From: Candidatus Saccharimonadales bacterium
GTDB lineage: Bacteria; Patescibacteriota; Saccharimonadia; Saccharimonadales; UBA7683
Direction: 5' to 3'
NCBI GenBank assembly: GCA_046350615.1
Contig: JAXMAA010000002.1
Location: 21,204 to 85,203, forward strand
Length of the DNA stretch: 64,000 nt
In this document: piece after piece, positions 1 to 64,000 of the stretch
Layout: the number at the start of each line of letters is the position of its first letter
How positions within the stretch are numbered: position 1 is the stretch's first letter
Position numbers and translations under genes: made by a program
The notes under the pieces: model-generated
Told to the model about the DNA's origin: nothing
The model's input: the letters and a program-made list of their open reading frames with translations, nothing else
Database searches by the model: none

Positions 1-32
1 TGATCTGACTGGAAAGGAACTGAGGCACTAAC

Positions 33-1145
33 ATGAAGCAAAAACTATTTACTGTATTGGTGTTTACTAAAATCGCCGGCAAGCGATTCTTCCGTGATCG
101 CTTAGCAATCTTCTTTACCGTCGCATTCCCGCTCATCTTCCTTTTTGTTTTTGGCGGTATCTTTGGTAAAGAAAGTAATGTTTCGTTCAATGTGGCGCTT
201 ATTAATAACTCGCAGAGCATATTTGCTCAACAATTTGTCAAAGATTCAGAGGCAGATGGTAAGGTGCTCAAAGTTAATAAAGAGGTCACGACTCTACAGA
301 ATGCAAAAGAGAAGATGAATCGGGGCGAGCTCGATGCAGCTATTGTCTTGCCAAAAGATTTCGGCGAGTTACGGGACAATCAGCAGTATCCGTCTGGCCA
401 AGCTCAGGTGATTTACACACAAAATAATGAACAGGCTGGCCAAACACTCGGCTCGGTTCTAGAGGGTATCTTCAAAGGTATTAACAAACGGTTTGTGCCC
501 ACCGTAGAGCCTTTTACTGTTAAAACTGAGCAAACCAATGATCGCAGCCTTTCTCGCTTTGATTTTGTATTTTCTGGATTGCTTGGTTTCTCGATCTTAG
601 GTATTGGTATTTTTGGTCCTATGAACGTGTTTCCAGAGCTGAAAAAACAAGGCATTTTACGGAGGCTACATACTACCACGCTACGTGTGTGGCAGTATTT
701 TCTTTCTACCATGTTCTCCCAAGCGTTCATTGGGTTGATTTCCTTTGCAGTCCAATTTGCTGTGGCAATTGCCGTATTCAAGCTTAAACTTGTTGGAAAT
801 CCGTTTGAGCTTGCCTTCTTCTTGCTGCTCGGTACCGTCATGATTTTGGGTATTGGTTTAGCTCTGGGCGGCTGGGCTAAAAATGAGCGCCAAGTTGCGC
901 CGCTCGGTAATATCATCGTCTTCCCGATGATGTTTTTAAGCGGCACCTTCTTCCCACGGTTCTTAATGCCCGATTGGCTTCAAAAGATTGCCGGCTTCCT
1001 GCCATTAACGCCAGTTGTTGATGGCATTCGCTTGATAGCTACTGAAGGTAAAAATCTGATTGATGTTGCCCCGCAAATTGGTATGATAGGCGCCTGGATG
1101 CTAGTAATTTATGTCATCGCCTTCCGTGTCTTCCGCTGGGAATAA
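33..1145 (+). CDS. ABC-2 type transporter permease
   Basis: 370-aa ORF with one N-terminal TM helix, a ~150-aa extracytoplasmic loop, then 5 TM helices. This is the usual ABC-2 (YadH/NatB-like) permease layout. A preceding gene ends at TGA nt 1-3. Confidence 0.7.
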   Translation: MKQKLFTVLVFTKIAGKRFFRDRLAIFFTVAFPLIFLFVFGGIFGKESNVSFNVALINNSQSIFAQQFVKDSEADGKVLKVNKEVTTLQNAKEKMNRGELDAAIVLPKDFGELRDNQQYPSGQAQVIYTQNNEQAGQTLGSVLEGIFKGINKRFVPTVEPFTVKTEQTNDRSLSRFDFVFSGLLGFSILGIGIFGPMNVFPELKKQGILRRLHTTTLRVWQYFLSTMFSQAFIGLISFAVQFAVAIAVFKLKLVGNPFELAFFLLLGTVMILGIGLALGGWAKNERQVAPLGNIIVFPMMFLSGTFFPRFLMPDWLQKIAGFLPLTPVVDGIRLIATEGKNLIDVAPQIGMIGAWMLVIYVIAFRVFRWE

Positions 1146-1194
1146 AGCTACGGAATAATCTGAATCTCAAAGATAAACCACACTACAACCACTG

Positions 1195-1223
1195 TTGCAT
1201 AATTTGACAATCCGTGATATAAT
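1195..1223 (+). promoter_or_regulatory. sigma70-type promoter (TTGCAT-17 nt-TGaTATAAT) driving the RNase P RNA region
   Basis: -35 TTGCAT at 1195-1200, a 17-nt spacer, and extended -10 TGA TATAAT at 1215-1223. The predicted start is about nt 1230. Confidence 0.55.
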
Positions 1224-1229
1224 AGAATC

Positions 1230-1706
1230 ATGAACGCAGAAACTATTCCCACACTTTTTTCTGACGGACGTCAAGCTCACGATGCGGACCCGTCATCTAC
1301 TGTGAATATTCAGCCAAAGAAGGTCGGGGTAGGATTGTGGGATCCTAACGGGAAGATATCGTCCGCTTATGCGGATTTGGGCGGGGGCCATCGTGAGGCA
1401 CTGCAAGTGAACTTGCCCCCTGTTTCGCCACGACCAACTCAGGGCGCAGAACCATTGCCGATAAACAGAGCAGTAGATAGGGGCAGACATTCTGTGCGTG
1501 ACTACAATAGCGATGGACTGCCGAAGCCTGAAGAGAGAGGAGATGGAATACCTCGTCTTACTTCAGATGAGCGGACTGTAAGTATAGTTGGTATAAAAGC
1601 TGCCAGAGCCGCACTGACTAATGGATAACCAGATAGTCTGGATGGCGAAGTAGTAAGATCTAACAATTGTAGCACCCGGGTTATCTTGAAATGTAGAAAT
1701 CAGACT
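1230..1706 (+). ncRNA. rnpB: RNase P RNA, bacterial type A (ends approximate)
   Basis: Blocks resembling E. coli M1 RNA occur in the correct order. AGAAGGTCGGGGTA 1318-1331 matches GAAAGTCCGGGC. CCACGACCA 1428-1436 plus GCAGAACCATTGCCGAT 1446-1462 match CCACGACCAGTGCAACAGAGAGCAAACCGCCGAT. GAGCAGTAGATAGGGG 1468-1483 matches GAGCAAGGCCAAATAGGGG. GTAGCACCCGGGTTATC 1669-1685 matches ACAGAACCCGGCTTATC. The first and last blocks can pair in a P4-like helix whose G-U pairs work only on the + strand. Nested GC hairpins lie at 1383-1420. Confidence 0.62.
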
Positions 1707-1782
1707 TGGTGGGGGCGGTAGGACTTGAACCTACGACCAATCAGTTATGAGCCGACTGCTCTAACCACTGAGCTACGCCCCC
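1707..1782 (-). tRNA. tRNA, anticodon CAT; body resembles tRNA-Ile2 (lysidine type), Met not excluded
   Basis: The reverse complement reads GGGGGCGTAGCTCAGTGGTTAGAGCAGTCGGCTCATAACTGATTGGTCGTAGGTTCAAGTCCTACCGCCCCCACCA. It folds as a 76-nt cloverleaf with encoded CCA and a G1-C72 pair, so it is not an initiator. The D arm, variable region and T arm resemble E. coli ileX. Confidence 0.85.
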
Positions 1783-1856
1783 TCCTCAGGATCTGCTTTG
1801 AGTTTCGGTTTCAAGATAAATTCTAGAAGCCTACGCTCTCTGCTGTCCTTCGTCTC

Positions 1857-1892
1857 AATTTAAGAAAGTCGCTATGCTCTGTTTCTTAAATT
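1857..1892 (-). promoter_or_regulatory. hairpin (11-bp A/T-rich stem, 14-nt loop) 74 nt upstream of the tRNA; member of the tRNA-CAT upstream module
   Basis: AATTTAAGAAA / TTTCTTAAATT arms. In tRNA sense the loop is CAGAGCATAGCGAC, matching 12 of 14 positions of the loop at 6972-6985. Confidence 0.6.
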
Positions 1893-2003
1893 GGTGGCTG
1901 CATTGACTGCAACAGGAGTAGTATAGTGTAGTTGATGGCATCTAGTCCATAGTTTGTAGAGATTCGTGGGTTGTGATTTCTTAAGCACCAGTCTGCCCTA
2001 GCG

Positions 2004-2031
2004 GTCATCCCGTACTTGATACGGGATCCAG
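2004..2031 (+). repeat. GTCATYC...GRATC hairpin repeat copy
   Basis: GTCATCCCGTACTTGATACGGGATCCAG, with 8-bp stem ATCCCGTA/TACGGGAT. Confidence 0.7.
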
Positions 2032-2168
2032 TAAGATAAAGATCTCTGCCTGGGACTACATCGTAAAGAAAATCATTTCTACAAAAACACTACACACTAT
2101 CAATGAACTATCTACCTTAACTATATTCTGTATAATGAGTGTATTGATAAACATAAAAGGGATGGTTA

Positions 2169-3293
2169 ATGGATCAAACTGGTGGGGGATATGCTGGAGC
2201 GCCAACCTCTGAAGGGGTTGCGAATGGTGATCCACTACACTACCTACAGTACGGCACTCAGTTAGCCATGCCAACTCAGCAACCAAACTCATTTGATATG
2301 GTTGCCGCAAACCCGTCATCTCAGCAGCAATATGCGCAACAGCCAGATCCGCTCATGCCCGCTGAGGTTCGACCAGACTGGCAACAACAAATTTATGCCG
2401 AGCTTGCCGGTAATGTGCCAGTAGGCACAAGCCAGCCCATTGCAGGGGGTCAAATTAGTAACCCCGCGCCACAGTACCAACCTCAAGTTGCACAGGTAAG
2501 TTATCCTACAAACTCCGTACCTGTATATCAGCCGACAGCACCAGTGCAACCAACGCCGGAGCATTTTCAGATTTCATACGACCAGACAACAGGAGAGCCG
2601 GTTCCTGCCCCACAGACATCAACCGCAAAAAAAGTAATTATTATAACAACCGGTATCGTATTAGTATTGAGTTTGCTTGGTGGCGTCGGCTTTGCCGCTT
2701 ATACAATGGGTAAAAATGCGGGTTACGCTGGTGGAGTTGAAGATACTAAAAAGTCGTTTGCCAGCCAGAGTAAGGATACTGACAATACGCAGAATACCAA
2801 TGACAAGGATGCAGAAAACGACAATGAACTCCTCAATTTTGAGATGGCCCAGCCGGTGTACAAGGAAGAGGCTGTTTCCGGTATTGTAGGCGAGCAGCTA
2901 CAGCTCTCAGACGGCATGGTTCTATACGTTAAAGATGTTGAACGCAATTTTCAGCCGTCAGATGCATCTTATTCGTCTATGCCCGGTGAGGAGTTGATAA
3001 AGGTAAATCTTCTGGTGGGTAATGCTGATGCAACACAATCTAAGGTAATTTCCAACGATATGTTTGGGTTACGTGATCTCTCGGGTTCGTTGGTATTGCC
3101 AAGAACCAATATAGGTAACTACGAAGGTCAAATAGATAAACTTGAAGTAAGTTCGGGAGGAAAAATCAGAATGTCACTTGTTTTCTCTGTTGAATCAGGA
3201 GCAACACCCCTTACGCTCGTTCGTCAGCAGGCCTATAACTTAAGGAGTCTTGGGCAGACGGTGAACATGAAAATAGAAGTCATCTTTGAGTAA
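2169..3293 (+). CDS. membrane-anchored hypothetical protein with DUF4352-like ectodomain
   Basis: 374 aa with a Pro/Gln-rich low-complexity N-terminus, one TM helix (IIITTGIVLVLSLLGGVGFAAY) and a beta-rich C-terminal domain (..LIKVNLLVGNADATQSKVISNDMFGLRDLSG..). An extended -10 CTGTATAAT lies about 35 nt upstream. Confidence 0.5.
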   Translation: MDQTGGGYAGAPTSEGVANGDPLHYLQYGTQLAMPTQQPNSFDMVAANPSSQQQYAQQPDPLMPAEVRPDWQQQIYAELAGNVPVGTSQPIAGGQISNPAPQYQPQVAQVSYPTNSVPVYQPTAPVQPTPEHFQISYDQTTGEPVPAPQTSTAKKVIIITTGIVLVLSLLGGVGFAAYTMGKNAGYAGGVEDTKKSFASQSKDTDNTQNTNDKDAENDNELLNFEMAQPVYKEEAVSGIVGEQLQLSDGMVLYVKDVERNFQPSDASYSSMPGEELIKVNLLVGNADATQSKVISNDMFGLRDLSGSLVLPRTNIGNYEGQIDKLEVSSGGKIRMSLVFSVESGATPLTLVRQQAYNLRSLGQTVNMKIEVIFE

Positions 3294-3371
3294 AGATTGC
3301 CTATTTGACAACATTTGGGTAGCGGTGATACGATTAAACCATAAGTGTAATAACAGGAGAAGGGTAGCGTT

Positions 3372-5903
3372 ATGCCTGATGAAGATAAACATCACGTAAA
3401 AAATGACCACGTTGTGACCGGTGGCGGTGGGTTAAAGGATAAAAAACAATTTTCGTGGGTAAAAATGAGCATGCTAGCCGTGGTGGTTGCGGTTGTCGGA
3501 GGCTTTTTTGTGTGGAATTCCTTTGCGGCTTCCGGGACACAGGGAATCATTGATACCTACTACCAAACAGTTATAGGTCAGAGTGCCGATTCGAGCGGTC
3601 TTGCTTACTGGAGTTCTAAGTACGATGCAGCAAAAGACCAAACCGCCAAGAATGCGGTGATTGAGCAACTTGTTGCAACGCTCAAGAACACCCAGGCTTA
3701 TAAAAATAAACAGGCGGCAGCTACCTCAAGCGCACCTGCTGTCTCGACAAAACCAGTTACTGGCACAAAGAACGCTACGACAAATTCTAGCCCAAGCACC
3801 TCAAGCTCTTCCACTTCGACCTCCTCAAGCTCTACCTCAACTAGCGGTTGTGTAGCAAACACTGTGGGCAACACGGCCTTCATAAAAGGTCTTTACACAA
3901 AATATCTTAAATATGCACCAGATGATGCAGGTTTAAAATACTGGGTTGATCAACTTGACACATGCGCCAAAACTTCTGCAACAGCGGAGGCATTCTTTAA
4001 GGCCAAGAGTACCGTTACTACTACAGACGGGAAAAAACCTACCGCTGCTGGTGTCAATGCTGCCGAGGGAACGCCAGGAGCAGATAACCCGTTCCCTCAA
4101 CGCAAGGATGGTGAAACTGATCGACAGTACGAACGGAGAATTGACGCATGGCTTGAAGTAGAGTTTCAAATTATGACCCAAAGTTGCTGTGGAGGATTGG
4201 CCAGTGGCACGGGGAAGGGTATGGTAAATTGGGCTGAGTTAATAAGAACTGGTAAGTGGTCACCACAACAGGTGCTCGATCACTTAAAAACACAGAGTGG
4301 ACAATCGCTTAAGCAGATGGCCATAGAAGCAAATCCTGATTCTAAGGAGGCAATTGACCAAAAAATTAAGCAGACACTGGGTTCTGCAATTATGGAGCAA
4401 GTTACAGACAGTGATATCAAGGATATCGATTATTGCCATAAAACTAAGGAGCTACTTGATAAAGGACTGCTTAAGGGTGGTATCCCTTACTACTGCATTT
4501 ACAATAGCGGTTATGGTTTTGATAACGGTGCCGAGACAGAAAGGGGCAAGACCTTGGCAGATTCGCTAATGGGTGTATCAAGCGGCACTTGGACGGCAGC
4601 TATTCAAAACGGTAAAATGACACTCGAAGAGGCTGTAGAGAGGGTAAAGAAGGGAGAGACAACAGCGAGCTGTGAAGATGTAGCAGTAATGGCCTCACTT
4701 TTCCCGTCTTGCGGTGCCGGAGGGCAGAATGTTACTCAAGCTGATCTCCAAGCAGTTGCACAACAATGTTACGGAGGAAATTTAGTTACTGGTACTCCGA
4801 GCAAGGATTGCTTCCCAAATCAACCAAGCCAGCCAACCAACGGATCAAACAAAAACACTGGAGGCACGTCACAAGCTCCTTCAAAAGATGCAGTAAACTC
4901 TAATATTCCTAACGATGCAGCAGTGGCTTCGGCTACAAATAACTCTCAGACACCACTGCAGAAAGCAAGCTCTAAGGCGAAGTCGGTTACCGGTGTTGAT
5001 AAAGCAGTGAAGGCTTGCGATAGCACTACTTGCGCGGTGTTACCACTTGGAACAGCGAAGACATCAGATATAAAGAGTGATGCAACGGTTCCCGCAGCTC
5101 CGATTTATGAAAATAATTATCCCACAGTTTCGCCCTATACAGAATCTTGGGATAACGGCGGTTCGGTAAACGCTGCCAGCACCACAATTGGTGCCACTGT
5201 TACTAATGAGAGCTCTACCATGGTTGCAGCCAGTGACGTTGCAATGTGTGTAGACCAATATGTTCCACTTAAGCAGGGAGATAAATCGGTTTGCGTGAAG
5301 GTCCTTCGCTTGTATTTAGGTCTGGTCGGTTATCTTAATGAAGAAACTGCTCAGGATGGCGCAAATGTTAGCGGCTATAACGGGCTGATGATCTTTGGAG
5401 AAGGTCTAAAAAATGCCGTCGCCAAGTACCAAAAAGATAGAGGAATGTCTAATAAATCGGGTAGTGTTGATAAGGCAACATGGCTTGATTTAAAGGATTT
5501 CGCTTCTCACGAGTACCAAAGCCAGAAGCAAGTGGCAAGCGACATTCAAGTTGCTGCTGCAGTTGGTGATGAGTTGCAGCAACAGGAGTTTGCCCGCCTT
5601 TTTGATAAGTGCAAAAACAGCGTGGTTCTCGACAAAAGCGACGGCATGGATGCTGGAGAGCGAGAGTGCGTAAAACGGTTGCAGCAAATTCTTGCATTTG
5701 TTCAAGATGCAACACTGTCGATTACCGGACAGTTCGATGCCGCAACTCAAAATGCGGTAACTCGCTTTAAAGCTATGAGGGGCCTGCGAGGTACTCCAGT
5801 TGTAGATAAACAAACTTGGGAGCTCCTTGAAGCAGCAAAACAAGTGAGTCCATATCAATCACCGTACCAGGCAGGAAGCGGTAACCTGGCAAGTGCATAT
5901 TAG
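3372..5903 (+). CDS. secreted/cell-wall-associated protein: 2x DUF4214, Ser-rich linker, 2x C-terminal peptidoglycan-binding (PG_binding_1-like) domains
   Basis: 843 aa with an N-terminal signal anchor. DUF4214 signatures are YYQTVIGQSADSSGLAYW and LYTKYLKYAPDDAGLKYW. Two C-terminal PGB-like units are present (..VKVLRLYLGLVGYL..DKATWLDL and ..VKRLQQILAF..VDKQTWELL). Confidence 0.6.
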   Translation: MPDEDKHHVKNDHVVTGGGGLKDKKQFSWVKMSMLAVVVAVVGGFFVWNSFAASGTQGIIDTYYQTVIGQSADSSGLAYWSSKYDAAKDQTAKNAVIEQLVATLKNTQAYKNKQAAATSSAPAVSTKPVTGTKNATTNSSPSTSSSSTSTSSSSTSTSGCVANTVGNTAFIKGLYTKYLKYAPDDAGLKYWVDQLDTCAKTSATAEAFFKAKSTVTTTDGKKPTAAGVNAAEGTPGADNPFPQRKDGETDRQYERRIDAWLEVEFQIMTQSCCGGLASGTGKGMVNWAELIRTGKWSPQQVLDHLKTQSGQSLKQMAIEANPDSKEAIDQKIKQTLGSAIMEQVTDSDIKDIDYCHKTKELLDKGLLKGGIPYYCIYNSGYGFDNGAETERGKTLADSLMGVSSGTWTAAIQNGKMTLEEAVERVKKGETTASCEDVAVMASLFPSCGAGGQNVTQADLQAVAQQCYGGNLVTGTPSKDCFPNQPSQPTNGSNKNTGGTSQAPSKDAVNSNIPNDAAVASATNNSQTPLQKASSKAKSVTGVDKAVKACDSTTCAVLPLGTAKTSDIKSDATVPAAPIYENNYPTVSPYTESWDNGGSVNAASTTIGATVTNESSTMVAASDVAMCVDQYVPLKQGDKSVCVKVLRLYLGLVGYLNEETAQDGANVSGYNGLMIFGEGLKNAVAKYQKDRGMSNKSGSVDKATWLDLKDFASHEYQSQKQVASDIQVAAAVGDELQQQEFARLFDKCKNSVVLDKSDGMDAGERECVKRLQQILAFVQDATLSITGQFDAATQNAVTRFKAMRGLRGTPVVDKQTWELLEAAKQVSPYQSPYQAGSGNLASAY

Positions 5904-5939
5904 AGAAGTGTAATTATTAGAATAAGGAGTAATAGTACA

Positions 5940-6380
5940 ATGGACATAAAACGTATCGTGGGTGGGGTTATAGCAGTGGTGGTGCTGGTACTTACAGGAG
6001 TCGTAAGCTATAAATACGGTACCAAAAAGGTAGTAGTTGAAAACTCAGATGGTGTTGCAAAACAAGCCGCAGCAGATTTTGTTGATGCTCTTGTGAAGGG
6101 CGATGTTGATAAAACATACGAGTTCGGAACTACTGCATACCAGGCAAAGAACACAAAAGAACGCGTAAAGGCAATTTCTGATAGCTTAAAATCTGACCAG
6201 CCGCAAATATCTAATGAGGAGATATTCTTTGGTAAAGATCAGGCAACTAATCAGGCTATATACTTAAGCTCCGTTGGTAATCTTCCAGCTAATACCTATG
6301 GTCGTACTACAGGAAACTTTGTGATACGTCTTGTTGTTCAAAATGGAACATGGAAAGTCGATAGCTCACAAGTATTCTAA
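5940..6380 (+). CDS. hypothetical membrane-anchored protein
   Basis: 146 aa with an N-terminal TM helix and an SD AAGGAG upstream. It is followed by a terminator. Confidence 0.5.
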   Translation: MDIKRIVGGVIAVVVLVLTGVVSYKYGTKKVVVENSDGVAKQAAADFVDALVKGDVDKTYEFGTTAYQAKNTKERVKAISDSLKSDQPQISNEEIFFGKDQATNQAIYLSSVGNLPANTYGRTTGNFVIRLVVQNGTWKVDSSQVF

Positions 6381-6403
6381 TAAGTAGCTAGATATACAAA
6401 CAC

Positions 6404-6430
6404 AAAAGTCGGGTTATATGCCCGACTTTT
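6404..6430 (+). terminator. intrinsic terminator hairpin
   Basis: AAAAGTCGGG ttatatg CCCGACTTTT. Confidence 0.6.
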
Positions 6431-6474
6431 ATTGTGCGTGATACAATTAGTGAGAGGATATAATAAACAGAAAC

Positions 6475-6903
6475 ATGCAGCTTCAACTGAACAAATATTT
6501 TAGTTTTAATGACTTCTTACTAGTCGCTGCATTATTGATTGCACTTGGTCTTGTCTGGAATACAATTTCCGCCATGCAACGAAATTATCGGCTGCAGCAG
6601 AAGTATGACCAGCTTTCCGCTGAAGTTGAATTGCAGGAGCTGGAAAACCAAAATCTTCGCTACAATATTGAGTACCTTAAAACTGATGATTATAAAGAGC
6701 TTGCTGCCCGAGATAAATTTAACAAAGCACTGCCGGGTGAGCATATGGTGTATTTGCCAAACAACGCAGCAGCAACACTGGCACCTGTTGCCAAAAAAAC
6801 AGAAAAACAACAGAAGGTTGAACAAAAAGGATGGCAGGCCAACGTAAAAGCTTGGTGGCGGTTCCTGCAGGGCAAAGATACTATTCGTACCACAGCAACT
6901 TGA
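6475..6903 (+). CDS. septum formation initiator family protein (FtsB/DivIC-like)
   Basis: 142 aa with an N-terminal TM helix, then a coiled coil and the motif ..LQELENQNLRYNIEYLKTDDYKELAARDKFN... Confidence 0.75.
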   Translation: MQLQLNKYFSFNDFLLVAALLIALGLVWNTISAMQRNYRLQQKYDQLSAEVELQELENQNLRYNIEYLKTDDYKELAARDKFNKALPGEHMVYLPNNAAATLAPVAKKTEKQQKVEQKGWQANVKAWWRFLQGKDTIRTTAT

Positions 6904-6959
6904 AACAAAATTTATAATCTGTTACACTACATACTTGTTCGTTCATAAGCGCTCAAGAC

Positions 6960-6997
6960 CAATTCAAAAAACAAAGCGTAGCGACTTTTTTGAATTG
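6960..6997 (+). promoter_or_regulatory. hairpin (12-bp stem, 14-nt loop) of the tRNA-CAT upstream module
   Basis: CAATTCAAAAAA caaagcgtagcgac TTTTTTGAATTG. It lies 77 nt upstream of the tRNA-like fragment at 7075. Confidence 0.6.
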
Positions 6998-7074
6998 AGA
7001 AGGAGGAAGTGCGGCGAGTGAAAGCCTTTAAAGTTTACTTTGAAGCTGAAACTTACAACGGCTTCCGACGCCGA

Positions 7075-7098
7075 CGCGCGGTGGAGCAGTGACAGCTC
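7075..7098 (+). pseudogene. 5' fragment of a tRNA-fMet-like gene (acceptor 5' strand + D arm only)
   Basis: CGCGCGGTGGAGCAGTGACAGCTC differs at 2 of 24 nt from the real tRNA start CGCGGGGTGGAGCAGTGGCAGCTC. No anticodon or T arm follows. Confidence 0.6.
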
Positions 7099-7176
7099 AT
7101 CTGGAATCAATCGCTCATACACAATGAGCCAACCAGAAAAAACGTCATGTACATTTCACAAAAAGTTACAAGACAA

Positions 7177-7251
7177 CGCGGGGTGGAGCAGTGGCAGCTC
7201 GCTTGGCTCATAACCAAGAGGTCGCAGGTTCAAGTCCTGCCCCCGCTACCA
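7177..7251 (+). tRNA. initiator tRNA-fMet (CAT)
   Basis: CGCGGGGTGGAGCAGTGGCAGCTCGCTTGGCTCATAACCAAGAGGTCGCAGGTTCAAGTCCTGCCCCCGCTACCA. It is close to E. coli tRNA-fMet and has an unpaired position 1-72 (C-T), the initiator hallmark. CCA is encoded. Confidence 0.88.
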
Positions 7252-7372
7252 AGAAAAGAGTCTCACAAAGAGTGGGGCTTTTTTCTTGGTAGTTTGCCTA
7301 CGATACGCTGCCATGGCAATTTACCCTACGGAGGGCAGTACGCTTTTTTGTCTGGTGTGTATACTGGTAGTC

Positions 7373-7966
7373 ATGAATAATGTATATTTTCCACTCAAAG
7401 TAGAGTTCAAAAAGATTGCACTTACCAACAAAATGACGGTAACGGATGCTAACGGTACAGTTGTGGCGTTTGCGCATCAGAAGCTGTTGAAGCTTAAAGA
7501 GCAGATTTTGCTTTATGCTGATACAAATAAAACGCAGCCAATTGGTGAAATACGAGCCGATAGGGTAATAGACTTCTCACCACTTTTTGTGTACCAAGAT
7601 CAAAGCGGTTCTATACAGTTGGCTATTAAGCGCAATGGTCGGCGTTCTATTCTTAAGGCTGATTACGATATTCTCAACGCAGCACAGCAGCCGGTATACA
7701 AGGTAAGAGAAGATAACGGTTGGATCAAGTTTTTTGATGCAATAGTTGGTGAATTGCCGATTATTGGAATTTTTACCGGCTACTTTCTTAACCCAAAATA
7801 CAACGTAACAAATTTACAGGGTGAATTGGTGGCACGTTTTATTAAGCGCCCTTCTCTTCTAGAGAGTAGCTACGAAATTGAGGTGAGTAATACTGCTGAC
7901 CAAAATATTGGATTGCTGCCGATTGCTTCGCTCGCTGTTCTTAGCCGCGAGCGACTGCGTGGCTAG
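7373..7966 (+). CDS. hypothetical protein, tentatively LURP-one-related/tubby-C-like (DUF567) fold
   Basis: The start was moved to ATG 7373 because the longer ORF overlaps the tRNA terminator. A TATACT box at 7360-7365 lies 7 nt upstream. The pattern of short beta strands resembles the LOR family only loosely. Confidence 0.35.
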   Translation: MNNVYFPLKVEFKKIALTNKMTVTDANGTVVAFAHQKLLKLKEQILLYADTNKTQPIGEIRADRVIDFSPLFVYQDQSGSIQLAIKRNGRRSILKADYDILNAAQQPVYKVREDNGWIKFFDAIVGELPIIGIFTGYFLNPKYNVTNLQGELVARFIKRPSLLESSYEIEVSNTADQNIGLLPIASLAVLSRERLRG

Positions 7967-8075
7967 TCGCTGAATATCGTCGGATTTCTTGGGAGCTTTG
8001 AGGCTGGGGTAGACATGGGCATTTAAATTGTATATGCTTATTATGATTTATAAAAAATAAACAAGTATAAGTTGT

Positions 8076-10823
8076 ATGGTAAAACGTCTTAGCACAAAGT
8101 GCGATCACAACATCAGTACGAAACAAACGAAAAAAGGCACATCTTTGGAGCCTGATGAGACGAAGATAGATTTATCGAGCATTAACAAGCCTGATGTGAA
8201 GGGAAAAGAATCACCAAAGTTCAAAATTTCTCTTTCAAATCCGTTCAAAAAACAAGACCGTAAGCGAGATAGGCAGGGTAGATTCGCAGCTATTGGATCT
8301 GGTGGCCTGCGTTCACTACGTGGTATTAATTTGAAACGAACTCTGCCAGTTATTATTGTCGTCTCATTGGTAGGCGGGTTTTTGGTATACCAAAGTTTCG
8401 CCGCCTCAAGTGCGAGTAAGAGTGAGGTTACCGAGTGGTATCGTACCTGTTTGAATCGCGAGCCAGACTCCGGTGGACTTGATTATTGGGCTGACCAACT
8501 TGATAAAAATCCGAATGCAACATGGTCAATCGCCGATAAATTTATGAAAACAGCGAAAGTTACAAGCTGTAATTACGCAAATACACCTAAAAACACCACC
8601 AGTACAACTACTACTATACAACAGCCCGCCTCAACATCAAATTCCTCTAGTTCGTCATCTTCGTCTTCATCATCGAGCACGGGTTCGAGCTCTTCAACGG
8701 CGGCAACTAAGGTTTCTTGCTCTGCCAAAGAGATGAGTGGCAAGTATGTGCTTCAGTGGACTACCGTCACCACTCAGTGGCTCTGGAAGGTGCGCATCGC
8801 AGAAAAAGATGGCTCGGTACTGGCTCGTGATTTGGAGTTGAATCGTGATGATAAATCAAATCCGTCTAGTTGGCCTGTCCCCTATCAAAAGAGTACGAAA
8901 ACGTATAGAATAAGCGTGTATAACCCAGAGAATGGGCCAGACTCGAAAGAACAGGCTGCGGCAGAATGTACGGTAACGGTAAAAGAGGATCAACCTACAT
9001 CAACAAACGCTAGCTCTAGCTCAAATACTAAACCAGTTGAACAGGTAAACGAAGCCGATAAGGCGTGGCTTATTACCCAGTATCAAGAGATTTTGGGGCG
9101 ATCTCCAAGCAAGATTGATCCAGCAGGATTTCAATACTGGCTTAATCGTCTGAAAACCGAATCACGTGATTCAGTAAAAAAAGCACTTGCTAATACGGCC
9201 GAAGCAAAAAAATGGGCAGCACTTAATCAACAGGCTGGTTCTAGCAATAACTCTTCGAGCTCTTCATCGAGTCAGTCCAGCGGCCAAACCAGTCAGAATA
9301 CTGGTGGCAGCACTGGATCGAGTGTTGTAAATACTGACCCGGCAAATTCGGAAGATGAGGCATGGCTTCGAACCCAATACCACGAGTTGCTCTGTCGCCC
9401 AGACGATAAAATTACCCAGAATGATCTTAAATACTGGCTCGATAGACTCAGTAAAAAAGAATCACGTGATTCAGTAAAAAAAGCACTTGCAAGCACGTCG
9501 GAAGCTATTCGTTGCGCAGATTCAAAAAGCCCTGCAACCGATGAGACGTGGGTGAGGGCGCAGTACTATGATGTACTTTGTCGGCCACTGAACAAAATTG
9601 ATTCAGATGGCTTTAAATACTGGCTCGATAGATTAAAAACTGAATCACGTAGCTCTGTAAAGCAAGCAATGTTGAATACGGCAGAAGGGAAGAAGTGTGC
9701 CGAGTCAAAGAACCCTGCTAGCTCTTCCCAGTCGCAATCTCAATCACAATCCCAACAGTCTGAACAAAATACTGAACCGAACCCACATGTTTGCACATCT
9801 CCATATCCAACGCTCAAGCGCAACGACAAAAACACCTCTGCGGCTCGAAAAGACGAGTGTGTTTCAGCGGTGCAGTATAACCTCAAGAAAGGCGCAAACG
9901 ACCTTTCAGTGACGGGCACGGTTGATGATAAGACCGTGAGTGCGATTCAAAACTTCCAGAAGTTCTTTCAGCTTTCAGTAACTGGCACGCTGACCCCACA
10001 GCAGGTAGAGAGTATCGCTACTATTTGGGGTCCATATGCGAGCACAGAGGAAGATGAAGAGGCGAATACCCGAGTGAGTGGCGAGGGTAAGCTTGATATT
10101 GTATTCATGGGCGATGGCGTAAGTGACGATGCGGTGGAAAGTGCTGCATCGCGACTTGGTCCGGCTTTGTATAATTTTCCGCCGTATTCTCAGTATAAGG
10201 ATAGAATCGCTATTCATACCATTACTGAAAAGCCAGACTGTACCGACACACCGGTCGATACGTTAGATGGTCCATATAATTCGGTAAGTTGTGATGTGGC
10301 TCAGGCAGCAACAGCAAGCGGCGTCCCAGCAGATAAAGTGGTGATTATCTCAAGCAGCGTCGGGAGGGAGCATGCGGGCGGAAGTAGCATGTCTATATCT
10401 CCTTCGACATCCACTTCAACATTTTTGCACGAGATGGGACATGTAATGGGATTGGCTGATGAATATCATGGATACAGTGATGGGCAGTGGGGTGAGTACT
10501 CTCTCACGACGTACGGTCAGTGCATTACGGCGACAGAATCAAGCGATACTAATATGTTCTTTGATGGTGGTTGGAAGGACGTCGAAGGCCCGTGGTCTGC
10601 TTGGGCTAATCTTGGAGGCGTTGATTGGAATCGTGAATGTAGTGATACAAGGTGGTTAAGACCTTCAGCGGATAGTATTATGCGCAGTGGCTACGGGTTC
10701 TATAACTCTGTCTCCGAATTTATCGTAAAGAACGAACTTGATCGGGTTACGACTGGTACTGAGAGTACTTTGCCTGGTTACGGTAACACGGGGAGTGACG
10801 CTGGCGGAATATTTTCAAAGTAG
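8076..10823 (+). CDS. secreted multidomain protein: 4x DUF4214, Ser-rich linkers, PG-binding-like domain, C-terminal M64-like zinc metallopeptidase
   Basis: 915 aa with a signal anchor. DUF4214 units have the form W(L/V)xxQYxxxLxRxxxxxDxxGxxYWLxRL. A PGB-like unit is ECVSAVQYNL..TGTLTPQQV. The HEXXH motif HEMGHVMGLADEY matches the M64 (IgA-peptidase-like) signature HEfGHsfggLaDEY. Confidence 0.65.
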   Translation: MVKRLSTKCDHNISTKQTKKGTSLEPDETKIDLSSINKPDVKGKESPKFKISLSNPFKKQDRKRDRQGRFAAIGSGGLRSLRGINLKRTLPVIIVVSLVGGFLVYQSFAASSASKSEVTEWYRTCLNREPDSGGLDYWADQLDKNPNATWSIADKFMKTAKVTSCNYANTPKNTTSTTTTIQQPASTSNSSSSSSSSSSSSTGSSSSTAATKVSCSAKEMSGKYVLQWTTVTTQWLWKVRIAEKDGSVLARDLELNRDDKSNPSSWPVPYQKSTKTYRISVYNPENGPDSKEQAAAECTVTVKEDQPTSTNASSSSNTKPVEQVNEADKAWLITQYQEILGRSPSKIDPAGFQYWLNRLKTESRDSVKKALANTAEAKKWAALNQQAGSSNNSSSSSSSQSSGQTSQNTGGSTGSSVVNTDPANSEDEAWLRTQYHELLCRPDDKITQNDLKYWLDRLSKKESRDSVKKALASTSEAIRCADSKSPATDETWVRAQYYDVLCRPLNKIDSDGFKYWLDRLKTESRSSVKQAMLNTAEGKKCAESKNPASSSQSQSQSQSQQSEQNTEPNPHVCTSPYPTLKRNDKNTSAARKDECVSAVQYNLKKGANDLSVTGTVDDKTVSAIQNFQKFFQLSVTGTLTPQQVESIATIWGPYASTEEDEEANTRVSGEGKLDIVFMGDGVSDDAVESAASRLGPALYNFPPYSQYKDRIAIHTITEKPDCTDTPVDTLDGPYNSVSCDVAQAATASGVPADKVVIISSSVGREHAGGSSMSISPSTSTSTFLHEMGHVMGLADEYHGYSDGQWGEYSLTTYGQCITATESSDTNMFFDGGWKDVEGPWSAWANLGGVDWNRECSDTRWLRPSADSIMRSGYGFYNSVSEFIVKNELDRVTTGTESTLPGYGNTGSDAGGIFSK

Positions 10824-10826
10824 GAG

Positions 10827-11390
10827 ATGAATATGACACGTAAAAAAGTAGTTATACTAACAGGAACGCTCATAGTACTTACGTGTGCGGTGGTTGCAAC
10901 TGTTCTTCTCTACAATAAGCACAAGAACGATCCCGAAGATACAGCCTACAAAAATCTACAAACAGTTACAATTCCTGATGATGCCAACAAAACGCAGAAG
11001 GTGCTCCTCTTTACTTTTGAAGTAGGTAATTCTGTTGATTCGATGCAGCTAAAATCTATCGATCAATATAATTCGCATGCAGATATTCCTAACACGAGAG
11101 AGAACCAGTACAACTTTAGCGTGACTGAAGAAGGTAACCCAGTATACTTAAGCTATTTTGATATCCCAATTACAACTGTTGAGGATTTCTCAGAACAAGG
11201 AAAAATTAAAACAGTTGACATTGTCAAAGAGAAGAAACTAGCCTTTAAAACCCCGAGATTTACTGATGGGGCGGTGTTTACGATACGGAATAAAACAGGC
11301 AAGGTGTTGGTGCGTGACACCATTAAAAACGTGGCTACTCACGAAAATAAAACTCAGTTCAATACGCTTATTGCCGACCCGCGTTTGTAA
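10827..11390 (+). CDS. hypothetical membrane-anchored protein
   Basis: 187 aa with an N-terminal TM helix. It starts 4 nt after the stop of the peptidase gene, so it is probably co-transcribed. Confidence 0.5.
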   Translation: MNMTRKKVVILTGTLIVLTCAVVATVLLYNKHKNDPEDTAYKNLQTVTIPDDANKTQKVLLFTFEVGNSVDSMQLKSIDQYNSHADIPNTRENQYNFSVTEEGNPVYLSYFDIPITTVEDFSEQGKIKTVDIVKEKKLAFKTPRFTDGAVFTIRNKTGKVLVRDTIKNVATHENKTQFNTLIADPRL

Positions 11391-11554
11391 AACTATTCTC
11401 CACTATTCTTTTTACGAGAGTAGCGGTACGCTACTATACTCATTGCAAGCACGGAGACTGCTATGCAGATAACAGTGAGCTTTGTTGAAAGAGTATGAAC
11501 TGGGGTGTGATGTGCGAATAGTTGTATCATAACAATCAGTATACATCGAGACAC

Positions 11555-11581
11555 AAAAAGAGGTCAAAAAGACCTCTTTTT
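11555..11581. terminator. bidirectional intrinsic terminator
   Basis: AAAAAGAGGTC aaaaa GACCTCTTTTT lies between convergent genes. Confidence 0.75.
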
Positions 11582-11599
11582 GTATGAATAGTATTTAAA

Positions 11600-11914
11600 C
11601 TACCATTCGCGCTGACGGAATGAGCCGCCATTGCCGCCGCCGTTGAAATCACGACGAGGGCGATCCTCTTGAGGACGAGCTTCGTTAACCGTAAGTGTAC
11701 GGCCACCAAGATCAGATCCATTGAGGGCTTTTTCAGCTGCTTTACCTTCATCTTCGTTCTCAAATTCTACAAAGCCGAAGCCCTTAGAACGTTGAGTTTC
11801 ACGATCGGTAATAACACGAGCTGACGCAACCGTACCATGAGCAGCAAAAAGCTGTTCAAGTTCTTCACTGGTTGTGGAGAATGGTAGGCCGCCTACGAAA
11901 AGTCGATATGCCAT
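11600..11914 (-). CDS. RNA-binding protein (single RRM)
   Basis: RNP-2 LFVGGL, RNP-1 KGFGFVEF, and a Gly/Arg-rich tail. Confidence 0.9.
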   Translation of the reverse strand: MAYRLFVGGLPFSTTSEELEQLFAAHGTVASARVITDRETQRSKGFGFVEFENEDEGKAAEKALNGSDLGGRTLTVNEARPQEDRPRRDFNGGGNGGSFRQREW

Positions 11915-12063
11915 TTAGTGTATGTATCCTTTGTTTAACTACTGCAGTTCGACCATGTAACGTAACTAAGGTGCTGATGTAACCAACGAACCATACACGT
12001 ACTGACTGCTGAGCCTCAGTATAAAACAATTCAAATATTTTTGCGAGCATAAGCTCTTTGATT

Positions 12064-13455
12064 TCAAGAGTTTGACTTAGCAAGCTGTAGGCAGGCAACG
12101 CGAATCGTCTCTGACCACGATGGAAAGACATGAACGGTGCGCGCAAGCTGCGAGGCGCTCAGGTAGGTGCTCACAGCTAGGCTTAGTTGTTGAATAAGCT
12201 CGCTGGCATGCGGACTTACAATAGTTCCGCCCAGTATCACATCACTTTTTGGGTCAGCCAGTATTTTCACAAACCCATCACTAAAGTTAGCAATATTTGC
12301 CTTAGAAATAACCGAAAGCGGAACACCGACACTTTTATACGAAATGCCCTGTGCTTTGAGTACCGCTTCAGTTGGTCCAACAGCAGCAATTTCTGGCTGT
12401 ACAAAATAGGCTCGTGGTACAATGCGATCCTCAAACATAAGCCGTCGCCGAGGATGGAGTAAGTTATAGGCCACCAACTGGCTCTGGTATGTAGCTATAT
12501 GAGTAAAAGCAGTGCCAACGCAGCCACCGGCAGCATATATGTGCTGCGCACTTGTTTGCAAGAATGAGTTAGTGCGTATCTTCTCAGATTGATACTCAAC
12601 ACCGGCATTTTCAAGCCCGATATCGGTAACTGCTTGATGCGCCGTGGCAATGAGCAGTTCGTCTACTACAAGCGTTGTCTCCTTGCCTTTCTGCGAGATC
12701 TGCAGCCGTTTAGTTGCCCCAATGGCAATGATTTTAGTTGGGGTTGTCTCGAGATGAATATCTACCGAATACTGATTCGCAAGCGAGGCGCTTAGAGCTT
12801 CGGATACTTCAGGCTCTTCATGTGCAAGCAATCTTGCGGCACTCTCAATAAAATAGACCTTCGTTCCAAATGTGCCAAAGAGCTCCGCTAGTTCGTAGCT
12901 TAAAGGACTACCGCCAAGAATAGCGAGACGCTTTGGTGGCCGAGTGAGTGCAAGTGCTTCTCGGGTAGTAAGATACCCAGCAGTCGCTAAGCCAGGAATA
13001 TCTGGTATCTGTTGCTCAGATCCAGTGGCAATTAAAAATTTATCTGCACTCAGACGAGCTTTCCCAATTGTAACCATGTGCGGATCAATAAAGTGCGCTC
13101 GCCCATAAGTAAGCGTGATGCCCATGGCGCTTAAAGAATCGACCGCTCTTGGCAATCCCGCTCTACGAATTACTGTATCCTTCCATGCTTTAACGGTAGG
13201 ATAATTGTACCCAACTGTGGTGCCGCGAATACCAAACGTATCGCTATTGCGTGCTATACGGTACGCAGTTGCGGCCTCCAGAAGGGCACTCGTTGGTAAT
13301 CGTCCGCTTCTTGCATCGCTGCCCCCAAACTCTTCAGCCTCGATTATCGCTACTTTTTTACCCACTTTCGCGAGTTGCTGGGCAGCAATAATACCGCCGG
13401 CACCACTCCCGATGACAATCAGATCATAATCGTACGAAGCCATATTGGTCCTCAT
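12064..13455 (-). CDS. class I pyridine nucleotide-disulfide oxidoreductase homolog (dihydrolipoyl dehydrogenase-like) lacking the redox CXXXXC
   Basis: FAD site DLIVIGSGAGG and NAD site LAILGGSPLSYELA are present. The C-terminal dimerisation region has H..E (HVFPSWSE). The expected GGTCLNxGCIPSK reads GGSDARSGRLPTS. ATG 13443 is an alternative start. Confidence 0.7.
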   Translation of the reverse strand: MRTNMASYDYDLIVIGSGAGGIIAAQQLAKVGKKVAIIEAEEFGGSDARSGRLPTSALLEAATAYRIARNSDTFGIRGTTVGYNYPTVKAWKDTVIRRAGLPRAVDSLSAMGITLTYGRAHFIDPHMVTIGKARLSADKFLIATGSEQQIPDIPGLATAGYLTTREALALTRPPKRLAILGGSPLSYELAELFGTFGTKVYFIESAARLLAHEEPEVSEALSASLANQYSVDIHLETTPTKIIAIGATKRLQISQKGKETTLVVDELLIATAHQAVTDIGLENAGVEYQSEKIRTNSFLQTSAQHIYAAGGCVGTAFTHIATYQSQLVAYNLLHPRRRLMFEDRIVPRAYFVQPEIAAVGPTEAVLKAQGISYKSVGVPLSVISKANIANFSDGFVKILADPKSDVILGGTIVSPHASELIQQLSLAVSTYLSASQLARTVHVFPSWSETIRVACLQLAKSNS

Positions 13456-13804
13456 GTACTTCGTATTCTTTCACCGGTAGATAGGCATATGCAGCTCTGG
13501 GGTTGTATTTATGAAGTGCTGCAGCGGCCCTCCTCTTAATATCCGCACTTGTGACTTCTTCTTTGTTGATTAACCAAGTTTCAACCTCTCTGCATACTTT
13601 AAGTGCAGTCAGCTCTGCTTCGCCAGCAAACCCAAATGCTTTCATACAGGCTTCATGGATACTCTCCGCTAATATATGGGGCTCAAAACCACTTGTGTGA
13701 GTTGCAGAAACAACCCGCTTTGTACTTGCTCTATCAGCAAAAGCATCGTGCCAGTGGGTCGAGAATAATGGTGTCTGTTTTGGGGTTCGTTTTATGTGAA
13801 ACAT
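13424..13804 (-). CDS. small hypothetical protein, ATP-cone-like (tentative)
   Basis: 126 aa. Its C-terminal half (..EVTSADIKRRAAAALHKYNPRAAYAY..) resembles the end of ATP-cone domains. It overlaps the downstream gene by about 30 nt. Confidence 0.35.
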   Translation of the reverse strand: MFHIKRTPKQTPLFSTHWHDAFADRASTKRVVSATHTSGFEPHILAESIHEACMKAFGFAGEAELTALKVCREVETWLINKEEVTSADIKRRAAAALHKYNPRAAYAYLPVKEYEVHEDQYGFVRL

Positions 13805-13951
13805 ACATCTTGTTTATGCTTAATACTACTATACGCTCTCAAGATCTCGATAGCAAATATTGCGGCCTGATAAAACTACCCAAGCCGCTAGCTTATTGGT
13901 GTGTCATCTTGTGCCTTTCGAAAGATCTGGCCAATCGGTTGCATATGCGCT

Positions 13952-13999
13952 AGATCCTTCCTTCTTCGCTGGAGCTACGGTGGACAGGCTCAGGGTGAC
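13952..13999 (-). repeat. long variant of the GTCAYCC...GGATC repeat
   Basis: The reverse complement is GTCACCCTGAGCCTGTCCACCGTAGCTCCAGCGAAGAAGGAAGGATCT. Its core is similar to 24670-24737. Confidence 0.6.
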
Positions 14000-14031
14000 A
14001 AGTGAGATAATGATTTACATATAAAACTATA

Positions 14032-14060
14032 TTGACAAATAATAAAGCTTATGCTAATAT
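14032..14060 (+). promoter_or_regulatory. near-consensus promoter TTGACA-17 nt-TGcTAATAT
   Basis: TTGACA at 14032-14037, a 17-nt spacer, and TAATAT at 14055-14060 with a TG extension. Confidence 0.65.
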
Positions 14061-14119
14061 GAGAGTGTTGTTTAAAAATAAACAGCAAAATAAAAACTAA
14101 AGAGGAGTGCCTACCCAAT

Positions 14120-14215
14120 ATGAGTAAGCCAAAAAAGATTGTAGTGAAGTACATCGAGAGCAAAGCCTCGATTAATACACTTACATCATCAAAACTCACT
14201 AGTGTAACAGAGTAA
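14120..14215 (+). CDS. 31-codon small ORF (MSKPKKIVVKYIESKASINTLTSSKLTSVTE); could instead be a non-coding RNA
   Basis: It lies between the promoter at 14032 and the terminator at 14231. AGAGGAG sits 12 nt upstream of the ATG, which is a long spacing. It is below the ORF-track length cutoff. Confidence 0.35.
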   Translation: MSKPKKIVVKYIESKASINTLTSSKLTSVTE

Positions 14216-14230
14216 AATCTGTTATCATTA

Positions 14231-14267
14231 AGATCGCATTTCGGCCCAGCCAATCTGCGATCTTTTT
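14231..14267 (+). terminator. intrinsic terminator
   Basis: AGATCGCA ...17 nt... TGCGATCT followed by TTTT. Confidence 0.6.
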
Positions 14268-14335
14268 GTTGAGAGTACATCTTAATTAAGTTGGCAAGAG
14301 TCATTCTTGTTTACCACTTGTTGATTGTTCTAAAC

Positions 14336-14375
14336 CAGTTTTTCAAACCAAGACAGCGATCTGTTTGGAAAACTG
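14336..14375 (+). promoter_or_regulatory. hairpin (13-bp stem, 14-nt loop) of the tRNA-CAT upstream module
   Basis: CAGTTTTTCAAAC caagacagcgatct GTTTGGAAAACTG (12/13 paired). It lies 74 nt upstream of the tRNA. Confidence 0.6.
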
Positions 14376-14449
14376 AAAGGAAGAAGCAATGGAAAGTGGC
14401 AGCGATTCAAAATCTTGAACTTGCGAAAACTTGTAATTGATTCTGACGA

Positions 14450-14526
14450 GGCAGCGTAGCTCAGTTGGTTAGAGCGTAGGACTCATAAGCCTAAGGTCAC
14501 TGGTTCAATTCCAGTCGCTGCTACCA
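14450..14526 (+). tRNA. elongator tRNA-Met (CAT)
   Basis: GGCAGCGTAGCTCAGTTGGTTAGAGCGTAGGACTCATAAGCCTAAGGTCACTGGTTCAATTCCAGTCGCTGCTACCA. It closely resembles E. coli elongator tRNA-Met (GGCTACGTAGCTCAGTTGGTTAGAGC...GGTCAC.GGTTC). Confidence 0.85.
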
Positions 14527-14626
14527 TTTTACGTTTTGGAACCTCTGTGAAAGCGGGGGTTTTCTTTTTGCTCATGCTTGCAAAGAAGTGGCCAGATAGT
14601 AAGATGGTCAGTAAGGAGATCAGGAC

Positions 14627-15229
14627 ATGGGCTTATTCAGAAGAAGACACGCTATAGAATCAGGGGGAATTGTTAGTGATGGCCGTTCGCCTCAGCAGAT
14701 CGAACGGGATTTACTAGACGCACGTGCTCGAAGTGGTGAGTTTGAGCATTTAGAGGGAACCAAAGATTGGGCGGGTCTCTGGGAGCTTCACAGGCAAGAT
14801 ATGACGTGGTGGAGGCCAGAGCATTACTACTTTCGTAGTGCAGTAGATGGAGCCGTTCATCAAAACAAGTTGCTTCACCGAGGACCTATGGTTCGTCCGC
14901 CTCAAATGGAAGGCATAAATCATATAGATGTACCACTGGCGGTGATTCGCTCGCATCCCGATACTCCGAATGCTTTGAGTGAGTGGGGTGAAGGAAGATG
15001 GCTTGAAACCAATCCAGCGTGGCCGGAAAAGTCCGTTGATCATGCGTTGGGAAAGCTTGGTGTGCAAGCAGTCTGGGCTGAAGCTTCTGCAGATCAAACT
15101 GAAACTTTGGAAATCGTTCCAGGGCTAGTCGACGATGTGAGAATTATCGAATGCCAACCATTTGACTCTGAGCCCTTTGTGTTGAATGCGGTTCTCGTAT
15201 ACGTGAGACCAGCAGAAGTGATGGCTTAG
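14627..15229 (+). CDS. hypothetical protein
   Basis: 200 aa with an SD AAGGAG 7 nt upstream. No motif was recognised. Confidence 0.45.
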   Translation: MGLFRRRHAIESGGIVSDGRSPQQIERDLLDARARSGEFEHLEGTKDWAGLWELHRQDMTWWRPEHYYFRSAVDGAVHQNKLLHRGPMVRPPQMEGINHIDVPLAVIRSHPDTPNALSEWGEGRWLETNPAWPEKSVDHALGKLGVQAVWAEASADQTETLEIVPGLVDDVRIIECQPFDSEPFVLNAVLVYVRPAEVMA

Positions 15230-15391
15230 ACTATTCTTATTATCACTCCACTTGCTTAAATCAAACTACCGTAAACGTATTAGCATGATCGACTATCTTG
15301 GCAATAGCCATCAGTTCAGACCGTATTAAGTTCCATTTCGTTCCAACCGTAAGGACCCCGTTTTGGTGAGGCTTTTCGTTGCAGGTACCGT

Positions 15392-16105
15392 TTACAGCTG
15401 CCTGAGTGCTTCATTCCTGTGCCACTCTCTACCTCTTTTGTCGGTTCCTATTCCAAGGTAAACTTTGAGGCCATCAATACTACATAGTCTACCAACAACT
15501 AGGGGCGTTCCCCAGTTATCAACTTTAATACTCCACTTTATCCAGTTATCACCAAAGTGGTTCTTGATTACTTTTTGGAGGTCTTCGTAAGATAGCGTAG
15601 TATCGATATCTATTTGAATATGTGGTGTCCAGCTTGAAAGTGCAGGCTTTTTTCTTTCATTGAGAATTAATTCAAATAGGGGCTCACTTGGTTTCAGGAC
15701 GTTGCCGATAAACAGCCATTTTGTCGATGCGCTTTCTGTTGTTTCTTCATACAATGCATTATCGCCAAGTAGTTTTCTGATATTGATTACTTCAAGATTG
15801 AGGTCAGAGCAGTAGTAGCTGACGCCGAAGTGGTTTAATTTTACCTCGCTAGTTGACGAAAGTTCGTTGATAAATGCCTTGAACACACTAGTCTCGATTT
15901 TATTACGTAGCTTCGATTCTCTAGAGGGGACGAGTCGATCATTAAAACTTGTCTGATTGATCAGGATTTTCGTGTTTGAAATGCTGACAAGCGGGAAGCC
16001 ATCATTTTTTGGTATAACAAAATTACCATTTTCACTGTAGATTAGATCAACACCACTCTGTCTTAATATCTCGATGATGTTATATGCGTATTGTAAGGAC
16101 TGCAT
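15392..16105 (-). CDS. hypothetical protein (weak glyoxalase/VOC-like pattern)
   Basis: 237 aa. By eye it is more AT-rich than its neighbours. Short motifs (LNHFGVSYYC, HIQIDIDT) only hint at a VOC fold. Confidence 0.45.
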   Translation of the reverse strand: MQSLQYAYNIIEILRQSGVDLIYSENGNFVIPKNDGFPLVSISNTKILINQTSFNDRLVPSRESKLRNKIETSVFKAFINELSSTSEVKLNHFGVSYYCSDLNLEVINIRKLLGDNALYEETTESASTKWLFIGNVLKPSEPLFELILNERKKPALSSWTPHIQIDIDTTLSYEDLQKVIKNHFGDNWIKWSIKVDNWGTPLVVGRLCSIDGLKVYLGIGTDKRGREWHRNEALRQL

Positions 16106-16260
16106 GGTTGCATTATACGGTATGTTGGTGCGTGCCTGTTGGTCTCCGTTGCTTGTCAGCCTTTCTCAATCCAGCCAGAGCAGACGGGCGCTCATTATCA
16201 ATATTATCCGGCATAGGCGCAAGTTTGTTGCAGGACAATCCAGTGTGCTATAATAAAATT

Positions 16261-16328
16261 CTAGTATGCATGTACTAGGAAAGCATTTAGAAACACGTTC
16301 ACGCAAATCGCCATTTGGCGATTTTTTT
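16261..16328 (+). ncRNA. candidate ~70-nt small RNA
   Basis: Extended -10 TGCTATAAT at 16246-16254, hairpin CTAGTA tgcatg TACTAG at 16261-16278, and terminator AAATCGCCA tt TGGCGATTT plus a T-run at 16305-16328. No credible ORF is present. Confidence 0.35.
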
Positions 16329-16401
16329 ATATGTTTTGACGTGAGTACATGCGCTATTGTTTCTCAGAGGGAAAAGAGACAGGCGAAAAAAGGAGGTTAC
16401 G

Positions 16402-16893
16402 ATGGGTGAAGTTGTTCAGTTTCCTGATAGACCAATCAGGGGTGGTATGCCAGATACGGAGTTATTTAGGGAGACGGTATTCCAACAGCAACGTGATGCC
16501 GAGATTGCGGCTCGTGCGCGGACTACATGCCGACAGCCGACTTTGGCTGAGAGTCAAGCTGCTAAGAAAGAGCTTGATTTCATTTTTGGTGGTGAGAATG
16601 CCGCTGTGGCCAACCAGATGTATCTGCAGGGTAAAGATGATGTGGTGCATTCGAGGCGTAAGGTCGTGGACCGGATGGTTTCATTTGTATTTACCGATGG
16701 GTTCACTGTGTACCATCACGAAATCTCTGCAACTGGCGGGTATACTGACGCAGCAACATTCTATGCTTATGTAGAACACCTCACCGCTACGGCCGCAGTA
16801 ATGTATGATCGACCGTCTGGATATGTGAATGAGGCTCGATACGGAAGACTTGACGATAACTCCGTGGCGACTGGCGAGGTGGATCATGACTAG
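16402..16893 (+). CDS. hypothetical protein, translationally coupled to pyrB
   Basis: The start was moved to ATG 16402, which has a strong SD (AAAGGAGG). It is 163 aa and its end overlaps the pyrB start by 8 nt. Confidence 0.5.
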   Translation: MGEVVQFPDRPIRGGMPDTELFRETVFQQQRDAEIAARARTTCRQPTLAESQAAKKELDFIFGGENAAVANQMYLQGKDDVVHSRRKVVDRMVSFVFTDGFTVYHHEISATGGYTDAATFYAYVEHLTATAAVMYDRPSGYVNEARYGRLDDNSVATGEVDHD

Positions 16894-17791
16894 AATTAGC
16901 CATATACTTTCATCCTCACAGTTTTTGGAGCCAGCATTTGTAGATGAGATTATTGAGTTGGCTCGAGCGTATAAAGCTGAGCCGCTTCGTAAAAAGCCGC
17001 TCACCGGTATGCGGGTCGCAACGTTGTTTTATGAACCAAGTACCAGAACAAGACTTTCTTTTGAGTCGGCTGCGGTTGCACTTGGTGCGGATGTTGTAAG
17101 TACCGAAAGCGCTGGCGTATACTCTTCAGCCGCCAAGGGTGAGACGCTGGAAGATACTATACGAACGGTGCAGGGCTATGTTGATGCTATCGTGCTTCGG
17201 TATTACGAAAAGGGCGGTGCAGAGCGTGCGGCTGCAGTCTCCGGTGTGCCAATTATTAATGCAGGTGATGGTCCCGGTGAGCATCCTACTCAAGCGCTCT
17301 TGGACCTTTTTACAATCAGAGAGCTTAAACAGGATGTCGATAGTTTAAAAATTGGTTTAGTCGGCGATCTTAAGAATGGGCGCACCGTTCACTCGCTTGC
17401 TGGTTTGCTCGGTAGTCTGCATCCTGCCATGAGAATTGTAGGCGTTGCTCCGCAATCACTACAGCTGCAGTCTGGGTATGCCCCGCATGGTCTTCAGCGT
17501 GCTACGTACCTAGAAGATGTTATAGGTGATCTAGACATTATTTATATGACGCGAATACAAAAAGAGCGCTTTAGCTCACCAGAAGAGTACGAGTCACTAA
17601 AAGATAGCTTCATTCTTGACGGTAATCTTATGAAACGAGCAAAAGCTTCAGCGATTGTTATGCACCCTTTGCCGCGAGTTGGTGAGATTGCAGCCGAAGT
17701 TGATGATGACACACGGGCGATTTACTTTCAACAGGCTCACAATGGCTTGTTTGTTCGGATGGCACTTCTTGAGCACGTGCTTACTCATTAA
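16886..17791 (+). CDS. pyrB: aspartate carbamoyltransferase catalytic subunit
   Basis: Motifs STRTRLSFE, HPTQALLD and HPLPR are present. The start was set at ATG 16886 (MTRISHILS..). Confidence 0.9.
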   Translation: MTRISHILSSSQFLEPAFVDEIIELARAYKAEPLRKKPLTGMRVATLFYEPSTRTRLSFESAAVALGADVVSTESAGVYSSAAKGETLEDTIRTVQGYVDAIVLRYYEKGGAERAAAVSGVPIINAGDGPGEHPTQALLDLFTIRELKQDVDSLKIGLVGDLKNGRTVHSLAGLLGSLHPAMRIVGVAPQSLQLQSGYAPHGLQRATYLEDVIGDLDIIYMTRIQKERFSSPEEYESLKDSFILDGNLMKRAKASAIVMHPLPRVGEIAAEVDDDTRAIYFQQAHNGLFVRMALLEHVLTH

Positions 17792-17818
17792 TCCCAGGAT
17801 GAGTTACAATGCCTGCAT

Positions 17819-18790
17819 ATGTGTGAAGAGTCAAGACAGTACGTTATCGCAGTGAGTGGTGGAGTGGATTCCGTGGTGCTACTTGATGCGCTAGTGCATA
17901 ACCGTCTTCATGAATTAACGAATCACGAATCACGAATCACGAATCACGAGCTCATTGTGGCACACTTTGACCATGGAATTCGACCAGATTCGGCTGAGGA
18001 TGCGGAGTGGGTGAGGGCCTTGGCTGCAGGCTACGGATTGGAGTATGTATCTGAACGAGTTGAGCTTGGCTTAGGCGCAAGCGAGTCGGCTGCTCGCCAG
18101 ATGCGCTATAATTTTTTGCGACAAACTTGCAAAAAGCATAATGCACTTTTAATAACTGCACATCACCAAGATGACGTTATTGAAACGATAATCATCAACC
18201 TGATTCGTGGGACTGGTTGGCGTGGTTTGGCGCCTATGGCTGTTAAGATCTCAGATCTTAGATCTCAGATCATAGATTCCCAATCACCAACCATTCTCCG
18301 GCCGCTGATTGGCGTGAGTAAGGCGCAGATTTTAGAGTATGCAAAGAAGTATCAATTACAGTGGCGAGAAGACAGTACCAATGCAAATGAAAAATATCTC
18401 AGAAATTATGTTCGACGTTCGTTATTACCAGCTGTGCATGCAAAAAACCCAGCCGCCAAGCAGCAGTTACTTGAGCTAAATGCAAATGTGGTGGGGTTAA
18501 GATATGAAATTGCGACAGAATTGCAAAAAATAATTGCTTACTATCAACTATCAACTATCAACTACCAACTACCAAGATACTTCCTCATTATGATTCCAGC
18601 TATGGTTGCCCAGGAGATTCTCTACCACATAATCGCAGAGCTTGTACCAGATTGGCACCCTGAGCGCCGAGCAATACTGGGAATGCTCCATTTTGTTAAA
18701 ACAGGACTACCGCGTAAAACATACCAACTTCATCGAAGCCTTGAAGTTTCGCTGACCGAAGGCCAAGTTTGGTTTAAAAAAGTGCCATAA
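17819..18790 (+). CDS. tilS: tRNA(Ile)-lysidine synthase
   Basis: A PP-loop SGGVDS lies at the N-terminus, with ..HFDHGIR.. and ..TAHHQDD.. motifs. The gene contains three heptamer-repeat tracts. Confidence 0.85.
   Translation: MCEESRQYVIAVSGGVDSVVLLDALVHNRLHELTNHESRITNHELIVAHFDHGIRPDSAEDAEWVRALAAGYGLEYVSERVELGLGASESAARQMRYNFLRQTCKKHNALLITAHHQDDVIETIIINLIRGTGWRGLAPMAVKISDLRSQIIDSQSPTILRPLIGVSKAQILEYAKKYQLQWREDSTNANEKYLRNYVRRSLLPAVHAKNPAAKQQLLELNANVVGLRYEIATELQKIIAYYQLSTINYQLPRYFLIMIPAMVAQEILYHIIAELVPDWHPERRAILGMLHFVKTGLPRKTYQLHRSLEVSLTEGQVWFKKVP
17918..17949 (+). repeat. heptanucleotide tandem repeat ACGAATC x4.5 inside tilS
   Basis: Read directly from the sequence. It encodes TNHESRITNHE. 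Confidence 0.9.
18247..18281 (+). repeat. heptanucleotide tandem repeat AGATCTC-like x5 inside tilS
   Basis: AGATCTC AGATCTT AGATCTC AGATCAT AGATTCC. Confidence 0.85.
18541..18575 (+). repeat. heptanucleotide tandem repeat CTATCAA x3 / CTACCAA x2 inside tilS
   Basis: Read directly from the sequence. It encodes YQLSTINYQLP. Confidence 0.9.
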
Positions 18791-18826
18791 TATGGTAGGG
18801 TTATAGGGTACCAAAAGGAGAAAATA

Positions 18827-20731
18827 GTGGATTCAAAAAGTTCTGGGAAGATGCCAAACAACAAGAAAAGCATGCTGAAAACCGTTGCCTTCGTTATTTT
18901 TATCGGGTTAGTTGGAGCCTTTTTCTGGGCAAGTTCAAGCCTGCAAGGGGCTGAATATAAAAAGAATGTACTCACCTACTCTGATTTTGTGAAGCAGATG
19001 AATGAGGAGAAGATAGAATCAACCATTAAAAGTGGCAGTACGCTAAAAGTAACACTTAAAGATGAGATTACTCGCACCGTTGATGGCAAAGAAGAAAAAG
19101 GCAAGAAGTTTGAAGTGCTCTATCCTGATGGAGTCGAGCTACCCGACGAACAAAAGCTCGATCCTGTGAAGGCGAATCTTAAGGCTGAATCACCATCTGA
19201 TACTGGCAGTATTGTTTGGGGCGCTGCTCAGTTGTTGGTGCCGGGGCTGCTCATTTTAGGGTTCTTCTTTTTCATGATGCGTCAAGCGCAGGGCCAAAAC
19301 AATCAGGCGATGAGCTTCGGTAAGAGCAAGGCTCGCATTGCCGGTAACGAAAAAACTAAAACAACCTTCAAGGATATCGCCGGGAATGAAGAGGCAAAAC
19401 AAGATCTCGAAGAGGTGGTGGAGTTTCTAAAATACCCCAAAAAGTTTGAAGCCGTCGGGGCTAAAATTCCTAAAGGCGTGTTGTTAGTGGGTAGCCCTGG
19501 TACTGGTAAGACGCTGATGGCAAAAGCGGTGGCAGGCGAAGCTGGTGTGCCATTCTTCTCAATCTCTGGTTCTGAGTTTGTCGAGATGTTTGTTGGCGTT
19601 GGTGCTTCACGTGTTCGAGACCTTTTTGTAAAAGCAAAAAAGAATGCACCATGCATCATCTTTATTGATGAAATTGATGCAGTTGGTCGGCGTCGTGGTT
19701 CTGGTATGGGTGGCGGGCATGATGAGCGCGAACAAACCTTGAACCAAATTTTGGTAGAGATGGATGGCTTTGAAACCGGCGTAAACGTCATTGTGTTGGC
19801 AGCCACAAACCGAGCAGATGTGCTTGATCCGGCGCTTCTTCGACCGGGCCGCTTTGATCGCCGTGTAAACATTCCATTGCCGGAGCGGAAAGATCGTGAG
19901 GCTATTCTGAACGTTCATTTTAAAAACAAGCCGCTTGATAAATCGGTTGATTTAAATGCGCTTTCTAAAAAAACGACTGGTATGGCAGGGGCTGATTTGG
20001 CTAACCTGGCGAACGAATCGGCAATTATCGCTGCTCGAAGTGACCGAAAAGTAATTCAAAATTCTGATATTGTTGAGGCGTTTGAACGTGTAGCGATTGG
20101 TCCTGAGCGCAAAAATAAAGTGATGACCGAAAAAGACCGAGAGATGACAGCTTATCATGAAGGTGGACACGCCTTAACCGGTTTTACACTGCCAAATTCG
20201 GGTGGTTTACACAAAGTTACCATTATTCCACGTGGTGGCACGGGCGGTGTTACTTGGTTCTTGGACGAAGAAGATAAAAGCTACCATTCAATTAACGAGT
20301 TCAAAGATGTGTTGGTGCGCATTGTAGGCGGTCGTATAGCAGAAAAAGTGATATATGGTGATGATTGGGTAACGACTGGCGCCGGTAATGATCTTCAGAA
20401 AGCAACACAGTTGGCCCGCGAGATGGTAATTGAGCAAGGGATGGGCAAGCAGCTGCGTGATCAAGTGTTCCACGAAGATGAAGGTGGCATGATGCTAGAC
20501 CGCATGGTGCACTCAAAGCCATATTCTGAAAAGACAGCTGAACTCATTGACCAAGAGGTAGAAAACTTAATCAGGGAGGCGACTACCCGAGCTGAAAAGA
20601 TTATTCGCAGCAATCTACCTGCTCTTGAAAGTATCAAGAAAGCATTACTTGAAAAGGAAACGCTCGATGAAGAAGAGGCACGTGCTTCACTTGCTGGTGC
20701 AACGGCACCATCAGAAACTGTGCTTAAGTAG
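18827..20731 (+). CDS. ftsH: ATP-dependent zinc metalloprotease FtsH
   Basis: Walker A GSPGTGKT, Walker B IIFIDEID, the SRH region, and zinc motif HEGGHAL. A GTG start with SD AAGGAG 6 nt upstream. Confidence 0.95.
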
Positions 20732-20782
20732 TTTAATTGCACCTAATTTATTCTCTTATTGTGGACCTGCTCGTCGTCTGCT

Positions 20783-20810
20783 GTCATTCCAGACTTGATC
20801 CAAGATCCAG
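20783..20810 (+). repeat. GTCATYC...GRATC repeat copy (degenerate stem)
   Basis: GTCATTCCAGACTTGATCCAAGATCCAG. Confidence 0.55.
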
Positions 20811-20873
20811 TTATTATTAATCACTGGCGATATAGCTATATTTTTACCCCTCTAATGCGTATACTTAGCAGTA

Positions 20874-22466
20874 ATGGTCAAACAATTTTTAGTGCGAGCG
20901 AATCAGAAGGTTAGTTTTGGCTGGGCGGCAGCTTTGCTGGCCGGCTCAAGCATGATTGCTCAGGCGTTAGGGCTTCTGAGGGACCGTTTTCTATACGGTA
21001 GTTTTGGTTTAGAAAGTTCACAGGTAGCCGCCTTTAAAGCGGCTTTTACAGTGCCGGACTTCATGTTTTTTTTACTGATTTCTGGAGCACTGAGCGTTAC
21101 TTTTATTCCGATTTTTAACGAACGCTACATTAAAGGTAATAAAAAATCAGCCTGGGAGCTGAGCTCCAGTCTGCTTAACATGTTTGCCGTGCTAACCTTT
21201 TTTACTAGTATCTTGATACTCATATTTGCTGAACCGTTAGTGAAGTATGTTGTGGCGCCAGGGCTTGATGAGCATACAACTTTTTTGGCGGTTTCAATGA
21301 TGCGTATCATTGCGGTCAATCCATTGCTGTTCTCAATTAGCTCTGTTTTTGCAGCGATGCAGCAGGCCGTGGGGCGGTTCTTTTTTGTGAGCTTGGCACC
21401 GTCCTTTTATAATCTGAGCACTATTTTCGGCATTGTCTTTCTAGCGCCAAAATTTGGGATTATGGGTGTAGCGTTTGGTGTGGTGATTGGCTCAGTGGCT
21501 CAGCTGCTTGTTGGGGTGTTGGGTCTGGCAGGTTTTGGTTTTGACTATCAAGCAAAAATTTTTTGGAAGAACTTAGGCTTCCGTCGGCTACTTAAAATTC
21601 TGCCGGCTCGTTCGGCCGACCAAGGCATGGATTACTTCAATAATATAGTTGAGGTTAATTTGGCATCACGTCTCGGTACGGGTGCAATCGGTAATTTTAG
21701 TGCGGCTTATACCCTGCATAATGTGCCAATTACGCTTATTGGAGTGGCACTCTCTACGGCCGCCTTTCCTCGCATGACCGAACGGCTGGCACAGAACCGG
21801 CCAGATCTTTTCAAGAAGGAGCTAGCTGGTCTGCTTCGTCTTGTTATTTGGTTCTCGTTGCCTGCAATTACCATTACATTCCTGATGAGAGGCTATTTAA
21901 TTCGTCTTTCTGCTGGCGATGGCTACGCAACAGCAGCAGCGATTCTCGGTATTTTTGCGTGGGCCGTGTTGTTTCGAGCGCTGTATCACGTGCTTTCCCG
22001 GAGTTTTTATGCCCAGCAAGATACTCGTACGCCGCTCTACGTTTCAATCTTTGCAATCTCACTCAACGTGGTTCTTGCAATTTTACTTGCCCGACCAAGT
22101 GCTTACGGCATTATTGGCCTTCCACTTGCTCAAGTGATTGTCTCAATCGCTGAAGTGGCAATTTTGCTCGTTATTTTGTTCCGACGATTCCCGGGCTTCC
22201 TCGGCCGCGTTTTTGTTGGAGCACTCTGGCGTATGCTCTCGGCTTTTGGTATCACCTTTTGGGTAACCTGGATTTTGCGCCGTGAACTCTTTGAACTTGG
22301 TGCACAAGATCGCGGTTTCCTGACCGTTGTGCCAAAACTGGGGCTACTCTGTACTATCGTACTCCTGCTTTACGTGGTCATCTCGTGGCTCTTCCGGCTA
22401 GAAGAAGTCGAACCAATCATTGCCAAAGTCCGCACCATACTATTTAAACCCATCCGCCTGCAGTAG
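20874..22466 (+). CDS. murJ: lipid II flippase MurJ
   Basis: 530 aa with about 14 TM helices and MviN/MurJ-type N-terminal motifs (..GLLRDRFLYGSFG..). A TATACT box lies 8 nt upstream of the ATG. Confidence 0.85.
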   Translation: MVKQFLVRANQKVSFGWAAALLAGSSMIAQALGLLRDRFLYGSFGLESSQVAAFKAAFTVPDFMFFLLISGALSVTFIPIFNERYIKGNKKSAWELSSSLLNMFAVLTFFTSILILIFAEPLVKYVVAPGLDEHTTFLAVSMMRIIAVNPLLFSISSVFAAMQQAVGRFFFVSLAPSFYNLSTIFGIVFLAPKFGIMGVAFGVVIGSVAQLLVGVLGLAGFGFDYQAKIFWKNLGFRRLLKILPARSADQGMDYFNNIVEVNLASRLGTGAIGNFSAAYTLHNVPITLIGVALSTAAFPRMTERLAQNRPDLFKKELAGLLRLVIWFSLPAITITFLMRGYLIRLSAGDGYATAAAILGIFAWAVLFRALYHVLSRSFYAQQDTRTPLYVSIFAISLNVVLAILLARPSAYGIIGLPLAQVIVSIAEVAILLVILFRRFPGFLGRVFVGALWRMLSAFGITFWVTWILRRELFELGAQDRGFLTVVPKLGLLCTIVLLLYVVISWLFRLEEVEPIIAKVRTILFKPIRLQ

Positions 22467-22520
22467 ATTGCAGATAACAGAAAATAGATAATAGAATCAC
22501 TGCACTACCGGTTTAATAGC

Positions 22521-22579
22521 CTGTTATCTATTTGCTACTATCTGTTATCTAAACTCCACCTCTGTTATACTGAACTACA
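22521..22579 (+). repeat. three CTGTTAT(C/A) extended -10-like units spaced 21 and 20 nt upstream of lepA
   Basis: The units start at 22521, 22542 and 22562. The last one (TGTTATACT) is the likely lepA -10 box. Confidence 0.6.
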
Positions 22580-24454
22580 ATGAATCAAGATCACATTCGA
22601 AACTTCTGCATTATCGCTCATATCGACCACGGTAAAAGTACGTTGGCAGATCGATTGCTTGAACTTACCGGAACTGTCCAGAAGCGCGACATGAAGGCGC
22701 AGCTGCTTGATAAGATGGATTTAGAGCGCGAAAAAGGTATCACCATTAAGCTGGCGCCAGTCAGAATGAACTACACACCTTCTGCAAGCACCAAATCACA
22801 AGCACCAAATGTTAAACAGATCCAAAACGCAAACAACCACAACTCAAAACACGACCAACTATCAACTACCAACTACCAACTTAATCTCATTGACACACCC
22901 GGCCACGTAGATTTCAGCTACGAAGTTTCGCGTAGTCTCGAGGCCTGCGAAGGTGCAATTTTAGTGGTTGATGCCAGCCAGGGCATTCAGGCGCAGACGC
23001 TGGCTAATGTGTACCTTGCTATGGCTGCGGATCTCAAGATTATTCCGGTACTCAATAAAATTGATCTACCGGCCGCCGATGTTCCACGCGTAACGGCGGA
23101 AGTAGTGAGTTTGTTGGGCTGCGATGAAGACGAGATTCTGCATATTTCAGCTAAAACCGGCGAGGGCGTGCCAGCGGTACTCGATGCAATTGTAGCACAA
23201 GTTGAACCCCCAAAAGGTGAGCCGAATCTTCCGGCGCGGGCACTCATTTTTGATAGCTACTACGATGATTATCGCGGCGTCATTTTGTATGTTCGTGTGG
23301 TTGATGGCTCTATTAAAAAGAGTAATGAAATGAAAATGATGAGTTCTACGGCGCACGGTCTGGCCTTAGAAATCGGGCACCTCAACCCCGCTATGAGTGC
23401 CGATGGCGAACTCAAAACCGGCGAGATCGGCTACATTGTTACTAATCTGAAGTCTACTCGCGAAGCCAAAGTTGGTGATACCGTAACCCTTACCACTAAT
23501 GCTGCAATAACTCCGTTGCCGGGCTATCAAGAGGTGAAGCCATTTGTCTATGCGGGTATTTTCCCGGAAAGCAACGAATACTACGCAGATTTGAAAGACG
23601 CCATAGAAAAACTAAGTCTGAGCGATTCTGCCTTGCAGTACGAGCCGGAAAACTCGCCAGTACTTGGGTTTGGCGTGCGCGTCGGCTTCTTGGGGTTGCT
23701 CCACATGGATATCGTGCGCGAAAGACTGGAGCGCGAATACAACCTAAGCCTAATTGTGACCAACCCGAGCACCGATTATCATGTCACACTACTAAATGGA
23801 GGACGGCTTGATAGTAAGTCGGCGAGTGATTTACCAGACCCCGCAAAAATTAAATCGATTGCCGAACCCTGGATCAAGGGTGAAATTGTCGTGCCAAAAG
23901 AATATGTTGGTGCGGTAATTCAACTGATTTCATCTAAACGCGGCGTGCAAAAGGGTCTCAGTTTTGTTGACGCGCAGCTTGCATTAGTGAGCTTTGATGC
24001 GCCACTTGCCAACTTACTAACTGATTTTTACGACCAGCTCAAAAGTGTTACCAGCGGCTACGGATCGTTTAACTATGAACTCAGCGATTATCGCGAGGAA
24101 GATCTAGTGCGGGTAGATTTTTATGTAGCTGGCGAGATTGTCGGGGCGCTCTCGGTGATGGCGCACCGCTCTGAAGCCGAAGCTTTAGGCCGCGATACTA
24201 CAACAAAACTCAAAGAGGTGATCCCGCGGCAAAACTTTAAAGTTGCGTTGCAAGCCGCCATCGGTGGGCGCTTTATTGCTCGCGAAGATATTTCGGCGTT
24301 TCGTAAAGATGTCACCAGCGGTCTCTACGGCGGTGATGTCTCACGAAAAAAGAAGGTGCTAGCCAAGCAGAAAAAGGGCAAAGAACGCCTAAAGCGCTTC
24401 GGCAAAGTGGATATCCCCGCCGAAGCCTTCACCGTCATGCTCAAGCGCGATTAA
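22580..24454 (+). CDS. lepA: translation elongation factor 4 (LepA)
   Basis: G-domain motifs AHIDHGKST, DTPGH and NKID, plus the LepA C-terminal domain. It carries a ~25-aa low-complexity insertion before DTPGH. Confidence 0.95.
   Translation: MNQDHIRNFCIIAHIDHGKSTLADRLLELTGTVQKRDMKAQLLDKMDLEREKGITIKLAPVRMNYTPSASTKSQAPNVKQIQNANNHNSKHDQLSTTNYQLNLIDTPGHVDFSYEVSRSLEACEGAILVVDASQGIQAQTLANVYLAMAADLKIIPVLNKIDLPAADVPRVTAEVVSLLGCDEDEILHISAKTGEGVPAVLDAIVAQVEPPKGEPNLPARALIFDSYYDDYRGVILYVRVVDGSIKKSNEMKMMSSTAHGLALEIGHLNPAMSADGELKTGEIGYIVTNLKSTREAKVGDTVTLTTNAAITPLPGYQEVKPFVYAGIFPESNEYYADLKDAIEKLSLSDSALQYEPENSPVLGFGVRVGFLGLLHMDIVRERLEREYNLSLIVTNPSTDYHVTLLNGGRLDSKSASDLPDPAKIKSIAEPWIKGEIVVPKEYVGAVIQLISSKRGVQKGLSFVDAQLALVSFDAPLANLLTDFYDQLKSVTSGYGSFNYELSDYREEDLVRVDFYVAGEIVGALSVMAHRSEAEALGRDTTTKLKEVIPRQNFKVALQAAIGGRFIAREDISAFRKDVTSGLYGGDVSRKKKVLAKQKKGKERLKRFGKVDIPAEAFTVMLKRD
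22856..22883 (+). repeat. heptanucleotide tandem repeat CAACTAT/CAACTAC x4 inside lepA
   Basis: 24 nt at 22856-22879 are identical to tilS 18552-18575. Confidence 0.9.
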
Positions 24455-24495
24455 GGTAAAGTCATAGATAGTCCTCAAATAGATAGGGGGAGTAC

Positions 24496-24518
24496 AGGTA
24501 CCCGAAGTGCCTATTTTT
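24496..24518 (+). terminator. lepA intrinsic terminator
   Basis: AGGTAC ccgaa GTGCCT followed by ATTTTT. Confidence 0.55.
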
Positions 24519-24525
24519 CCCACAC

Positions 24526-24573
24526 CGAGCAAAGCAATAAGTCAAGTATATCAATAAACATAAGCTTTGTCAA
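24526..24573 (-). repeat. 48-nt repeat carrying a consensus promoter (copy 1)
   Basis: It matches 36771-36818 at 46 of 48 positions. On the minus strand it reads TTGACA-17 nt-TATACT. Confidence 0.75.
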
Positions 24574-24604
24574 GGCACACTTGAATTACGAAATAGCCAC
24601 CCTT

Positions 24605-24657
24605 GTCATCCTGAGTACTCGATCGGGGTCGAGCATAAACTCCGCTGAAGGATCTAG
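24605..24657 (+). repeat. long GTCATCC...GGATC repeat copy
   Basis: GTCATCCTGAGTACTCGATCGGGGTCGAGCATAAACTCCGCTGAAGGATCTAG, with inner hairpin CTCGA/TCGAG. Confidence 0.7.
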
Positions 24658-24669
24658 TAACAGGCTAAC

Positions 24670-24737
24670 AGATCAACCAGGGTCTCTCCTCCTTTGCTGA
24701 AGCTACAGCGGACAGGTTGCATTTGGCCTCAGAAGAC
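24670..24737 (-). repeat. long repeat copy in inverted orientation (degenerate)
   Basis: AGATC...CCTTTGCTGAAGCTACAGCGGACAGG... is similar to 13952-13999. Confidence 0.5.
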
Positions 24738-24809
24738 GAAATCGATATAATACAGAGAGGACGGTCGTATCTCGTGATACGATGGTAGCTGATAATTTTG
24801 GAGGCATAC

Positions 24810-25445
24810 GTGGCTAAATTTTTACACAGTTCGCAAAGAAGGTGGCGCATTACCACTAAACATATTCTGAGGGTAGCTCTGATAATAATTCCTGTGGTAA
24901 TACTTCTTTCACAAGCAGAACGTTTCTTTACACAAGGGACGCTCTTTGGCTATCAGGTTCGTTCTGTCAAAACCAAGCAGCAGATTGCCCAACAAAATAA
25001 AAGTGGAGCCTTACTTAATGCTGAAAAGTCAGCAGAGAATCAAAAAAGTATAGCCTGCGACAAGTTTCCGGCAGCGAAGGTCAAACAAGCCATGGGTAGC
25101 GAAGTCGAACGCATATCGGGTTTTGTGGCTGACCGAACCGAGCCAACCGTTACCTCGACCTGTATCTACCGAACCAAAAATGGCGACCGTAACTCACAGT
25201 CGGTCCTTATCTTATATCGAGAGCTCAAGGATGAGACAGCAGCTAAGAAGACTCTTGATGCACTGAAACAGCCCAAAGACGGTGAAGATATAACTGGACT
25301 TGGCGATGCAGCCTACTTCAATACCCACGCAAATCAACTATCCGTACAAAAGGGCAAAGAGCTGTTTACTATTACCATACCAAACGCTAGCAAAGACAAA
25401 AAAAGCAAAGACGTTGCCATTGGCACGGCGAAGATTGCACTATAA
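24810..25445 (+). CDS. hypothetical membrane-anchored/secreted protein
   Basis: The start was set at GTG 24810, 5 nt after GGAGG. It is 211 aa with an N-terminal TM helix. Confidence 0.5.
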   Translation: MAKFLHSSQRRWRITTKHILRVALIIIPVVILLSQAERFFTQGTLFGYQVRSVKTKQQIAQQNKSGALLNAEKSAENQKSIACDKFPAAKVKQAMGSEVERISGFVADRTEPTVTSTCIYRTKNGDRNSQSVLILYRELKDETAAKKTLDALKQPKDGEDITGLGDAAYFNTHANQLSVQKGKELFTITIPNASKDKKSKDVAIGTAKIAL

Positions 25446-25483
25446 CGCACTGACTCAGTACGCTTATGTTAAAATACTCATAA

Positions 25484-27778
25484 GTGATGAGAAATACAAG
25501 AACTATTCTTAGGGGTGGCGCAGCGGCCTTATGCGCGCTCCTGTTGGTAAATTTTTTACATAACAACAACGTCTATGCTGCTGCGCCACCAGTAGTGATT
25601 AATGAGATAATGTATAATCCAGCCTCTGACGTTGACGGTGATGAGTTCTTAGAAATTTATAACACTACCTCAGGAGATATTGATCTTACAGGCTGGTGTT
25701 TTACAGCGGGTATTACCCTTTGCTTTAACCCAGGGACCACCTTGGCTCCGCATGATTATGGGGTAGTAAGCCCCGATGCCACCAGAACGCTTGCAACTTA
25801 TGGAAAAACCACCATCGGTACGTATACAGGAAAACTTGATAATGGTGGCGAAAGGGTGACGCTCTCCAACGGTGTCCCAGAAGTTGTGAGTAGTGTTCGC
25901 TACGATGACGTTGCGCCATGGCCAACAACTCCAGATGGCACGGGTCCATCCTTAGAACTTAAGGATCCTGAGCTTGATAGCGAGCTTGCTGTGTCGTGGG
26001 GGGCCAGTGTTGGCGGCCCGACTCCGGGGGTGGTTAATAGCATATTCGGCATGGGGTTGCCTGAAATGAGCGATGTGAGCATGCCCCAGAACGTAACACC
26101 CACAACCTCGCCATTTGTTACGGCAAATGTAGATGATGCTTCTTCGGTTTCGCTGGTGTACAGAAAGATGTTTGATCTAGAGCAAACCATTGAGATGTTT
26201 GATGACGGGAACCATGAAGACGGAGATGCGCTAGACGGTATCTACGGAGCAAGTATACCGGCTCAGGCTGCTGGGACGTTGGTTCGATTTAAAATTTCTG
26301 CTACCAACGATGATGGCACCAAGGAAAAGCCCGGCTCTGAAGACACCATTAACTATTATGGTTACGTAGTGCAAGATGACTCAATCGAAACACAGTTGCC
26401 AATGCTGCAGTGGTTTATGCCAGATGCGGAATATACAGATATGGTTGAGAACCATGATTTTGATGATCAGCAATTTGACTGCGTGATCGCCTACGGTAAT
26501 ACCGTTATCGACGGCGCAAAAATCTGGGTAAAGGGAGGGGTTGATCGTAATTTTGATAAAAAAAGTTTTGCCATAGATCTACCAAAAGGTCATAAACTGA
26601 CAGTACCAAGTGTGTTAGAACGTCCAGTTGATGAATTTCACCTAGATGCTGATTACATGGACGCAACGCGCTCCATAGTCCCTGTTGCCTGGAAAATAGC
26701 GGCCCAACTTGGTATGGACGTGCCGCAAGTTTTCAAGGTGCGGCTACAGAAGAACGCTCAGTTTCACGGTGTGTTTACCTTTTTAGAAGAGTACGACAAG
26801 TCGTGGCGCGAAGCATTTAAGTATGACACTGGCAATTTTTACAAAGCCAATGCCCTTAAGGCTGGTCCTGTCACAGATCCGATTGACGAAATCGATATTT
26901 GGCGGCGGTCTTTAGTCATTACAAAAAGTGCTGCCCGCCGCCAGTATGCGGTTGATAATTCTGATGTGCCGAACATGATCAATTACATGGCATTTCAAGC
27001 TCTCATGCACAACTGCGAGTGGCACAATGGTAAAAACATGATGAAGTACCATGATGTGGTTGGATCAAATCGCTGGAAGGTTTTACCACAAGATCTCGAT
27101 TGTTCGATGGTGTCTGGTGATGCTGCAACCTTAACAACGCCCTACGATAACAGCGATGGCAGGGTCGATCGTTATCAGTTCACAGCATTGTACGATGAGC
27201 CAGATTTTCGCCAAATGTATTATCGCCGGCTACGCACATTAGTAGACACCTACTTTAGTACCGATCTATACCTAACCATGCTTGACCAGGAGATGGATGC
27301 AATGGGCAATGATGTCTACCAAGATGTAAATAAGTGGGGCGCTTGGAGCGGTGTTGACGATGCCCGGCAAAATACTACTAAAATCTACCAAAGAGTGAAG
27401 CGCAACCTTCTAGTTCGTTACCGCGCTGCGTGGGCTGTTCCAGCCGAGCAGGCTGCGCATCCGGTGGTTGATATCAATACAGTTACACCCAGCCCGCTCA
27501 ATCAAGACGAAGAGCATATCGTACTCAAAAACAATACCAGCGAAGCCATTGATATGAGCGGGTGGAAGCTAGCAGAGATCAACTATACACTACCACCCGG
27601 ATCTGTGATAGCTGCCGGCCACACGGCTACGTTAGTAAAAAATGATCTCGCCTTCAAAACCGCGCATCCGGGTCCGTACATTGTGGGCCAATACAAAAAC
27701 TCCCTCTCCACCAACACCAGTGGCAAGCTGACCCTTCTTCGAGCAGATACTAGCCAATCCGGAGTTTTATGGTACTGA
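25484..27778 (+). CDS. secreted CotH kinase family protein flanked by lamin-tail domains (LTD-CotH-LTD)
   Basis: A signal peptide is present. N-terminal LTD VVINEIMYNPASDVDGDEFLEIYN, a central CotH-like region (..FHLDADYMDATR..FHGVFTFLEEYDKSW..), and a C-terminal LTD (..EEHIVLKNNTSEAIDMSGWKL..). Confidence 0.8.
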   Translation: MMRNTRTILRGGAAALCALLLVNFLHNNNVYAAAPPVVINEIMYNPASDVDGDEFLEIYNTTSGDIDLTGWCFTAGITLCFNPGTTLAPHDYGVVSPDATRTLATYGKTTIGTYTGKLDNGGERVTLSNGVPEVVSSVRYDDVAPWPTTPDGTGPSLELKDPELDSELAVSWGASVGGPTPGVVNSIFGMGLPEMSDVSMPQNVTPTTSPFVTANVDDASSVSLVYRKMFDLEQTIEMFDDGNHEDGDALDGIYGASIPAQAAGTLVRFKISATNDDGTKEKPGSEDTINYYGYVVQDDSIETQLPMLQWFMPDAEYTDMVENHDFDDQQFDCVIAYGNTVIDGAKIWVKGGVDRNFDKKSFAIDLPKGHKLTVPSVLERPVDEFHLDADYMDATRSIVPVAWKIAAQLGMDVPQVFKVRLQKNAQFHGVFTFLEEYDKSWREAFKYDTGNFYKANALKAGPVTDPIDEIDIWRRSLVITKSAARRQYAVDNSDVPNMINYMAFQALMHNCEWHNGKNMMKYHDVVGSNRWKVLPQDLDCSMVSGDAATLTTPYDNSDGRVDRYQFTALYDEPDFRQMYYRRLRTLVDTYFSTDLYLTMLDQEMDAMGNDVYQDVNKWGAWSGVDDARQNTTKIYQRVKRNLLVRYRAAWAVPAEQAAHPVVDINTVTPSPLNQDEEHIVLKNNTSEAIDMSGWKLAEINYTLPPGSVIAAGHTATLVKNDLAFKTAHPGPYIVGQYKNSLSTNTSGKLTLLRADTSQSGVLWY

Positions 27779-27827
27779 CATCATTGAAAAACATAAGCCG
27801 ATTATGCTACACTAAAACCCATAATAA

Positions 27828-30800
27828 GTGGGTAGCATGCTAAAGATACACAAAAAGACGAAGATCAAACTCATCGGGCTAGTCAGTGCCATTTTGCTTG
27901 CGTTCGGGTTGGCTAGTCAGCCTCAGTCTGCTAGTGCGCTTACGCTACCGCTTGCGGCCACGCCAATTGTAGTGAATACGGTGAGTGATACGGGCGATCT
28001 ATCTGGCGGCTCCGGAGCCTGCGATACTGGCGCAACAGTGGTGCTGCCCGATACTTCGGTAGTAGCCGCCTGCTCTTTACGAGCCGCAATTCAAACGGCC
28101 AATTCAAATGGCAATCCCTCCGAGCAAGATAGAATCGAATTTGATATTCCAGGTGCTGGTCTAAAAACCATCACCCAAGGAACCATTTCTTACTATATAA
28201 CCCAGCCAATACTAATTGATGGCTATACGCAGAGTGACGCCAGCCCAAATACCACGCCGTGGCCCCAGCCCATGGATGCCGTGCTACGCGTTGAGATTGA
28301 CGCAAACGCGGTAACCGATTCTTTTGGAAGCCTTGCGATTGGCTCGAACAACATCACCATAAAAGGACTCATCGTTAGAAATTCCAATGTTTCGGCTGTC
28401 CAGGGCCTGGGTTCAAGCGTAGATGATATCACTATACAGGGTAACTACTTTGGCACCGATGACTCGGGTATGCTTTATGACTCCGTACAGGCGGGCATTG
28501 GTCTTAACGCTGGCTTTAATCGTCTAACCGTTGGCGGCCCCAATCCCGAAGATAGGAATATTATTGCAGCGATCAATCGGGGACTTATTGGCATCGGTGA
28601 CAACTCGATTATACAGGGCAACTTCTTTGGTGTTGGTGCTGACGGAGTTACCGCCTTTCAATCTGGCTCAGCTGTTAGCGGTGCTGCCGAAACAATCTCT
28701 ATTACAGGTGCTAATGCAATGATAGGGGGCGCGAGTAGTGAGCTTGGGAATAGTATAGAAAATAATCAATCATATCCTGGTCTCATTCTTGCTGGCACAG
28801 TAAATGGTAAGGTGTTGGGTAATCGGATAGTGGGCAATAATAAAGGCATAGCTGTTCTCGATAACTCTTCAGGCCTAGAGATTGGTGATGGTACTGCCGC
28901 AGGCCGTAATATCATTTCTGGTAACGATGTGTTAAGTGATTTCGCGACACCTGCTTACGGATCGGGCATTGAAATTACAAATGCTAGTGGTCCAATCAAG
29001 ATACAGGGCAATTATATTGGCGTAGCGGAAGACGGCGCTTCCATACTGCCCAATGGGGCTGATGGTGTCAGTATTTCCGATTCAACGGACGTACTGATCG
29101 GTGGCACTCAAGCGGGAGAAGCTAACATCATTGCCAACAACCAACAAAACGGTGTCACAATAGTTGGAAATTCCGCAAACATTACAACGCTTAGTAATGC
29201 AATCTATGGAAACACCCAGCTAGGCATTGATCTTCTTGCTGATCCATTTGGTACTTATGGTGTACCAACAGAAAACGATCCACTTGACCCCGATACTGGG
29301 CCTAATGATCATCTAAACTACCCAACACTACTGCCTCCAACTACTTCCGGTGGTAATACCAACATAGGCTATCGTCTTGATGTCCCGGCTGGAACCTATA
29401 GAATCGAATTCTATAGTAATACTACTGCTGATCCAAGTGGCCATGGTGAAGGTGAATCATACATCGGCTCCGATACTGTGGTTTCAAATGGCGCAGGGGT
29501 GCAGCTGTTTAATACCGCTTTTGCCGGCACGAGTTTCTCAAATATATCCGCCACCGCAACACGTGTTGATCCGGATAGCTCAACAGGATACGGCCCAACC
29601 AGCGAATTTAGCGGGCCTCCTCAGTATGAGTCCGATATTGAGGTAACCAAATCAATCGTAGATCAAAATACGCTAACCACAAATGGCACCATTGATTACA
29701 CAGTCACCTTTAAGAACAATGGCCCAGATCCCATCGATCTTACGCAGTATACAGCCGATGCCGGCAATCCACTTAACACGGCAATATTTAATGATATATT
29801 CCCCGCTAATCTTAGCCTTACTTCTGTTACCGGGGACGATATTGATTGTAGCGAACAAAACAATGCGAGTTCGTTCGGTAGTTTATTTAGTAGTCATACT
29901 GCCTTTGTGGTTGCCTCATGTGGCTATACAGGTTCAAATACCTCGTTTGCTTCTGGCCAAGAACTGAGCTTTACACTTCACTTTACCAACAATGATTCAC
30001 AGCAAAACGTGTTCAGTAATTACATCCTGAGCGTACCAGGGAGAGCCGGTGATGACGGATATGCTGAGTATCAGCAGGCTCAGGGTAGCGGTAACGATAT
30101 TCTTAATACTCTCGGTACCTCAATCAATAATCTTGATGTAGCTACTACAACAAAGCCAAATACCGATGTCGGCTTAACCAAATCGTTAAACAACCCCGAA
30201 GATATTGCTCCTGGCGCAACTCTTAACTATACCGTGAGCTTTACAAATCATGGCCCCGATCCACTAGCGCTTGCCCAGTATGCAACACCCTTCGCGACCT
30301 ACCCAATGATTATAGATCTTGTTAACCCTGATCTTACGCCGGTAAGCAATGGCACGCCTGGCCCTGGTTTTCTACCTGGCAGCTACTACGTTAATTCCGG
30401 TGACCCCAATCTCACGTGTTTATGGGCCGGTCCGGCAACTGCCCAGATGCTCATGACGTTAAGTACCAATAATGACTACGGGCTGCTCGCATGCTGGTAT
30501 ACAGGAGCCACCCGCTATTTGGCGGATGATGCGTCTGTCACCGCAAGCTTCTCTTTTACCCTTGACGGTACTTCTAATTTAGATTTTGCCAACTATGTCT
30601 ACACAGCACCACCTTCTCTGTCTCAAGACCCTGATGAGGCTACGTTCAGCAGTAGTCTTTCGGGCGCTCCAGATGGGTTGGAGGCCGCTAAAAACATGAA
30701 TCCACAAGTTAACAACTTCGCCACCTCATATCCCCCCACAGACATAGACCTCACCGCAAGCCTCGTCCAACCCACTACCATCCAACCAGGCAATACAATC

Positions 30801-31424
30801 TACTACGACATCACGCTCACCAACCATGGCCCAGCCGCCTACAATACTGCAAACTACAGCAGTCTCAGCAATAGCATCATCGGCGGTGCCTTTGATGCCA
30901 GCCTACTTTCACCCATCGGCCCACAGAACCCCGGCATCACCTGTACAGGTGCTGGCCCAGGCAGTATTGCCTACTGGGGGGCTGCCGGCTCAAACCACCC
31001 CAATCACGAAGTATTCCTCTGTTTTAACACTGGCTCCGGAGAAGTCATCGCTCCAGGTAGCTCATTAACCCTCCGTGTTGGCTTCACCGTACTAGCTGCA
31101 CCAACAGACCAACTCTCTTTGTACGTAATCAACGGCACAGCACCCGGAGACCCTGATCTCCCAAGTTTCCTAAATGAGTTCTACACGGCCACAAGCGATG
31201 TACTCGATACAATTACAAGTGATAACTTCGCTCGAGTCCTATACACCGTCCATACCAGTGGAGGAGGCACAGGCTCAACTGGCACCACCAACACCAACTC
31301 AAACAGCCTCTTAAGCGCAACCGGACAAAACCGGCTCATAGTCATCGCCATAGCTGTGATGCTGGTGGGGTGTGGGGGAGGGGTGGTGGTGACTCTTAAA
31401 AAGCGAACTCAAAAACAGATGTAG
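27828..31424 (+). CDS. giant surface protein: parallel beta-helix repeats + DUF11 repeats + C-terminal sorting-signal-like tail
   Basis: 1198 aa with a signal peptide. CSLRAAIQTAN is the opening motif of beta-helix adhesin-like proteins. Repeated ..YTVTFKNNGPDP../..YTVSFTNHGPDP../..ITLTNHGPAA.. units are DUF11-like. The C-terminus has LSATG, a TM helix and KKRTQKQM. ATG 27837 is an alternative start. Confidence 0.7.
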   Translation: MGSMLKIHKKTKIKLIGLVSAILLAFGLASQPQSASALTLPLAATPIVVNTVSDTGDLSGGSGACDTGATVVLPDTSVVAACSLRAAIQTANSNGNPSEQDRIEFDIPGAGLKTITQGTISYYITQPILIDGYTQSDASPNTTPWPQPMDAVLRVEIDANAVTDSFGSLAIGSNNITIKGLIVRNSNVSAVQGLGSSVDDITIQGNYFGTDDSGMLYDSVQAGIGLNAGFNRLTVGGPNPEDRNIIAAINRGLIGIGDNSIIQGNFFGVGADGVTAFQSGSAVSGAAETISITGANAMIGGASSELGNSIENNQSYPGLILAGTVNGKVLGNRIVGNNKGIAVLDNSSGLEIGDGTAAGRNIISGNDVLSDFATPAYGSGIEITNASGPIKIQGNYIGVAEDGASILPNGADGVSISDSTDVLIGGTQAGEANIIANNQQNGVTIVGNSANITTLSNAIYGNTQLGIDLLADPFGTYGVPTENDPLDPDTGPNDHLNYPTLLPPTTSGGNTNIGYRLDVPAGTYRIEFYSNTTADPSGHGEGESYIGSDTVVSNGAGVQLFNTAFAGTSFSNISATATRVDPDSSTGYGPTSEFSGPPQYESDIEVTKSIVDQNTLTTNGTIDYTVTFKNNGPDPIDLTQYTADAGNPLNTAIFNDIFPANLSLTSVTGDDIDCSEQNNASSFGSLFSSHTAFVVASCGYTGSNTSFASGQELSFTLHFTNNDSQQNVFSNYILSVPGRAGDDGYAEYQQAQGSGNDILNTLGTSINNLDVATTTKPNTDVGLTKSLNNPEDIAPGATLNYTVSFTNHGPDPLALAQYATPFATYPMIIDLVNPDLTPVSNGTPGPGFLPGSYYVNSGDPNLTCLWAGPATAQMLMTLSTNNDYGLLACWYTGATRYLADDASVTASFSFTLDGTSNLDFANYVYTAPPSLSQDPDEATFSSSLSGAPDGLEAAKNMNPQVNNFATSYPPTDIDLTASLVQPTTIQPGNTIYYDITLTNHGPAAYNTANYSSLSNSIIGGAFDASLLSPIGPQNPGITCTGAGPGSIAYWGAAGSNHPNHEVFLCFNTGSGEVIAPGSSLTLRVGFTVLAAPTDQLSLYVINGTAPGDPDLPSFLNEFYTATSDVLDTITSDNFARVLYTVHTSGGGTGSTGTTNTNSNSLLSATGQNRLIVIAIAVMLVGCGGGVVVTLKKRTQKQM

Positions 31425-31425
31425 T

Positions 31426-31872
31426 CTAGATAAGGGATTTAAGGTCTGCAATAACTTGCTCGCCGTGACCTAGCGGTGTCACACGCCCGTAGGTTTTAAC
31501 AACCTTGCCTTCGGGGTTGATCAAAAAGGTTTTGCGCTGGATACCGAGCTTGCCAAACATTTTTGGCCCCCAAGCACCATACGCCTCAATCGTTTTACCT
31601 GTTGGGTCTGAGAGTAGCGTAAAGTTCAGTTTATGCTTAGCCTTAAATTTGCGGTGGCTCTCTTCGTCATCTTTACTTACGCCAACCACTTGTGCGCCAA
31701 GATCGATCAGTTCATCATATGCGTCACGTAAACTGCAAGCCTCAACCGTACAGCCTGGTGTGTCATCCTTTGGGTAAAAATAGAGAACTAGCCACAAACC
31801 TGCAAAGTCCCCTAAGGTTTTGGTGTTCCCGTCTTGATCGGTGAGTGAAAAATCAGGTGCCTTCATACCCAA
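31426..31872 (-). CDS. bcp: thioredoxin-dependent peroxiredoxin Bcp
   Basis: 148 aa with active-site motif DDTPGCTVEAC. Confidence 0.9.
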   Translation of the reverse strand: MGMKAPDFSLTDQDGNTKTLGDFAGLWLVLYFYPKDDTPGCTVEACSLRDAYDELIDLGAQVVGVSKDDEESHRKFKAKHKLNFTLLSDPTGKTIEAYGAWGPKMFGKLGIQRKTFLINPEGKVVKTYGRVTPLGHGEQVIADLKSLI

Positions 31873-31926
31873 TAGTATATCACCAACATCTTTTCAATAA
31901 GACAATGTCCCAGCAATCTCCATCCG

Positions 31927-31960
31927 TATCATAAAACTCACGATCGTGAGTTTTATGATA
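31927..31960. promoter_or_regulatory. perfect 34-nt palindrome (terminator and/or operator)
   Basis: TATCATAAAACTCACGA|TCGTGAGTTTTATGATA lies between the folC stop and the bcp start. Confidence 0.5.
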
Positions 31961-32006
31961 CTATTCACATCTGAAGATATTGGATATTTGTGTATGGGTG
32001 GGTGAT

Positions 32007-33230
32007 CTAAAACGAGCTGTCGATTTGGCCAAGCAAATAGAATGAGCCGGTAATGACAATAGGCTCAGGGAACTGACTGGCGGCTAGCAGGGCCTCGTGA
32101 GGCGTGTTTGCTGTGCTCACTTCAATGCCGAGCTCTTGACCATACTGTGCGATCACTTCTTTCTCAAGTGGGGTTACCGGGATGTCTTGCTGCTTTGTCA
32201 GATACTCTGTTGCCACGATTCGCTGTGCAACTGGTTTTAAGATTTTCAGGCAGGTGATGATGTCTTTTCTGGCTCCAACACCAAGAACAAAGGTTGCGGG
32301 CGCAATGTCTTCACGCCTTAGTCTGTGCGCCATCGCTGCGAGCTTCTGTGGGTTGTGTGCACCGTCCATGATTGCAAGGTGATCTTTAAAGTGCCGTTTC
32401 TCAAACCTGCCGGGAATAAAAACGTGCTCCAACGTTGTTTTGGCAAGCGCCTCATCAAACCGCCAGCTATCTCGGTCGGCAAGATACTGGCAGACGCGTA
32501 TTGCCATCGTGTCGTTGGTGATTTGATAATTGCCGGTTTGTTCAATCCAGTGAAGCTCGGCACTTACTGTCGCACAGCGTGCTTCAAAAACCGCGTTTAC
32601 TTCCGGTTCTTGGCGCAGTGCGAATACAGTATTGCCTGCCTGAATAATACCGGCTTTCTCGGCAGCGATTTTGGGCAGTGTCTCACCAAGAACGTTGGTA
32701 TGATCAAGCCCAATACGGTTGATGATGCAGATTTTATCTTTGCGGTTGATGACATTGGTGGCATCAAGCCGACCGCCAAAACCAGTTTCAATAATTTGAT
32801 AATCCAACTGTGAGCGCCCAAACTCGCAGTACGCCACAGCAATTAGTGTCTCAAAGTATGAGGTTTGTATATCACCACTTCGGAGCGTTTGTAGTACATG
32901 GTTGAGTACTTCCACAAATCGTTTCTCGCTTATCAGTTGTCCGTTCTTCTGAATACGTTCTCGAATATCGTAGACGTGCGGGCTTTGAGTCATACCAGTT
33001 CGCTTGGTATGCGCTCGAAGCAGCGCATCAATCAGATAGCAGATTGTTCCTTTGCCGCTCGTACCTGCTACATGTATGGCTTTATGCCGCTCCTGCGGAT
33101 TGCCAAGCAGCTCCATGGCTCTTACATTGCGCTTCAGGGCAGCACCGTCATCAAACACCCGCCTACTTGTTTTGGGTATCTCGTGAATGAGGTGGTGTAC
33201 AGCTTTTTGATAATTAGTAAATGGTTTCAT
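32007..33230 (-). CDS. folC: folylpolyglutamate synthase/dihydrofolate synthase (Mur ligase family)
   Basis: P-loop HVAGTSGKGT and the overall FolC layout, at 407 aa. Confidence 0.8.
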   Translation of the reverse strand: MKPFTNYQKAVHHLIHEIPKTSRRVFDDGAALKRNVRAMELLGNPQERHKAIHVAGTSGKGTICYLIDALLRAHTKRTGMTQSPHVYDIRERIQKNGQLISEKRFVEVLNHVLQTLRSGDIQTSYFETLIAVAYCEFGRSQLDYQIIETGFGGRLDATNVINRKDKICIINRIGLDHTNVLGETLPKIAAEKAGIIQAGNTVFALRQEPEVNAVFEARCATVSAELHWIEQTGNYQITNDTMAIRVCQYLADRDSWRFDEALAKTTLEHVFIPGRFEKRHFKDHLAIMDGAHNPQKLAAMAHRLRREDIAPATFVLGVGARKDIITCLKILKPVAQRIVATEYLTKQQDIPVTPLEKEVIAQYGQELGIEVSTANTPHEALLAASQFPEPIVITGSFYLLGQIDSSF

Positions 33231-33282
33231 GGTGTTTCTACTCTATGCTAGTATACCTCTTTAGGCTACACTACAGAGTGAA

Positions 33283-33777
33283 ATGATGTATTTCGTTGGA
33301 GCATTTACGCAAAATTACGCAATGGGCAAAGATGGCCACTTGCCCTGGCGCGATACGCCAATGAAGCATGATACTGCACGACTCAAACAGCTCATTACAG
33401 GTAAAGCCTTGGTTATGGGTGAGCGTACCTACCATGATTACAAAGATATTGGTAAGACCTTCCAAACTAAAAATGTATGGGTACTCTCTAAAAACAAAAA
33501 ATCACTTCAAGGGGCAAAAATTCACAGCAGTGTACAGGAAGTTATTGCACTGGCTAAGCACCAGGATATCTGGGTGATAGGCGGCGGCCAGATTTTTAAA
33601 GCCCTGCTACCATACGCCGACGTCATGTACTTAACAAGAGTAGAGACCGTGCTACCAGGCGATACATTCTTCCCGCAGTATAGTGAGTCTGAGTGGGATG
33701 TTACCGAACAACACTTTTTGGCAGATGAAGACAACCCCTACCCGTACACATTTATCGAGCTTCGCAGAAAGCACTAA
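33283..33777 (+). CDS. folA: dihydrofolate reductase
   Basis: ..MGKDGHLPW.., ..LVMGERTY.. and ..VIGGGQIF.. motifs, at 164 aa. It is divergent from folC. Confidence 0.85.
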   Translation: MMYFVGAFTQNYAMGKDGHLPWRDTPMKHDTARLKQLITGKALVMGERTYHDYKDIGKTFQTKNVWVLSKNKKSLQGAKIHSSVQEVIALAKHQDIWVIGGGQIFKALLPYADVMYLTRVETVLPGDTFFPQYSESEWDVTEQHFLADEDNPYPYTFIELRRKH

Positions 33778-33808
33778 ACTCCGCCTCATGATCTGATATA
33801 GTACATAC

Positions 33809-34525
33809 ATGAACTATCTCCAATTACGGAAAGATTTTGAGAATATTCTTCAGTCGTACCAAGCGAGCGAAGCCTCCCAGCAGGTGCTCAAACAGTCGAA
33901 GATTGCTTTATTTGATGGTCCGAGTGCTAGCGGCCGCAACACAATCACTGTTGAACTCGTAAAGACGGGTCGGTATCACCAGATCGTCTCTGATACAACA
34001 AGACTGCCCCGAACAAACAATGGTATTACTGAACAGGATGGCGTCGAGTACTGGTTTAAAACCGAAAGAGAGTTTCTTGAAGGTCTTGAGAAGGGTCTGT
34101 ACATCGAAGCAGCAATTATACATAATCAACAAGTTTCTGGAGTGAGTGTGGCAGAAGTTGAACGCGCACATGCCAGCGGCAAGATCGCAATAACTGATAT
34201 TCAATCCGACGGTGTAGAATCGTTCCTGCGCTACAATGCAGATCCAGCTTGCTTCTTCATTGTACCGCCAAGCCTGACCGTATGGCTATCTCGGCTCCAA
34301 GCTCGCGGCGCACTGGGAGAAGACGAGAGGCGTCGGCGGCTACAAAGTGCAGCCAGCGAAATTGAGCATGCGCTTCAAAATGATTACTACCACATTGTCG
34401 TTAACGATGATTTGCAGCTAGCGGTTCAGACAATCGATGCATTCTGCCAAAAGCAACTTCCGACTTCAGAAGGGGATCGAGCTGTTGCTGAGACACTCCT
34501 TGGAGATATCAGGAAAATACTCTAA
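33809..34525 (+). CDS. guanylate kinase family protein
   Basis: P-loop GPSASGRNT, ..SDTTRLPR..DGVEYWF.. and ..ITDIQSDG.. fit the guanylate kinase pattern. It has N- and C-terminal extensions. Confidence 0.6.
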   Translation: MNYLQLRKDFENILQSYQASEASQQVLKQSKIALFDGPSASGRNTITVELVKTGRYHQIVSDTTRLPRTNNGITEQDGVEYWFKTEREFLEGLEKGLYIEAAIIHNQQVSGVSVAEVERAHASGKIAITDIQSDGVESFLRYNADPACFFIVPPSLTVWLSRLQARGALGEDERRRRLQSAASEIEHALQNDYYHIVVNDDLQLAVQTIDAFCQKQLPTSEGDRAVAETLLGDIRKIL

Positions 34526-36565
34526 CTATCGTTGATATTTGCACACCATGTAGGCTGTAAGAGTAAGGAGGGGAATGCCAATAACGGCTGAGCCAACCAA
34601 GGTCTGCTGTTTCGGTAATCGAATGCCTGTCTGGGGTGCCCCGGGTGCTTGTTTACTGTTAGGATTTGACGTCATTGTTGTGGTGAAATTTTCATCTACA
34701 CTACTATTGGACGGAGTGGCTGAGTTATTGGTATCGTCGTCATCGGTATCGTCAGGCCCCTGATTCTGCTCGGGTGTTAGTGTAATATTGGCAAGTGCAG
34801 TTCGGGCGCTGAGGTTGCTAAAGCTATCAACCGCTTCAATTTCATACAGAAGATCAATTGGTTCGCTGCCATTGTACGTATCGCTGATGCTTCGCTGATT
34901 TGGAGCTAGGCTTTGAATGAACGAACCGTTTCGATAGACACGGTAGCCTGCAACAACACTTGTTGGGTCCGTGCTTGCATCCCACGAAAGCGTAACTGTC
35001 ATGCCATGAACCTCGCTGGCAGCGTTCGGTGGTGCGCTTGGGGCGATACAGTCATCTGGGTCCACGAACTTTACTTCATAAGCGCTAAGGGTAATAGGAT
35101 CACATCCGTTAATAATGGCACTCTCCGAGCTGTTTTGCTTATTGATGAGCATGGTACCTTCGCTATTGGCAAAAACTCCCACTTTTGTTGTATCAAACTG
35201 TGGTGCATAGAGCGTGGCATTAGACCCAAACGTTTCTTTTATACCTTTAAGAACTGGAGCCAAAGCCGACGGCTGGCCTTGCTGCGCGCTATTAGAACAA
35301 TCCTCGTTATTAACACTGGTTGAGAGCGCAATAAGGCCTGCGCTATCAAGCGGGTCGCAACTATCTGCCATTAAATCCCATAACAAAACGTAGTTATATT
35401 TATTAATGATCGTATCGCCAAGTGCATTTGCAATGATTGCCGCCGCGTGTTGCTGAGTGAAGCTGCCGCTACTCGCCTTCGGGTAGTATTCCGCAATTCC
35501 TATAGGCAGAAGTTGATCTGGGGCAGCCGTGATAACAGTATCGAGACAGGCGCGTAGATCATCAGTTCGCTCCTTGGTCTGAAATTCTTGAAAACCCGGA
35601 TTAGTATCGCGGTTGGTAGTTGAGCCGTCAATCAAAATATAATCAGCACCGGTTTTATGCTGCAACCAATAATCAATAACATCAATATCTCGCTGGTCAA
35701 ATATGCCCCAAGAACCTTGGCAAGCCGGATTAGTTGCCGGATGTGAGGCAGCACCAGAGCTGCTCCACGAACTCATAACAACATACGGGCCGCCAAGTTT
35801 TGCGTCAGGACGAGCGGCTTTAACGGCAGAGTACACTTTATTGTAAAGGCTGGTATATTGCTCATAATCCCAGCGGTTGGGACCGGAAAGATAATATCCC
35901 TTCATCTCATTCCACACCTGGAAGGTTTTGACATCGGGATACCGTTCGGCAACAGCTGCTGCCATAAAGGCAAAATCATCTTCAAACCATGGATCAACCG
36001 AAGCGTCAATAGTATCGAGAGTTATCGAGTCGTCATTAGCTGCCGGGTTAGCTGTGTATTTTGAATTCGGGTTGCCAGAGCTGGCTCCCGGATAATCAGT
36101 CCAATCCGCATATGCAGGGTAACTCGGGCTCGTTTTTGCCTGATGAGTGGTCATCCAGGCCGGTGCCATACCAAGTGTGATTACAATATCTGCACCGCCT
36201 GCACCACTGGCGAGGCGCATGGTGTCGATCTTGGCATCGAGCGAATCCCAGTCCCAGTTATCGGGGTTACGCTCGGTCGGGTCTGTCCAAAGCGCTGTGG
36301 AGCCAAAAGCGATAACATGCTGATTTTGAAGCGTTATAGAATCTTTAGTGATATCGGCAATTTTTTGTTGCGAGGCGCTATCGACATATTCTGAGCCCTT
36401 CAACTTGTATGATTCACCTATTTTAAATGCATGGGAGCCCTGGGGGTCGGCATAATTGATTGTAATTGTCGCTTCTGCCTGTGTTGGCAGGCAGCGAACG
36501 GCCATAGCGGTTATTACCACAAAAACCACTACTATTCGCCGTATCGCACTTTTTCGTTTTTTCAT
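34526..36565 (-). CDS. secreted glycoside hydrolase-like (clan GH-A TIM barrel) protein with FN3 domain and C-terminal anchor
   Basis: The start was set at ATG 36565 (MKKRKSAIRR.. signal). It has a VWNEMKGYY (WNE) motif and FN3 ..VTLSWDASTDPTSVVAGYRVYRNG... The C-terminus has APQTG, a TM helix and KYQR. Confidence 0.55.
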   Translation of the reverse strand: MKKRKSAIRRIVVVFVVITAMAVRCLPTQAEATITINYADPQGSHAFKIGESYKLKGSEYVDSASQQKIADITKDSITLQNQHVIAFGSTALWTDPTERNPDNWDWDSLDAKIDTMRLASGAGGADIVITLGMAPAWMTTHQAKTSPSYPAYADWTDYPGASSGNPNSKYTANPAANDDSITLDTIDASVDPWFEDDFAFMAAAVAERYPDVKTFQVWNEMKGYYLSGPNRWDYEQYTSLYNKVYSAVKAARPDAKLGGPYVVMSSWSSSGAASHPATNPACQGSWGIFDQRDIDVIDYWLQHKTGADYILIDGSTTNRDTNPGFQEFQTKERTDDLRACLDTVITAAPDQLLPIGIAEYYPKASSGSFTQQHAAAIIANALGDTIINKYNYVLLWDLMADSCDPLDSAGLIALSTSVNNEDCSNSAQQGQPSALAPVLKGIKETFGSNATLYAPQFDTTKVGVFANSEGTMLINKQNSSESAIINGCDPITLSAYEVKFVDPDDCIAPSAPPNAASEVHGMTVTLSWDASTDPTSVVAGYRVYRNGSFIQSLAPNQRSISDTYNGSEPIDLLYEIEAVDSFSNLSARTALANITLTPEQNQGPDDTDDDDTNNSATPSNSSVDENFTTTMTSNPNSKQAPGAPQTGIRLPKQQTLVGSAVIGIPLLTLTAYMVCKYQR

Positions 36566-36770
36566 GTTTATTTTACGTTTACAGGAGTAAGTATACAAAG
36601 CATAAGAGAAAAAAGCAAATAGATCTAAGATATCAGTTCTTGAACCTTACAGTAGAGGGCCTTTATGTCTCTAATCTTGAGCATAGTTGATGGCTCTATG
36701 CGGAGCAGAGTAGAGTCTAATAAACACAGCACCTCGTCCCCAGTGCTAAACCTCTAATTCTTCCCCGTAG

Positions 36771-36818
36771 CGAGCAAAGCAATAAATCAAGTATAGCAAT
36801 AAACATAAGCTTTGTCAA
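36771..36818 (-). repeat. 48-nt repeat carrying a consensus promoter (copy 2)
   Basis: On the minus strand it reads TTGACA-17 nt-TGcTATACT. It points toward the glycosidase gene about 200 nt away. Confidence 0.75.
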
Positions 36819-36859
36819 ATATTACAAACCCCAATCACAAAACAAATACCCCCTTACTT

Positions 36860-36928
36860 GTCATCCTGAACTTGTTTCAGGATCTGGGTTTGGTACTCGG
36901 TTGGATCCTGAAGCAAGTTCAGGATGAC
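36860..36928. repeat. two inverted GTCATCCTGAAC... repeat copies
   Basis: 36860-36885 is GTCATCCTGAACTTGTTTCAGGATCT. The reverse complement of 36903-36928 is GTCATCCTGAACTTGCTTCAGGATCC. Confidence 0.8.
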
Positions 36929-37007
36929 GGAGGAGAGGTTTTGTGCCAACCGAGAATAGATCTCTCCATTTCGGTCGGGGTGAATTAATAAGGTTTGGTG
37001 TTTGGGT

Positions 37008-37034
37008 TTAGCACTCTTGTGCTTTTAGTGCTAA
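37008..37034. promoter_or_regulatory. CIRCE operator (HrcA site) upstream of hrcA
   Basis: TTAGCACTC-N9-TAGTGCTAA against the consensus TTAGCACTC-N9-GAGTGCTAA. A TATACT -10 box follows at 37041-37046. Confidence 0.85.
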
Positions 37035-37056
37035 AAACTGTATACTAGTGGGAGTT

Positions 37057-37761
37057 ATGACAGATCGTCAGGTCAAAATTCTAGAGACAATTATTGAGCA
37101 ATATGCTGAAGTTGCTGCTCCTGTGGGCAGTGTTTTGCTTGCTCGGTTATTTAATGTTTCGAGTGCGACTATTCGTAACGAGATGGCCGAACTCGAACGA
37201 CATGGCTATATTCGCCAACCACATACTTCAGCTGGCCGTATCCCAACTGACAAGGGCTATCGTTTTTATGTAAATAACCTTCGTGATGATGACCAGCCGC
37301 ATACCTCTCAAGCTACGCGCAATACCAGAGCAATCGCTACCCGTGTTTCGCACTCTGGTGAACCTGCTCAGGCCATAAAGAGCGCTGTTGATAGTCTGGT
37401 ACAGCTCACGCACAATCTGGGCCTGGCAACAATCGGCAATCAGTTGTATGTCGCCGGGTATTCAAACCTGTTTGGGCAGCCTGAGTTTTTGGATCCGGCT
37501 CATTCCCGCGAGGTTGCACGTCTTCTGGATAATCTGGAGCCATGGCTTAAAGAAGCTGCTCCAAACGAAGCACTGAATGTTTATATTGGTCGTGAAAATC
37601 CCATTGGCCGTGCAGCAGGTGTCAGCTTGATTATTTCAAAGTATCGCAGTCCGTATTCCGACAGCAGCTACATCGGCATTTTAGGCCCGACCAGACAAAG
37701 CTATCGTAGCGTTATGGGCTTAGTGGAGCAAACCGGACGGACATTGGAGGCAGTGCTATGA
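37057..37761 (+). CDS. hrcA: heat-inducible transcription repressor HrcA (short form)
   Basis: N-terminal wHTH ..VGSVLLARLFNVSSATIRNEMAELE..GYI.QPHTSAGRIPTDKGYRFYV and a C-terminal ..GPTRQSYRSVMGLV... ATG 37057 is preferred because GTG 37048 abuts the -10 box. At 234 aa it is shorter than the usual ~340. Confidence 0.85.
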   Translation: MTDRQVKILETIIEQYAEVAAPVGSVLLARLFNVSSATIRNEMAELERHGYIRQPHTSAGRIPTDKGYRFYVNNLRDDDQPHTSQATRNTRAIATRVSHSGEPAQAIKSAVDSLVQLTHNLGLATIGNQLYVAGYSNLFGQPEFLDPAHSREVARLLDNLEPWLKEAAPNEALNVYIGRENPIGRAAGVSLIISKYRSPYSDSSYIGILGPTRQSYRSVMGLVEQTGRTLEAVL

Positions 37762-38261
37762 GCAGAGCAAAAGACAAGAGGCAAGAGAAGGAAGACAAAA
37801 GTGCGCACCCGCCAAAGTCAGGCGTCAAACGTTCAACGCCTCAAGAAGAAGAGCTCAGAGCTGATTTACAACGAATACAGGCCGAGTTTATCAATTACAA
37901 AACTAGAGTAGAAAACGAAAAAGCGACATTATCACAATTTTCTAAAGCACAAACTATCAAAGATTTACTGCCAATTATTGATGATCTCGAACGCGCCCTT
38001 GGCCATCTTCCTGATGATCTGAGAGAGAACAAATGGGCACTCGGCGTTCGTAGCGTGTATGATCGCTTGCAAAAGCAGCTCGAGAAGCTTGGTGTTACCC
38101 AAATCCAGGCGTTAAATCAACCATTTGACCATAATCTTCACGAAGCCGTACAGGTTGAGGGCGAGGGCGAAACGCAAATCGTTAGCGAAGTACTGCAAAA
38201 TGGTTACCAGCTAGGCGATCAAATCATCCGCCATGCAGTTGTGAAAGTGAAAAACAGCTAG
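37758..38261 (+). CDS. grpE: nucleotide exchange factor GrpE
   Basis: ..FINYKTR.. and ..LLPIIDDLERAL.. motifs. It has an ATGA overlap with hrcA. Confidence 0.9.
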   Translation: MSRAKDKRQEKEDKSAHPPKSGVKRSTPQEEELRADLQRIQAEFINYKTRVENEKATLSQFSKAQTIKDLLPIIDDLERALGHLPDDLRENKWALGVRSVYDRLQKQLEKLGVTQIQALNQPFDHNLHEAVQVEGEGETQIVSEVLQNGYQLGDQIIRHAVVKVKNS

Positions 38262-38522
38262 ATGCCAAGTTTGAGAAGAGGAATGCATTCGCCGGAGTGT
38301 CCACTTAAGGAATACTCTTTACCGTTCAGCAATGAGGCAATTGCAGAAGCGACAGCCGATACAGCTCGTGCAGTTGCTCACTATGCCGGCTTTGAGGAAG
38401 AGGTGCCGGTAGGGGATCCAGAGCTTCAACAAAAAGCCAGCCGGTGTGCTCAAGCTATACTTGATGGCAAGTGTCCGCTTTGGGAGGCGACCAGCGGCGG
38501 TTTTGTATTTAAGTCTAAGTAG
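38262..38522 (+). CDS. small Cys-containing hypothetical protein
   Basis: 86 aa. The ATG directly abuts the grpE stop. It has three Cys (CPLKEY, RCAQ, GKCPLWE). Confidence 0.4.
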   Translation: MPSLRRGMHSPECPLKEYSLPFSNEAIAEATADTARAVAHYAGFEEEVPVGDPELQQKASRCAQAILDGKCPLWEATSGGFVFKSK

Positions 38523-38592
38523 GTGTGCTAAATATCACAGTTTATTTTGTCAGTTAAGGTATCGTGAGAACACTTAAGGTAGGAGATATTTC

Positions 38593-38805
38593 ATGCAACT
38601 TGAACCACAACCTTTAACTGATGAAGTTGAATCCTTTGAAGTCGAACCGGGCGCCGATGAAAGGAGTGCACGACAGCGACACCCAATTGGGGCTGGAGAC
38701 GGTGGCCTTACACAAGCAGATATGATTAGGGCCTCCGAAAGGAATAGGGCTCGCGTTCCGTCGGAACTAGGAGGTGCTGCAATCGGGGCTTCTCTCGCAG
38801 TTTAG
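38593..38805 (+). CDS. small hypothetical protein (likely disordered)
   Basis: 70 aa with an SD AGGAG 8 nt upstream. Confidence 0.35.
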   Translation: MQLEPQPLTDEVESFEVEPGADERSARQRHPIGAGDGGLTQADMIRASERNRARVPSELGGAAIGASLAV

Positions 38806-38826
38806 TAAATCTCACAGGATAATTAA

Positions 38827-38853
38827 TTAGCACTCTTGACTTGTGAGTGCTAA
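38827..38853. promoter_or_regulatory. CIRCE operator (perfect) upstream of dnaK
   Basis: TTAGCACTC ttgacttgt GAGTGCTAA. A TAGAAT -10 box lies just downstream. Confidence 0.9.
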
Positions 38854-38874
38854 TTTTTGTATGCTAGAATAGTA

Positions 38875-38901
38875 TTAGCACAGTCGTAACTGGACTGCTA
38901 A
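38875..38901. promoter_or_regulatory. second, degenerate CIRCE-like inverted repeat
   Basis: TTAGCACAG tcgtaactg GACTGCTAA, with half-sites matching 7/9 and 8/9. Confidence 0.55.
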
Positions 38902-38974
38902 ATGTAATTGATAAGTATTGAAGCTCTCAGATCTAAGAACCAAGATCTACCCGGAGCGACAAAAAGGAGCAAAA

Positions 38975-40924
38975 ATGGGCAAAATTATCGGAATTGACTT
39001 AGGAACAACTAACTCAGCAGTGGCCGTTATTCAGGCTGGTACGCCAGATATTATTACTAACGCGGAAGGTAATCGTACTACCCCAAGCGTTGTGGCGATT
39101 AAAAAAGATAAGAACGGAAAAGAAGAGCGTTTAGTGGGCGCAACGGCTAATCGTCAGCGCGTTACCAATCCTGAAAACACCATTTTCGGCGTAAAGCGCC
39201 TCATTGGCCGCAAGTATTCAGATAAAGAAGTCCAAAAAGATATTGATATCATGCCGTACAAAATTGTGAAAAAAGGCAATGGCGTTGGTGTAACCATGGC
39301 AGGTAAAGACTATACACCAGAAGAGGTTTCAGCTATGATTTTAAGTAAAATCAAAGCAGACGCTGAGGCTTTCTTGGGTGAAAAAGTGAACGAGGCCGTC
39401 ATTACCGTCCCCGCTTATTTTGACGACAGCCAACGTCAGGCCACCAAAGATGCCGGTAAAATTGCCGGTCTTGAGGTTAAGCGTATTATTAACGAACCAA
39501 CGGCAGCAGCTCTTGCCTACGGTCTTGATAAAAAAGCAAAAGACGAAACCGTTGTGGTGTTCGACCTTGGTGGTGGTACGTTTGATGTTTCGGTGCTTGA
39601 ACTTGGTGACGGCGTTTTTGAGGTGAAGTCCACTCACGGTGATACGCATCTTGGTGGCGAAGATTTTGATAACGCGATCGTAAATCACTTCTTAGACGAA
39701 ATTAAGAAGGAGCACAGTAAAGACCTGCGTGAAAACGCCATGGCGATGCAGCGGCTGAAGGAAGAGGCGGAGAAAGCCAAAAAGGAACTCTCAAGCGCTC
39801 AGACTGCTGAAATCAACTTACCATTCTTAGACCAAGGCGAAGATGGCCCAATCAATTTTGAATACACCCTTACTCGCGCCAAGCTTGAAGATCTAGTAAA
39901 AGACTTTATTGAACGGACAGCTAAACCGTGCGAACAAGCATTGAAAGACGCTAAAATTACTGCCAAAGATGTTGATGAAGTCATTTTGGTCGGCGGTATG
40001 ACGCGTATGCCGGCTGTCATAGAAAAAGTGAAGTCAATCTTCGGTAAAGAGCCGATGCAGGGTGTAAACCCAGATGAAGTTGTAGCAATTGGTGCAGCCA
40101 TTCAAGGCGGCGTATTGGCCGGTGATGTCAAAGATGTCTTGCTACTTGATGTTACGCCGCTTTCACTCGGTATTGAGACCATGGGATCGGTAACCACTAA
40201 GCTGATTGAGCGAAACACCACCATCCCAACCTCAAAAAGCGAAGTCTTCTCAACCGCTGCAGATAATCAGCCGCAGGTAGAAATTCACGTGCTACAGGGT
40301 GAGCGTGAAATGTCAGCCGATAACAAATCACTTGGTCGCTTTGTGCTGGATGGTATTGCGCCAGCGCCACGAGGCGTGCCGCAAATCGAAGTTACCTTTA
40401 ACCTCGATGCCAACGGTATTTTGAATGTAACCGCTAAAGATAAGGGCACTGGCAAAGAGCAATCCATCACTATTCAGAACTCCGGGAACCTCAGCAAAGA
40501 GGATGTCGAAAAAGCCCAAAAAGATGCCGAAGCTCATGCTGAAGAAGATAAAAAGAAGCGCGAAGCAGTAGAGGCTAAAAACTTACTCGAAAACTCCATT
40601 TATCAGGCTAAAAAGATGCCCGATGAGTACAAAGACAAGATCTCCGAAGATGACAAAAAAGTGATTGAAGATGCCGTGAAAGAGGCTGAAGAGGCCTTGC
40701 AGTCTGACGATAAAGAGAAGATTGAGGCAGCCACCAAAGAGCTGATGGAGAAAATTCAGCCAATCGGTGCCAAAATGTACGAAGAATCTGCAAAAGAGGC
40801 AGAAGCCGAAAAAGACAGCGAGGAAAAAAGTTCCAAGGGTAAAAAAACAAAAACAACCATTAAAGAAGACGAAGCAGTAGAAGGCGAAGTCATCGAAGAA
40901 GATAAGAAAGATAACAGCAAATAG
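38975..40924 (+). CDS. dnaK: molecular chaperone DnaK
   Basis: GIDLGTTNS and DLGGGTFD motifs. The start is at ATG 38975, after SD AAGGAG. Confidence 0.97.
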
Positions 40925-40945
40925 ATAACAGGACCTCCTGTTTGT

Positions 40946-40972
40946 GTCATTCCCGCGCAGGCGGGAATCCAG
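40946..40972 (+). repeat. GTCATYC...GRATC repeat copy
   Basis: GTCATTCCCGCGCAGGCGGGAATCCAG, with 8-bp stem ATTCCCGC/GCGGGAAT. Confidence 0.75.
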
Positions 40973-41006
40973 TACAATAAAATCACCTAATTATATTGGA
41001 GGAGGG

Positions 41007-41405
41007 ATGTCCGGAGAAAAAGATCTAGCAATAATATTGCGGTCAATCGCGGTCTCTTGCGATGATAAAGAATACATCTACTGTGCAACAAATAGTTATG
41101 ATAAAGTAGCAGACCTACTTCCTGATTCTGTCGGGCTGTTCAAAGAAAATGAAGCGACAACCGTCATAATTTTAAAAGAGCTATTGCAGGATGACGACGT
41201 TCAAAGAAGTGGTAGCTATGCCAAGTTGACCATCGATGTACACACCTCGCTGGAGGCGGTTGGCTTAACTGCTGCTATGGCAAAGGTCCTTACTAAATAC
41301 GGTATATCAGCCAATGTGGTTGCGGCTTACTATCATGATCATATTTTTGTACCCTACGAATTAAAAGACCAAGCAATTAAAGCGTTAAGTAGTCTCGGGC
41401 GTTGA
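41007..41405 (+). CDS. ACT-domain-like small protein (ACT_7/CASTOR-like, tentative)
   Basis: The start was moved to ATG 41007 (GGAGGG SD). The longer call would translate the repeat element. The C-terminus ..VVAAYYHDHIFVP.. is typical of this family. Confidence 0.5.
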   Translation: MSGEKDLAIILRSIAVSCDDKEYIYCATNSYDKVADLLPDSVGLFKENEATTVIILKELLQDDDVQRSGSYAKLTIDVHTSLEAVGLTAAMAKVLTKYGISANVVAAYYHDHIFVPYELKDQAIKALSSLGR

Positions 41406-41427
41406 TACACTGTCGTATACTAGAATT

Positions 41428-42018
41428 ATGAAGACACTTACATTTAAGCAAATATTTCCGTGGATATTAGTAATCGGTGGTATCATCGGCCTCTTGGCAT
41501 CATCAATTTTAACAATCGAAAAGCTGCATGTGACAGCCAACCCGAATTATGTACCAAGCTGTTCAATTAGTCCAGTAGTAGCGTGCTCTCCCGTAATGAC
41601 CTCATGGCAGGCGAGTACCTTTGGCTTCCCGAATATGCTCATTGGTCTGGCTGGTTTTGCTATGGTCTGGGCCGTTGGTATGATGCTCTTTGCTGGTGTA
41701 AAAAACCTTAAAAAGTGGTTCTGGTGGTGCTTTCAAGTCGGCACATTGTTTGGAGTTTTATTTATCACATGGCTTCAGTATTCTTCCATCTATAATATTC
41801 AAAAACTCTGCATTTATTGCATGATTGTCTGGGCGGTAACGATTCCAATATTCTGGGCAACTACCTCTTATAATCTGCGTGAGAAAAATATTAAAATCAG
41901 CGGTGCGCTCGGCAGGTTTCTGCAAGAAAATCCCGGGAAACTAGTAGCGCTCCATTACCTAATTATAATCGTGCTCATTTTTACCCATTTTGCAGAATAT
42001 TTTCACACATTGATCTAG
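41428..42018 (+). CDS. vitamin K epoxide reductase (VKOR) family protein
   Basis: Multiple TM helices, loop Cys pair CSISPVVAC and active-site CIYC. Confidence 0.8.
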   Translation: MKTLTFKQIFPWILVIGGIIGLLASSILTIEKLHVTANPNYVPSCSISPVVACSPVMTSWQASTFGFPNMLIGLAGFAMVWAVGMMLFAGVKNLKKWFWWCFQVGTLFGVLFITWLQYSSIYNIQKLCIYCMIVWAVTIPIFWATTSYNLREKNIKISGALGRFLQENPGKLVALHYLIIIVLIFTHFAEYFHTLI

Positions 42019-42025
42019 AAAAGTA

Positions 42026-42052
42026 TTAGCACTCAACGCCTTAAAGTGCTAA
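42026..42052. promoter_or_regulatory. CIRCE operator immediately upstream of the LysE-family gene
   Basis: TTAGCACTC aacgcctta AAGTGCTAA (left half 9/9, right half 8/9). Confidence 0.75.
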
Positions 42053-42065
42053 AATGGAGTATATT

Positions 42066-42689
42066 ATGAAAGAGCTTCTACTTGTAGCAGGGATACACTT
42101 ACTTGCGGTGATGAGCCCCGGGCCAGATTTCGCAATGGTGCTCAGAAACTCAATCGTGTATTCGCGGCGAGTAGGTATTTTGGCCGCCATTGGACTGGGA
42201 CTTGGAATATTACTACACGTCACGTATTCGCTACTTGGCATTGGCCTTATTATTTCGCAGTCCATCTTGTTATTTAATAGTATCAAGCTACTTGGTGCGG
42301 CATACCTTATATACATTGGCCTGAGATCTCTATTTGCTAAAAAACAAGACGTTACGACTGAAGAGGTAAAGAAAAGCCGTAAAGACATCTCAGATTTTGC
42401 CGCCATCAAGCTGGGTTTTTTAACAAATGCGCTTAACCCAAAAGCAACTTTGTTTTTCTTGGCACTATTCACGCAAGTTATTAATCCTGAAACCAGCATG
42501 CTGTTAAAGGCATTCTATGGCTTGGAGATGTCGGTAGCAACATTCGTGTGGTTTTCGATAGTTGCAGTTCTGTTAACGCACCGACGAATTAACAAAATCT
42601 TCTCAGGCATTAAGCATCATCTCGAAAAGGTGTTTGGCGCAGTATTGATTGCACTCGGGATAAAAGTGGCACTAGGAGCACATAAGTAA
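42066..42689 (+). CDS. LysE/RhtB family amino-acid exporter
   Basis: The start is at ATG 42066 (GGAG 6 nt upstream). It has six TM helices and N-terminal ..MSPGPDF... Confidence 0.8.
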   Translation: MKELLLVAGIHLLAVMSPGPDFAMVLRNSIVYSRRVGILAAIGLGLGILLHVTYSLLGIGLIISQSILLFNSIKLLGAAYLIYIGLRSLFAKKQDVTTEEVKKSRKDISDFAAIKLGFLTNALNPKATLFFLALFTQVINPETSMLLKAFYGLEMSVATFVWFSIVAVLLTHRRINKIFSGIKHHLEKVFGAVLIALGIKVALGAHK

Positions 42690-42745
42690 AATGGTACACA
42701 CATTATTGACAAATACTGATGTTTTTGCTAGACTATTGGTACAGC

Positions 42746-42781
42746 ACCTCGCTTGGTCTTATGATCTCGCGAGGTTTTTTT
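42746..42781 (+). terminator. intrinsic terminator
   Basis: ACCTCGC ...16 nt... GCGAGGT followed by T7. Confidence 0.55.
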
Positions 42782-42794
42782 GTGGAGATGGCGT

Positions 42795-43403
42795 ATGAGA
42801 AGAATAGTATTGATTGATGGCGAGAACTTAACCTACGGTCTCAGAACACTACTGAGTACTGAAGATGAAAAGCTTCCTCGAAACAGTTTGAATACATATG
42901 ATTTCAGAGGCTTGACAGAAGAAGTTCTAGCAGATCAACTTCCAGGAGAAATATTATGGTTTGGTGCGCGCTTGCGGCAATACGCCGAAACACCAGAACT
43001 ACTCGAAAAAACAAATAATGCGATAAGACGGCAGTCATATTTCGTAAACCATGTTCAATCGCAAAAAATCACTTTTATTAAAGCTGGCTATCTCCGCCTT
43101 CGTGAAACCGATCCTTGCTCTCAATGTCAGAACAAGGAGTGGAAATTTATAGAAAAAGGCGTGGATGTTGGTCTGGCGGTACGAATGTTGGCCGAAGCTC
43201 ATGAAGACACGGAAATAATTATAGTAAGTGCTGACACTGATCTGGTGCCAGCCGTCCGTGCATCGAAGAAACTAGGCGCAAAAATAATGTTTGTAGGTTA
43301 CGAATATAGACCAATAAGTGCGCTTTCGAGTATCGCTGATAGCACGAGAGTCATTACAATTCCGATAGCAAGAAGGTTCTTGCAGGAGGGTTTGGATGAG
43401 TAA
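42795..43403 (+). CDS. NYN domain (LabA-like) protein
   Basis: ..RIVLIDGENL.. and ..EKGVDVGLAV..IIIVSADTDLVPAV... Its end overlaps dnaJ by 8 nt. Confidence 0.75.
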   Translation: MRRIVLIDGENLTYGLRTLLSTEDEKLPRNSLNTYDFRGLTEEVLADQLPGEILWFGARLRQYAETPELLEKTNNAIRRQSYFVNHVQSQKITFIKAGYLRLRETDPCSQCQNKEWKFIEKGVDVGLAVRMLAEAHEDTEIIIVSADTDLVPAVRASKKLGAKIMFVGYEYRPISALSSIADSTRVITIPIARRFLQEGLDE

Positions 43404-44490
43404 ACGTGATTATTACGAAGTCTTAGGTATTAAAAAAGAGGCTTCAGCTGATGAAATTAAAAAAGCCTTCCGTAAGGCTGCCGTGCAGTATCACCCTGAT
43501 AAAGAAGGCGGCGATGAAGCAAAGTTTAAAGAAGCATCGGAAGCATACGAGGTCTTGAAAGATCCGACTAAGCGGCAGCGCTATGACCAGTTTGGTCATG
43601 CTGGTGTTGGTGGCGGCGCGGCTGGTGGCAATCCATTTGATGGTTTCCAGGGCTTTAATGGGCAAAGCATGCACTTCGACTTTGGCGATATGGGTTTGGG
43701 TGATATCTTTGGCAGCTTTTTTGGCGGAGGCCAACAGCGCAGAAGCGATGATATGGGGCGAGATGTGCAGACAGATTTAACTCTTACATTTGAAGAGGCT
43801 GTATTTGGAGTTGAAAAGACTTTGCATCTCACTATGAATGATGTTTGTAGCCATTGTAAGGGCAGCCGGGCTGAACCGGGTCATGAACTAAAAACCTGTG
43901 ATGTGTGTAAAGGTTCAGGCCAGGTTACTCAGCAGATGAACACCATCTTTGGTGCTATTCAGCAGGCTGCGATCTGTCGCAACTGCGAAGGTCGGGGTAA
44001 GGTTCCGGAGAAGCCCTGCACGGTATGTAAGGCAACTGGCGTGGAGCGGGTAAAGCAGGAGATTACTGTGAAAATACCTGCCGGCATTGATGATGGTGCA
44101 GTTATTCGACTTCGTGAGCATGGTGAGGCAGCCGCCAACGGCAATAAGGGTGACCTCTATGTTCAGATTAACGTAAAGCCCCACAAACACTTTACGCGGG
44201 AGGGTGATCTCATTCTTTCTAGCCAGCATGTTGGCATGATTGATGCTGCTCTTGGAACTGAAATACAAGTTGAAACGGTGGATGGCCCTATGACCATGAA
44301 GGTCCCGGCCGGCACCCAGAGCGGCACCGATTTTAAGCTCTCCGGCCGCGGCGTGCCGCACATTCGCGATAAAAACCGCGGTGCTCACATCGTTACCATT
44401 TTGGTAGACACCCCAACAAATCTGAGCAAAGAGCAGCAAGAGATACTCGAAAGCCTCAAAACAACCAAAAAACGAGGCTTCTTCGGCTAA
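43396..44490 (+). CDS. dnaJ: molecular chaperone DnaJ
   Basis: A J-domain with HPD, a G/F region and four CxxCxGxG zinc-finger repeats. Confidence 0.95.
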   Translation: MSKRDYYEVLGIKKEASADEIKKAFRKAAVQYHPDKEGGDEAKFKEASEAYEVLKDPTKRQRYDQFGHAGVGGGAAGGNPFDGFQGFNGQSMHFDFGDMGLGDIFGSFFGGGQQRRSDDMGRDVQTDLTLTFEEAVFGVEKTLHLTMNDVCSHCKGSRAEPGHELKTCDVCKGSGQVTQQMNTIFGAIQQAAICRNCEGRGKVPEKPCTVCKATGVERVKQEITVKIPAGIDDGAVIRLREHGEAAANGNKGDLYVQINVKPHKHFTREGDLILSSQHVGMIDAALGTEIQVETVDGPMTMKVPAGTQSGTDFKLSGRGVPHIRDKNRGAHIVTILVDTPTNLSKEQQEILESLKTTKKRGFFG

Positions 44491-44554
44491 ATCAAAAACA
44501 AACTCTCCTAGTCGTCATCCCAGCTGGCGACATTAAGTACTCATTAAGAGTTCA

Positions 44555-44582
44555 AAAAGACCGCAGTACAGGCGGTCTTTTC
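44555..44582. terminator. bidirectional intrinsic terminator
   Basis: AAAAGACCGC agtacag GCGGTCTTTT. Confidence 0.75.
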
Positions 44583-44613
44583 TAATATCTAAGAACTAAG
44601 CTCTGCCGTCTCA

Positions 44614-45216
44614 TTAAGCCTTATAGTGGCTACGTACCTGAAACAGCAAGTACAATCCAATCACGCTTCCAATAGCAGCGCCAAGGAACGAGCCAACACC
44701 GCCGCCATCGTAAAAGAGTGAAATAACGGCGTAGACAATATTTGCCAATGAGCTGAAAAACATCAGATTCCAACCAGTCTTCTTCTTGGCTTTGAGGCCT
44801 GGAAAGGCTAGAAATGCGAGCACTGAAAATACAACCAGCATGACCAGCGAGAGCCAAAAGGTCAATCCAAGCCGAGGGGTTTGCGCACTGACGCCAAAAT
44901 TGGCAGAAAGCCGATTCGCAACGTCAACCCACTGATTCACATAATGTGCTGCCCGCCACAGCCCAATTGCCGAAATAATACCAAACACACCACCGGCAAG
45001 ACTGAGCCAAGGTGCAATTTTCACCAATGTTTCACGAGCGTTCTTTGGTAGTTTGTACGGAGCTTTCTCGCCCAATACCCCATCAAGGCTCTTCTCAAGC
45101 GGCGCCAAAGGCCCACTTAATTTTGCGTCCAGCGCCTTCGCGGCACCTTCAGCCTTTTGCTCGGCGGTCTTTGCCGCTGCTTCGCTGGTTGGTTTCTTCT
45201 CTTTCGTAGTAGCCAT
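44614..45216 (-). CDS. hypothetical membrane protein
   Basis: The start is at ATG 45216 (GGAGGG SD). It has a Lys/Ala-rich N-terminus followed by about 4 TM helices. Confidence 0.5.
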   Translation of the reverse strand: MATTKEKKPTSEAAAKTAEQKAEGAAKALDAKLSGPLAPLEKSLDGVLGEKAPYKLPKNARETLVKIAPWLSLAGGVFGIISAIGLWRAAHYVNQWVDVANRLSANFGVSAQTPRLGLTFWLSLVMLVVFSVLAFLAFPGLKAKKKTGWNLMFFSSLANIVYAVISLFYDGGGVGSFLGAAIGSVIGLYLLFQVRSHYKA

Positions 45217-45326
45217 CGCTTTCCCTCCGTTAAGCTTACTTACCCACATAATGACAAATAATCATAAAAAATACAACAAACAACAATCGATTAATCACAT
45301 GACCAGATATTCATCCATCGCGAATA

Positions 45327-45355
45327 TTGACAAAACAAACATAATTTGCTATAAT
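45327..45355 (+). promoter_or_regulatory. consensus promoter TTGACA-17 nt-TGcTATAAT
   Basis: TTGACA at 45327-45332 and TATAAT at 45350-45355. The ATG at 45365 is only 9 nt downstream and has no SD. Confidence 0.75.
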
Positions 45356-45364
45356 TTAGCAGTT

Positions 45365-46834
45365 ATGATCGAACACGCAAATAATCCGGAAATTCGCAAG
45401 GTGCCGCCCGAGGCATCGCTTGCACTGCAGTCATACGAGATGTTTGCCGGTACCGAAGGCAGAGATGAGGCGTTGGCGGCCTTCCTAAGCGGCGAATGTG
45501 CGCAATTGCCCATAGATCGAACCTATCGAATGCTATCAAGCAGTGCAGATAAGGTACTGTCCGCGCATAGAGCGAATCTCGAGGAGCTTTCTGCACAAAA
45601 TCCAAGCCTTACTATTGGTACTCCGGAGCTACGATTAGCTGAGGTATGGCTTATAAAAGCACTCCGAAATGCGGCAGAAGTACAAGGCGACATATCGCAG
45701 GCACAAATAGATACCATTCAGCGTATGAACCGCGAAATTTACGGAGAAATCGATCCGCAAATCACCGGGGCTTTTCTTTCTAAAATCTGGGATAAAATTA
45801 CGGCCGTACAAAACCCTGTGCTCAGGCACGTCGTGGCAGAACTAGAAAATGGCTTTGTATTTACAGCGGAAAATGGCGAAGTGGTTGAAGTTCCGGCTCT
45901 GCCTCGAGCCGAAGGTTCGCAGGAGCTACCTGTTCTTGAGGATGATGTCTTTGCATGGATTCAAGAACGCATGCAGGCGGATACGGCAGAAGCCCGACAC
46001 ATTTTTGAAACTTATGCGCAGCAGCATGATCTTACCGAGTTTACGCCGCAAGACATTGCGGAAGTGTTTCGTCAGGCAATAGCAGCCAATGAGAGTTTGC
46101 AAGGTGTACAAGTACGAGAAGACGAAAACGATACGGTACTCAGTTGGTCTTCGGAGGACGCCGCGGTTAAGGTCGGATGTAAGCGAAAGAACATCACTTC
46201 GGTTGATGAACTCGTCGGAGTCTTTGTTCACGAGGTCTACGTGCACGGGGGTAGATATTTAGGCGGCCAGGCACTGGGCGATGCGTATCTTGCTAACGGG
46301 GTATTCTCGGTGGCCGAAGCGGGCGAGCAGCCTGGTTACCTAACGTTCGAAGAAGGGCTTACAACAACCCTGCAGAAAGCAGTTCAAGGTAAAAAAGAGG
46401 CCTGGGGCATGGCAGCAATGGGGAACTATATCGGCATTGCACTCGCTGAGCAAGGCTTTGATTCCCGGCAGGTATTCGAAGTAATGCGTCGTATGGATTT
46501 AGTGTTTAAGGCATCAAAAGTTTCCGAGGCCTCATATGTTGAGCAGTGGGAGGCTGCCTCCAGGCAGGCATTGGCTCGCGTGGTACGTATCTTCAGAGGA
46601 ACACCAGCGAGCAAGGCACTTCGTGCGAGCGATGGCAGTGTACTGCATTTTGGAAAAGATAAAGCCTACGCACTCGGTAAGGTTAGAGCAATAGAGTACC
46701 TTAATACCGTACTCGCTGATGCAACCGAAGAAGAGCGCGACCAAGTATGGCAATTTCTTCTGAGCGGCAAGTTTGACCCGACGAATCGAGCGCAGCATGC
46801 CTATGCACTTCAATCGCAAGGCATGTTAGGATAA
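45365..46834 (+). CDS. DUF1704 (QEGLA-motif / MATCAP-like tyrosine-phenylalanine carboxypeptidase domain) protein
   Basis: The start was reset to ATG 45365. The upstream part of the called ORF is antisense to the neighbouring gene. It has metal motif HEVYVHGGRY (HExxxH) and FEEGLTT in place of QEGLA. Confidence 0.7.
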   Translation: MIEHANNPEIRKVPPEASLALQSYEMFAGTEGRDEALAAFLSGECAQLPIDRTYRMLSSSADKVLSAHRANLEELSAQNPSLTIGTPELRLAEVWLIKALRNAAEVQGDISQAQIDTIQRMNREIYGEIDPQITGAFLSKIWDKITAVQNPVLRHVVAELENGFVFTAENGEVVEVPALPRAEGSQELPVLEDDVFAWIQERMQADTAEARHIFETYAQQHDLTEFTPQDIAEVFRQAIAANESLQGVQVREDENDTVLSWSSEDAAVKVGCKRKNITSVDELVGVFVHEVYVHGGRYLGGQALGDAYLANGVFSVAEAGEQPGYLTFEEGLTTTLQKAVQGKKEAWGMAAMGNYIGIALAEQGFDSRQVFEVMRRMDLVFKASKVSEASYVEQWEAASRQALARVVRIFRGTPASKALRASDGSVLHFGKDKAYALGKVRAIEYLNTVLADATEEERDQVWQFLLSGKFDPTNRAQHAYALQSQGMLG

Positions 46835-46838
46835 GCAT

Positions 46839-47327
46839 ATGAGCAAATACCCTGTCGTTATTGGACGCTTTGAGCACATCGATCTTGTAGGCATACTTGA
46901 GGCCATTCCCGCTAAGATTGACACAGGCGCTTACCGCTCATCTATCCATGCTACGGACATTAAAGTGGTTGAGAAGAATGGCAAAATGGTGCTACGTTTT
47001 ACACTGCTGGGCCACCCGGCGCATCAAAAACACCGAACAATTGAGGTGCGCACCTATAAAACACGGCAAGTGAAGAGTTCTAACGGGCACATCAGTAGCC
47101 GTTATGAGGTAAATCTAAAAATTCGCCTCGGCTACAAGATATTTATAACGCCTTTTACACTTTCCGATCGTGGCTCAAACATATTCCCGGTTCTCATTGG
47201 TAGAAAAGCGCTTAATAAACGATTTTTGGTTGATTCTGACAAAACCGGCGTAAACCGCATGGAATTACGACTCGCTGCGGCCAGTGTGCCATTTGACGAA
47301 GAAGATTTAGAGGGGGTAAACGCATGA
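46839..47327 (+). CDS. RimB-like ATP-dependent zinc protease / retropepsin-like (DUF785) protein
   Basis: 162 aa with ..IPAKIDTGAYRSSIHA.. and ..VLIGRKAL... It has a 4-nt overlap with rimK. Confidence 0.7.
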   Translation: MSKYPVVIGRFEHIDLVGILEAIPAKIDTGAYRSSIHATDIKVVEKNGKMVLRFTLLGHPAHQKHRTIEVRTYKTRQVKSSNGHISSRYEVNLKIRLGYKIFITPFTLSDRGSNIFPVLIGRKALNKRFLVDSDKTGVNRMELRLAAASVPFDEEDLEGVNA

Positions 47328-48235
47328 AGATTGTAATTTTATCAAACGGTCCCGGGAACTATTCCACAAAACGGTTGGTTGAAGAAGCCAAATCGCGCGG
47401 TCACAGCGTTCGCGTGGTGAAGTATCGTGATTGCTATGCCTCAATTGAAAGTAGTAACCCATGCGTAACCTACGAAGGTGAAGATTTGCGCAATGTCGAT
47501 GCAATTATTCCGCGTATTGCAAGCAGTATGACCAGGTATGGTACAGCCATTGTGCGTCAGTTTGAGATGCAGGGCGTGTATACCACGGCGGCTTCTATTG
47601 CAATTGTTCGTTCGCGTGATAAGCTGCGAAGCCTGCAGTTACTCTCAAAGGCTGGCGTGGGTATCCCGAAGACGGTTTTTTCGCGTAATACCGCAGACAT
47701 TGACGATTTAATAGAAGAAATTGGCGGAACGCCGGTTATCATTAAGCTGGCTCGCGGTACGCACGGCAATGGCGTGGTGTTAGCGGAGACTAAAAAAGCC
47801 GCTAGGTCGGTATTGCAAGCGTTTTATCTGAATAATGAAGACGGCACCAATATTCTACTACAAGAATTTGTGAAGGAATCGGCTGGTGAAGACATTCGTT
47901 CCTTTGTGGTTGGTGGGCGCGTGGTGGCGAGCATGAAACGCCAAAGTCTAGACGATGATTTTAGGAGCAATCTACATCAAGGTGGCTCTGGTGAGTCGGT
48001 TAAGCTCACCGATGAAGAAAAGAAAGTTGCCATTAAGGCTGCTAGGGCAATGGGGCTGCCAATTTGTGGTGTTGACATGATGCGTTCATCTCGCGGTCCG
48101 TTGGTGCTCGAGGTTAATTCAAGTCCAGGGTTTGGAATTGAAAAGGTAACCGGGCGAAACGTGGCTGCTAAAGTAATCGACTACGTAGAAATCAATGCGA
48201 AACGACGTAACAAAAAAGACAAAGTCGGCGCGTAA
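47324..48235 (+). CDS. rimK: RimK family alpha-L-glutamate ligase (ATP-grasp)
   Basis: 303 aa. The ATP-grasp layout is MKIVILS.., ..PVIIKLARGTHGNGVVL.. and ..CGVDMMRS..GPLVLEVNSSPG... Confidence 0.9.
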   Translation: MKIVILSNGPGNYSTKRLVEEAKSRGHSVRVVKYRDCYASIESSNPCVTYEGEDLRNVDAIIPRIASSMTRYGTAIVRQFEMQGVYTTAASIAIVRSRDKLRSLQLLSKAGVGIPKTVFSRNTADIDDLIEEIGGTPVIIKLARGTHGNGVVLAETKKAARSVLQAFYLNNEDGTNILLQEFVKESAGEDIRSFVVGGRVVASMKRQSLDDDFRSNLHQGGSGESVKLTDEEKKVAIKAARAMGLPICGVDMMRSSRGPLVLEVNSSPGFGIEKVTGRNVAAKVIDYVEINAKRRNKKDKVGA

Positions 48236-48719
48236 AGTACTGGCTATATTCGCTGCAGCTGCCGTTCTGATTATTTTTGCGGTATTATCGCAATCTTTAT
48301 TACATCACTATAAAAAAGCTGAAGTGGCATCATATAATAAAAGTGCGACAATATTGCAAAATAGAGATAATATCCCACTCTATCTTGGCGACCAAGTGCT
48401 GCATGTATCTATTGCTCGTTTGCCTCAAGAGCAGCAGCGGGGTCTTTGCTGCCGCGACTCTCTCGATACTAATTCTGGTATGTTATTTGTTTACGATAAA
48501 CCAGGCGATTATCGTTTTTGGATGAAAGATACGCGTATTCCGCTGGATATGTACTGGATTAACGGCGAAAAGAGCATCGTGCATATTGAAGAAAATGTGC
48601 GGCCAGAGAGCTATCCAAGGTCGTTTGGCTCGCCAAAACCGGCGCAGTATGTTTTAGAAACCAATGCTAGATTTGCCAAAAAGCATAATATCAAAGTTGG
48701 TGATAAAATCCGCTTCTAA
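48195..48719 (+). CDS. DUF192 domain protein with N-terminal membrane anchor
   Basis: ..SGMLFVY....FWMKDTRIPLDMYWI.. and ..YVLETNARF.. motifs. The start is uncertain; this call overlaps rimK by 41 nt. Confidence 0.65.
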   Translation: MRNDVTKKTKSARKVLAIFAAAAVLIIFAVLSQSLLHHYKKAEVASYNKSATILQNRDNIPLYLGDQVLHVSIARLPQEQQRGLCCRDSLDTNSGMLFVYDKPGDYRFWMKDTRIPLDMYWINGEKSIVHIEENVRPESYPRSFGSPKPAQYVLETNARFAKKHNIKVGDKIRF

Positions 48720-48845
48720 ATCCAAAACAAACCGAAGGTTTATCGTTCCGGACCCCAATCCGGAATCTAATATGTACTATCGCTGTCTGTAACGCTACTC
48801 CTAAGTGCTACCCTTTAAGATCTAAAAATGCTACCATAAGCGTAA

Positions 48846-49343
48846 ATGGTTGATCTTGTTACACTTGGTATTGCAGTAATAGTAGTTGCGGCAGTCTTTA
48901 TTCGTAAAACAAGTGGTGGTGTGGCGATTCTATCCCTGTTAGCGGGCGTGTTGCTTAACCAGCTACTTGGTGATTGGCTAGTGACTCTGATGCCAGTTGC
49001 TGCAAGCTCGGCTTCCGAGTATGTCCCGATAGTCGTTCGGCTGCTGATACTCTTTACCCCAGTAGTTGCAGCTCTAGTTGCTGTAAAGGTTCATAAGCAA
49101 AATGCAGTACTGTCGTTACTCACAGGCTTGACACTCGGCTTCTTAATGGTGCTCTTTGGGCTTGAGGTAATTAAAAATCTTCCCTTGGTAAAAGATGCCG
49201 CTGCAAACGCTGGCTTGATTCACTTCCTCAGTCCATACAAAAACGCAATCCTTTCTGCTAGTGCGACCCTTGCGGTTGTCGAGATGGTAATGAGCCATAA
49301 CGCTGGGCTTGCATCTAAAAAGAAGAAATCCTCTAAAGATTGA
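48846..49343 (+). CDS. hypothetical membrane protein
   Basis: 165 aa with about 4 TM helices and a Lys-rich tail. Confidence 0.5.
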   Translation: MVDLVTLGIAVIVVAAVFIRKTSGGVAILSLLAGVLLNQLLGDWLVTLMPVAASSASEYVPIVVRLLILFTPVVAALVAVKVHKQNAVLSLLTGLTLGFLMVLFGLEVIKNLPLVKDAAANAGLIHFLSPYKNAILSASATLAVVEMVMSHNAGLASKKKKSSKD

Positions 49344-49363
49344 AACTCATCGCTAGTTCGTGT

Positions 49364-49390
49364 GTCATCCTGGGAGAAGTCAAAGGATCT
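49364..49390 (+). repeat. GTCATYC...GRATC repeat copy
   Basis: GTCATCCTGGGAGAAGTCAAAGGATCT. Confidence 0.65.
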
Positions 49391-49473
49391 CGATTAGTCT
49401 AACGAACAAAGCATATTGCGTAACATCTGTTAATGTGAGAAAATAACGTAGTTCTTGGCATCAAGCCAATTTC

Positions 49474-49550
49474 GGGCCCATAGCTCAGCTGGTTAGAGCA
49501 CCTGCCTTTTAAGCAGGGTGTCCTGGGTTCAAGTCCCAGTGGGCCCTCCA
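49474..49550 (+). tRNA. tRNA-Lys (TTT)
   Basis: GGGCCCATAGCTCAGCTGGTTAGAGCACCTGCCTTTTAAGCAGGGTGTCCTGGGTTCAAGTCCCAGTGGGCCCTCCA, a 77-nt cloverleaf. Confidence 0.88.
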
Positions 49551-49582
49551 TTCAAGAATTACAGATGATAATTCAATCACTA

Positions 49583-49611
49583 AAATGTCTTCCAATTTCG
49601 GAAGGCATTTT
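49583..49611 (+). terminator. intrinsic terminator after tRNA-Lys
   Basis: AAATGTCTTCC aatttc GGAAGGCATTT followed by T. Confidence 0.6.
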
Positions 49612-49681
49612 CAATCCGCTAAAAAGTTCAAATTTCTGGGGGCATTAAGCAACCGATTTCTATCTTTGTTATCATAGGTCC

Positions 49682-50209
49682 ATGCCCTTAATTCTCATAA
49701 CTGGTATTTCAACTTCTGGTAAATCTACTATGGCGGTAGAACTGACCAAACGTGGCTACGAAGCTTACGATACTGAACATAATGGCATAGGTGCATGGTT
49801 CAACAAAGAAACTGGCGGACGAGCTGCCGAATTTGGCAAAGTACCTAGCCGTACGGCCGGATGGATGAATCAACACCACTGGCTTATTTCGGAAGATTGG
49901 GTAAAGCAAAGAGCCACCGAAGCAAAAGATAGAGCAGTTTTTCTCTGCGGTGGTTCAAGTGATGTATCGAATATAGTACCCCTCCTTGATACAATCATCT
50001 GGCTTAAAACGGACGAAGCAACAATCAGAAAAAGAGTTAATAACCCCCGTGACCACACTTACGGCACCAAACCACATGAGTTGGAAAAAATACTCAAGGA
50101 AAACCTTGAGCAAGAGCAGCAATATAAAGATTTGGGTGCAGCTATGGTTGACGCACGAAAGCCGTTGGACGAAGTTGTAATCGAAGTCATGGAGTCTTCT
50201 GGATTGTAG
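49682..50209 (+). CDS. P-loop kinase-like protein (AAA/nucleoside-kinase-like)
   Basis: Walker A GISTSGKST at the N-terminus, at 175 aa. Confidence 0.5.
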   Translation: MPLILITGISTSGKSTMAVELTKRGYEAYDTEHNGIGAWFNKETGGRAAEFGKVPSRTAGWMNQHHWLISEDWVKQRATEAKDRAVFLCGGSSDVSNIVPLLDTIIWLKTDEATIRKRVNNPRDHTYGTKPHELEKILKENLEQEQQYKDLGAAMVDARKPLDEVVIEVMESSGL

Positions 50210-50220
50210 GACTTGAAGAA

Positions 50221-51093
50221 ATGGATGAGCAACTAAAGCAAAAGCTAGAATCTGACTTTCCAAACTTAGTAATTGCTGAAATTAAGCGAATAGGCGAAGG
50301 CTGGGATAATATTGCGTACCTTGTGAATAATGAGGTAGTTTTCAGGGTGCCCAAGAAGAAGACCGAAGAGATAGCCCAAGAAATCCTTGACCATACTAAG
50401 ACAGAGATTCAATTCCTAAAAAGAATTGAGGGTAAATTGCCTGTTAAAAGCCCCTCCATTAAATACGTTGCAGAAGACAAATCCTATTATGGATACACTT
50501 TTGCTAGTGGTGGGCAGGTTTCCTTTGAAGAAATCAAAGACAAAGAAGGTTTTGTAAAATTATGGATTGATACTGCTATGGCACTTGGTAAATCAATGCC
50601 ACTAGATGACGCTACGAAAATGGGTGTAAAGCAAGTCTCGCTCAATGAGTATAGGTTAAAGCGGGTCAAGCAAGTGATTGATAGCAAAATTCTTGACGAC
50701 GAACTACATGAACTCGCTGAGTATACACTACAGAATTACTTAGCAGTTTGGAATCAAGCACCTCAATTCATTCTCCATGGTGACCCCGGTCTAGGTAATT
50801 GGGTGTACGACGAGCCTTTAAATACATATACACTGATTGATTGGTCTGATATTTGCATAGGTCCACAAGAATTTCAGGTGTATCGCTTAGTTAACGATAT
50901 GCCCGACTACGTTGACCTGATTATTCAATACTATTTTGAGAAAGCTGGAATTGAAATAAGCCAAGAGCTGATTTTCTTATGCGGCTACGCAAGCATACTA
51001 TCCATGCTCGGTGCATTCATGGAGCGAGGAGATGAACAGGGTATACGAGCAAAAACAAAGCAACTAAAGTTCTGGAAATCTCTTCAAGGCTAA
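50221..51093 (+). CDS. aminoglycoside/choline-kinase-type phosphotransferase (APH family)
   Basis: Catalytic loop HGDPGLGN followed by LIDWSD. Confidence 0.7.
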   Translation: MDEQLKQKLESDFPNLVIAEIKRIGEGWDNIAYLVNNEVVFRVPKKKTEEIAQEILDHTKTEIQFLKRIEGKLPVKSPSIKYVAEDKSYYGYTFASGGQVSFEEIKDKEGFVKLWIDTAMALGKSMPLDDATKMGVKQVSLNEYRLKRVKQVIDSKILDDELHELAEYTLQNYLAVWNQAPQFILHGDPGLGNWVYDEPLNTYTLIDWSDICIGPQEFQVYRLVNDMPDYVDLIIQYYFEKAGIEISQELIFLCGYASILSMLGAFMERGDEQGIRAKTKQLKFWKSLQG

Positions 51094-51160
51094 CATCTCA
51101 GCCGCTATAACGTCGACAATGGACCTCCAAAGCGGTGAAGTAGCCTGCTATGATGCTCCT

Positions 51161-51913
51161 TCATTGCTTGCTTAATGTATGTCTAATATCAAAATCTAAA
51201 ATGAGTGCGTTATGGTCTGAAATAATCGTCTCATCCATAACAAATCCATTCACAACTACATCGTCACTTACAAAAATATAATCACAAACTTCGTCTTTAT
51301 GGGTTAGTTGAGAGCGGGTTGTTTTTAAGGAATGCGTAACTGGTAAGTTTTGCAGTTTTGTATCAAGTAACTGTATGGACTCACTTTCTGGCGAGAGGTT
51401 TAAATCCCCGCACACAATCACTGCTCCTTCAAGCTTCGCTATGTAGTCAACGATTTGCTGTACTTGCCGAAGCGTTTCTTCATAGCCAAGTTTATGCGCA
51501 TCTATATGATGTCCATGATGGTTGATAATATTCAGTTTTTTACCGTCTATCTCAATAAGCGAGTGCTGAAATGCGCGAATATTGTAATCATCTGTATCAA
51601 AGTCGAAGTTTTCGGTAAACGAACCTTTAGTGAATACCGTTGTTGTTTCGCTGAACGGAACATTTGAATAGGTAACATTTCCATGTACAACATCTCTATC
51701 ACCCAACTTCATTGTGGTCAGAGGTGAAAAGAACTGGTTTTCTAATCCGAGGCTTTTGCCAACTTTCTGATAAGAGCTTATGAGGCCATTGTATTTGTTG
51801 CCGTAGTCAACGGCTTCTTGCATACACGCTATGTCTACATCGAGCGTTTCTAAGTGTTTAAGTAAAACCCGTTCTAAGCGACCTTGCCATACATTGAGTG
51901 TCAACAGTTTCAT
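51161..51913 (-). CDS. endonuclease/exonuclease/phosphatase (EEP) family protein
   Basis: MKLLTLNVW...DIACMQE, ..VCGDLN.. and a C-terminal ..SDHNAL... Confidence 0.75.
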   Translation of the reverse strand: MKLLTLNVWQGRLERVLLKHLETLDVDIACMQEAVDYGNKYNGLISSYQKVGKSLGLENQFFSPLTTMKLGDRDVVHGNVTYSNVPFSETTTVFTKGSFTENFDFDTDDYNIRAFQHSLIEIDGKKLNIINHHGHHIDAHKLGYEETLRQVQQIVDYIAKLEGAVIVCGDLNLSPESESIQLLDTKLQNLPVTHSLKTTRSQLTHKDEVCDYIFVSDDVVVNGFVMDETIISDHNALILDFDIRHTLSKQ

Positions 51914-52053
51914 GAGATAATTTTATCATCAGGACATTGGTTTAACCACGTAATAATATGACTAAATTGCGGTGGGAGTAAAAGATACGAGTTGCTGCTC
52001 GAGAATTTAAAAAAGTTAAAGATTTGTTAAGAATTTGGTCGTAGTATCGAGCT

Positions 52054-53505
52054 ATGGTGCTGTATCGGCGGTTTGAGTTTCGACGAACGACGCTGATGAG
52101 CGTAGGATTTTCTGCGCTGATGGCAGGTATATATGTGGCGCAGTTCGGCATTCAGCCCGAGTGGTTTTGGCTGCTTGTCTTGCCACTTGTTTTGTTTGTG
52201 CCAAAACGCCGGTTTATATCACTACTTGCGGTGCTGGTGGTTAGCTTTATAGTTGGCATGTGGCGGGGCGGCACAATGTTTAATCAGGTTGATCAATACA
52301 AGAAGTTATACAATACCTCAGTTACGGTGGTCGCTCGAGTGGCCGACGATGCTGGAGAGAATCAACGTGGGCAGCTGGAGTTTATGGTGGATAGCATTGT
52401 GCTCGACAAGAACCGGTTGCCAGGCAAGCTGCAAGTTTCAACCTATCAGGATGTTGTGGTGTACCGTGGTGATCGAGTTTCTGTGAGTGCTCAGCTCCGT
52501 TCGGCCAAAGGGACGTCACGGCAGGGCTACCTTTCGGCGGCAAAAGTTGAAGTTTTGGAGAAAAACACGAGTTGGCTAGAGAGTTTCCGGAGCAGGTTTT
52601 TTGCGGCGACAAATGGAGTGCTTGGCCAGCCGTATGGAGTGCTTGGCCTTGGCTATCTGGTTGGGTTGAGGGCTAATATTCCGCAGTTACTGAGCGATCA
52701 ACTGGCCATGACTGGCCTAACGCATATTATTGCCGTGAGTGGCTATAACCTCACAATTATCGTGCAGGCGGTGCGGAAGCTGCTTGGCAAACGTTCGGCC
52801 TATCAATCGGTGATGATAACCGGTCTATTATTAGCAGGGTTCATTGCCGTAGCCGGTGGTAGTCCGTCGATCAATCGTGCGGCGGTGGTGTGTTGCTTGA
52901 GTTTGCTGGCATGGTACTTTGGGCGAAGATTTCAGCCAAGTGTGCTGCTACTTCTGAGCGGTGCGCTTACTGGCTTTGCTAATCCACTCTATGTCTGGGG
53001 CGATCCAGGTTGGTATCTTTCGTTTCTTGCATTTACCGGTGTATTACTGTTGGCGCCGCTTATAAATGAGATGTTTTTTCACGATAAACCACCTCCAATG
53101 CTTGTAGGTATATTAATTGAAACGCTGAGCGCACAATTATTAACATTGCCGTATGTCTTGTTTCTGTTTGGTGAAGTTTCGGTGATTGCTCCGCTCGCTA
53201 ATATATTGGTGCTGCCGTTAATCCCGCTCATTATGCTGGGTGTTTTTGCGACTGGCTGTCTAGCGCTTCTTGCACCATCATGTGCTGCGGTCATGGCTTT
53301 GTTCCCGCAATCACTCTTGGCCCTACAGTTGTGGATTATTGAACATCTCAGTCAGCTTTCTTTTGCAAAGATTGCAATTTCGCTATCGGTCATACGAATG
53401 ATACTTGCTTTTGCGCTTATTCTGCTCGGCATACGAATGTTGCAAGTTGTAGTAAAACGACGTGAGAAATCATCTTTAACAGAGGCCAACCATCTGGTAC
53501 AATAG
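52054..53505 (+). CDS. comEC: ComEC/Rec2 family competence channel (DUF4131 + competence domain, no beta-lactamase domain)
   Basis: ..GLTHIIAVSGYNLTII.. with many TM helices. A TAGTAT box lies 6 nt upstream of the ATG. Confidence 0.8.
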   Translation: MVLYRRFEFRRTTLMSVGFSALMAGIYVAQFGIQPEWFWLLVLPLVLFVPKRRFISLLAVLVVSFIVGMWRGGTMFNQVDQYKKLYNTSVTVVARVADDAGENQRGQLEFMVDSIVLDKNRLPGKLQVSTYQDVVVYRGDRVSVSAQLRSAKGTSRQGYLSAAKVEVLEKNTSWLESFRSRFFAATNGVLGQPYGVLGLGYLVGLRANIPQLLSDQLAMTGLTHIIAVSGYNLTIIVQAVRKLLGKRSAYQSVMITGLLLAGFIAVAGGSPSINRAAVVCCLSLLAWYFGRRFQPSVLLLLSGALTGFANPLYVWGDPGWYLSFLAFTGVLLLAPLINEMFFHDKPPPMLVGILIETLSAQLLTLPYVLFLFGEVSVIAPLANILVLPLIPLIMLGVFATGCLALLAPSCAAVMALFPQSLLALQLWIIEHLSQLSFAKIAISLSVIRMILAFALILLGIRMLQVVVKRREKSSLTEANHLVQ

Positions 53506-53528
53506 AGAGAAGATAACTACGGAGTGCT

Positions 53529-54246
53529 ATGTCAGGACACAGTAAATGGTCAACCATTAAGCGGCAAAAAGAGGCGACCGATGCCAAGCGTGGCGCAGTA
53601 TTTACTAAAATAGGGAACCAAATTGCTATTGCGGCTCGTGGTGGCACTGACCCATCGGCCAACTCGGTTCTAGCATTGGCAATTGAACGTGCAAAAGCTG
53701 CTAATATGCCACTTGCTAATATTCAGCGAGCCATTGACCGCGTGGCAGATAAAAGTGCAGCGCAACTTGAAGAGGTAGTGTATGAAGGCTACGGTCCAGG
53801 CGGAATCGGTATTATTATTGAGGCTGCAACGGATAATAAAAATCGTACGTACCCAGAGGTTCGCACAGCGCTTACTAAAAATGGCGGCACTATGGCGGAG
53901 CCGGGGAGTGTGGCGTTTCAGTTTACTCGTAAAGGCGTTATACGAGTTGCAGCAAGTGGTGAAGATGCGCTTCTTACCATTCTTGATGCCGGGGCTGAGG
54001 ATGCTGTTGAAGAAGATGGCGAAATTATTGTATACACTGCCGCAACTGACCTTTCAAAAGTGAATAGCGAGCTGAAGGCGACTGGACTTGAGGTAAGTGA
54101 CGCAAGCTGGCAGTATGTTGCAGAACAATACAATCGAAATTACCGATGCTGAAGTTGGTCGCAAGATCATGAAGGTGCTCGATGCGCTTGATGATCTTGA
54201 TGATGTAACGAATGTTCACAGTAATTTCGATCTGTTGACTGAGTAA
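53529..54246 (+). pseudogene. yebC: YebC/PmpR family regulator interrupted by a frameshift near 54120
   Basis: The N-terminus MSGHSKWSTIKRQK.. is canonical. Frame 1 stops at 54152 after aberrant ..AEQYNRNYRC. The +1 frame from 54121 reads QNNTIEITDAEVGRKIMKVLDALDDLDDVTNVHSNFDLLTE, the canonical C-terminus. The layout fits a 2-nt loss in a Pro codon (YV[P]QNNT). Confidence 0.8.
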
Positions 54247-54346
54247 AAGCGCCTCATCAAAGGGAGCTGTGAAATCGGGTGGCATATGCGAACCCGGCTC
54301 TACGTATATATAAACTGAGTTACAGAACTAGATTCGTTCTTGGTTT

Positions 54347-54372
54347 GTCATCCTGAACTTGTTTCAGGATCT
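54347..54372 (+). repeat. GTCATYC...GRATC repeat copy, identical to 36860-36885
   Basis: GTCATCCTGAACTTGTTTCAGGATCT (26/26). Confidence 0.85.
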
Positions 54373-54469
54373 CATTCATCCCGACATGGATCAGTGAACT
54401 GGTTATGGATCAAGCGGGGTTTCTGTGGTTTGAGACATATATGTTTGAAAGTTAAGAGATTTTTAAGAT

Positions 54470-56092
54470 TTGCAGAGTAGCATAAGAGCTATGGCAAAGG
54501 GGCGTGCCGTAAAACTAGGTATCATGCGGTTGACGGTATTACTTACCGGATTGCTACTTATTCCATTTGCGAATGTACATGCCCAGGCTGTTTCGCCGTC
54601 ACTGCTGATAACTGAGGTGCAGCCGCAATCTGCTGCCTCAAAAACTGAAGAATTTGTTGAAATATATAACCCAACTGATCAAGCAATAAATGTCAGCACA
54701 TTACAGGTCATTTATTTTTCTGCTGCAAATAATACCGGGCCGCCAATGGCATTGACACCTTCCCTTGCTGGCACCTCGCTCAAGAGCGGAGGATATCTAT
54801 TACTCAAGCAGTCGGGATATGCACTGGCGGCCGATGCTGTTTTTAGTACGAATGGCTTCAGTGATACTGGTGGTCATATTCAGCTTGTATTGCAGGGTCA
54901 GGTTGTGGATACACTCGGTTGGGGGACTGCTCTGTACCCTGAGGCAGAAGCAGCTGAGGCTGTACCAAAAGATAAAACCATTACGCGTAAACAGAATGGT
55001 GTTGGTGTCTTTCAGGATACTGGTAGTAATAAGAATGATTTCTTTGCTGCAGATCCATCACCGGTTGGGGGTGGCATCTCAGAAGATCCGCCGGATGTAT
55101 GTTCAAATATCGATGGCGTGCAAGCAGCCCCGCCAGTAGGTTACGAACAAGTTACAAGCAGCACATGTGATCTTATTAAAGTTTGTCATCTTGAAGTCTC
55201 TGAGATTTCAGCCCAGCCAAACTTTAGTGGCCAGGAATATATAGAACTTTACAATAGCTCATCTTCCGTCTCGACAGCGCAACTGTGCAGTATCAGTATA
55301 AATGGCGGTTCGCAGCGGATACCCCTAGCGCAAGAGGTGTCACCTGGCGCATATCTCATCATGACGTTCGCAAGTGGTGTAATCAGGAACGCTGCCGGAT
55401 CAGTAACGTTGACCCAGTCAGACGGTCACCAGATCATCTATGAATACCCCGATGCTTATTCAGGTCAAACGGTTAATTTTGAGCCGAATTCTCGTGTTGG
55501 CGCAGTGAGTGACCAACCAACACCTGGGGCTATGAATCAGATAATACTTTTTGAAGAAGTATCTGCCAGTAGTGAGGCGAATGGCTCGACAGCACCAGGC
55601 GAATGTCCAGCGGGAAAGTATCGTAACCCGGCTACGAATCGCTGTAAAAATATTGAGACCGCAGTAGCCATACTTACGCCCTGCGATGAGGACGAAGAAC
55701 GAAATCCTACCACTAATCGCTGCCGTAAAGTTGTTACAGCGAGCGCGGCGCTTACTCCATGTGCTGCTGATCAAGAACGAAATCCAGAAACAAACAGATG
55801 TAGAAAAGTTACTGCTTCAACAGTAGAGTTGAAGTCCTGCGAGCCGGGGCAAGAACGCAATCCCGAAACAAATCGTTGTCGCAAGGTATTGGCGCCAGCA
55901 GCGACGAGCGCTGCTAGTGCTGAGGCGCAGCAGGCGGGTGGTAATGCAAGACGCTTCAGGCTCAACGCTGCGATCATTCTTGCCGTATCAGCTGCACTGA
56001 TCGGATATGGCATGTACGAATACCGCACTGATCTGAAAAACTACATACGCAAAATTCGCGACAGCAAAGCACGTGGCCGGCCTCCTGGCTAA
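54470..56092 (+). CDS. secreted protein with two lamin-tail domains, four Cys-x-RNPxTNRC(R/K)K repeats and a C-terminal TM anchor
   Basis: LTD signatures LLITEVQPQSAASKTEEFVEIYNPT and LEVSEISAQPNFSGQEYIELYNSS. The repeats lie at 55604-55887. The start is uncertain among TTG 54470, ATG 54491 and ATG 54524. Confidence 0.65.
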   Translation: MQSSIRAMAKGRAVKLGIMRLTVLLTGLLLIPFANVHAQAVSPSLLITEVQPQSAASKTEEFVEIYNPTDQAINVSTLQVIYFSAANNTGPPMALTPSLAGTSLKSGGYLLLKQSGYALAADAVFSTNGFSDTGGHIQLVLQGQVVDTLGWGTALYPEAEAAEAVPKDKTITRKQNGVGVFQDTGSNKNDFFAADPSPVGGGISEDPPDVCSNIDGVQAAPPVGYEQVTSSTCDLIKVCHLEVSEISAQPNFSGQEYIELYNSSSSVSTAQLCSISINGGSQRIPLAQEVSPGAYLIMTFASGVIRNAAGSVTLTQSDGHQIIYEYPDAYSGQTVNFEPNSRVGAVSDQPTPGAMNQIILFEEVSASSEANGSTAPGECPAGKYRNPATNRCKNIETAVAILTPCDEDEERNPTTNRCRKVVTASAALTPCAADQERNPETNRCRKVTASTVELKSCEPGQERNPETNRCRKVLAPAATSAASAEAQQAGGNARRFRLNAAIILAVSAALIGYGMYEYRTDLKNYIRKIRDSKARGRPPG

Positions 56093-56106
56093 CACATTAT
56101 CCGGCC

Positions 56107-56132
56107 AAAGCCCCGATTGTTCGGGGCTTTTT
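56107..56132 (+). terminator. intrinsic terminator
   Basis: AAAGCCCCG attgtt CGGGGCTTT followed by TT. Confidence 0.75.
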
Positions 56133-56160
56133 ACATCTTCAGCTATACTAGTAGATACAT

Positions 56161-56961
56161 ATGACAAAAGAGGAACTGACCAAATACGCCGATTTTGCTG
56201 AAGGCCTGGCACATCAAGCCGGGAACATCATGCTTTCATATTTTCGTAGCTCAACAAAAACAACCACGTGGAAGCCAGACAATAGTCCTGTAACTCAAGC
56301 CGATTTGGAAATAAACACCTTGGTAATTAACGAAGTCAAGCGCTCCTATCCCGATCATGGAGTTCTGGGTGAGGAAGAGGCATTCGCTATTGAACGGCGT
56401 ATTCTCTGGGTTGTCGACCCAATTGATGGTACTGCCCCTTACGATCTTGGTATGCCTAATTCTACATTTTGCCTTGCACTTGTGGTTGACGGAATGGTAA
56501 TGGTCAGCGTTGTGCACGACCCTTTTAGCAAACGGCTTTTTAGCGCAACACGAGGAGCGGGGGCATACGTAAATGGTAAAAAAATCACGTGCAACAAGAA
56601 CGGAAGCCTGGCTCAGCGCTATGCCTTTGTTCCAACAGGATCAAAAGAAGAACCGCACCTTTTTGAATCGTTTATTAAAGATTTAAAAAAGCGTGGTTCA
56701 AAAACCCTTTTCATCCCAAGCTTCACGTATCTAGCAACACTTGTTTTAGAGGGAAGCGCCAGCGGCGCGTTAATGTCTTATGGTTCACCTTGGGATGCGG
56801 CCGCAATCTCACTGATTGCCGAAGAGGCTGGTGCTACGGCGAGCGACTTATTGGGGAATCGACGATCGTACAGTGAGTGGGGTGATGGGATACTGATTAC
56901 AAATTCGGCATCGCATCAATATTACGTAGATGGGATAGCTCATGCGCGTGCTCGGCATTGA
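56161..56961 (+). CDS. inositol monophosphatase family protein
   Basis: ..GEEE.. and WVVDPIDGT motifs, at 266 aa. Confidence 0.85.
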   Translation: MTKEELTKYADFAEGLAHQAGNIMLSYFRSSTKTTTWKPDNSPVTQADLEINTLVINEVKRSYPDHGVLGEEEAFAIERRILWVVDPIDGTAPYDLGMPNSTFCLALVVDGMVMVSVVHDPFSKRLFSATRGAGAYVNGKKITCNKNGSLAQRYAFVPTGSKEEPHLFESFIKDLKKRGSKTLFIPSFTYLATLVLEGSASGALMSYGSPWDAAAISLIAEEAGATASDLLGNRRSYSEWGDGILITNSASHQYYVDGIAHARARH

Positions 56962-57406
56962 TCCTGGCACGGGCATTGTCGGTTTTGGCGTTATTGATGT
57001 TGTTGGCACCAAGAAAACAATGGTTGATGCGGGCGTTATTCGCACTCCAGCGCATCAGCCAACACAGGAGAGGCTACTTACTATTTATAATGAGCTAAAA
57101 GAGATTATAGCTCAAGCCAAACCTCAGGTTATGGTTGTCGAACAGCTCTTTTTTGCGCGCAACGTTACCACTGCCATGAGCGTTTCGCAGGCTAGGGGGG
57201 TGATTTTACTGCTTGGAGAGCAGTATCAACTTAAGCTTGCTGAGTTCACGCCTCTGCAAATTAAACAGGCAATTACTGGTTACGGCAAGGCTGACAAAAA
57301 GCAAATACAAGAGATGGTACGCATCATACTTGGTCTAAAAGAAATCCCCAAGCCCGACGATTGTGCCGACGCTTTAGCTGCCGCACTCAGCTATAACGCT
57401 AGATAA
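56942..57406 (+). CDS. ruvC: crossover junction endodeoxyribonuclease RuvC
   Basis: MRVLGIDPGTGIVGFGVI.. with a C-terminal ..DDCADALAAAL... Confidence 0.9.
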   Translation: MRVLGIDPGTGIVGFGVIDVVGTKKTMVDAGVIRTPAHQPTQERLLTIYNELKEIIAQAKPQVMVVEQLFFARNVTTAMSVSQARGVILLLGEQYQLKLAEFTPLQIKQAITGYGKADKKQIQEMVRIILGLKEIPKPDDCADALAAALSYNAR

Positions 57407-58145
57407 TTAGTTGCTGGTCGGGGCAGGTTTTGAGGATGTTTTGCATGGCGGTTTTTTCAGCGGCTGTAACCCACAGAGTGTACTTGAGCTTGACACTAAT
57501 TTGACGAGCAACGTAGGTGCAGCGAAAGGGCTTATTAGGCGGAAGCCAAGTCGCGGAGTCCCCATCACTTTTATTTTGGTTAGCGCTACCATCAACTGCC
57601 AGTAAGTTGAGCGGATCGTTGGCGAGCTGCCGTCGAAGCTCGGGCACAAGTTGTTGCGCACCTTTTTGCCAGGCGTCTGAAAGTGCCACGACGTGATCTA
57701 TCTGTATCTTATCGCTGGTGTCCTGTCCGCGGATAAATTGAATAATCTGCCCGGTGTACGGATCATTGAGCGTTCCTGAAAGCACGGTACAGCCATCACC
57801 AAGCTGAACGTTCTGCAGATCTCGCTGCAGAATTTGATTTCGCGTGTTGCAGCTATTCGTCCCTTCCCAGCCATTTCCAAACTGATCACGGCTGTAGCCA
57901 GTCTTGGGCGCTCGCCCTTTCACCAATAACGCATTCAGAGCTTCGCTTGCGTTTTGATACTGCTGCAATGCCGCATCGTTAGTTTTTTCCGTGGTGGCAA
58001 TATTCGTCTCAGCCGGCAGCTCTTCGGTATGCTGCTGCGCATCGAGTGCATACATGCCCGCAATCAGAGCAAGTGCGAGCAATAATGCATTTACCATCCG
58101 TTTGAGCTTAGCTCTCTTGATTAGTAGGGGAGGGGATTGGTCCAT
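57399..58145 (-). CDS. secreted HNH-type nuclease (DUF1524 family)
   Basis: It has a signal anchor. ..GYSRDQFGNGW..CNTRNQILQRDL..DPYTG..IQIDHVVALSDAW..ANDPLNLLAVDGSANQNKSDGD..WLPP matches the DUF1524 extracellular nuclease pattern. Confidence 0.85.
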   Translation of the reverse strand: MDQSPPLLIKRAKLKRMVNALLLALALIAGMYALDAQQHTEELPAETNIATTEKTNDAALQQYQNASEALNALLVKGRAPKTGYSRDQFGNGWEGTNSCNTRNQILQRDLQNVQLGDGCTVLSGTLNDPYTGQIIQFIRGQDTSDKIQIDHVVALSDAWQKGAQQLVPELRRQLANDPLNLLAVDGSANQNKSDGDSATWLPPNKPFRCTYVARQISVKLKYTLWVTAAEKTAMQNILKTCPDQQLII

Positions 58146-58165
58146 ACACCCATTTTACATTGTTT

Positions 58166-58194
58166 GTCATCTTGAGCGCAGTCGAAAGATCTGG
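58166..58194 (+). repeat. GTCATYT...AGATC repeat copy
   Basis: GTCATCTTGAGCGCAGTCGAAAGATCTGG. Confidence 0.6.
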
Positions 58195-58295
58195 CTTTTA
58201 CCAAACCCATCCTCTTTGGCTCAGAGTGTAGCACCATAGCCTCATGATTAAAATGTAACTAAATTGACATAAAGTAAATAATAGTCAAAAAAGTA

Positions 58296-58324
58296 TTGAC
58301 AAACATAAGGTTTTTTGTTATTAT
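58296..58324 (+). promoter_or_regulatory. promoter TTGACA-17 nt-TATTAT
   Basis: TTGACA at 58296-58301 and TATTAT at 58319-58324. Confidence 0.6.
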
Positions 58325-58367
58325 GAAAGGGTAATCGACAAAACACAAAACGAAAGGAACGAGCATT

Positions 58368-58511
58368 ATGCCCGAACAGCTTAAAAGTGCCCCAAATAGT
58401 AAAGAGTTTCAGAAGTATCTGAATAACTTCATTAAAAACAAGGAGCGCCAACATCGCAAAAAGGTCATGCAAGAGATTGCAACCTCTGCCTTGCTGATGA
58501 TTGCCGGCTAA
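58368..58511 (+). CDS. 47-codon small ORF with hydrophobic C-terminal tail (MPEQLKSAPNSKEFQKYLNNFIKNKERQHRKKVMQEIATSALLMIAG)
   Basis: It has a promoter at 58296 and AAAGGA 9 nt upstream. It is below the ORF-track cutoff, and the called antisense ORF 58248-58559 looks spurious. Confidence 0.4.
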   Translation: MPEQLKSAPNSKEFQKYLNNFIKNKERQHRKKVMQEIATSALLMIAG

Positions 58512-58621
58512 TATGCTCAATCCACTCGTTGTGCTCATGAATCTTCGTATGATGCTCACGCATACCTACGCTGCAGTTCAGACAATTCAAAAATCAATAA
58601 CACCAAAAGATATTCGAGTTA

Positions 58622-58650
58622 TTGTAAAAAAGATGCGCTAGCTGTATAAT
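58622..58650 (+). promoter_or_regulatory. promoter TTGTAA-17 nt-TGTATAAT
   Basis: TTGTAA at 58622-58627 and TATAAT at 58645-58650 with a TG extension. The ATG lies 11 nt downstream. Confidence 0.6.
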
Positions 58651-58661
58651 GATAATCTGTT

Positions 58662-58907
58662 ATGAATGAATCAGCACCAGACATCCTACATATCGCCATG
58701 CCTCCTGAGGGCTGGGAGCGTCCCCCTGGAAGTAATCATGAACTGCGATTGTTGCGGGGTGTCGTAGGAGATTTGCCAGTTGATGCTCTTTTTCGTAGGG
58801 CGCGACAAGGAGGAGCCCCCGCAGTTACCGTTGCGGCATATAATGTCGAGCTGTACAAAGCACTTGCATCCGGCCTACGAGGCGCTATTTCAGAAACACA
58901 GCCTTAA
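58662..58907 (+). CDS. hypothetical protein (81 aa)
   Basis: It follows the promoter at 58622. No motif was recognised. Confidence 0.4.
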   Translation: MNESAPDILHIAMPPEGWERPPGSNHELRLLRGVVGDLPVDALFRRARQGGAPAVTVAAYNVELYKALASGLRGAISETQP

Positions 58908-58935
58908 CCCCAGTAGCGTAAGGTATTATGAAGAC

Positions 58936-59157
58936 ATGAGTGAGCTTGAAGAAGTAGCCGAAGGTTGGCGGCTAGAACATACCTCTTACATAGACGCTGA
59001 GATTCTCTGTCAGCTGAAGTTGCACGACCCAGACGCAGCAAAATTTCTTCTTGAGATGGCCGATATCTTGATTTACGAGATGGATTGGGACCAAGACGAC
59101 GCTTCGATTTATATTCTAAACTGGGCGGCGCATACACTATTTGGCTATGAAGATTAA
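58936..59157 (+). CDS. hypothetical acidic protein (73 aa)
   Basis: The start is taken at ATG 58936 (MSELEEVAEGW..). The longer call from 58780 overlaps the previous ORF. Confidence 0.35.
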   Translation: MSELEEVAEGWRLEHTSYIDAEILCQLKLHDPDAAKFLLEMADILIYEMDWDQDDASIYILNWAAHTLFGYED

Positions 59158-59177
59158 CGACTTAAACCCAGTTTATC

Positions 59178-59858
59178 TGCTGGAGGACGGACCCGCAGCA
59201 AGATTAATTATCAGCGAGTTCCCATTTGAGTTCGTCTAATGTTGTCTTCATGCTTTCATAGTCGGAGACAAATTGAAGGTACTCTTTTGTACTTGAGTTG
59301 AAGATTTTCATAACAGGGCTGATATTGAGCCATTCAGGCGATCTATTATGTCGGTAGTTATTGATGCTTGAAAATTCGTAATTTCGCCAGTTTTTTGGGT
59401 TTAGGTGAATGTATCTGGTAATGTGCTCGAGATAGCTCTGATGGTCTATGTGACTAGCGCGATAACGGCTTTGGAACACAGGGCCGACTCGATTGTATTT
59501 TTTGTTGAAATACATGCTGTAGCTGGTCATAAGTGAACGCATAAATTCGGTTAATGCAGCCCTATCTTTTTGATAAACAAGAAGGTGTATATGATTTGGC
59601 ATCAGGCAATATGCAATGAGATTAAGGCGTGGTGCGTAATGAGGATACGTGGTTCTTGCGGGTGATATCTTAGGTTTTTTTGAAAGATACCGTTCAAAGA
59701 GACTGAGAAATATAAGATAATCCTCACGGTTTTGAAACACATCTTGCTTTGCAACGCCACGTGAATAAACATGATAATAACTATCCTCGGCGTACAGTTT
59801 AATGATGTTTCTTCCAGGCATACCAATAGTATATGCTGGAGGACGGACCCGCAGCAAG
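59178..59858 (-). mobile_element. IS200/IS605-family element (tnpA only, RAYT-like) bounded by 25-nt perfect direct repeats
   Basis: TGCTGGAGGACGGACCCGCAGCAAG occurs at 59178-59202 and 59834-59858, both on the + strand. Each can form a TGCTG/CAGCA hairpin. The pair brackets the transposase ORF. Confidence 0.8.
59204..59821 (-). CDS. tnpA: Y1 (HUH) transposase, IS200-like / REP-associated tyrosine transposase-like
   Basis: The start is at ATG 59821 (MPGRNIIKLY..). Motifs are YHVYSRG, HUH in MPNHIHLLV, and catalytic Tyr in RYIHLNP. Confidence 0.8.
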   Translation of the reverse strand: MPGRNIIKLYAEDSYYHVYSRGVAKQDVFQNREDYLIFLSLFERYLSKKPKISPARTTYPHYAPRLNLIAYCLMPNHIHLLVYQKDRAALTEFMRSLMTSYSMYFNKKYNRVGPVFQSRYRASHIDHQSYLEHITRYIHLNPKNWRNYEFSSINNYRHNRSPEWLNISPVMKIFNSSTKEYLQFVSDYESMKTTLDELKWELADN

Positions 59859-59881
59859 TAGAATTGTGGGATAATTAAAGT

Positions 59882-60454
59882 ATGATTTCGATGCTTCGCG
59901 GTTTGGTCAGTGAAAAAGATGGCGGTGTGGTGCTGGAGTGTCACGGCGTTGGGTATGGTGTGTCTGTTTCGAGCGGTGATCATGATGCCCTTAAACTTGG
60001 ACAGGAAGCAAAGCTATACATTCACGAGCATATAAAAGAAGATGCACATGATTTGTATGGGTTTGTGGCAAAAGATACCAAACAGCTTTTTGAGCAGCTT
60101 CTGAGTGTGAAGAATGTTGGGCCAAAAGTGGCGCTGAGCGTGCTGGATATTGGCTCAAGCAATACTGTGCGCTTGGCGATTGCCGAAGGGAACGTTAAGC
60201 AATTGCAGACCGCCAAGGGCGTGGGCAAACGCGCGGCTGAGCAGATTGTGGTAGAGCTGCGAGACAAAGTTGGCGCACCAGTTGGCGACGCCGCAGAAAA
60301 CCTTGTTTCGCGCGCAGGCATTAACCAAAACGACGAAGCCCTGCAGGCGCTAACCGCTCTAGGTTACACTGAAGCCGACGCCCAACTCGCCCTCCAAAAC
60401 ATCGACCCCACGCTCCCCCTTGAAAACCGCATAAAACAAGCTCTTAAGAAATAA
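59882..60454 (+). CDS. ruvA: Holliday junction DNA helicase subunit RuvA
   Basis: MISMLRGLV.., HhH motifs ..VKNVGPKVAL.. and ..AKGVGKRAAEQI.., and a C-terminal domain III. Confidence 0.9.
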   Translation: MISMLRGLVSEKDGGVVLECHGVGYGVSVSSGDHDALKLGQEAKLYIHEHIKEDAHDLYGFVAKDTKQLFEQLLSVKNVGPKVALSVLDIGSSNTVRLAIAEGNVKQLQTAKGVGKRAAEQIVVELRDKVGAPVGDAAENLVSRAGINQNDEALQALTALGYTEADAQLALQNIDPTLPLENRIKQALKK

Positions 60455-61313
60455 CTCTAATATTGTCAAAATTCTTTTTCGGGAGATGCTTGATATTCAC
60501 GTTCTGTAGGCTGAAATTTATTTTTTCTAATTGACTTGGAGAAAGTACGAGTTGCCTAAAGCTGTCTCCACTCTTCTCTAGGGCTCCAACACCAATCCAG
60601 AATTTCATAATTGAACTTTTGGTAGTGCCAACTGAGATTGTAGTACCTGATGGAAGAGGTTGCGTGAACGCCATAATTTTTTCTGGCCGCCCTTTGTGGT
60701 ATCCAGGCTCGGCCTTAGTAGACATATAGGCATTATGCAGATGAAATACTTTCTCCTGCCATTTTGGGTCTCTAAGTTGCTCCTCGGTTGGTTTTGCGTT
60801 TAACCCAACCATTGCTCGCTGTGCTTCACTAAGTTCTGGAAGCCCACTTGGCGTCTCGGCGGTGAGTTTCTCGAGATTCCTTTTGAGTGATTCATTAAAT
60901 GCTTCTTCTGACGAAAATTGACCACCTACGGTAGTGATTGTCATTTTAAGATTTTTTGGCTGGTAACTCTTCAAGAAATCTATAAGCGACTGATAGCTCT
61001 TAATGTACGCATTGATGTCTTCTATCGGTGTGTTATTAAGTCGGTTCACAATATAGTCATCAACAAAGAAGTCAAACCATACGCCAGGCTCGTAGATTTC
61101 GCACACAGGCCTCACCCAGTTGCTGTAATACATCAATGCAAAAAGCTCCGCCCAATCTGTTTCAGGGGCTTCTTCTAATCGCCAAAGCTTGTAGGCACCA
61201 TGTAGGAAAGTAATATTGATTGGTTCATTTTTCTCTACATTGATAGTAATAGCGTTACGAATCTGCTTCTGTAAATCTTCATTGGCAGAATACTTTCGAA
61301 ACTTCTTAGACAT
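60444..61313 (-). CDS. hypothetical protein (289 aa) between ruvA and ruvB
   Basis: No motif was recognised. An in-frame upstream segment (61424-61362) is separated from it by a single TAG. Confidence 0.5.
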   Translation of the reverse strand: MSKKFRKYSANEDLQKQIRNAITINVEKNEPINITFLHGAYKLWRLEEAPETDWAELFALMYYSNWVRPVCEIYEPGVWFDFFVDDYIVNRLNNTPIEDINAYIKSYQSLIDFLKSYQPKNLKMTITTVGGQFSSEEAFNESLKRNLEKLTAETPSGLPELSEAQRAMVGLNAKPTEEQLRDPKWQEKVFHLHNAYMSTKAEPGYHKGRPEKIMAFTQPLPSGTTISVGTTKSSIMKFWIGVGALEKSGDSFRQLVLSPSQLEKINFSLQNVNIKHLPKKNFDNIRVIS

Positions 61314-61549
61314 AATGAGTCTATAAATATCATCAACCAGCTTTTCGTTGTCGGGCGGCTAATCTAGCTCAACAGGTTGAGCTAGTTCATCAAGTTTTGT
61401 TTGGATGTAATCTTGTGCAGTCATAATGTTTGGAGATACGGGGCAGACATGACCCTGCCGTATGTAGCCTTGCGGGCTACCACCTATTCTCAGTCACCGC
61501 ATCAGAGAGATTATAACATCAATGTAACTAACTGGTACAATGGTATTCA

Positions 61550-62581
61550 ATGGCGATTGAGCGGATTGTGAATACGAGTGTGGATGAGGTGGATCAGGCT
61601 GAGGAGCAGTTTGAGAATTCGCTGCGGCCGAAGGATTTTGCAAGCTATATTGGCCAGAAACGGTTGAAGACGAACTTGAAGTTAGCAATTGAGGCGGCTT
61701 TAAAGCGGGGCGAGCCGATGGAGCATATTCTGCTTTATGGTCCGCCGGGACTCGGCAAAACCACAATGGCTAGTATTATTGCGCATGAAATGGGTGCGCA
61801 GATTAGAATCACCTCTGGGCCGGCGATTAGTCGAGCGGGTGATCTAGCAAGCCTACTGACTAACCTACAAGACGGCGACATTCTATTTATTGATGAAATC
61901 CACCGCTTGGCGCGCAGCGTTGAAGAGGTGCTGTATTCGGCGATGGAGGATTACAAGCTTGATATTATGTTGGGCAAGGGACCGAGTGCTAAAAGCTTGC
62001 GGCTGGATTTACCAAAGTTTACCTTAATTGGCGCGACAACCAGAACGGGGGCGTTGGCGGCGCCACTGAGAGATCGGTTCGGGCATCTTCATAGGTTGGA
62101 ATTTTATACTGATGAAGAAATTGGGCAAATTATTGATCGTTCCGCCGATATTCTCGGAGTGAAAATTGATACTGATGCTGCTCAAAAAATTGCGATAAGG
62201 TCGCGATTAACACCACGCATTGCAAATCGTTTACTGAAGCGTGTACGTGATTATGCTGATGTAAATGGTGATGGCATCATTGACACAGTTGTTGCCGACC
62301 GTGCACTTGAAATGCTTGAAATTGATCATGCCGGGCTTGATCCGGCTGATCGGCGGTTGATTGAGGCTATTATAGAAAATCACGCTGGTGGCCCAGTGGG
62401 TGTGGAGACGTTAGCAGCGATTACAGGAGATGAGCGCTCAACGATTGAAGATTTCTTTGAGCCGTATTTGTTACAAATTGGTTTTCTGGAGCGCACCCCA
62501 CGTGGTAGAAAAGTTACGCAGAAGGGTTACCAACACGTTGGTAAAAAGCATCCGGGCAAAAAGCAAGCCGAGCTGTTATGA
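61550..62581 (+). CDS. ruvB: Holliday junction DNA helicase RuvB
   Basis: Walker [10 protein letters not shown], Walker B FIDEIH, and a winged-helix C-terminus. A TGgTACAAT box lies 8 nt upstream of the ATG. Confidence 0.95.
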
Positions 62582-62626
62582 TGCCAGCTGATTCTCGTGG
62601 CATATTTTTAGTATCACCGAGTCTAT

Positions 62627-63409
62627 TTGATGGAGTACAATAAGCGTATGGAAAAGAAAACGGAAAAGAAGATTTTAGGTTCGGTAGCGGTTGATTCACA
62701 AACAGGGATGGAACATTACGACCAGCCCAAGCAGACGCTCCGCTCTGCCGGTCAGACGGTGCAGATCGATTCTAACCAGGAGCTGCGTGATGATTTTCAA
62801 ACGCCGAATTATGGCGAGGCCAATGGGCGCACTACCAGCCAAAATCTTGCTGGAGTGCCGGAAGAATTCATGGGTTTATTTGAGCATGATCCAAGCGAGG
62901 TGATTGTGCATCAGGCTACACGTCACCCAATTGGGGTTTTGGCAATTTTCGTAATGGCTGGCGCAGCGGCACTGGTGGTTATTGCCACATACCTCTTCTT
63001 TGCAACTGATAGCTCGTTGGGGAGTTCACTCGGTATTAACCCGGCAAATGTTGGTGCCGTAGCTGGTCTTGTGACATTAATGCTCCTGATTGTGATTGCT
63101 GGAGTTTCTTTTTTGGCGGCTTACGTCTATCGTAAGAGTCGTATTATTTTGACGAATCAAAAAGTGGTATTAATTCAGTACCATAGCTTAATTGCCCGCG
63201 AGGTTTCGCAAATTAACATTGGTGAGGTTGAAGATGTCAATGTCTCTCAACCAGCGCTCCTTGATCGAATTTTCAAAACTGGTCGGGTTACTATTGAGAC
63301 TGCTGGTGAGCAAAACAACTACGTACTAGATCAGGTAGAGAAGCCATATGACTTTGCGCAAAAGACAGTGCAGATGCATGAAGGTTCAGTCGTAGAGTAC
63401 GGCAATTAA
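62627..63409 (+). CDS. membrane protein with bacterial PH (bPH_2/YdbS-YdbT-like) domain
   Basis: Two TM helices followed by ..RIILTNQKVVLIQ..ISQINIGEVEDVNVSQPALLDRIFKTGRVTIETAG... Confidence 0.65.
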   Translation: MMEYNKRMEKKTEKKILGSVAVDSQTGMEHYDQPKQTLRSAGQTVQIDSNQELRDDFQTPNYGEANGRTTSQNLAGVPEEFMGLFEHDPSEVIVHQATRHPIGVLAIFVMAGAAALVVIATYLFFATDSSLGSSLGINPANVGAVAGLVTLMLLIVIAGVSFLAAYVYRKSRIILTNQKVVLIQYHSLIAREVSQINIGEVEDVNVSQPALLDRIFKTGRVTIETAGEQNNYVLDQVEKPYDFAQKTVQMHEGSVVEYGN

Positions 63410-63646
63410 TCTCTAATGCACGCGAGCCAGATCAGTTAGTCACCCCAATTCAATAACAGCTCTCGAGCTCCGCAGCAGCCCAAGAGATACTGGCTGCTCG
63501 TAACATCGTCTTGGTGAGTTCTGGTTGGCAGTTTTGTTTTGCTTTTGCTGCCAAAAGTGATGAGGAGAATGTTTTCCTTTCCGCTGGCAAGCGTCCCTCG
63601 CCGTTATTCAATTGTTTGTTCGGCCAAGTCGTTTCTTGACCCAACA

Positions 63647-63666
63647 AAACAGAGGTTCCGCTGTTT
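63647..63666 (-). terminator. possible terminator of the pilin-like gene
   Basis: The minus strand reads AAACAG cggaacct CTGTTT followed by TGTT. Confidence 0.4.
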
Positions 63667-63716
63667 CAGGCGGTGGCCAATGGGGTGGGGCTGTATCTGC
63701 TTCTGGCAGACTTTGA

Positions 63717-64000
63717 TTACTTATTGAGGCTTTGTTTGATAAACGGGGCTTCTTTTTCAAGCTGTGCACTGAGTTCAAAACTTTTACACTTGGCTTCGAC
63801 GCAGGCGGCTGGTTTGTAGGCATAGGTGCTGCCGGCAGCATTAATTTCAAGATTATTTTTATCTTTCAAACTTTCTGGATCAATGCCAGCCAAGCTTGCT
63901 GCCTCTACTTTTTCCGGGTAGTAACCATTTTTTTCATGAAATGATTCAAGTTGGTAATATATTGCATTGATATCTGTTTTGCTGGCGGTATCTCGGTTCT
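63717..64000 (-). CDS. partial CDS (C-terminal 93 aa), type IV pilin/pseudopilin-like
   Basis: The frame is open from the window edge to TAA at 63719-63717. ..RDTASKTDINAIYYQLESFHEKNGYYPE.. resembles the segment just after the N-terminal helix of pilins, and a Cys pair (C66, C71) lies near the C-terminus. It is not in the ORF track because the start lies outside the window. Confidence 0.4.
   Translation of the reverse strand, partial: NRDTASKTDINAIYYQLESFHEKNGYYPEKVEAASLAGIDPESLKDKNNLEINAAGSTYAYKPAACVEAKCKSFELSAQLEKEAPFIKQSLNK

Follow-up and report, generated by a model that had tools for sequence, protein, structure and literature searches.

Three tRNA genes that carry the same CAT anticodon but differ in identity share a conspicuous upstream segment in the window, the whole 64,000-nucleotide stretch of Candidatus Saccharimonadales contig JAXMAA010000002.1 analyzed here, and the question raised by this locus is what such a segment is and what it may do. 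Pre-tRNA leaders are usually treated as disposable, unconserved sequence. ARAGORN and Rfam locate the tRNA-Ile2-like, tRNA-fMet, and elongator tRNA-Met genes as listed in Table 1, together with a tRNA-Lys at 49474, and a gathering-threshold Rfam scan of the whole window matched these four tRNAs only. The initial annotation had described a common architecture upstream of the CAT tRNAs, and the modules are found where it placed them: an HMM built solely from homologues outside the window matched copy 1 at 1786-1894 (E=6.3e-18), copy 2 at 6959-7071 (E=3.4e-22), and copy 3 at 14338-14448 (E=2.2e-5), with no further module in the 64 kb (next match, E of about 5). A covariance-model scan of the whole window with filters off, which serves as an exclusivity test only because the model was partly trained on the window copies, likewise returned three modules (next best, E=0.25); tRNA-Lys lacks the module, as had been noted. 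The stems measure 12, 12, and 13 bp in copies 1, 2, and 3 (11 to 13 bp in the annotation), the P1 loops have 14 nt as annotated (CAGAGCATAGCGAC, 1868-1881; CAAAGCGTAGCGAC, 6972-6985; CAAGACAGCGATCT, 14349-14362), and the spacers to the tRNA are 73/74, 77, and 74 nt, against the 74, 77, and 74 nt given earlier. All three copies fold into the same two-domain shape, with z-scores against shuffles of -2.5, -2.7, and -3.6. By structure-guided comparison, the Ile2 and fMet copies are 72% identical and the other two pairs 45% and 50%. The resemblance among the three modules exceeds chance.

The module is an RNA structure with two domains. Over about 113 nt, it comprises P1, a 12- to 13-bp hairpin with a conserved 14-nt loop, then a purine linker of 3 to 4 nt and a rod formed by P2-P4, whose base is a G-C pair with tandem G·A mismatches in about three quarters of the copies. 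In secondary-structure predictions, this G-GA...GA-C arrangement appears in about 15 of 20 copies, with conservation of the 3' GA at 90% or more. Watson-Crick pairs immediately adjoin the symmetric GA/GA loop on either side, and the 3-nt bulge of a kink-turn is absent. The sequence blocks that the initial annotation had singled out as shared are present, but they turn out to be strands of helices: TTTAnnTTGAA is P4, while GAAGGA and TCYGASG make up the closing helix with its tandem G·A. The same helix accounts for an apparent Shine-Dalgarno sequence with a leader peptide, which we reject; the AGGAGG-like block belongs to the G-GA/GA-C helix, of which it forms one strand, only its GGA is conserved, and inspection by eye revealed no start codon or open reading frame shared between copies. 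Similarly, the "ACCA" before P1, which might be taken for a tRNA remnant, is the base of P1 (C-A...U-G), and no acceptor- or T-arm-like sequence lies upstream.

The fold is supported across the family. When 21 sequences were folded singly, reading of the folds gave the common architecture in all but one (L059). In a 22-sequence alignment, the paired fraction of cells is 85%, compared with 69% in shuffles and 36 to 56% with the partners slid, and double changes occur in 28 of 34 pairs, values that none of 500 shuffles reaches on any measure, these counts being taken from an alignment fitted to the structure of the model. P1 is paired in 98% of its cells, with compensatory changes in 9 of 12 pairs. 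MAFFT and RNAalifold applied to the raw sequences recovered P1 alone, the remaining structure being derived from single-sequence folds and covariance-model-guided realignment. This covariation argues that selection acts on the RNA fold, and the G·U pairs fix the strand as that of the tRNA. Compensatory changes in the stems and G·U pairs also argue for RNA over a DNA palindrome bound by a dimeric regulator. Unpaired bases are strongly conserved as well, namely, CAAAGC..GCGAC in the P1 loop and GA/GA in the rod, and the P1 loops fall into two differing types, A and B.

Table 1. Features of the three module-bearing tRNA units of the window (positions counted from the first letter of the window).
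Feature	Position	Strand	Basis
-10-like box TATACT of the tRNA-Ile2 unit (copy 1 promoter)	1920..1925	-	promoter scan; start inferred
5'-proximal hairpin GUUGCA-GUCAA-UGCAGC of the basal Ile2 leader	1897..1913	-	minimum-free-energy fold of the whole precursor
Copy 1 P1, 12-bp A/U-rich stem, 14-nt loop CAGAGCAUAGCGAC (1868-1881)	1856..1893	-	
Copy 1 domain 2, rod P2-P2b-P3-P4, ending 2 nt before tRNA +1	1785..1852	-	
tRNA(CAT), Ile2-like, served by copy 1	1707..1782	-	ARAGORN, Rfam
Promoter-like TTGAAA-17-TGtTACACT (extended -10) upstream of copy 2	6900..6928	+	
Copy 2 P1, 12-bp stem, loop CAAAGCGUAGCGAC (6972-6985)	6960..6997	+	
Copy 2 domain 2, closing helix G-GA-GGAAGU...GCUUCC-GA-C, P3, P4	7002..7069	+	
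Decayed 5' part of a tRNA-fMet gene, adjoining copy 2	7075..7135	+	alignment with intact gene
Intact tRNA-fMet	7177..7251	+	ARAGORN, Rfam
Promoter-like ATCTGtTATCAT, then hairpin AAGAUCGCA...UGCGAUCUU and U-tract	14217..14270	+	
Copy 3 P1 (type B), 13-bp stem	14336..14375	+	
Copy 3 domain 2, G-GA-AGAAGCAAU...AUUGAUUCU-GA-C, P3, P4 UUCAA-AAUC-UUGAA	14379..14447	+	
Elongator tRNA-Met, served by copy 3	14450..14526	+	

The three units differ in their surroundings (Table 1). In the Ile2 unit, the -10-like box has orthologous counterparts (TGgTATACT) in the related sequences L007, L011, L012, L008, L013, and L014, with or without a module downstream, and the 5'-proximal hairpin lies outside the module and is conserved in Ile2 leaders of both kinds. 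Copy 1 carries a degenerate variant, AA/UG, of the closing tandem mismatch. In copy 2, the P4 hairpin reads CUUUAAAG-UUUA-CUUUGAAG, and a 5-nt tail, GCCGA, separates domain 2 from a tRNA fragment that received no tRNA call. This fragment retains the acceptor 5' strand, the D-arm, and a disrupted anticodon arm, has lost its 3' half, is identical to the intact tRNA-fMet at 27 of its first 30 nt, and contains a 9-nt insertion; the stretch from 7136 to 7176 that follows it resembles the short, module-less fMet leader of L007. The statement that a module precedes each CAT tRNA thus holds for Ile2 and Met, but copy 2 adjoins the fMet relic rather than the intact gene. As for copy 3, the promoter-like element with its hairpin and U-tract is conserved upstream of tRNA-Met in L007 and L008, the stem alignment containing two compensatory changes, and in L007, the module follows an element of this type with no other promoter-like site. 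This element therefore probably marks the start of the transcript that would carry copy 3. The apical part of P1 in copy 3 contains further AGA/UCU pairing around CAGCGA, within what had been annotated as its loop; P1 of this type B also occurs in L008 (AGG/CCU, a compensatory change) and in the Met unit of L007. The rod ends 2 nt before tRNA +1. Copy 3 has an open reading frame beside it (13990-14304), but this does not encode the RRM protein of the relatives, and the neighboring frames have no Pfam match, so no linked RNA-binding protein was found there.

The window itself suggests that the module serves the regulation or processing of the three CAT tRNAs and no others, since 3 of 3 CAT tRNAs were annotated with it and tRNA-Lys is without it. 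The copies outside the window lead us to reject this reading. Other contigs, two of which were checked by gene content and are both Saccharibacteria, carry the same module 5' of tRNA-Leu(GAG), Thr(CGT), Ala(TGC), Arg(TCG), Arg(CCT), Ser(GGA), Ser(GCT), and fMet, so that at least seven non-CAT species and at least ten tRNA species in total are served; these metagenomic copies were retrieved by a loop-sequence pattern and are biased to type A. Conversely, there are many relatives in which one CAT tRNA or several stand without the module. The P1 loop carries specifier-like codons that look suggestive at Ile2 (AUA) and at two fMet copies (AUG), but in the P1 loops, the complement of the downstream anticodon occurs in 6 of 21 cases against 4.5 expected by permutation (P=0.15). 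The three CAT tRNAs cluster around divIC in all Saccharibacteria sampled and dominate this part of the window, which explains the apparent association. The divIC homologues, like a neighboring protein, bear the name Candidatus Saccharibacteria.

The covariance-model search of relatives that the initial annotation had proposed did find the family, with matches of 46 to 115 bits, including two outside the training set (L012, 67.7 bits; L072, 92 bits), but its distribution is patchy. Among sister species, orthologous Ile2, fMet, and Met genes have the module in some cases and lack it in others, no module occurs in 37 Nanosynbacter-like genomes, and partial forms exist (a short form in L060, a 3' half in L006, and a variant in L011). 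From the sequences sampled, the family appears to be specific to one branch of Candidatus Saccharibacteria. Similarity among copies is uncoupled from tRNA identity, as shown by one Ile2 copy with 80% identity to a Ser copy and a second Ile2 copy with 81% identity to an Ala copy. The earlier notion of a recently spread cassette is thus borne out as to spreading, in that similarity ignores tRNA identity and presence is patchy, but not as to recency, because the copies within this genome are only 45 to 72% identical.

These same properties, together with the partial deletions and the arrival of copy 2 with a tRNA-fMet fragment, that is, as a partial duplication, would suit a selfish or neutral DNA repeat that spreads by recombination among tRNA upstream regions and has no function in the cell. 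We consider this improbable: compensatory substitutions preserve four helices over 45 to 80% sequence divergence, which indicates selection on RNA. Moreover, a comparison of module-bearing with module-less orthologous leaders revealed neither terminal inverted repeats nor target site duplications at the borders, and every copy that the covariance model found in the window (filters off) and in about 1.2 Mb of related loci, some 1.3 Mb in all, lies at a tRNA 5' end. A dispersed repeat of the MITE or REP type is rejected on the same grounds. As for a phage origin, two pattern scans of viral contigs gave chance matches only, with no module or tRNA.

The family is apparently undescribed. A literature search returned no description of the module, and the 4,227 covariance models of Rfam 15 gave only noise below 20 bits on the three window modules (E<=10) and three metagenomic copies (E<=1). 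Small self-cleaving ribozymes (hammerhead, twister, pistol, hatchet, and HDV-like) have no Rfam match at E<=10; the hammerhead-like CUGANGA and GAAA motifs stand in an incompatible order and spacing, and only two of the window copies contain a CUGANGA-like string, the family consensus being CCGACG. P1 is not an intrinsic terminator or attenuator, as it is A/U rich, bears a 14-nt loop, and is followed by AGAGG, and a terminator scan made no call; nor is the module a terminator of the upstream genes, a U-tract being absent on both strands. With T-boxes, the module shares the character of a structured, tRNA-linked leader RNA whose long stem has G·A-containing helices at its base. However, T-boxes lie 5' of aminoacyl-tRNA synthetase genes or genes for amino acid biosynthesis or transport and combine a specifier codon with a terminator switch, whereas here, the downstream gene is a tRNA: all complete copies stand directly 5' of a tRNA gene or tRNA relic, the permutation test on the P1 loop gave no specifier relationship, no Rfam T-box match was obtained, and no terminator was found between module and tRNA.

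The constant element in all of these observations is position. In all 21 distinct complete copies, the end lies 2 to 5 nt from a downstream tRNA, which in the case of copy 2 is a relic. In 14 of 22 copies, P1 is preceded at a distance of 16 to 52 nt by an extended -10 box, TGNTANNNT, and reading of the upstream sequences revealed plain -10 boxes in five further copies; module-less species appear to have the same promoters ahead of short leaders. Since promoter-like extended -10 boxes lie upstream, the module should be transcribed as a pre-tRNA leader, and it occupies the place of one, on the tRNA strand between the predicted promoter and tRNA +1. This position fits a role in pre-tRNA expression or processing and agrees with the shared regulation or processing put forward in the initial annotation. 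In L058, the module is instead a spacer between tRNA-His and tRNA-Leu, with no promoter.

The proximity of two stem-loops to the promoter, as well as the terminator-like hairpin upstream of the module in the tRNA-Met unit, could point to an element acting on RNA polymerase as nascent RNA, which would shield untranslated tRNA transcripts from termination through pausing or antitermination. Like the rRNA leader (boxB-boxA-boxC) and the put sites of HK022, the module would be a promoter-proximal, hairpin-containing nascent RNA of an untranslated stable-RNA operon. Unlike them, it has no boxA and keeps strictly to the 5' end of a tRNA, where it can also form an internal spacer. A boxA antitermination signal is rejected, as a search for GCTCTTTAACAA with up to 2 mismatches gave 8 matches against 8.25 expected by chance, none of them in or near a module. 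The tRNA units are short, most of them have no terminator separating module from tRNA, the constant distance of 2 nt to tRNA +1 would be unexplained, and the module of L058 lies well downstream of any promoter. An action on polymerase therefore seems unlikely to us.

We favor, with a probability of about one half, a lineage-specific family of structured RNA domains that form a pre-tRNA 5' leader or inter-tRNA spacer and act in cis. The module would be cotranscribed with the tRNA and fold independently of the cloverleaf, and whole precursors are indeed predicted to fold as module and cloverleaf in independent domains. As a compact, nuclease-resistant 5' domain, it may prevent mispairing between leader and tRNA and set the presentation of the -1/+1 junction to RNase P, whose cleavage would remove it in one piece. 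Single copies would be dispensable, and recombination would add, remove, or shorten them and exchange them among tRNA genes. Ordinary bacterial pre-tRNA leaders and inter-tRNA spacers occupy the same position, from the promoter or upstream tRNA to tRNA +1, and are presumably released by RNase P in the same way. To our knowledge, however, ordinary leaders are short, unconserved, and gene specific, whereas the module is a single covarying fold of about 113 nt, reused across tRNA species with a fixed junction of 2 to 5 nt.

Two features sit less easily with this model. In Escherichia coli and Bacillus subtilis, the protein subunit of RNase P binds the single-stranded leader, so a helix that ends 2 nt from the cleavage site is expected to hinder cleavage. 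In addition, the strong conservation of unpaired bases in the loop and GA/GA would be superfluous in a purely passive leader and suggests that a specific partner binds them. The 5' maturation may be regulated rather than constitutive, the G·A-closed helix gating RNase P until a factor binds the P1 loop or the G·A motif, or RNase P punctuation may mass-produce a new multicopy small RNA or RNP; we put forward this pair of possibilities tentatively. CPR bacteria, which include this lineage, keep RNase P RNA, in diverged forms (PMC8172020).

The second of these possibilities can be stated more sharply, with the module itself as the product: a multicopy small RNA or RNP scaffold with its 3' end made by RNase P ("tRNA punctuation"), acting in trans, for instance, on a protein that is bound or titrated by way of the P1 loop and G·A motifs. 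Its conserved nucleotides are the unpaired ones (CAAAGC..G in the loop and GA/GA), the several copies of a genome have diverged in their helix sequences while retaining the fold, the exact, fixed tRNA junction would define a precise 3' end, and the spacer position in L058 would suit excision between two tRNAs. Any one copy is dispensable, and dispensability at a given tRNA, together with multicopy status, suits a trans-acting product at least as well. Precedents exist in the 3'ETS-leuZ and metZWV spacer sponges of E. coli and in the stable RNAs C and D of the phage T4 tRNA cluster, all of them parts of tRNA transcripts, released by tRNA-processing enzymes, with known or possible functions of their own. 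These RNAs differ from the module in being single-locus and base-pairing or of unknown function, whereas the module is multicopy, structured, and 5' of many tRNAs; they have no sequence or structure similarity to it, and no Rfam matches link them. Against a trans-acting product, the loops of types A and B differ, so that no single "seed" or site is common to all copies, no candidate partner gene is consistently nearby, and truncated forms persist beside tRNAs. We therefore hold this reading to be rather doubtful. Taken together, the function is most likely that of a cis-acting pre-tRNA leader cut off by RNase P, possibly that of a released small RNA.

The inference of a CAT-anticodon regulon, tempting from the window, is thereby corrected. 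In its place stands one covarying, folded domain from an uncultured lineage with reduced genomes, where it precedes at least ten tRNA species. It constitutes a new RNA family, whose covariance model and consensus structure can serve the annotation of Saccharibacteria genomes. The module offers a concrete substrate for studying how the RNase P of CPR bacteria handles structured leaders, and it points to an unrecognized layer in these organisms, be it of tRNA biogenesis, of stability control, or of small-RNA production.

On the tRNA strand, the module forms a conserved RNA fold. It lies 3' of promoter-like sites or a preceding tRNA, and its 3' end falls 2 to 5 nt short of tRNA +1 in front of many tRNA species. 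The hairpin-plus-leader architecture initially noticed upstream of the three CAT-anticodon tRNAs of the window is borne out by the sequence, an independent HMM, and folding z-scores. Indeed, each of these tRNAs is preceded by an A/U-rich hairpin with a 12- to 13-bp stem and a 14-nt loop (CAGAGCATAGCGAC, CAAAGCGTAGCGAC, or CAAGACAGCGATCT), separated from a tRNA 5' end by 73 to 77 nt. An HMM trained solely on homologues from elsewhere, with zero window sequences, matched the copies at E=3.4e-22, 6.3e-18, and 2.2e-5 (next match in the 64 kb, E~5), and a covariance model run with filters off found no fourth copy in the whole window. The copies fold with z-scores of -2.5 to -3.6 versus dinucleotide shuffles. 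The middle module is present as described; however, it adjoins a decayed tRNA-fMet fragment, which has lost its 3' half and has gained 9 nt within the anticodon arm, rather than the intact gene, which starts 102 nt beyond the fragment start. This copy seems to have come in together with the tRNA-fMet gene whose remnant still adjoins it. The stretch before the intact gene is similar to a relative's short fMet leader, and the sequence suggests that a module-fMet cassette was partly duplicated or inserted upstream of a module-less fMet gene.

Features of the window
Feature	Position	Strand	Basis or remark
tRNA(CAT), Ile2-like	1707-1782	minus	ARAGORN + Rfam
Small hairpin, Ile2 leader	1897-1913	minus	GUUGCA-N5-UGCAGC
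Inserted ORFs	2169-6380		DUF4352 and PG-binding-like
divIC/ftsB-like gene	6475-6903		homologues named Candidatus Saccharibacteria
Extended -10 motif	6917-6928		ATCTGnTAnnnT
tRNA-fMet, decayed 5' half	7075-7135		27/30 first nt identical to intact gene
tRNA(CAT), intact fMet	7177-7251	plus	ARAGORN + Rfam
Promoter-hairpin unit	14217-14270		upstream of tRNA-Met
tRNA(CAT), elongator Met	14450-14526	plus	ARAGORN + Rfam
tRNA-Lys	49474		ARAGORN + Rfam

Single-sequence folds share a common architecture in almost all members (judged by eye, with one locus, L059, the exception). The 5' hairpin, P1, has 12 to 13 bp and either a type A loop (CAAAGC-NNN-GCGAC) or a type B loop that folds further, AGA/UCU or AGG/CCU enclosing CAGCGA. 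A purine linker of 3 to 4 nt leads to a rod whose base, G-GA-[P2]...[P2']-GA-C, sets tandem G·A mismatches between flanking G-C pairs; P2b, P3, a purine-rich 3x3 internal loop, and the terminal hairpin P4 (CUUUU...AAAAC) follow, and the rod ends 2 nt from tRNA +1, or 5 in some copies. The shared blocks of the initial annotation take on a different meaning here: GAAGGA and TCYGASG form the opposing strands of the closing helix, and TTTAnnTTGAA is P4. Fold and pairing exceed shuffled controls. In 22 members realigned with the covariance model, pairing holds in 85% of cells (69% in shuffles; 36 to 56% with slid partners), and 28/34 pairs show both-side changes, figures to be read with the alignment having been fitted to the model; none of 500 shuffles reaches any of five measures. 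Within P1, 98% of cells are paired and 9/12 pairs carry compensatory changes; its covariation also emerges from RNAalifold on a plain MAFFT alignment. That of P2 is visible in the raw sequences (GGAAU/AUUCC, GGAGU/ACUCC, GGUGU/ACACC, GUGAU/AUCAC, and AGAAAU/AUUUCU).

The apparent restriction to CAT tRNAs reflects the location of the window. A divIC alignment used to scan a genome collection found 48 loci, almost all with Saccharibacteria titles (4 under other Patescibacteria names, e.g., Nomurabacteria), one being 99% identical to the window. Since the tRNAs near divIC in all 48 genomes are CAT tRNAs (139/140 called across all sequences, window included), the Ile2-like, fMet, and Met genes form a conserved cluster around divIC/ftsB, and a window covering it therefore seems to show a CAT-specific feature. 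In two relatives (L007 and L008), tRNA-Ile2(-) and tRNA-fMet(+) directly flank divIC; in the window, about 4.6 kb has been inserted between them. The L008 locus, on a 988-kb Saccharibacteria contig, also holds a 300-aa reverse-transcriptase (RVT_1) gene (3254-4156) adjoining a Mur ligase gene, to which the module has no apparent link.

Metagenomes searched with the type A loop pattern yielded 13 loci. In 11 of them an entire module stops immediately short of a tRNA: Leu(GAG), Thr(CGT), Ala(TGC) twice, Arg(TCG), Ser(GGA) twice, fMet, Arg(CCT) twice (on near-identical contigs), and Ser(GCT). The other two are one module cut by a contig end and one chance match. Protein names place L064 in Saccharibacteria, and L065 shows the gene order Ile2-divIC-fMet. 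Moreover, L072, fetched through a neighbouring protein and hence independently of the loop pattern, contains a copy scoring 92 bits whose end falls exactly at tRNA-Ser(GCT); neither Ser tRNA of the syntenic L074 has the module. With modules before Leu, Thr, Ala, Arg, and Ser tRNAs, the link to the CAT anticodon is refuted. In L058 the module fills the space between tRNA-His and tRNA-Leu. L060 has a 67-nt form (1235-1301) immediately upstream of tRNA-Ala; it consists of P1 and one G·A-closed hairpin (GUCCGC/GCGGAC) and possibly defines the minimal core. In L066, a tRNA-like match (590-661; 28.6 bits, slightly below the gathering score of 29) directly follows a tRNA-Ala(TGC)-tRNA-Ile(GAT) pair and may be a third tRNA, divergent or decayed.

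Occurrence at orthologous genes of closer relatives (divIC 59 to 79% identical) is patchy, and a covariance model did not find the module in 37 Nanosynbacter-like genomes.

Module at CAT tRNAs of relatives (+, present; -, absent; n, tRNA not in locus)
Locus	Ile2	fMet	Met
L006	3' half only	-	n
L007	+	-	+
L008	-	+	-
L010	+	+	n
L011	+ (different 3' half)	-	n
L012	+	-	n
L013	-	-	n
L014	-	+	n
L015	-	-	n
L016	-	n	n
L017	n	-	n
L018	-	-	n

Likeness among copies does not track tRNA identity: the L010 Ile2 copy is nearest to a Ser(GGA) copy (80%), that of L011 shares 81% identity with an Ala copy, and the window Met copy is nearest to the fMet copy of L008. The window copies, 72%, 45%, and 50% identical, are therefore not recent duplicates, which speaks against the recently spread cassette first envisaged. 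Copy 2 with its tRNA-fMet remnant, together with the truncated forms, indicates that recombination has probably exchanged, added, and removed modules, with selection for the fold acting as well. A selfish repeat is a minor alternative. The copies have no ORF in common, and pattern scans of viral contigs did not find the module.

Upstream, extended -10 boxes that look like promoters (ATCTGnTAnnnT or TGgTATACT) are kept with or without the module, so that it probably lies within the transcribed leader; that it acts at the level of transcription is a minor possibility. The small hairpin right after the Ile2 promoter is likewise kept in Ile2 leaders with and without the module. Upstream of tRNA-Met, promoter-like ATCTGnTAnnAT is followed at once by a 9-bp hairpin (AAGAUCGCA/UGCGAUCUU) and UUUUUGUUGAGAG; this unit is kept in three species (L007, about 18530-18585; L008, about 17610-17670) with two compensatory stem changes, and resembles a terminator or attenuator placed between the promoter and the tRNA, independent of the module.

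No Rfam family matched the module at permissive thresholds. T-box features and a P1 loop-anticodon relationship are absent, rRNA-type antitermination lacks its boxA, and a terminator was rejected, as was a kink-turn, the GA/GA loop being symmetric without a bulge. Our literature search found no structured tRNA-leader motif described in Saccharibacteria or elsewhere.

When entire precursors are folded, module and cloverleaf form without mutual interference. The module would be cotranscribed with the tRNA and released by RNase P, whose RNA is retained in CPR bacteria in diverged forms (PMC8172020). We favor, at a probability of about one half, a cis-acting pre-tRNA leader domain that shields and organizes the 5' side of the precursor and determines the presentation of the cleavage site. 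The main rival holds that the product is the excised 113-nt RNA, a multicopy sRNA or RNP released through tRNA punctuation. It would better account for the conservation of unpaired nucleotides and for single copies being dispensable, and we consider it rather unlikely. The module, broader in scope than the CAT-tRNA feature first noticed, is a new structured RNA family on tRNA genes in one Saccharibacteria clade; the extended -10 motif common to the tRNA promoters of this clade, found upstream of most module-bearing loci, may serve as a Saccharibacteria promoter signature.

Follow-up and report, generated by a model that had tools for sequence, protein, structure and literature searches.

Heptanucleotide tandem repeats at loop positions of tilS and lepA in a Candidatus Saccharimonadales bacterium

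Introduction

Heptanucleotides are reported to be the most abundant class of long SSR in most bacterial genomes, and polymerase slippage has been proposed as their source (Mrazek 2007, as cited in PMC4679880 and PMC4692102). Long heptamer SSRs described in bacteria include the STRR of Calothrix and Nostoc, the GGGAATC repeats of Xanthomonas and the TAACTGA repeats of Beggiatoaceae, cyanobacteria and Bacteroidetes. They often occur as inverted pairs, and stop codons set the orientation in which they can be translated. A heptamer repeat within an ORF is known from the neuO gene of the E. coli K1 prophage CUS-3, where a VNTR of 5'-AAGACTC-3' permits a full-length protein only if the copy number is divisible by 3; neuO is OFF in 66% of the complete K1 genomes that carry it, and is thus a true switch (PMC13001214). 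Rickettsia palindromic elements (RPEs) are selfish DNA lying in frame in protein genes at fold-compatible positions (PMC10969869).

The DNA analysed here (the window) is a stretch of 64,000 nucleotides from the MAG of an uncultured Candidatus Saccharimonadales bacterium (GCA_046350615.1 JAXMAA010000002.1:21204-85203) with four heptamer tracts in tilS and lepA. A favoured period of 7, lineage-specific unit families and length variation between close relatives are shared with the bacterial heptamer SSRs, and TTATCAG, the rotated reverse complement of TAACTGA, matches the CTATCAA unit of one tract at 5 of 7 positions. Those SSRs, however, are reported to lie overwhelmingly between genes, in many cases immediately 5' of a start codon, and coding DNA reportedly avoids units that are not triplets, whereas the four tracts of the window are intragenic and the same intragenic sites are used clade-wide. 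As in neuO, tandem 7-nt units stand in an ORF, are translated in three frames and presumably vary by strand slippage, but the repeat of neuO, an accessory surface-modification gene, lies at the 5' end and comprises 3-53 units, and the tracts described here have 4-5 units in the middle of housekeeping genes. With the RPEs they share the character of in-frame repetitive insertions in housekeeping genes at fold-compatible positions; RPEs differ in being dispersed palindromes of ~100-150 bp with a conserved peptide, while the window tracts are direct repeats of 28-36 nt without palindromy. The statement of the initial annotation that no system like this had been described was overstated, as heptamer SSRs, the in-frame repeat of neuO and in-frame RPEs are all on record. 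For the clade-wide persistence of heptamer arrays in tilS and lepA, no description was found in the literature searched.

Results

Heptamer tracts of the window

Period-7 arrays were located by TRF at 17918-17949 (ACGAATC, 4.6 copies, 100% matches), 18246-18277 (AGATCTC-like, 4.6 copies, 84-89% matches), 18540-18575 (ACTATCA, 5.1 copies, 96% matches) and 22854-22881 (ACCAACT, 4.0 copies, 90% matches). These 4.0-5.1 head-to-tail copies exceed chance, with five period-7 TRF rows (four arrays) observed as against none in 100 triplet-shuffled windows. When periods 4-15 were scanned over the 64 kb, perfect self-match runs of at least 10 were seen only at period 7 and at its multiple 14, which shared the tract. 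All four arrays, built from three different units, were intragenic and lay within the intact, Pfam-supported ORFs of TilS (17819-18790) and LepA/EF4 (22580-24454), at codons 34-44, 143-154 and 241-252 of tilS and codons 92-101 of lepA. The main unit of each tract was stop-free in the coding orientation only, and three of the four tracts were imperfect, tract 1 being perfect. With the arrays recovered by TRF, the ORFs intact and the shuffles empty, the in-frame heptamer repeats first noted in tilS (three) and lepA (one) were borne out. The accompanying description of both ORFs as essential stood for tilS, an essential gene, but not for lepA, which is dispensable in E. coli.

No inverted partners of the window tracts were found. 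Their fold z-scores were +0.9, +0.5 and +0.3, with tract 2 weakly self-complementary (z=-2.4), and they do not form the palindromes that mark RPEs and MITEs. A hairpin or MITE nature of these tracts was rejected on the lack of an inverted partner and of folding. Dispersed extra copies of the tract units were not found elsewhere within the 64-kb window, which belongs to a contig of 347,752 nt, and the search for known RNA families over 16500-25000 gave a single sub-threshold chance match only.

Three loop tracts in tilS

The tilS gene (17819..18790, + strand) encodes a tRNA(Ile)-lysidine synthetase of 323 aa with a PP-loop domain (Pfam PF01171, E=4e-48). The protein matches the solved TilS structures 1ni5, 1wy5 and 3a2k, and its AF2 model has a mean pLDDT of 91. 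Tract 1 (site 1; 17918..17949, + strand), the perfect ACGAATC array encoding TNHESRITNHE, is modelled as coil in the loop that joins helix 16-26 to strand 45-51. Tract 2 (site 2; 18246..18281, + strand) consists of AGATCTC, AGATCTT, AGATCTC, AGATCAT and AGATTCC, encodes ISDLRSQIIDS and falls in a predicted disordered loop (residues 141-158), modelled as coil with a pLDDT of 55-63. Tract 3 (site 3; 18540..18575, + strand), three CTATCAA units followed by two CTACCAA units, encodes YQLSTINYQLP in the linker from the long helix 213-239 to strand 248-252, again coil in the AF2 model; its RNA was fully unstructured (MFE 0).

The TilS loops at sites 1 and 2 are shorter in E. coli and Aquifex, and many TilS orthologs have no insert at sites 1-3. 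Inserts at these same three sites were present in more than 100 homologs, with identity down to about 45%. At site 1, CAACTAC-type arrays were found in four relatives (L001, L014, P0001 and L270), and two fairly close genomes carried perfect arrays of unrelated units there. No TilS homolog with more than 68% identity to the window protein was found in a collection of 5.8 billion proteins. The window's TilS was itself missing from this collection, in which its LepA was present. The identity of tilS to its relatives formed a mosaic. Import of the site-1 unit with a P0002-like segment was considered and dropped, as the 5' segment of tilS was just 60-70% identical to every sampled relative and pointed to no donor among them.

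The lepA insert

The lepA (EF4) gene (22580..24454, + strand) encodes 624 aa with the Pfam domains GTP_EFTU, EFG_C and LepA_C. Its product is identical to a database protein (P0121, 'MAG: translation elongation factor 4 [Candidatus Saccharimonadales bacterium]'), and the closest non-identical LepA, at 94% identity, comes from a single close relative (L270); an exact-sequence look-up of P0121 gave no entry. Residues 66-98 (22775..22873, + strand) constitute an insert in the G domain, at the beta2-beta3 hairpin tip, where most relatives have two residues (K-D/E), so that the net gain is 31 aa. Two residues only were found at this position in 67 of 81 related loci and in 102 of the 120 closest homologs; mutually dissimilar inserts occupied the identical position in the window, in 13 of 80 related loci and in 18 of the 120 closest LepA homologs. 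An insertion had been proposed here from the sequence and was confirmed by the relatives, but its size had been misjudged as about 25 residues in place of about 8, when it is 33 in place of 2. The AF2 model of LepA has a low overall pLDDT of 59 and served solely as evidence of a disordered insert between beta2 and beta3; the insert was mostly coil, with pLDDT of about 27-42. Mapping on structures, as had been suggested, placed the TilS sites in coil and the LepA insert between two strands of a hairpin, with no counterpart in Aquifex LepA (2ywe).

The whole insert can be parsed as degenerate NNNNCAA heptamers, of which the last four alone are near-perfect, and TRF gave a period-14 row at 22786-22874. 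Tract 4 (22854..22881, + strand; CAACTAT, CAACTAC, CAACTAC, CAACTT) is the still-periodic 3' end of the insert and continues into the native Tyr-Gln-Leu codons (TAC CAA CTT). In the lepA of another relative (L271), AACTACC-type units independently adjoin the same native YQL. The same LepA loop in other Saccharibacteria carries RPE-like inserts that form hairpins (DNA fold z: L020 -5.8, L078 -3.95, L061 -3.1, L046 -2.2) and show the palindromy that the window tracts lack; the arms of several of these were heptamer-periodic.

A 24-mer, CAACTATCAACTACCAACTACCAA, occurs exactly at both 18552 (tilS) and 22856 (lepA), as first noted, with 0 such matches expected by chance. It is not read in the same frame, contrary to the original claim: in tilS it begins at codon position 2 and reads (S)TINYQLP, and in lepA at codon position 1, reading QLSTTNYQ. 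A one-mismatch copy at 18545 is the sole tilS copy in the lepA frame. The identity was rejected as evidence of recent transfer between the two genes, on account of the differing frames, and it argues only weakly for spread because nothing more than the same T/C variant pattern in three units of one unit family is required, and because arrays of CAACTAY occur frequently in unrelated metagenome and viral contigs.

Length and sequence change among relatives

The window was compared with its closest relative (L270) over ~6.4 kb of tilS-ftsH-murJ-lepA, and coding indels were found at the tracts only: +21 nt at TilS site 2, +9 nt at site 3 and +57 nt in the lepA insert. At site 2 the window has five units, where L270 and P0001/L267 have two; the difference is exactly 21 nt between near-identical flanks. 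It was read as a three-unit contraction, because the outgroups P0002 and L001 have about five decayed units at this site. The length change at site 2 is a whole-unit difference of the kind expected of an SSR. The original reasoning, by which steps of three units alone are neutral, holds, and one step of this size has been seen. The 9- and 57-nt differences are not whole three-unit steps; the latter can be divided into 43 + 14 nt, two lengths that do not divide by 3. Other length differences between close relatives included 1, 3 and 8-18 aa, and a description of all indels as 7-aa steps was dropped, since it applied to some only.

At TilS site 1, one relative (P0002) carries ACGATTC in 3.3 copies where the window has ACGAATC in 4.6, the same substitution being present in every unit. 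This unit-wide substitution indicates concerted evolution, a further feature of SSRs. Perfect arrays were present inside genes whose flanks were just 60-75% identical.

The tract sites varied in length across more than 100 relatives. Residue autocorrelation peaked at lag 7 at the three TilS sites (0.194, 0.131 and 0.157; 120 homologs) and in the LepA inserts (0.139), against ~0.04-0.11 at most other lags (one reached 0.135) and 0.063 at lag 7 for the rest of TilS; lag-7 periodicity was present at TilS site 3 across 107 homologs. Insert sequences, lengths and unit families differed freely between close relatives. Still, the unit families CAACTAC, CACGART and AGATCTC recurred from site to site, in tilS and lepA alike and across genomes, with 11 of 25 arrays in the CAACTAC cluster. 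Pairs of units with at most one mismatch made up 8.7%, as against 3.0% for random heptamers, and units were only marginally more similar within than between genomes (permutation p=0.05). Tract-bearing tilS or lepA DNA was in frame in every copy read (the window, L001, L014, L267-L271 and the lepA loci), and no out-of-frame (OFF) allele was seen among these copies, in a survey whose sample is small and in which protein databases are biased towards intact ORFs.

Intergenic hairpin and arrays in other genes

Intergenic heptamer periodicity in the window was confined to the arms of a non-coding hairpin between murJ and lepA (22463..22559, no strand assigned), which have an AGATAAC/AGATAAT heptamer-like periodicity and a TRF period-7 row at 22465-22495. 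The inverted repeat is one of 31-33 nt with 76-81% complementarity, and its RNA fold has an energy of -27 kcal/mol (z=-3.96). The arms were longer than those of L270 by 17 and 14 nt.

Long intergenic arrays were present in two relatives (TAGCAAC x10 in L034, AGAGTTA x10.9 in L063). The second of these has [AC]GAG[TC][CT]A arrays at three loci and heptamer arrays directly 5' of the lepA start. Period 7 was prominent among the non-triplet periods in 1.2 Mb of Saccharibacteria loci, with 18 arrays. In-frame CAACTAY arrays were also found in other real genes, namely a GT4 inter-domain linker, PheT, a glycogen debranching enzyme, GH35 and an epimerase, and at least 120 metagenome contigs, with GC contents of 24-67%, contained CAACTAY arrays. 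Among viral contigs, 22 loci with such arrays were counted, as against 12 and 11 for composition-matched permuted heptamers. The idea of CAACTAY as a special universal unit was dropped, as the permuted controls were just ~2-fold rarer; since CAACTAY was at most 2-fold commoner, arrays of any heptamer unit are common there.

Discussion

The tracts are best interpreted as heptanucleotide microsatellites that would arise and change length through strand slippage at replication or repair, with selection keeping the in-frame, stop-free versions in permissive loops; this reading is favoured, though with some reserve. An origin at the DNA level is supported because the periodicity is 7 nt and not 21 nt, tract 1 keeps 100% identity along its 32 nt, and shuffled windows had no arrays. 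Because each 7-nt unit shifts the frame by one base, a block of three units (21 nt) would be read once in each frame and would add seven residues. Arrays in tilS and lepA would be retained by purifying selection if their net length is a multiple of 3, if all frames of the unit on the coding strand are free of stop codons, and if the tract lies in a loop or linker tolerating extra hydrophilic residues. The outcome would be short arrays found solely in three loops of TilS and at the beta2-beta3 hairpin tip of LepA. Turnover would proceed by in-frame steps, those of three units included, and homogenisation by repeated contraction and expansion, while point mutation would make arrays decay into low-complexity inserts. 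Related lineages probably exchange alleles by homologous recombination, and we infer that the arrays have no regulatory role. Of the explanations first offered, tolerated junk in surface loops gave the best fit, the four tracts lying in coil or loop at sites of variable length across the clade.

Some observations stand against slippage. The first 7-nt duplication would frameshift the gene, and simple slippage cannot add three units to a seed of one or two. Not every length difference is a three-unit step, the recurrence of a few unit families is not predicted by purely local slippage, and unrelated perfect arrays occupy TilS site 1 in two fairly close genomes. The keeping of arrays at three TilS sites to ~45% identity in a streamlined genome could reflect selection on the loops.

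The problem of array birth would be solved if permissive loops received their arrays as copies of others in the same genome, whether by template switching, by gene conversion via microhomology (the native TAC-CAA-CT of YQL) or by small palindromic elements with heptamer-repeat arms. The fact that the same three unit families turn up over many genomes at TilS sites 1-3 as well as in LepA is consistent with this, as are the size of the CAACTAC cluster, the same-type arrays at three loci of L063, the hairpin-forming LepA inserts of four other lineages, and the family-A arrays that independently adjoin YQL in the window and L271; the long intergenic arrays of L034 and L063, of related units, could be donors. 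Such spread is nevertheless considered rather unlikely, as the window tracts have no inverted partner, do not fold and are not dispersed in the 64 kb, the within-genome similarity of units is marginal, arrays of any heptamer are common in viral contigs, and the 24-mer is in different frames in the two genes. The sharing of families within TilS may simply reflect common descent and homologous recombination, given the mosaic identity of tilS. It is similarly doubtful that heptamer-repeat families are selfish DNA in Saccharibacteria, their arrays, at times in hairpin pairs with heptamer-periodic arms, passing from locus to locus through template switching or gene conversion and colonising tolerant loops of TilS, LepA and possibly other housekeeping proteins; if true, these families would resemble Rickettsia palindromic elements, but be based on microsatellites and carry a three-unit frame rule of their own.

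Selection of the loops or repeats for a function, slippage being only the means of variation, might act on a required length of loop or linker in TilS and LepA, on an unstructured, G-poor mRNA segment with an effect on translation or on the site of a heptamer-recognising protein. The inserts at the same three TilS sites in distant homologs, the fully unstructured RNA of CAACTAY segments, the arrays just 5' of lepA in L063 and the proposal that TAACTGA repeats upstream of start codons regulate translation (PMC4679880) would fit such a role. It is judged improbable, since many TilS orthologs and most close LepA homologs have no insert, close relatives vary freely in sequence, length and unit family, disorder is predicted for TilS site 2 and the LepA insert, and a conserved motif was not found in the inserts. 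On/off switching by slippage, in which gain or loss of one or two units would toggle tilS or lepA and create population heterogeneity, had also been suggested. The unit is indeed not a multiple of 3, tract 1 is perfect, the 57 nt by which lepA is longer can be read as 43 + 14 nt, lepA can be lost in E. coli, and neuO provides a precedent for an in-frame heptamer switch that is ON only at multiples of 3 (PMC13001214). However, the tracts are short where 20-21 units are commonest in neuO, three of the four are imperfect, and they are placed in mid-gene; a long perfect array at the 5' end or promoter of a dispensable, usually surface-related gene, as is typical of phase-variable loci, was not what was observed. 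Moreover, an OFF state of the essential tilS would be lethal and not a phase, every tract-bearing copy read was in frame, where OFF alleles are common in neuO, and the clean unit step was of exactly three units, which makes contingency loci very improbable. An assembly or sequencing artefact, to which the L270 contig that ends inside the site-1 array and several metagenome contigs that end in arrays might point, is scarcely credible, as same-site heptamer arrays with intact ORFs were present in many independent assemblies from different projects.

Since every slip in a non-triplet repeat shifts the reading frame, essential genes should be cleared of such repeats, and yet 7-nt microsatellites persist in tilS and lepA throughout a clade whose bacteria are ultra-small. 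In practical terms, heptamer tracts can mislead gene callers and assemblers, and contigs break in them. The two genes provide a natural system for measuring how much frameshift hazard a streamlined genome tolerates, for following the growth of loops in quanta of seven residues read in all three frames, and for asking whether heptamer repeats move between genes.

Heptanucleotide arrays in tilS and lepA

Four period-7 tandem arrays were delimited by TRF in the region with the gene order pyrB, tilS, ftsH, murJ, lepA. The tilS ORF (17819-18790) harbours a perfect ACGAATC array of 4.6 units at site 1 (17918-17949), an AGATCTC-like array of 4.6 units at site 2 (18246-18277) and a CTATCAA/CTACCAA array of 5.1 units at site 3 (18540-18575), and the lepA ORF (22580-24454) harbours a CAACTAY array of 4.0 units (22854-22881). 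When perfect self-match runs with periods of 4-15 were scanned, the 64 kb yielded period 7 only (plus its multiple of 14, in the same tract), and no period-7 array occurred in 100 triplet shuffles of the window, which confirms the tracts reported in the initial annotation. The 24-mer described as common to both genes is indeed an exact match, but is not read in the same frame as had been claimed: in tilS it begins at codon position 2 and reads STINYQLP, and in lepA it begins at codon position 1 and reads QLSTTNYQ. Every tract has a main unit that is stop-free in all three frames when read on the coding strand but not when read on the opposite strand, where a stop is present; this accounts for the uniform orientation of the tracts. 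With 69% of all heptamers lacking a stop on any one strand, a stop filter alone cannot account for the small number of unit families.

In the AlphaFold model of TilS (pLDDT 91), site 1 (residues 33-44) is a coil that follows helix 16-26 and precedes strand 45-51, site 2 (residues 141-158) is a loop (pLDDT 55-63), and site 3 (residues 240-247) is a linker joining the long helix 213-239 to strand 248-252. The loops at sites 1 and 2 are shorter in E. coli and Aquifex TilS. The LepA insert is located in the G domain, between beta2 (VRMNY) and beta3 (YQLNLI), and is lacking in Aquifex LepA (2ywe); it is disordered in the predicted model, the rest of which is also of low confidence. The insert is larger than first described, with residues 66-98 standing in place of two residues in most relatives, and its entire 99 nt can be divided into degenerate NNNNCAA heptamers, the last four alone being still near-perfect.

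Variation across the lineage

LepA of the window was compared with that of the 80 most closely related genome loci, of which nearly all are assigned by label to Saccharibacteria, Saccharimonadales or Patescibacteria, and a few only to 'bacterium' or another candidate phylum. The LepA hairpin tip consists of just two residues in 67 of these 81 genes, so that the lepA tract does lie within an insertion relative to orthologs, as had been proposed. The remaining 14, among them the window gene, have inserts of 5-63 aa precisely there, all dissimilar to one another. The same was true of 18 among the 120 closest homologs of LepA, and period-7 repeats are present within the inserts of loci L002, L021, L046, L061, L063 and L271. 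The three TilS sites vary in length over the clade and are filled mostly by peptides with a 7-residue period (e.g. NYQLPTTNYQL, TNHESRITNHE, ISDLRSQ and IKYQISNIKY). Among 120 homologs, residue autocorrelation was maximal at lag 7, both at TilS sites 1, 2 and 3 (0.194, 0.131 and 0.157, respectively) and in the LepA inserts (0.139); the lag-7 value was 0.063 for the rest of TilS, and most other lags gave approximately 0.04-0.11, with one at 0.135. Among the periods other than multiples of three, period 7 was prominent in 1.2 Mb of Saccharibacteria loci, and the heptamer arrays were clustered in a subset of genomes. As judged from these sequence comparisons, the three TilS sites and the LepA hairpin tip are hot spots throughout the lineage.

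Independent in-frame inserts of 28-63 aa were noted at the same LepA hairpin tip in L020 (10193-10324), L078, L072, L063 and L046. Several LepA-loop inserts are near-complete palindromes (z=-5.8 for L020 and z=-3.95 for L078; the L072 insert is beyond foldable length and has no fold score), and in this they resemble the Rickettsia palindromic elements. The LepA match of L019 (10001-12572) spans about 2.57 kb versus the usual 1.78 kb or so, which suggests a large insertion, perhaps of an intein or something akin to one, elsewhere in that gene.

Change between close relatives

The closest relative available, L270, has a LepA 94% identical to that of the window. Over approximately 6.4 kb of aligned coding DNA, the two differ by three coding indels only, all at the tracts (window relative to L270: +21 nt at tilS site 2, +9 at tilS site 3 and +57 at the lepA insert), and none was detected in ftsH or murJ. 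Site 2 of the window comprises the units AGATCTC, AGATCTT, AGATCTC, AGATCAT and AGATTCC, and that of L270 and the close TilS relative P0001 comprises AGATCTC and AGATTCC between near-identical flanks, so that the two forms lie exactly three units (seven residues) apart. As the outgroups hold about five decayed units, this step was a contraction. Some of the length differences between relatives are not three-unit steps. Site 1 consists of ACGAATC units (x4.6) in the window and of ACGATTC units (x3.3) in the homolog P0002, and this single substitution repeated in every unit indicates concerted evolution; CAACTAC-type arrays occupy site 1 in L270, P0001 and the locus L001.

The identity of tilS to its closest relatives (L267/P0001 and L270) is mosaic, reaching 96-99% in nucleotides 200-300 of the CDS and 56-67% elsewhere, as in the 5'-most 96 nt and the 3' half. 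Since the window also encodes the competence gene ComEC (52054-53505), homologous recombination between lineages at tilS is likely. The protein collection contains the exact window LepA (P0121, NCBI) but not the window TilS, for which the best match is 68%; when the source was annotated, tilS may have been missed as a gene or marked as a pseudogene.

Other repeats and small elements

The murJ-lepA spacer contains a strong hairpin (22463-22559; -27 kcal/mol, z=-3.96) just upstream of the conserved CCTCTGTTATACTG motif preceding lepA. Its arms show an AGATAAC/AGATAAT heptamer-like periodicity and are longer than those of L270 by 17 and 14 nt, having thus grown symmetrically. A conserved, extended -10-like TGTTATACT is found some 11 nt upstream of the lepA ATG (22553-22582), which suggests that the lepA mRNA is leaderless or has a very short leader. 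A perfect (AGAGTTA)x10.9 array of L063 (9900-10004) is inserted between TGTTATACT and the GTG start codon.

A palindrome, GTCATTCCCGCGCAGGCGGGAATCCAG, was located at 40946-40973, just past the dnaK stop (40924). A near-copy is read in frame within L063 LepA (..IRHSREGGNPV..), and related sequences are present in P0132 (VIPAKAGTQ) and L271 (VITAQAGIQ); the palindrome is apparently a small, translatable hairpin element present in dispersed copies. A 103-nt segment of the ftsH-murJ spacer (20734-20836), missing from L270, contains the similar GTCATTCCAGACTTGATCCAAGATCCAG and is probably a small inserted element. The dnaK 3' end (40529-40908) comprises degenerate 27-, 21- and 18-nt repeats encoding the acidic/lysine-rich, low-complexity C-terminal tail of DnaK; these repeats are triplet-compatible, whereas the heptamers are not.

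CAACTAY arrays in other sequence collections

Arrays of CAACTAY x3.4 were present in at least 120 metagenome contigs (24-67% GC), with up to 64 units and mostly outside long ORFs. In-frame copies were also recovered in real genes, namely PheT, a glycogen debranching enzyme, GH35, an epimerase and a GT4 inter-domain linker. The PheT copy (phenylalanyl-tRNA synthetase beta) is in L156 (3157-5106), and the GT4 glycosyltransferase copy lies exactly at the linker in L109 (10099-11265). The longest arrays, of up to about 64 units, were those of L084 (255-701), L082, L099 and L120, and many contigs terminate within arrays. In viral contigs, CAACTAY was found at 22 loci versus 12 and 11 for permuted control heptamers. 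As the excess is at most 2-fold, heptamer arrays are generally widespread and the CAACTAY unit is not special, which makes the 24-nt identity a weaker indication of transfer between tilS and lepA.

Origin and maintenance of the arrays

The best supported reading, which we consider somewhat probable, is that strand slippage would make and resize heptanucleotide microsatellites, of which selection would pass in-frame, stop-free versions in permissive loops. Repeated contraction and expansion would homogenise the arrays, which would decay to low-complexity inserts, and homologous recombination would shuffle them between lineages. According to the survey of Mrazek (2007), as summarised in PMC4679880 and PMC4692102, heptanucleotide units are the commonest class of long SSR in most bacterial genomes, and polymerase slippage is held responsible. 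Slippage does not explain the birth of an array inside an essential gene, nor the recurrence of CAACTAC, CACGART and AGATCTC over sites, both genes and many genomes. The arrays might instead be copied non-locally, with other arrays, or palindromic elements whose arms are heptamer repeats, as the source. In line with this, L020, L078, L061 and L046 carry hairpin-forming inserts at the same LepA site, L034 and L063 have long intergenic arrays of related units, and arrays of CAACTAC-type units adjoin native YQL codons in both the window and L271, independently. Such copying is rather unlikely, as no hairpins were found at the window tracts and no dispersed copies of their units elsewhere in the window.

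The on/off switching of housekeeping genes by slippage, raised in the initial annotation, is highly improbable for tilS and lepA, as the arrays are short, mid-gene and situated in housekeeping genes, and every DNA copy read is in frame. A selected function of the loops is doubtful, and an assembly artefact is excluded by the recurrence of the arrays in independent assemblies.

The view that no system like this has been described is too strong. Related phenomena have been reported, namely the over-representation of heptamer SSRs (as summarised in PMC4679880 and PMC4692102), the in-frame heptanucleotide switch of neuO (PMC13001214) and the in-frame Rickettsia palindromic elements (PMC10969869). 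A literature search combining heptanucleotide or tandem repeats with Saccharibacteria or Patescibacteria returned nothing, and no published account was found of non-triplet microsatellites that persist throughout a clade inside tilS and lepA, with a three-unit step and concerted evolution on record.
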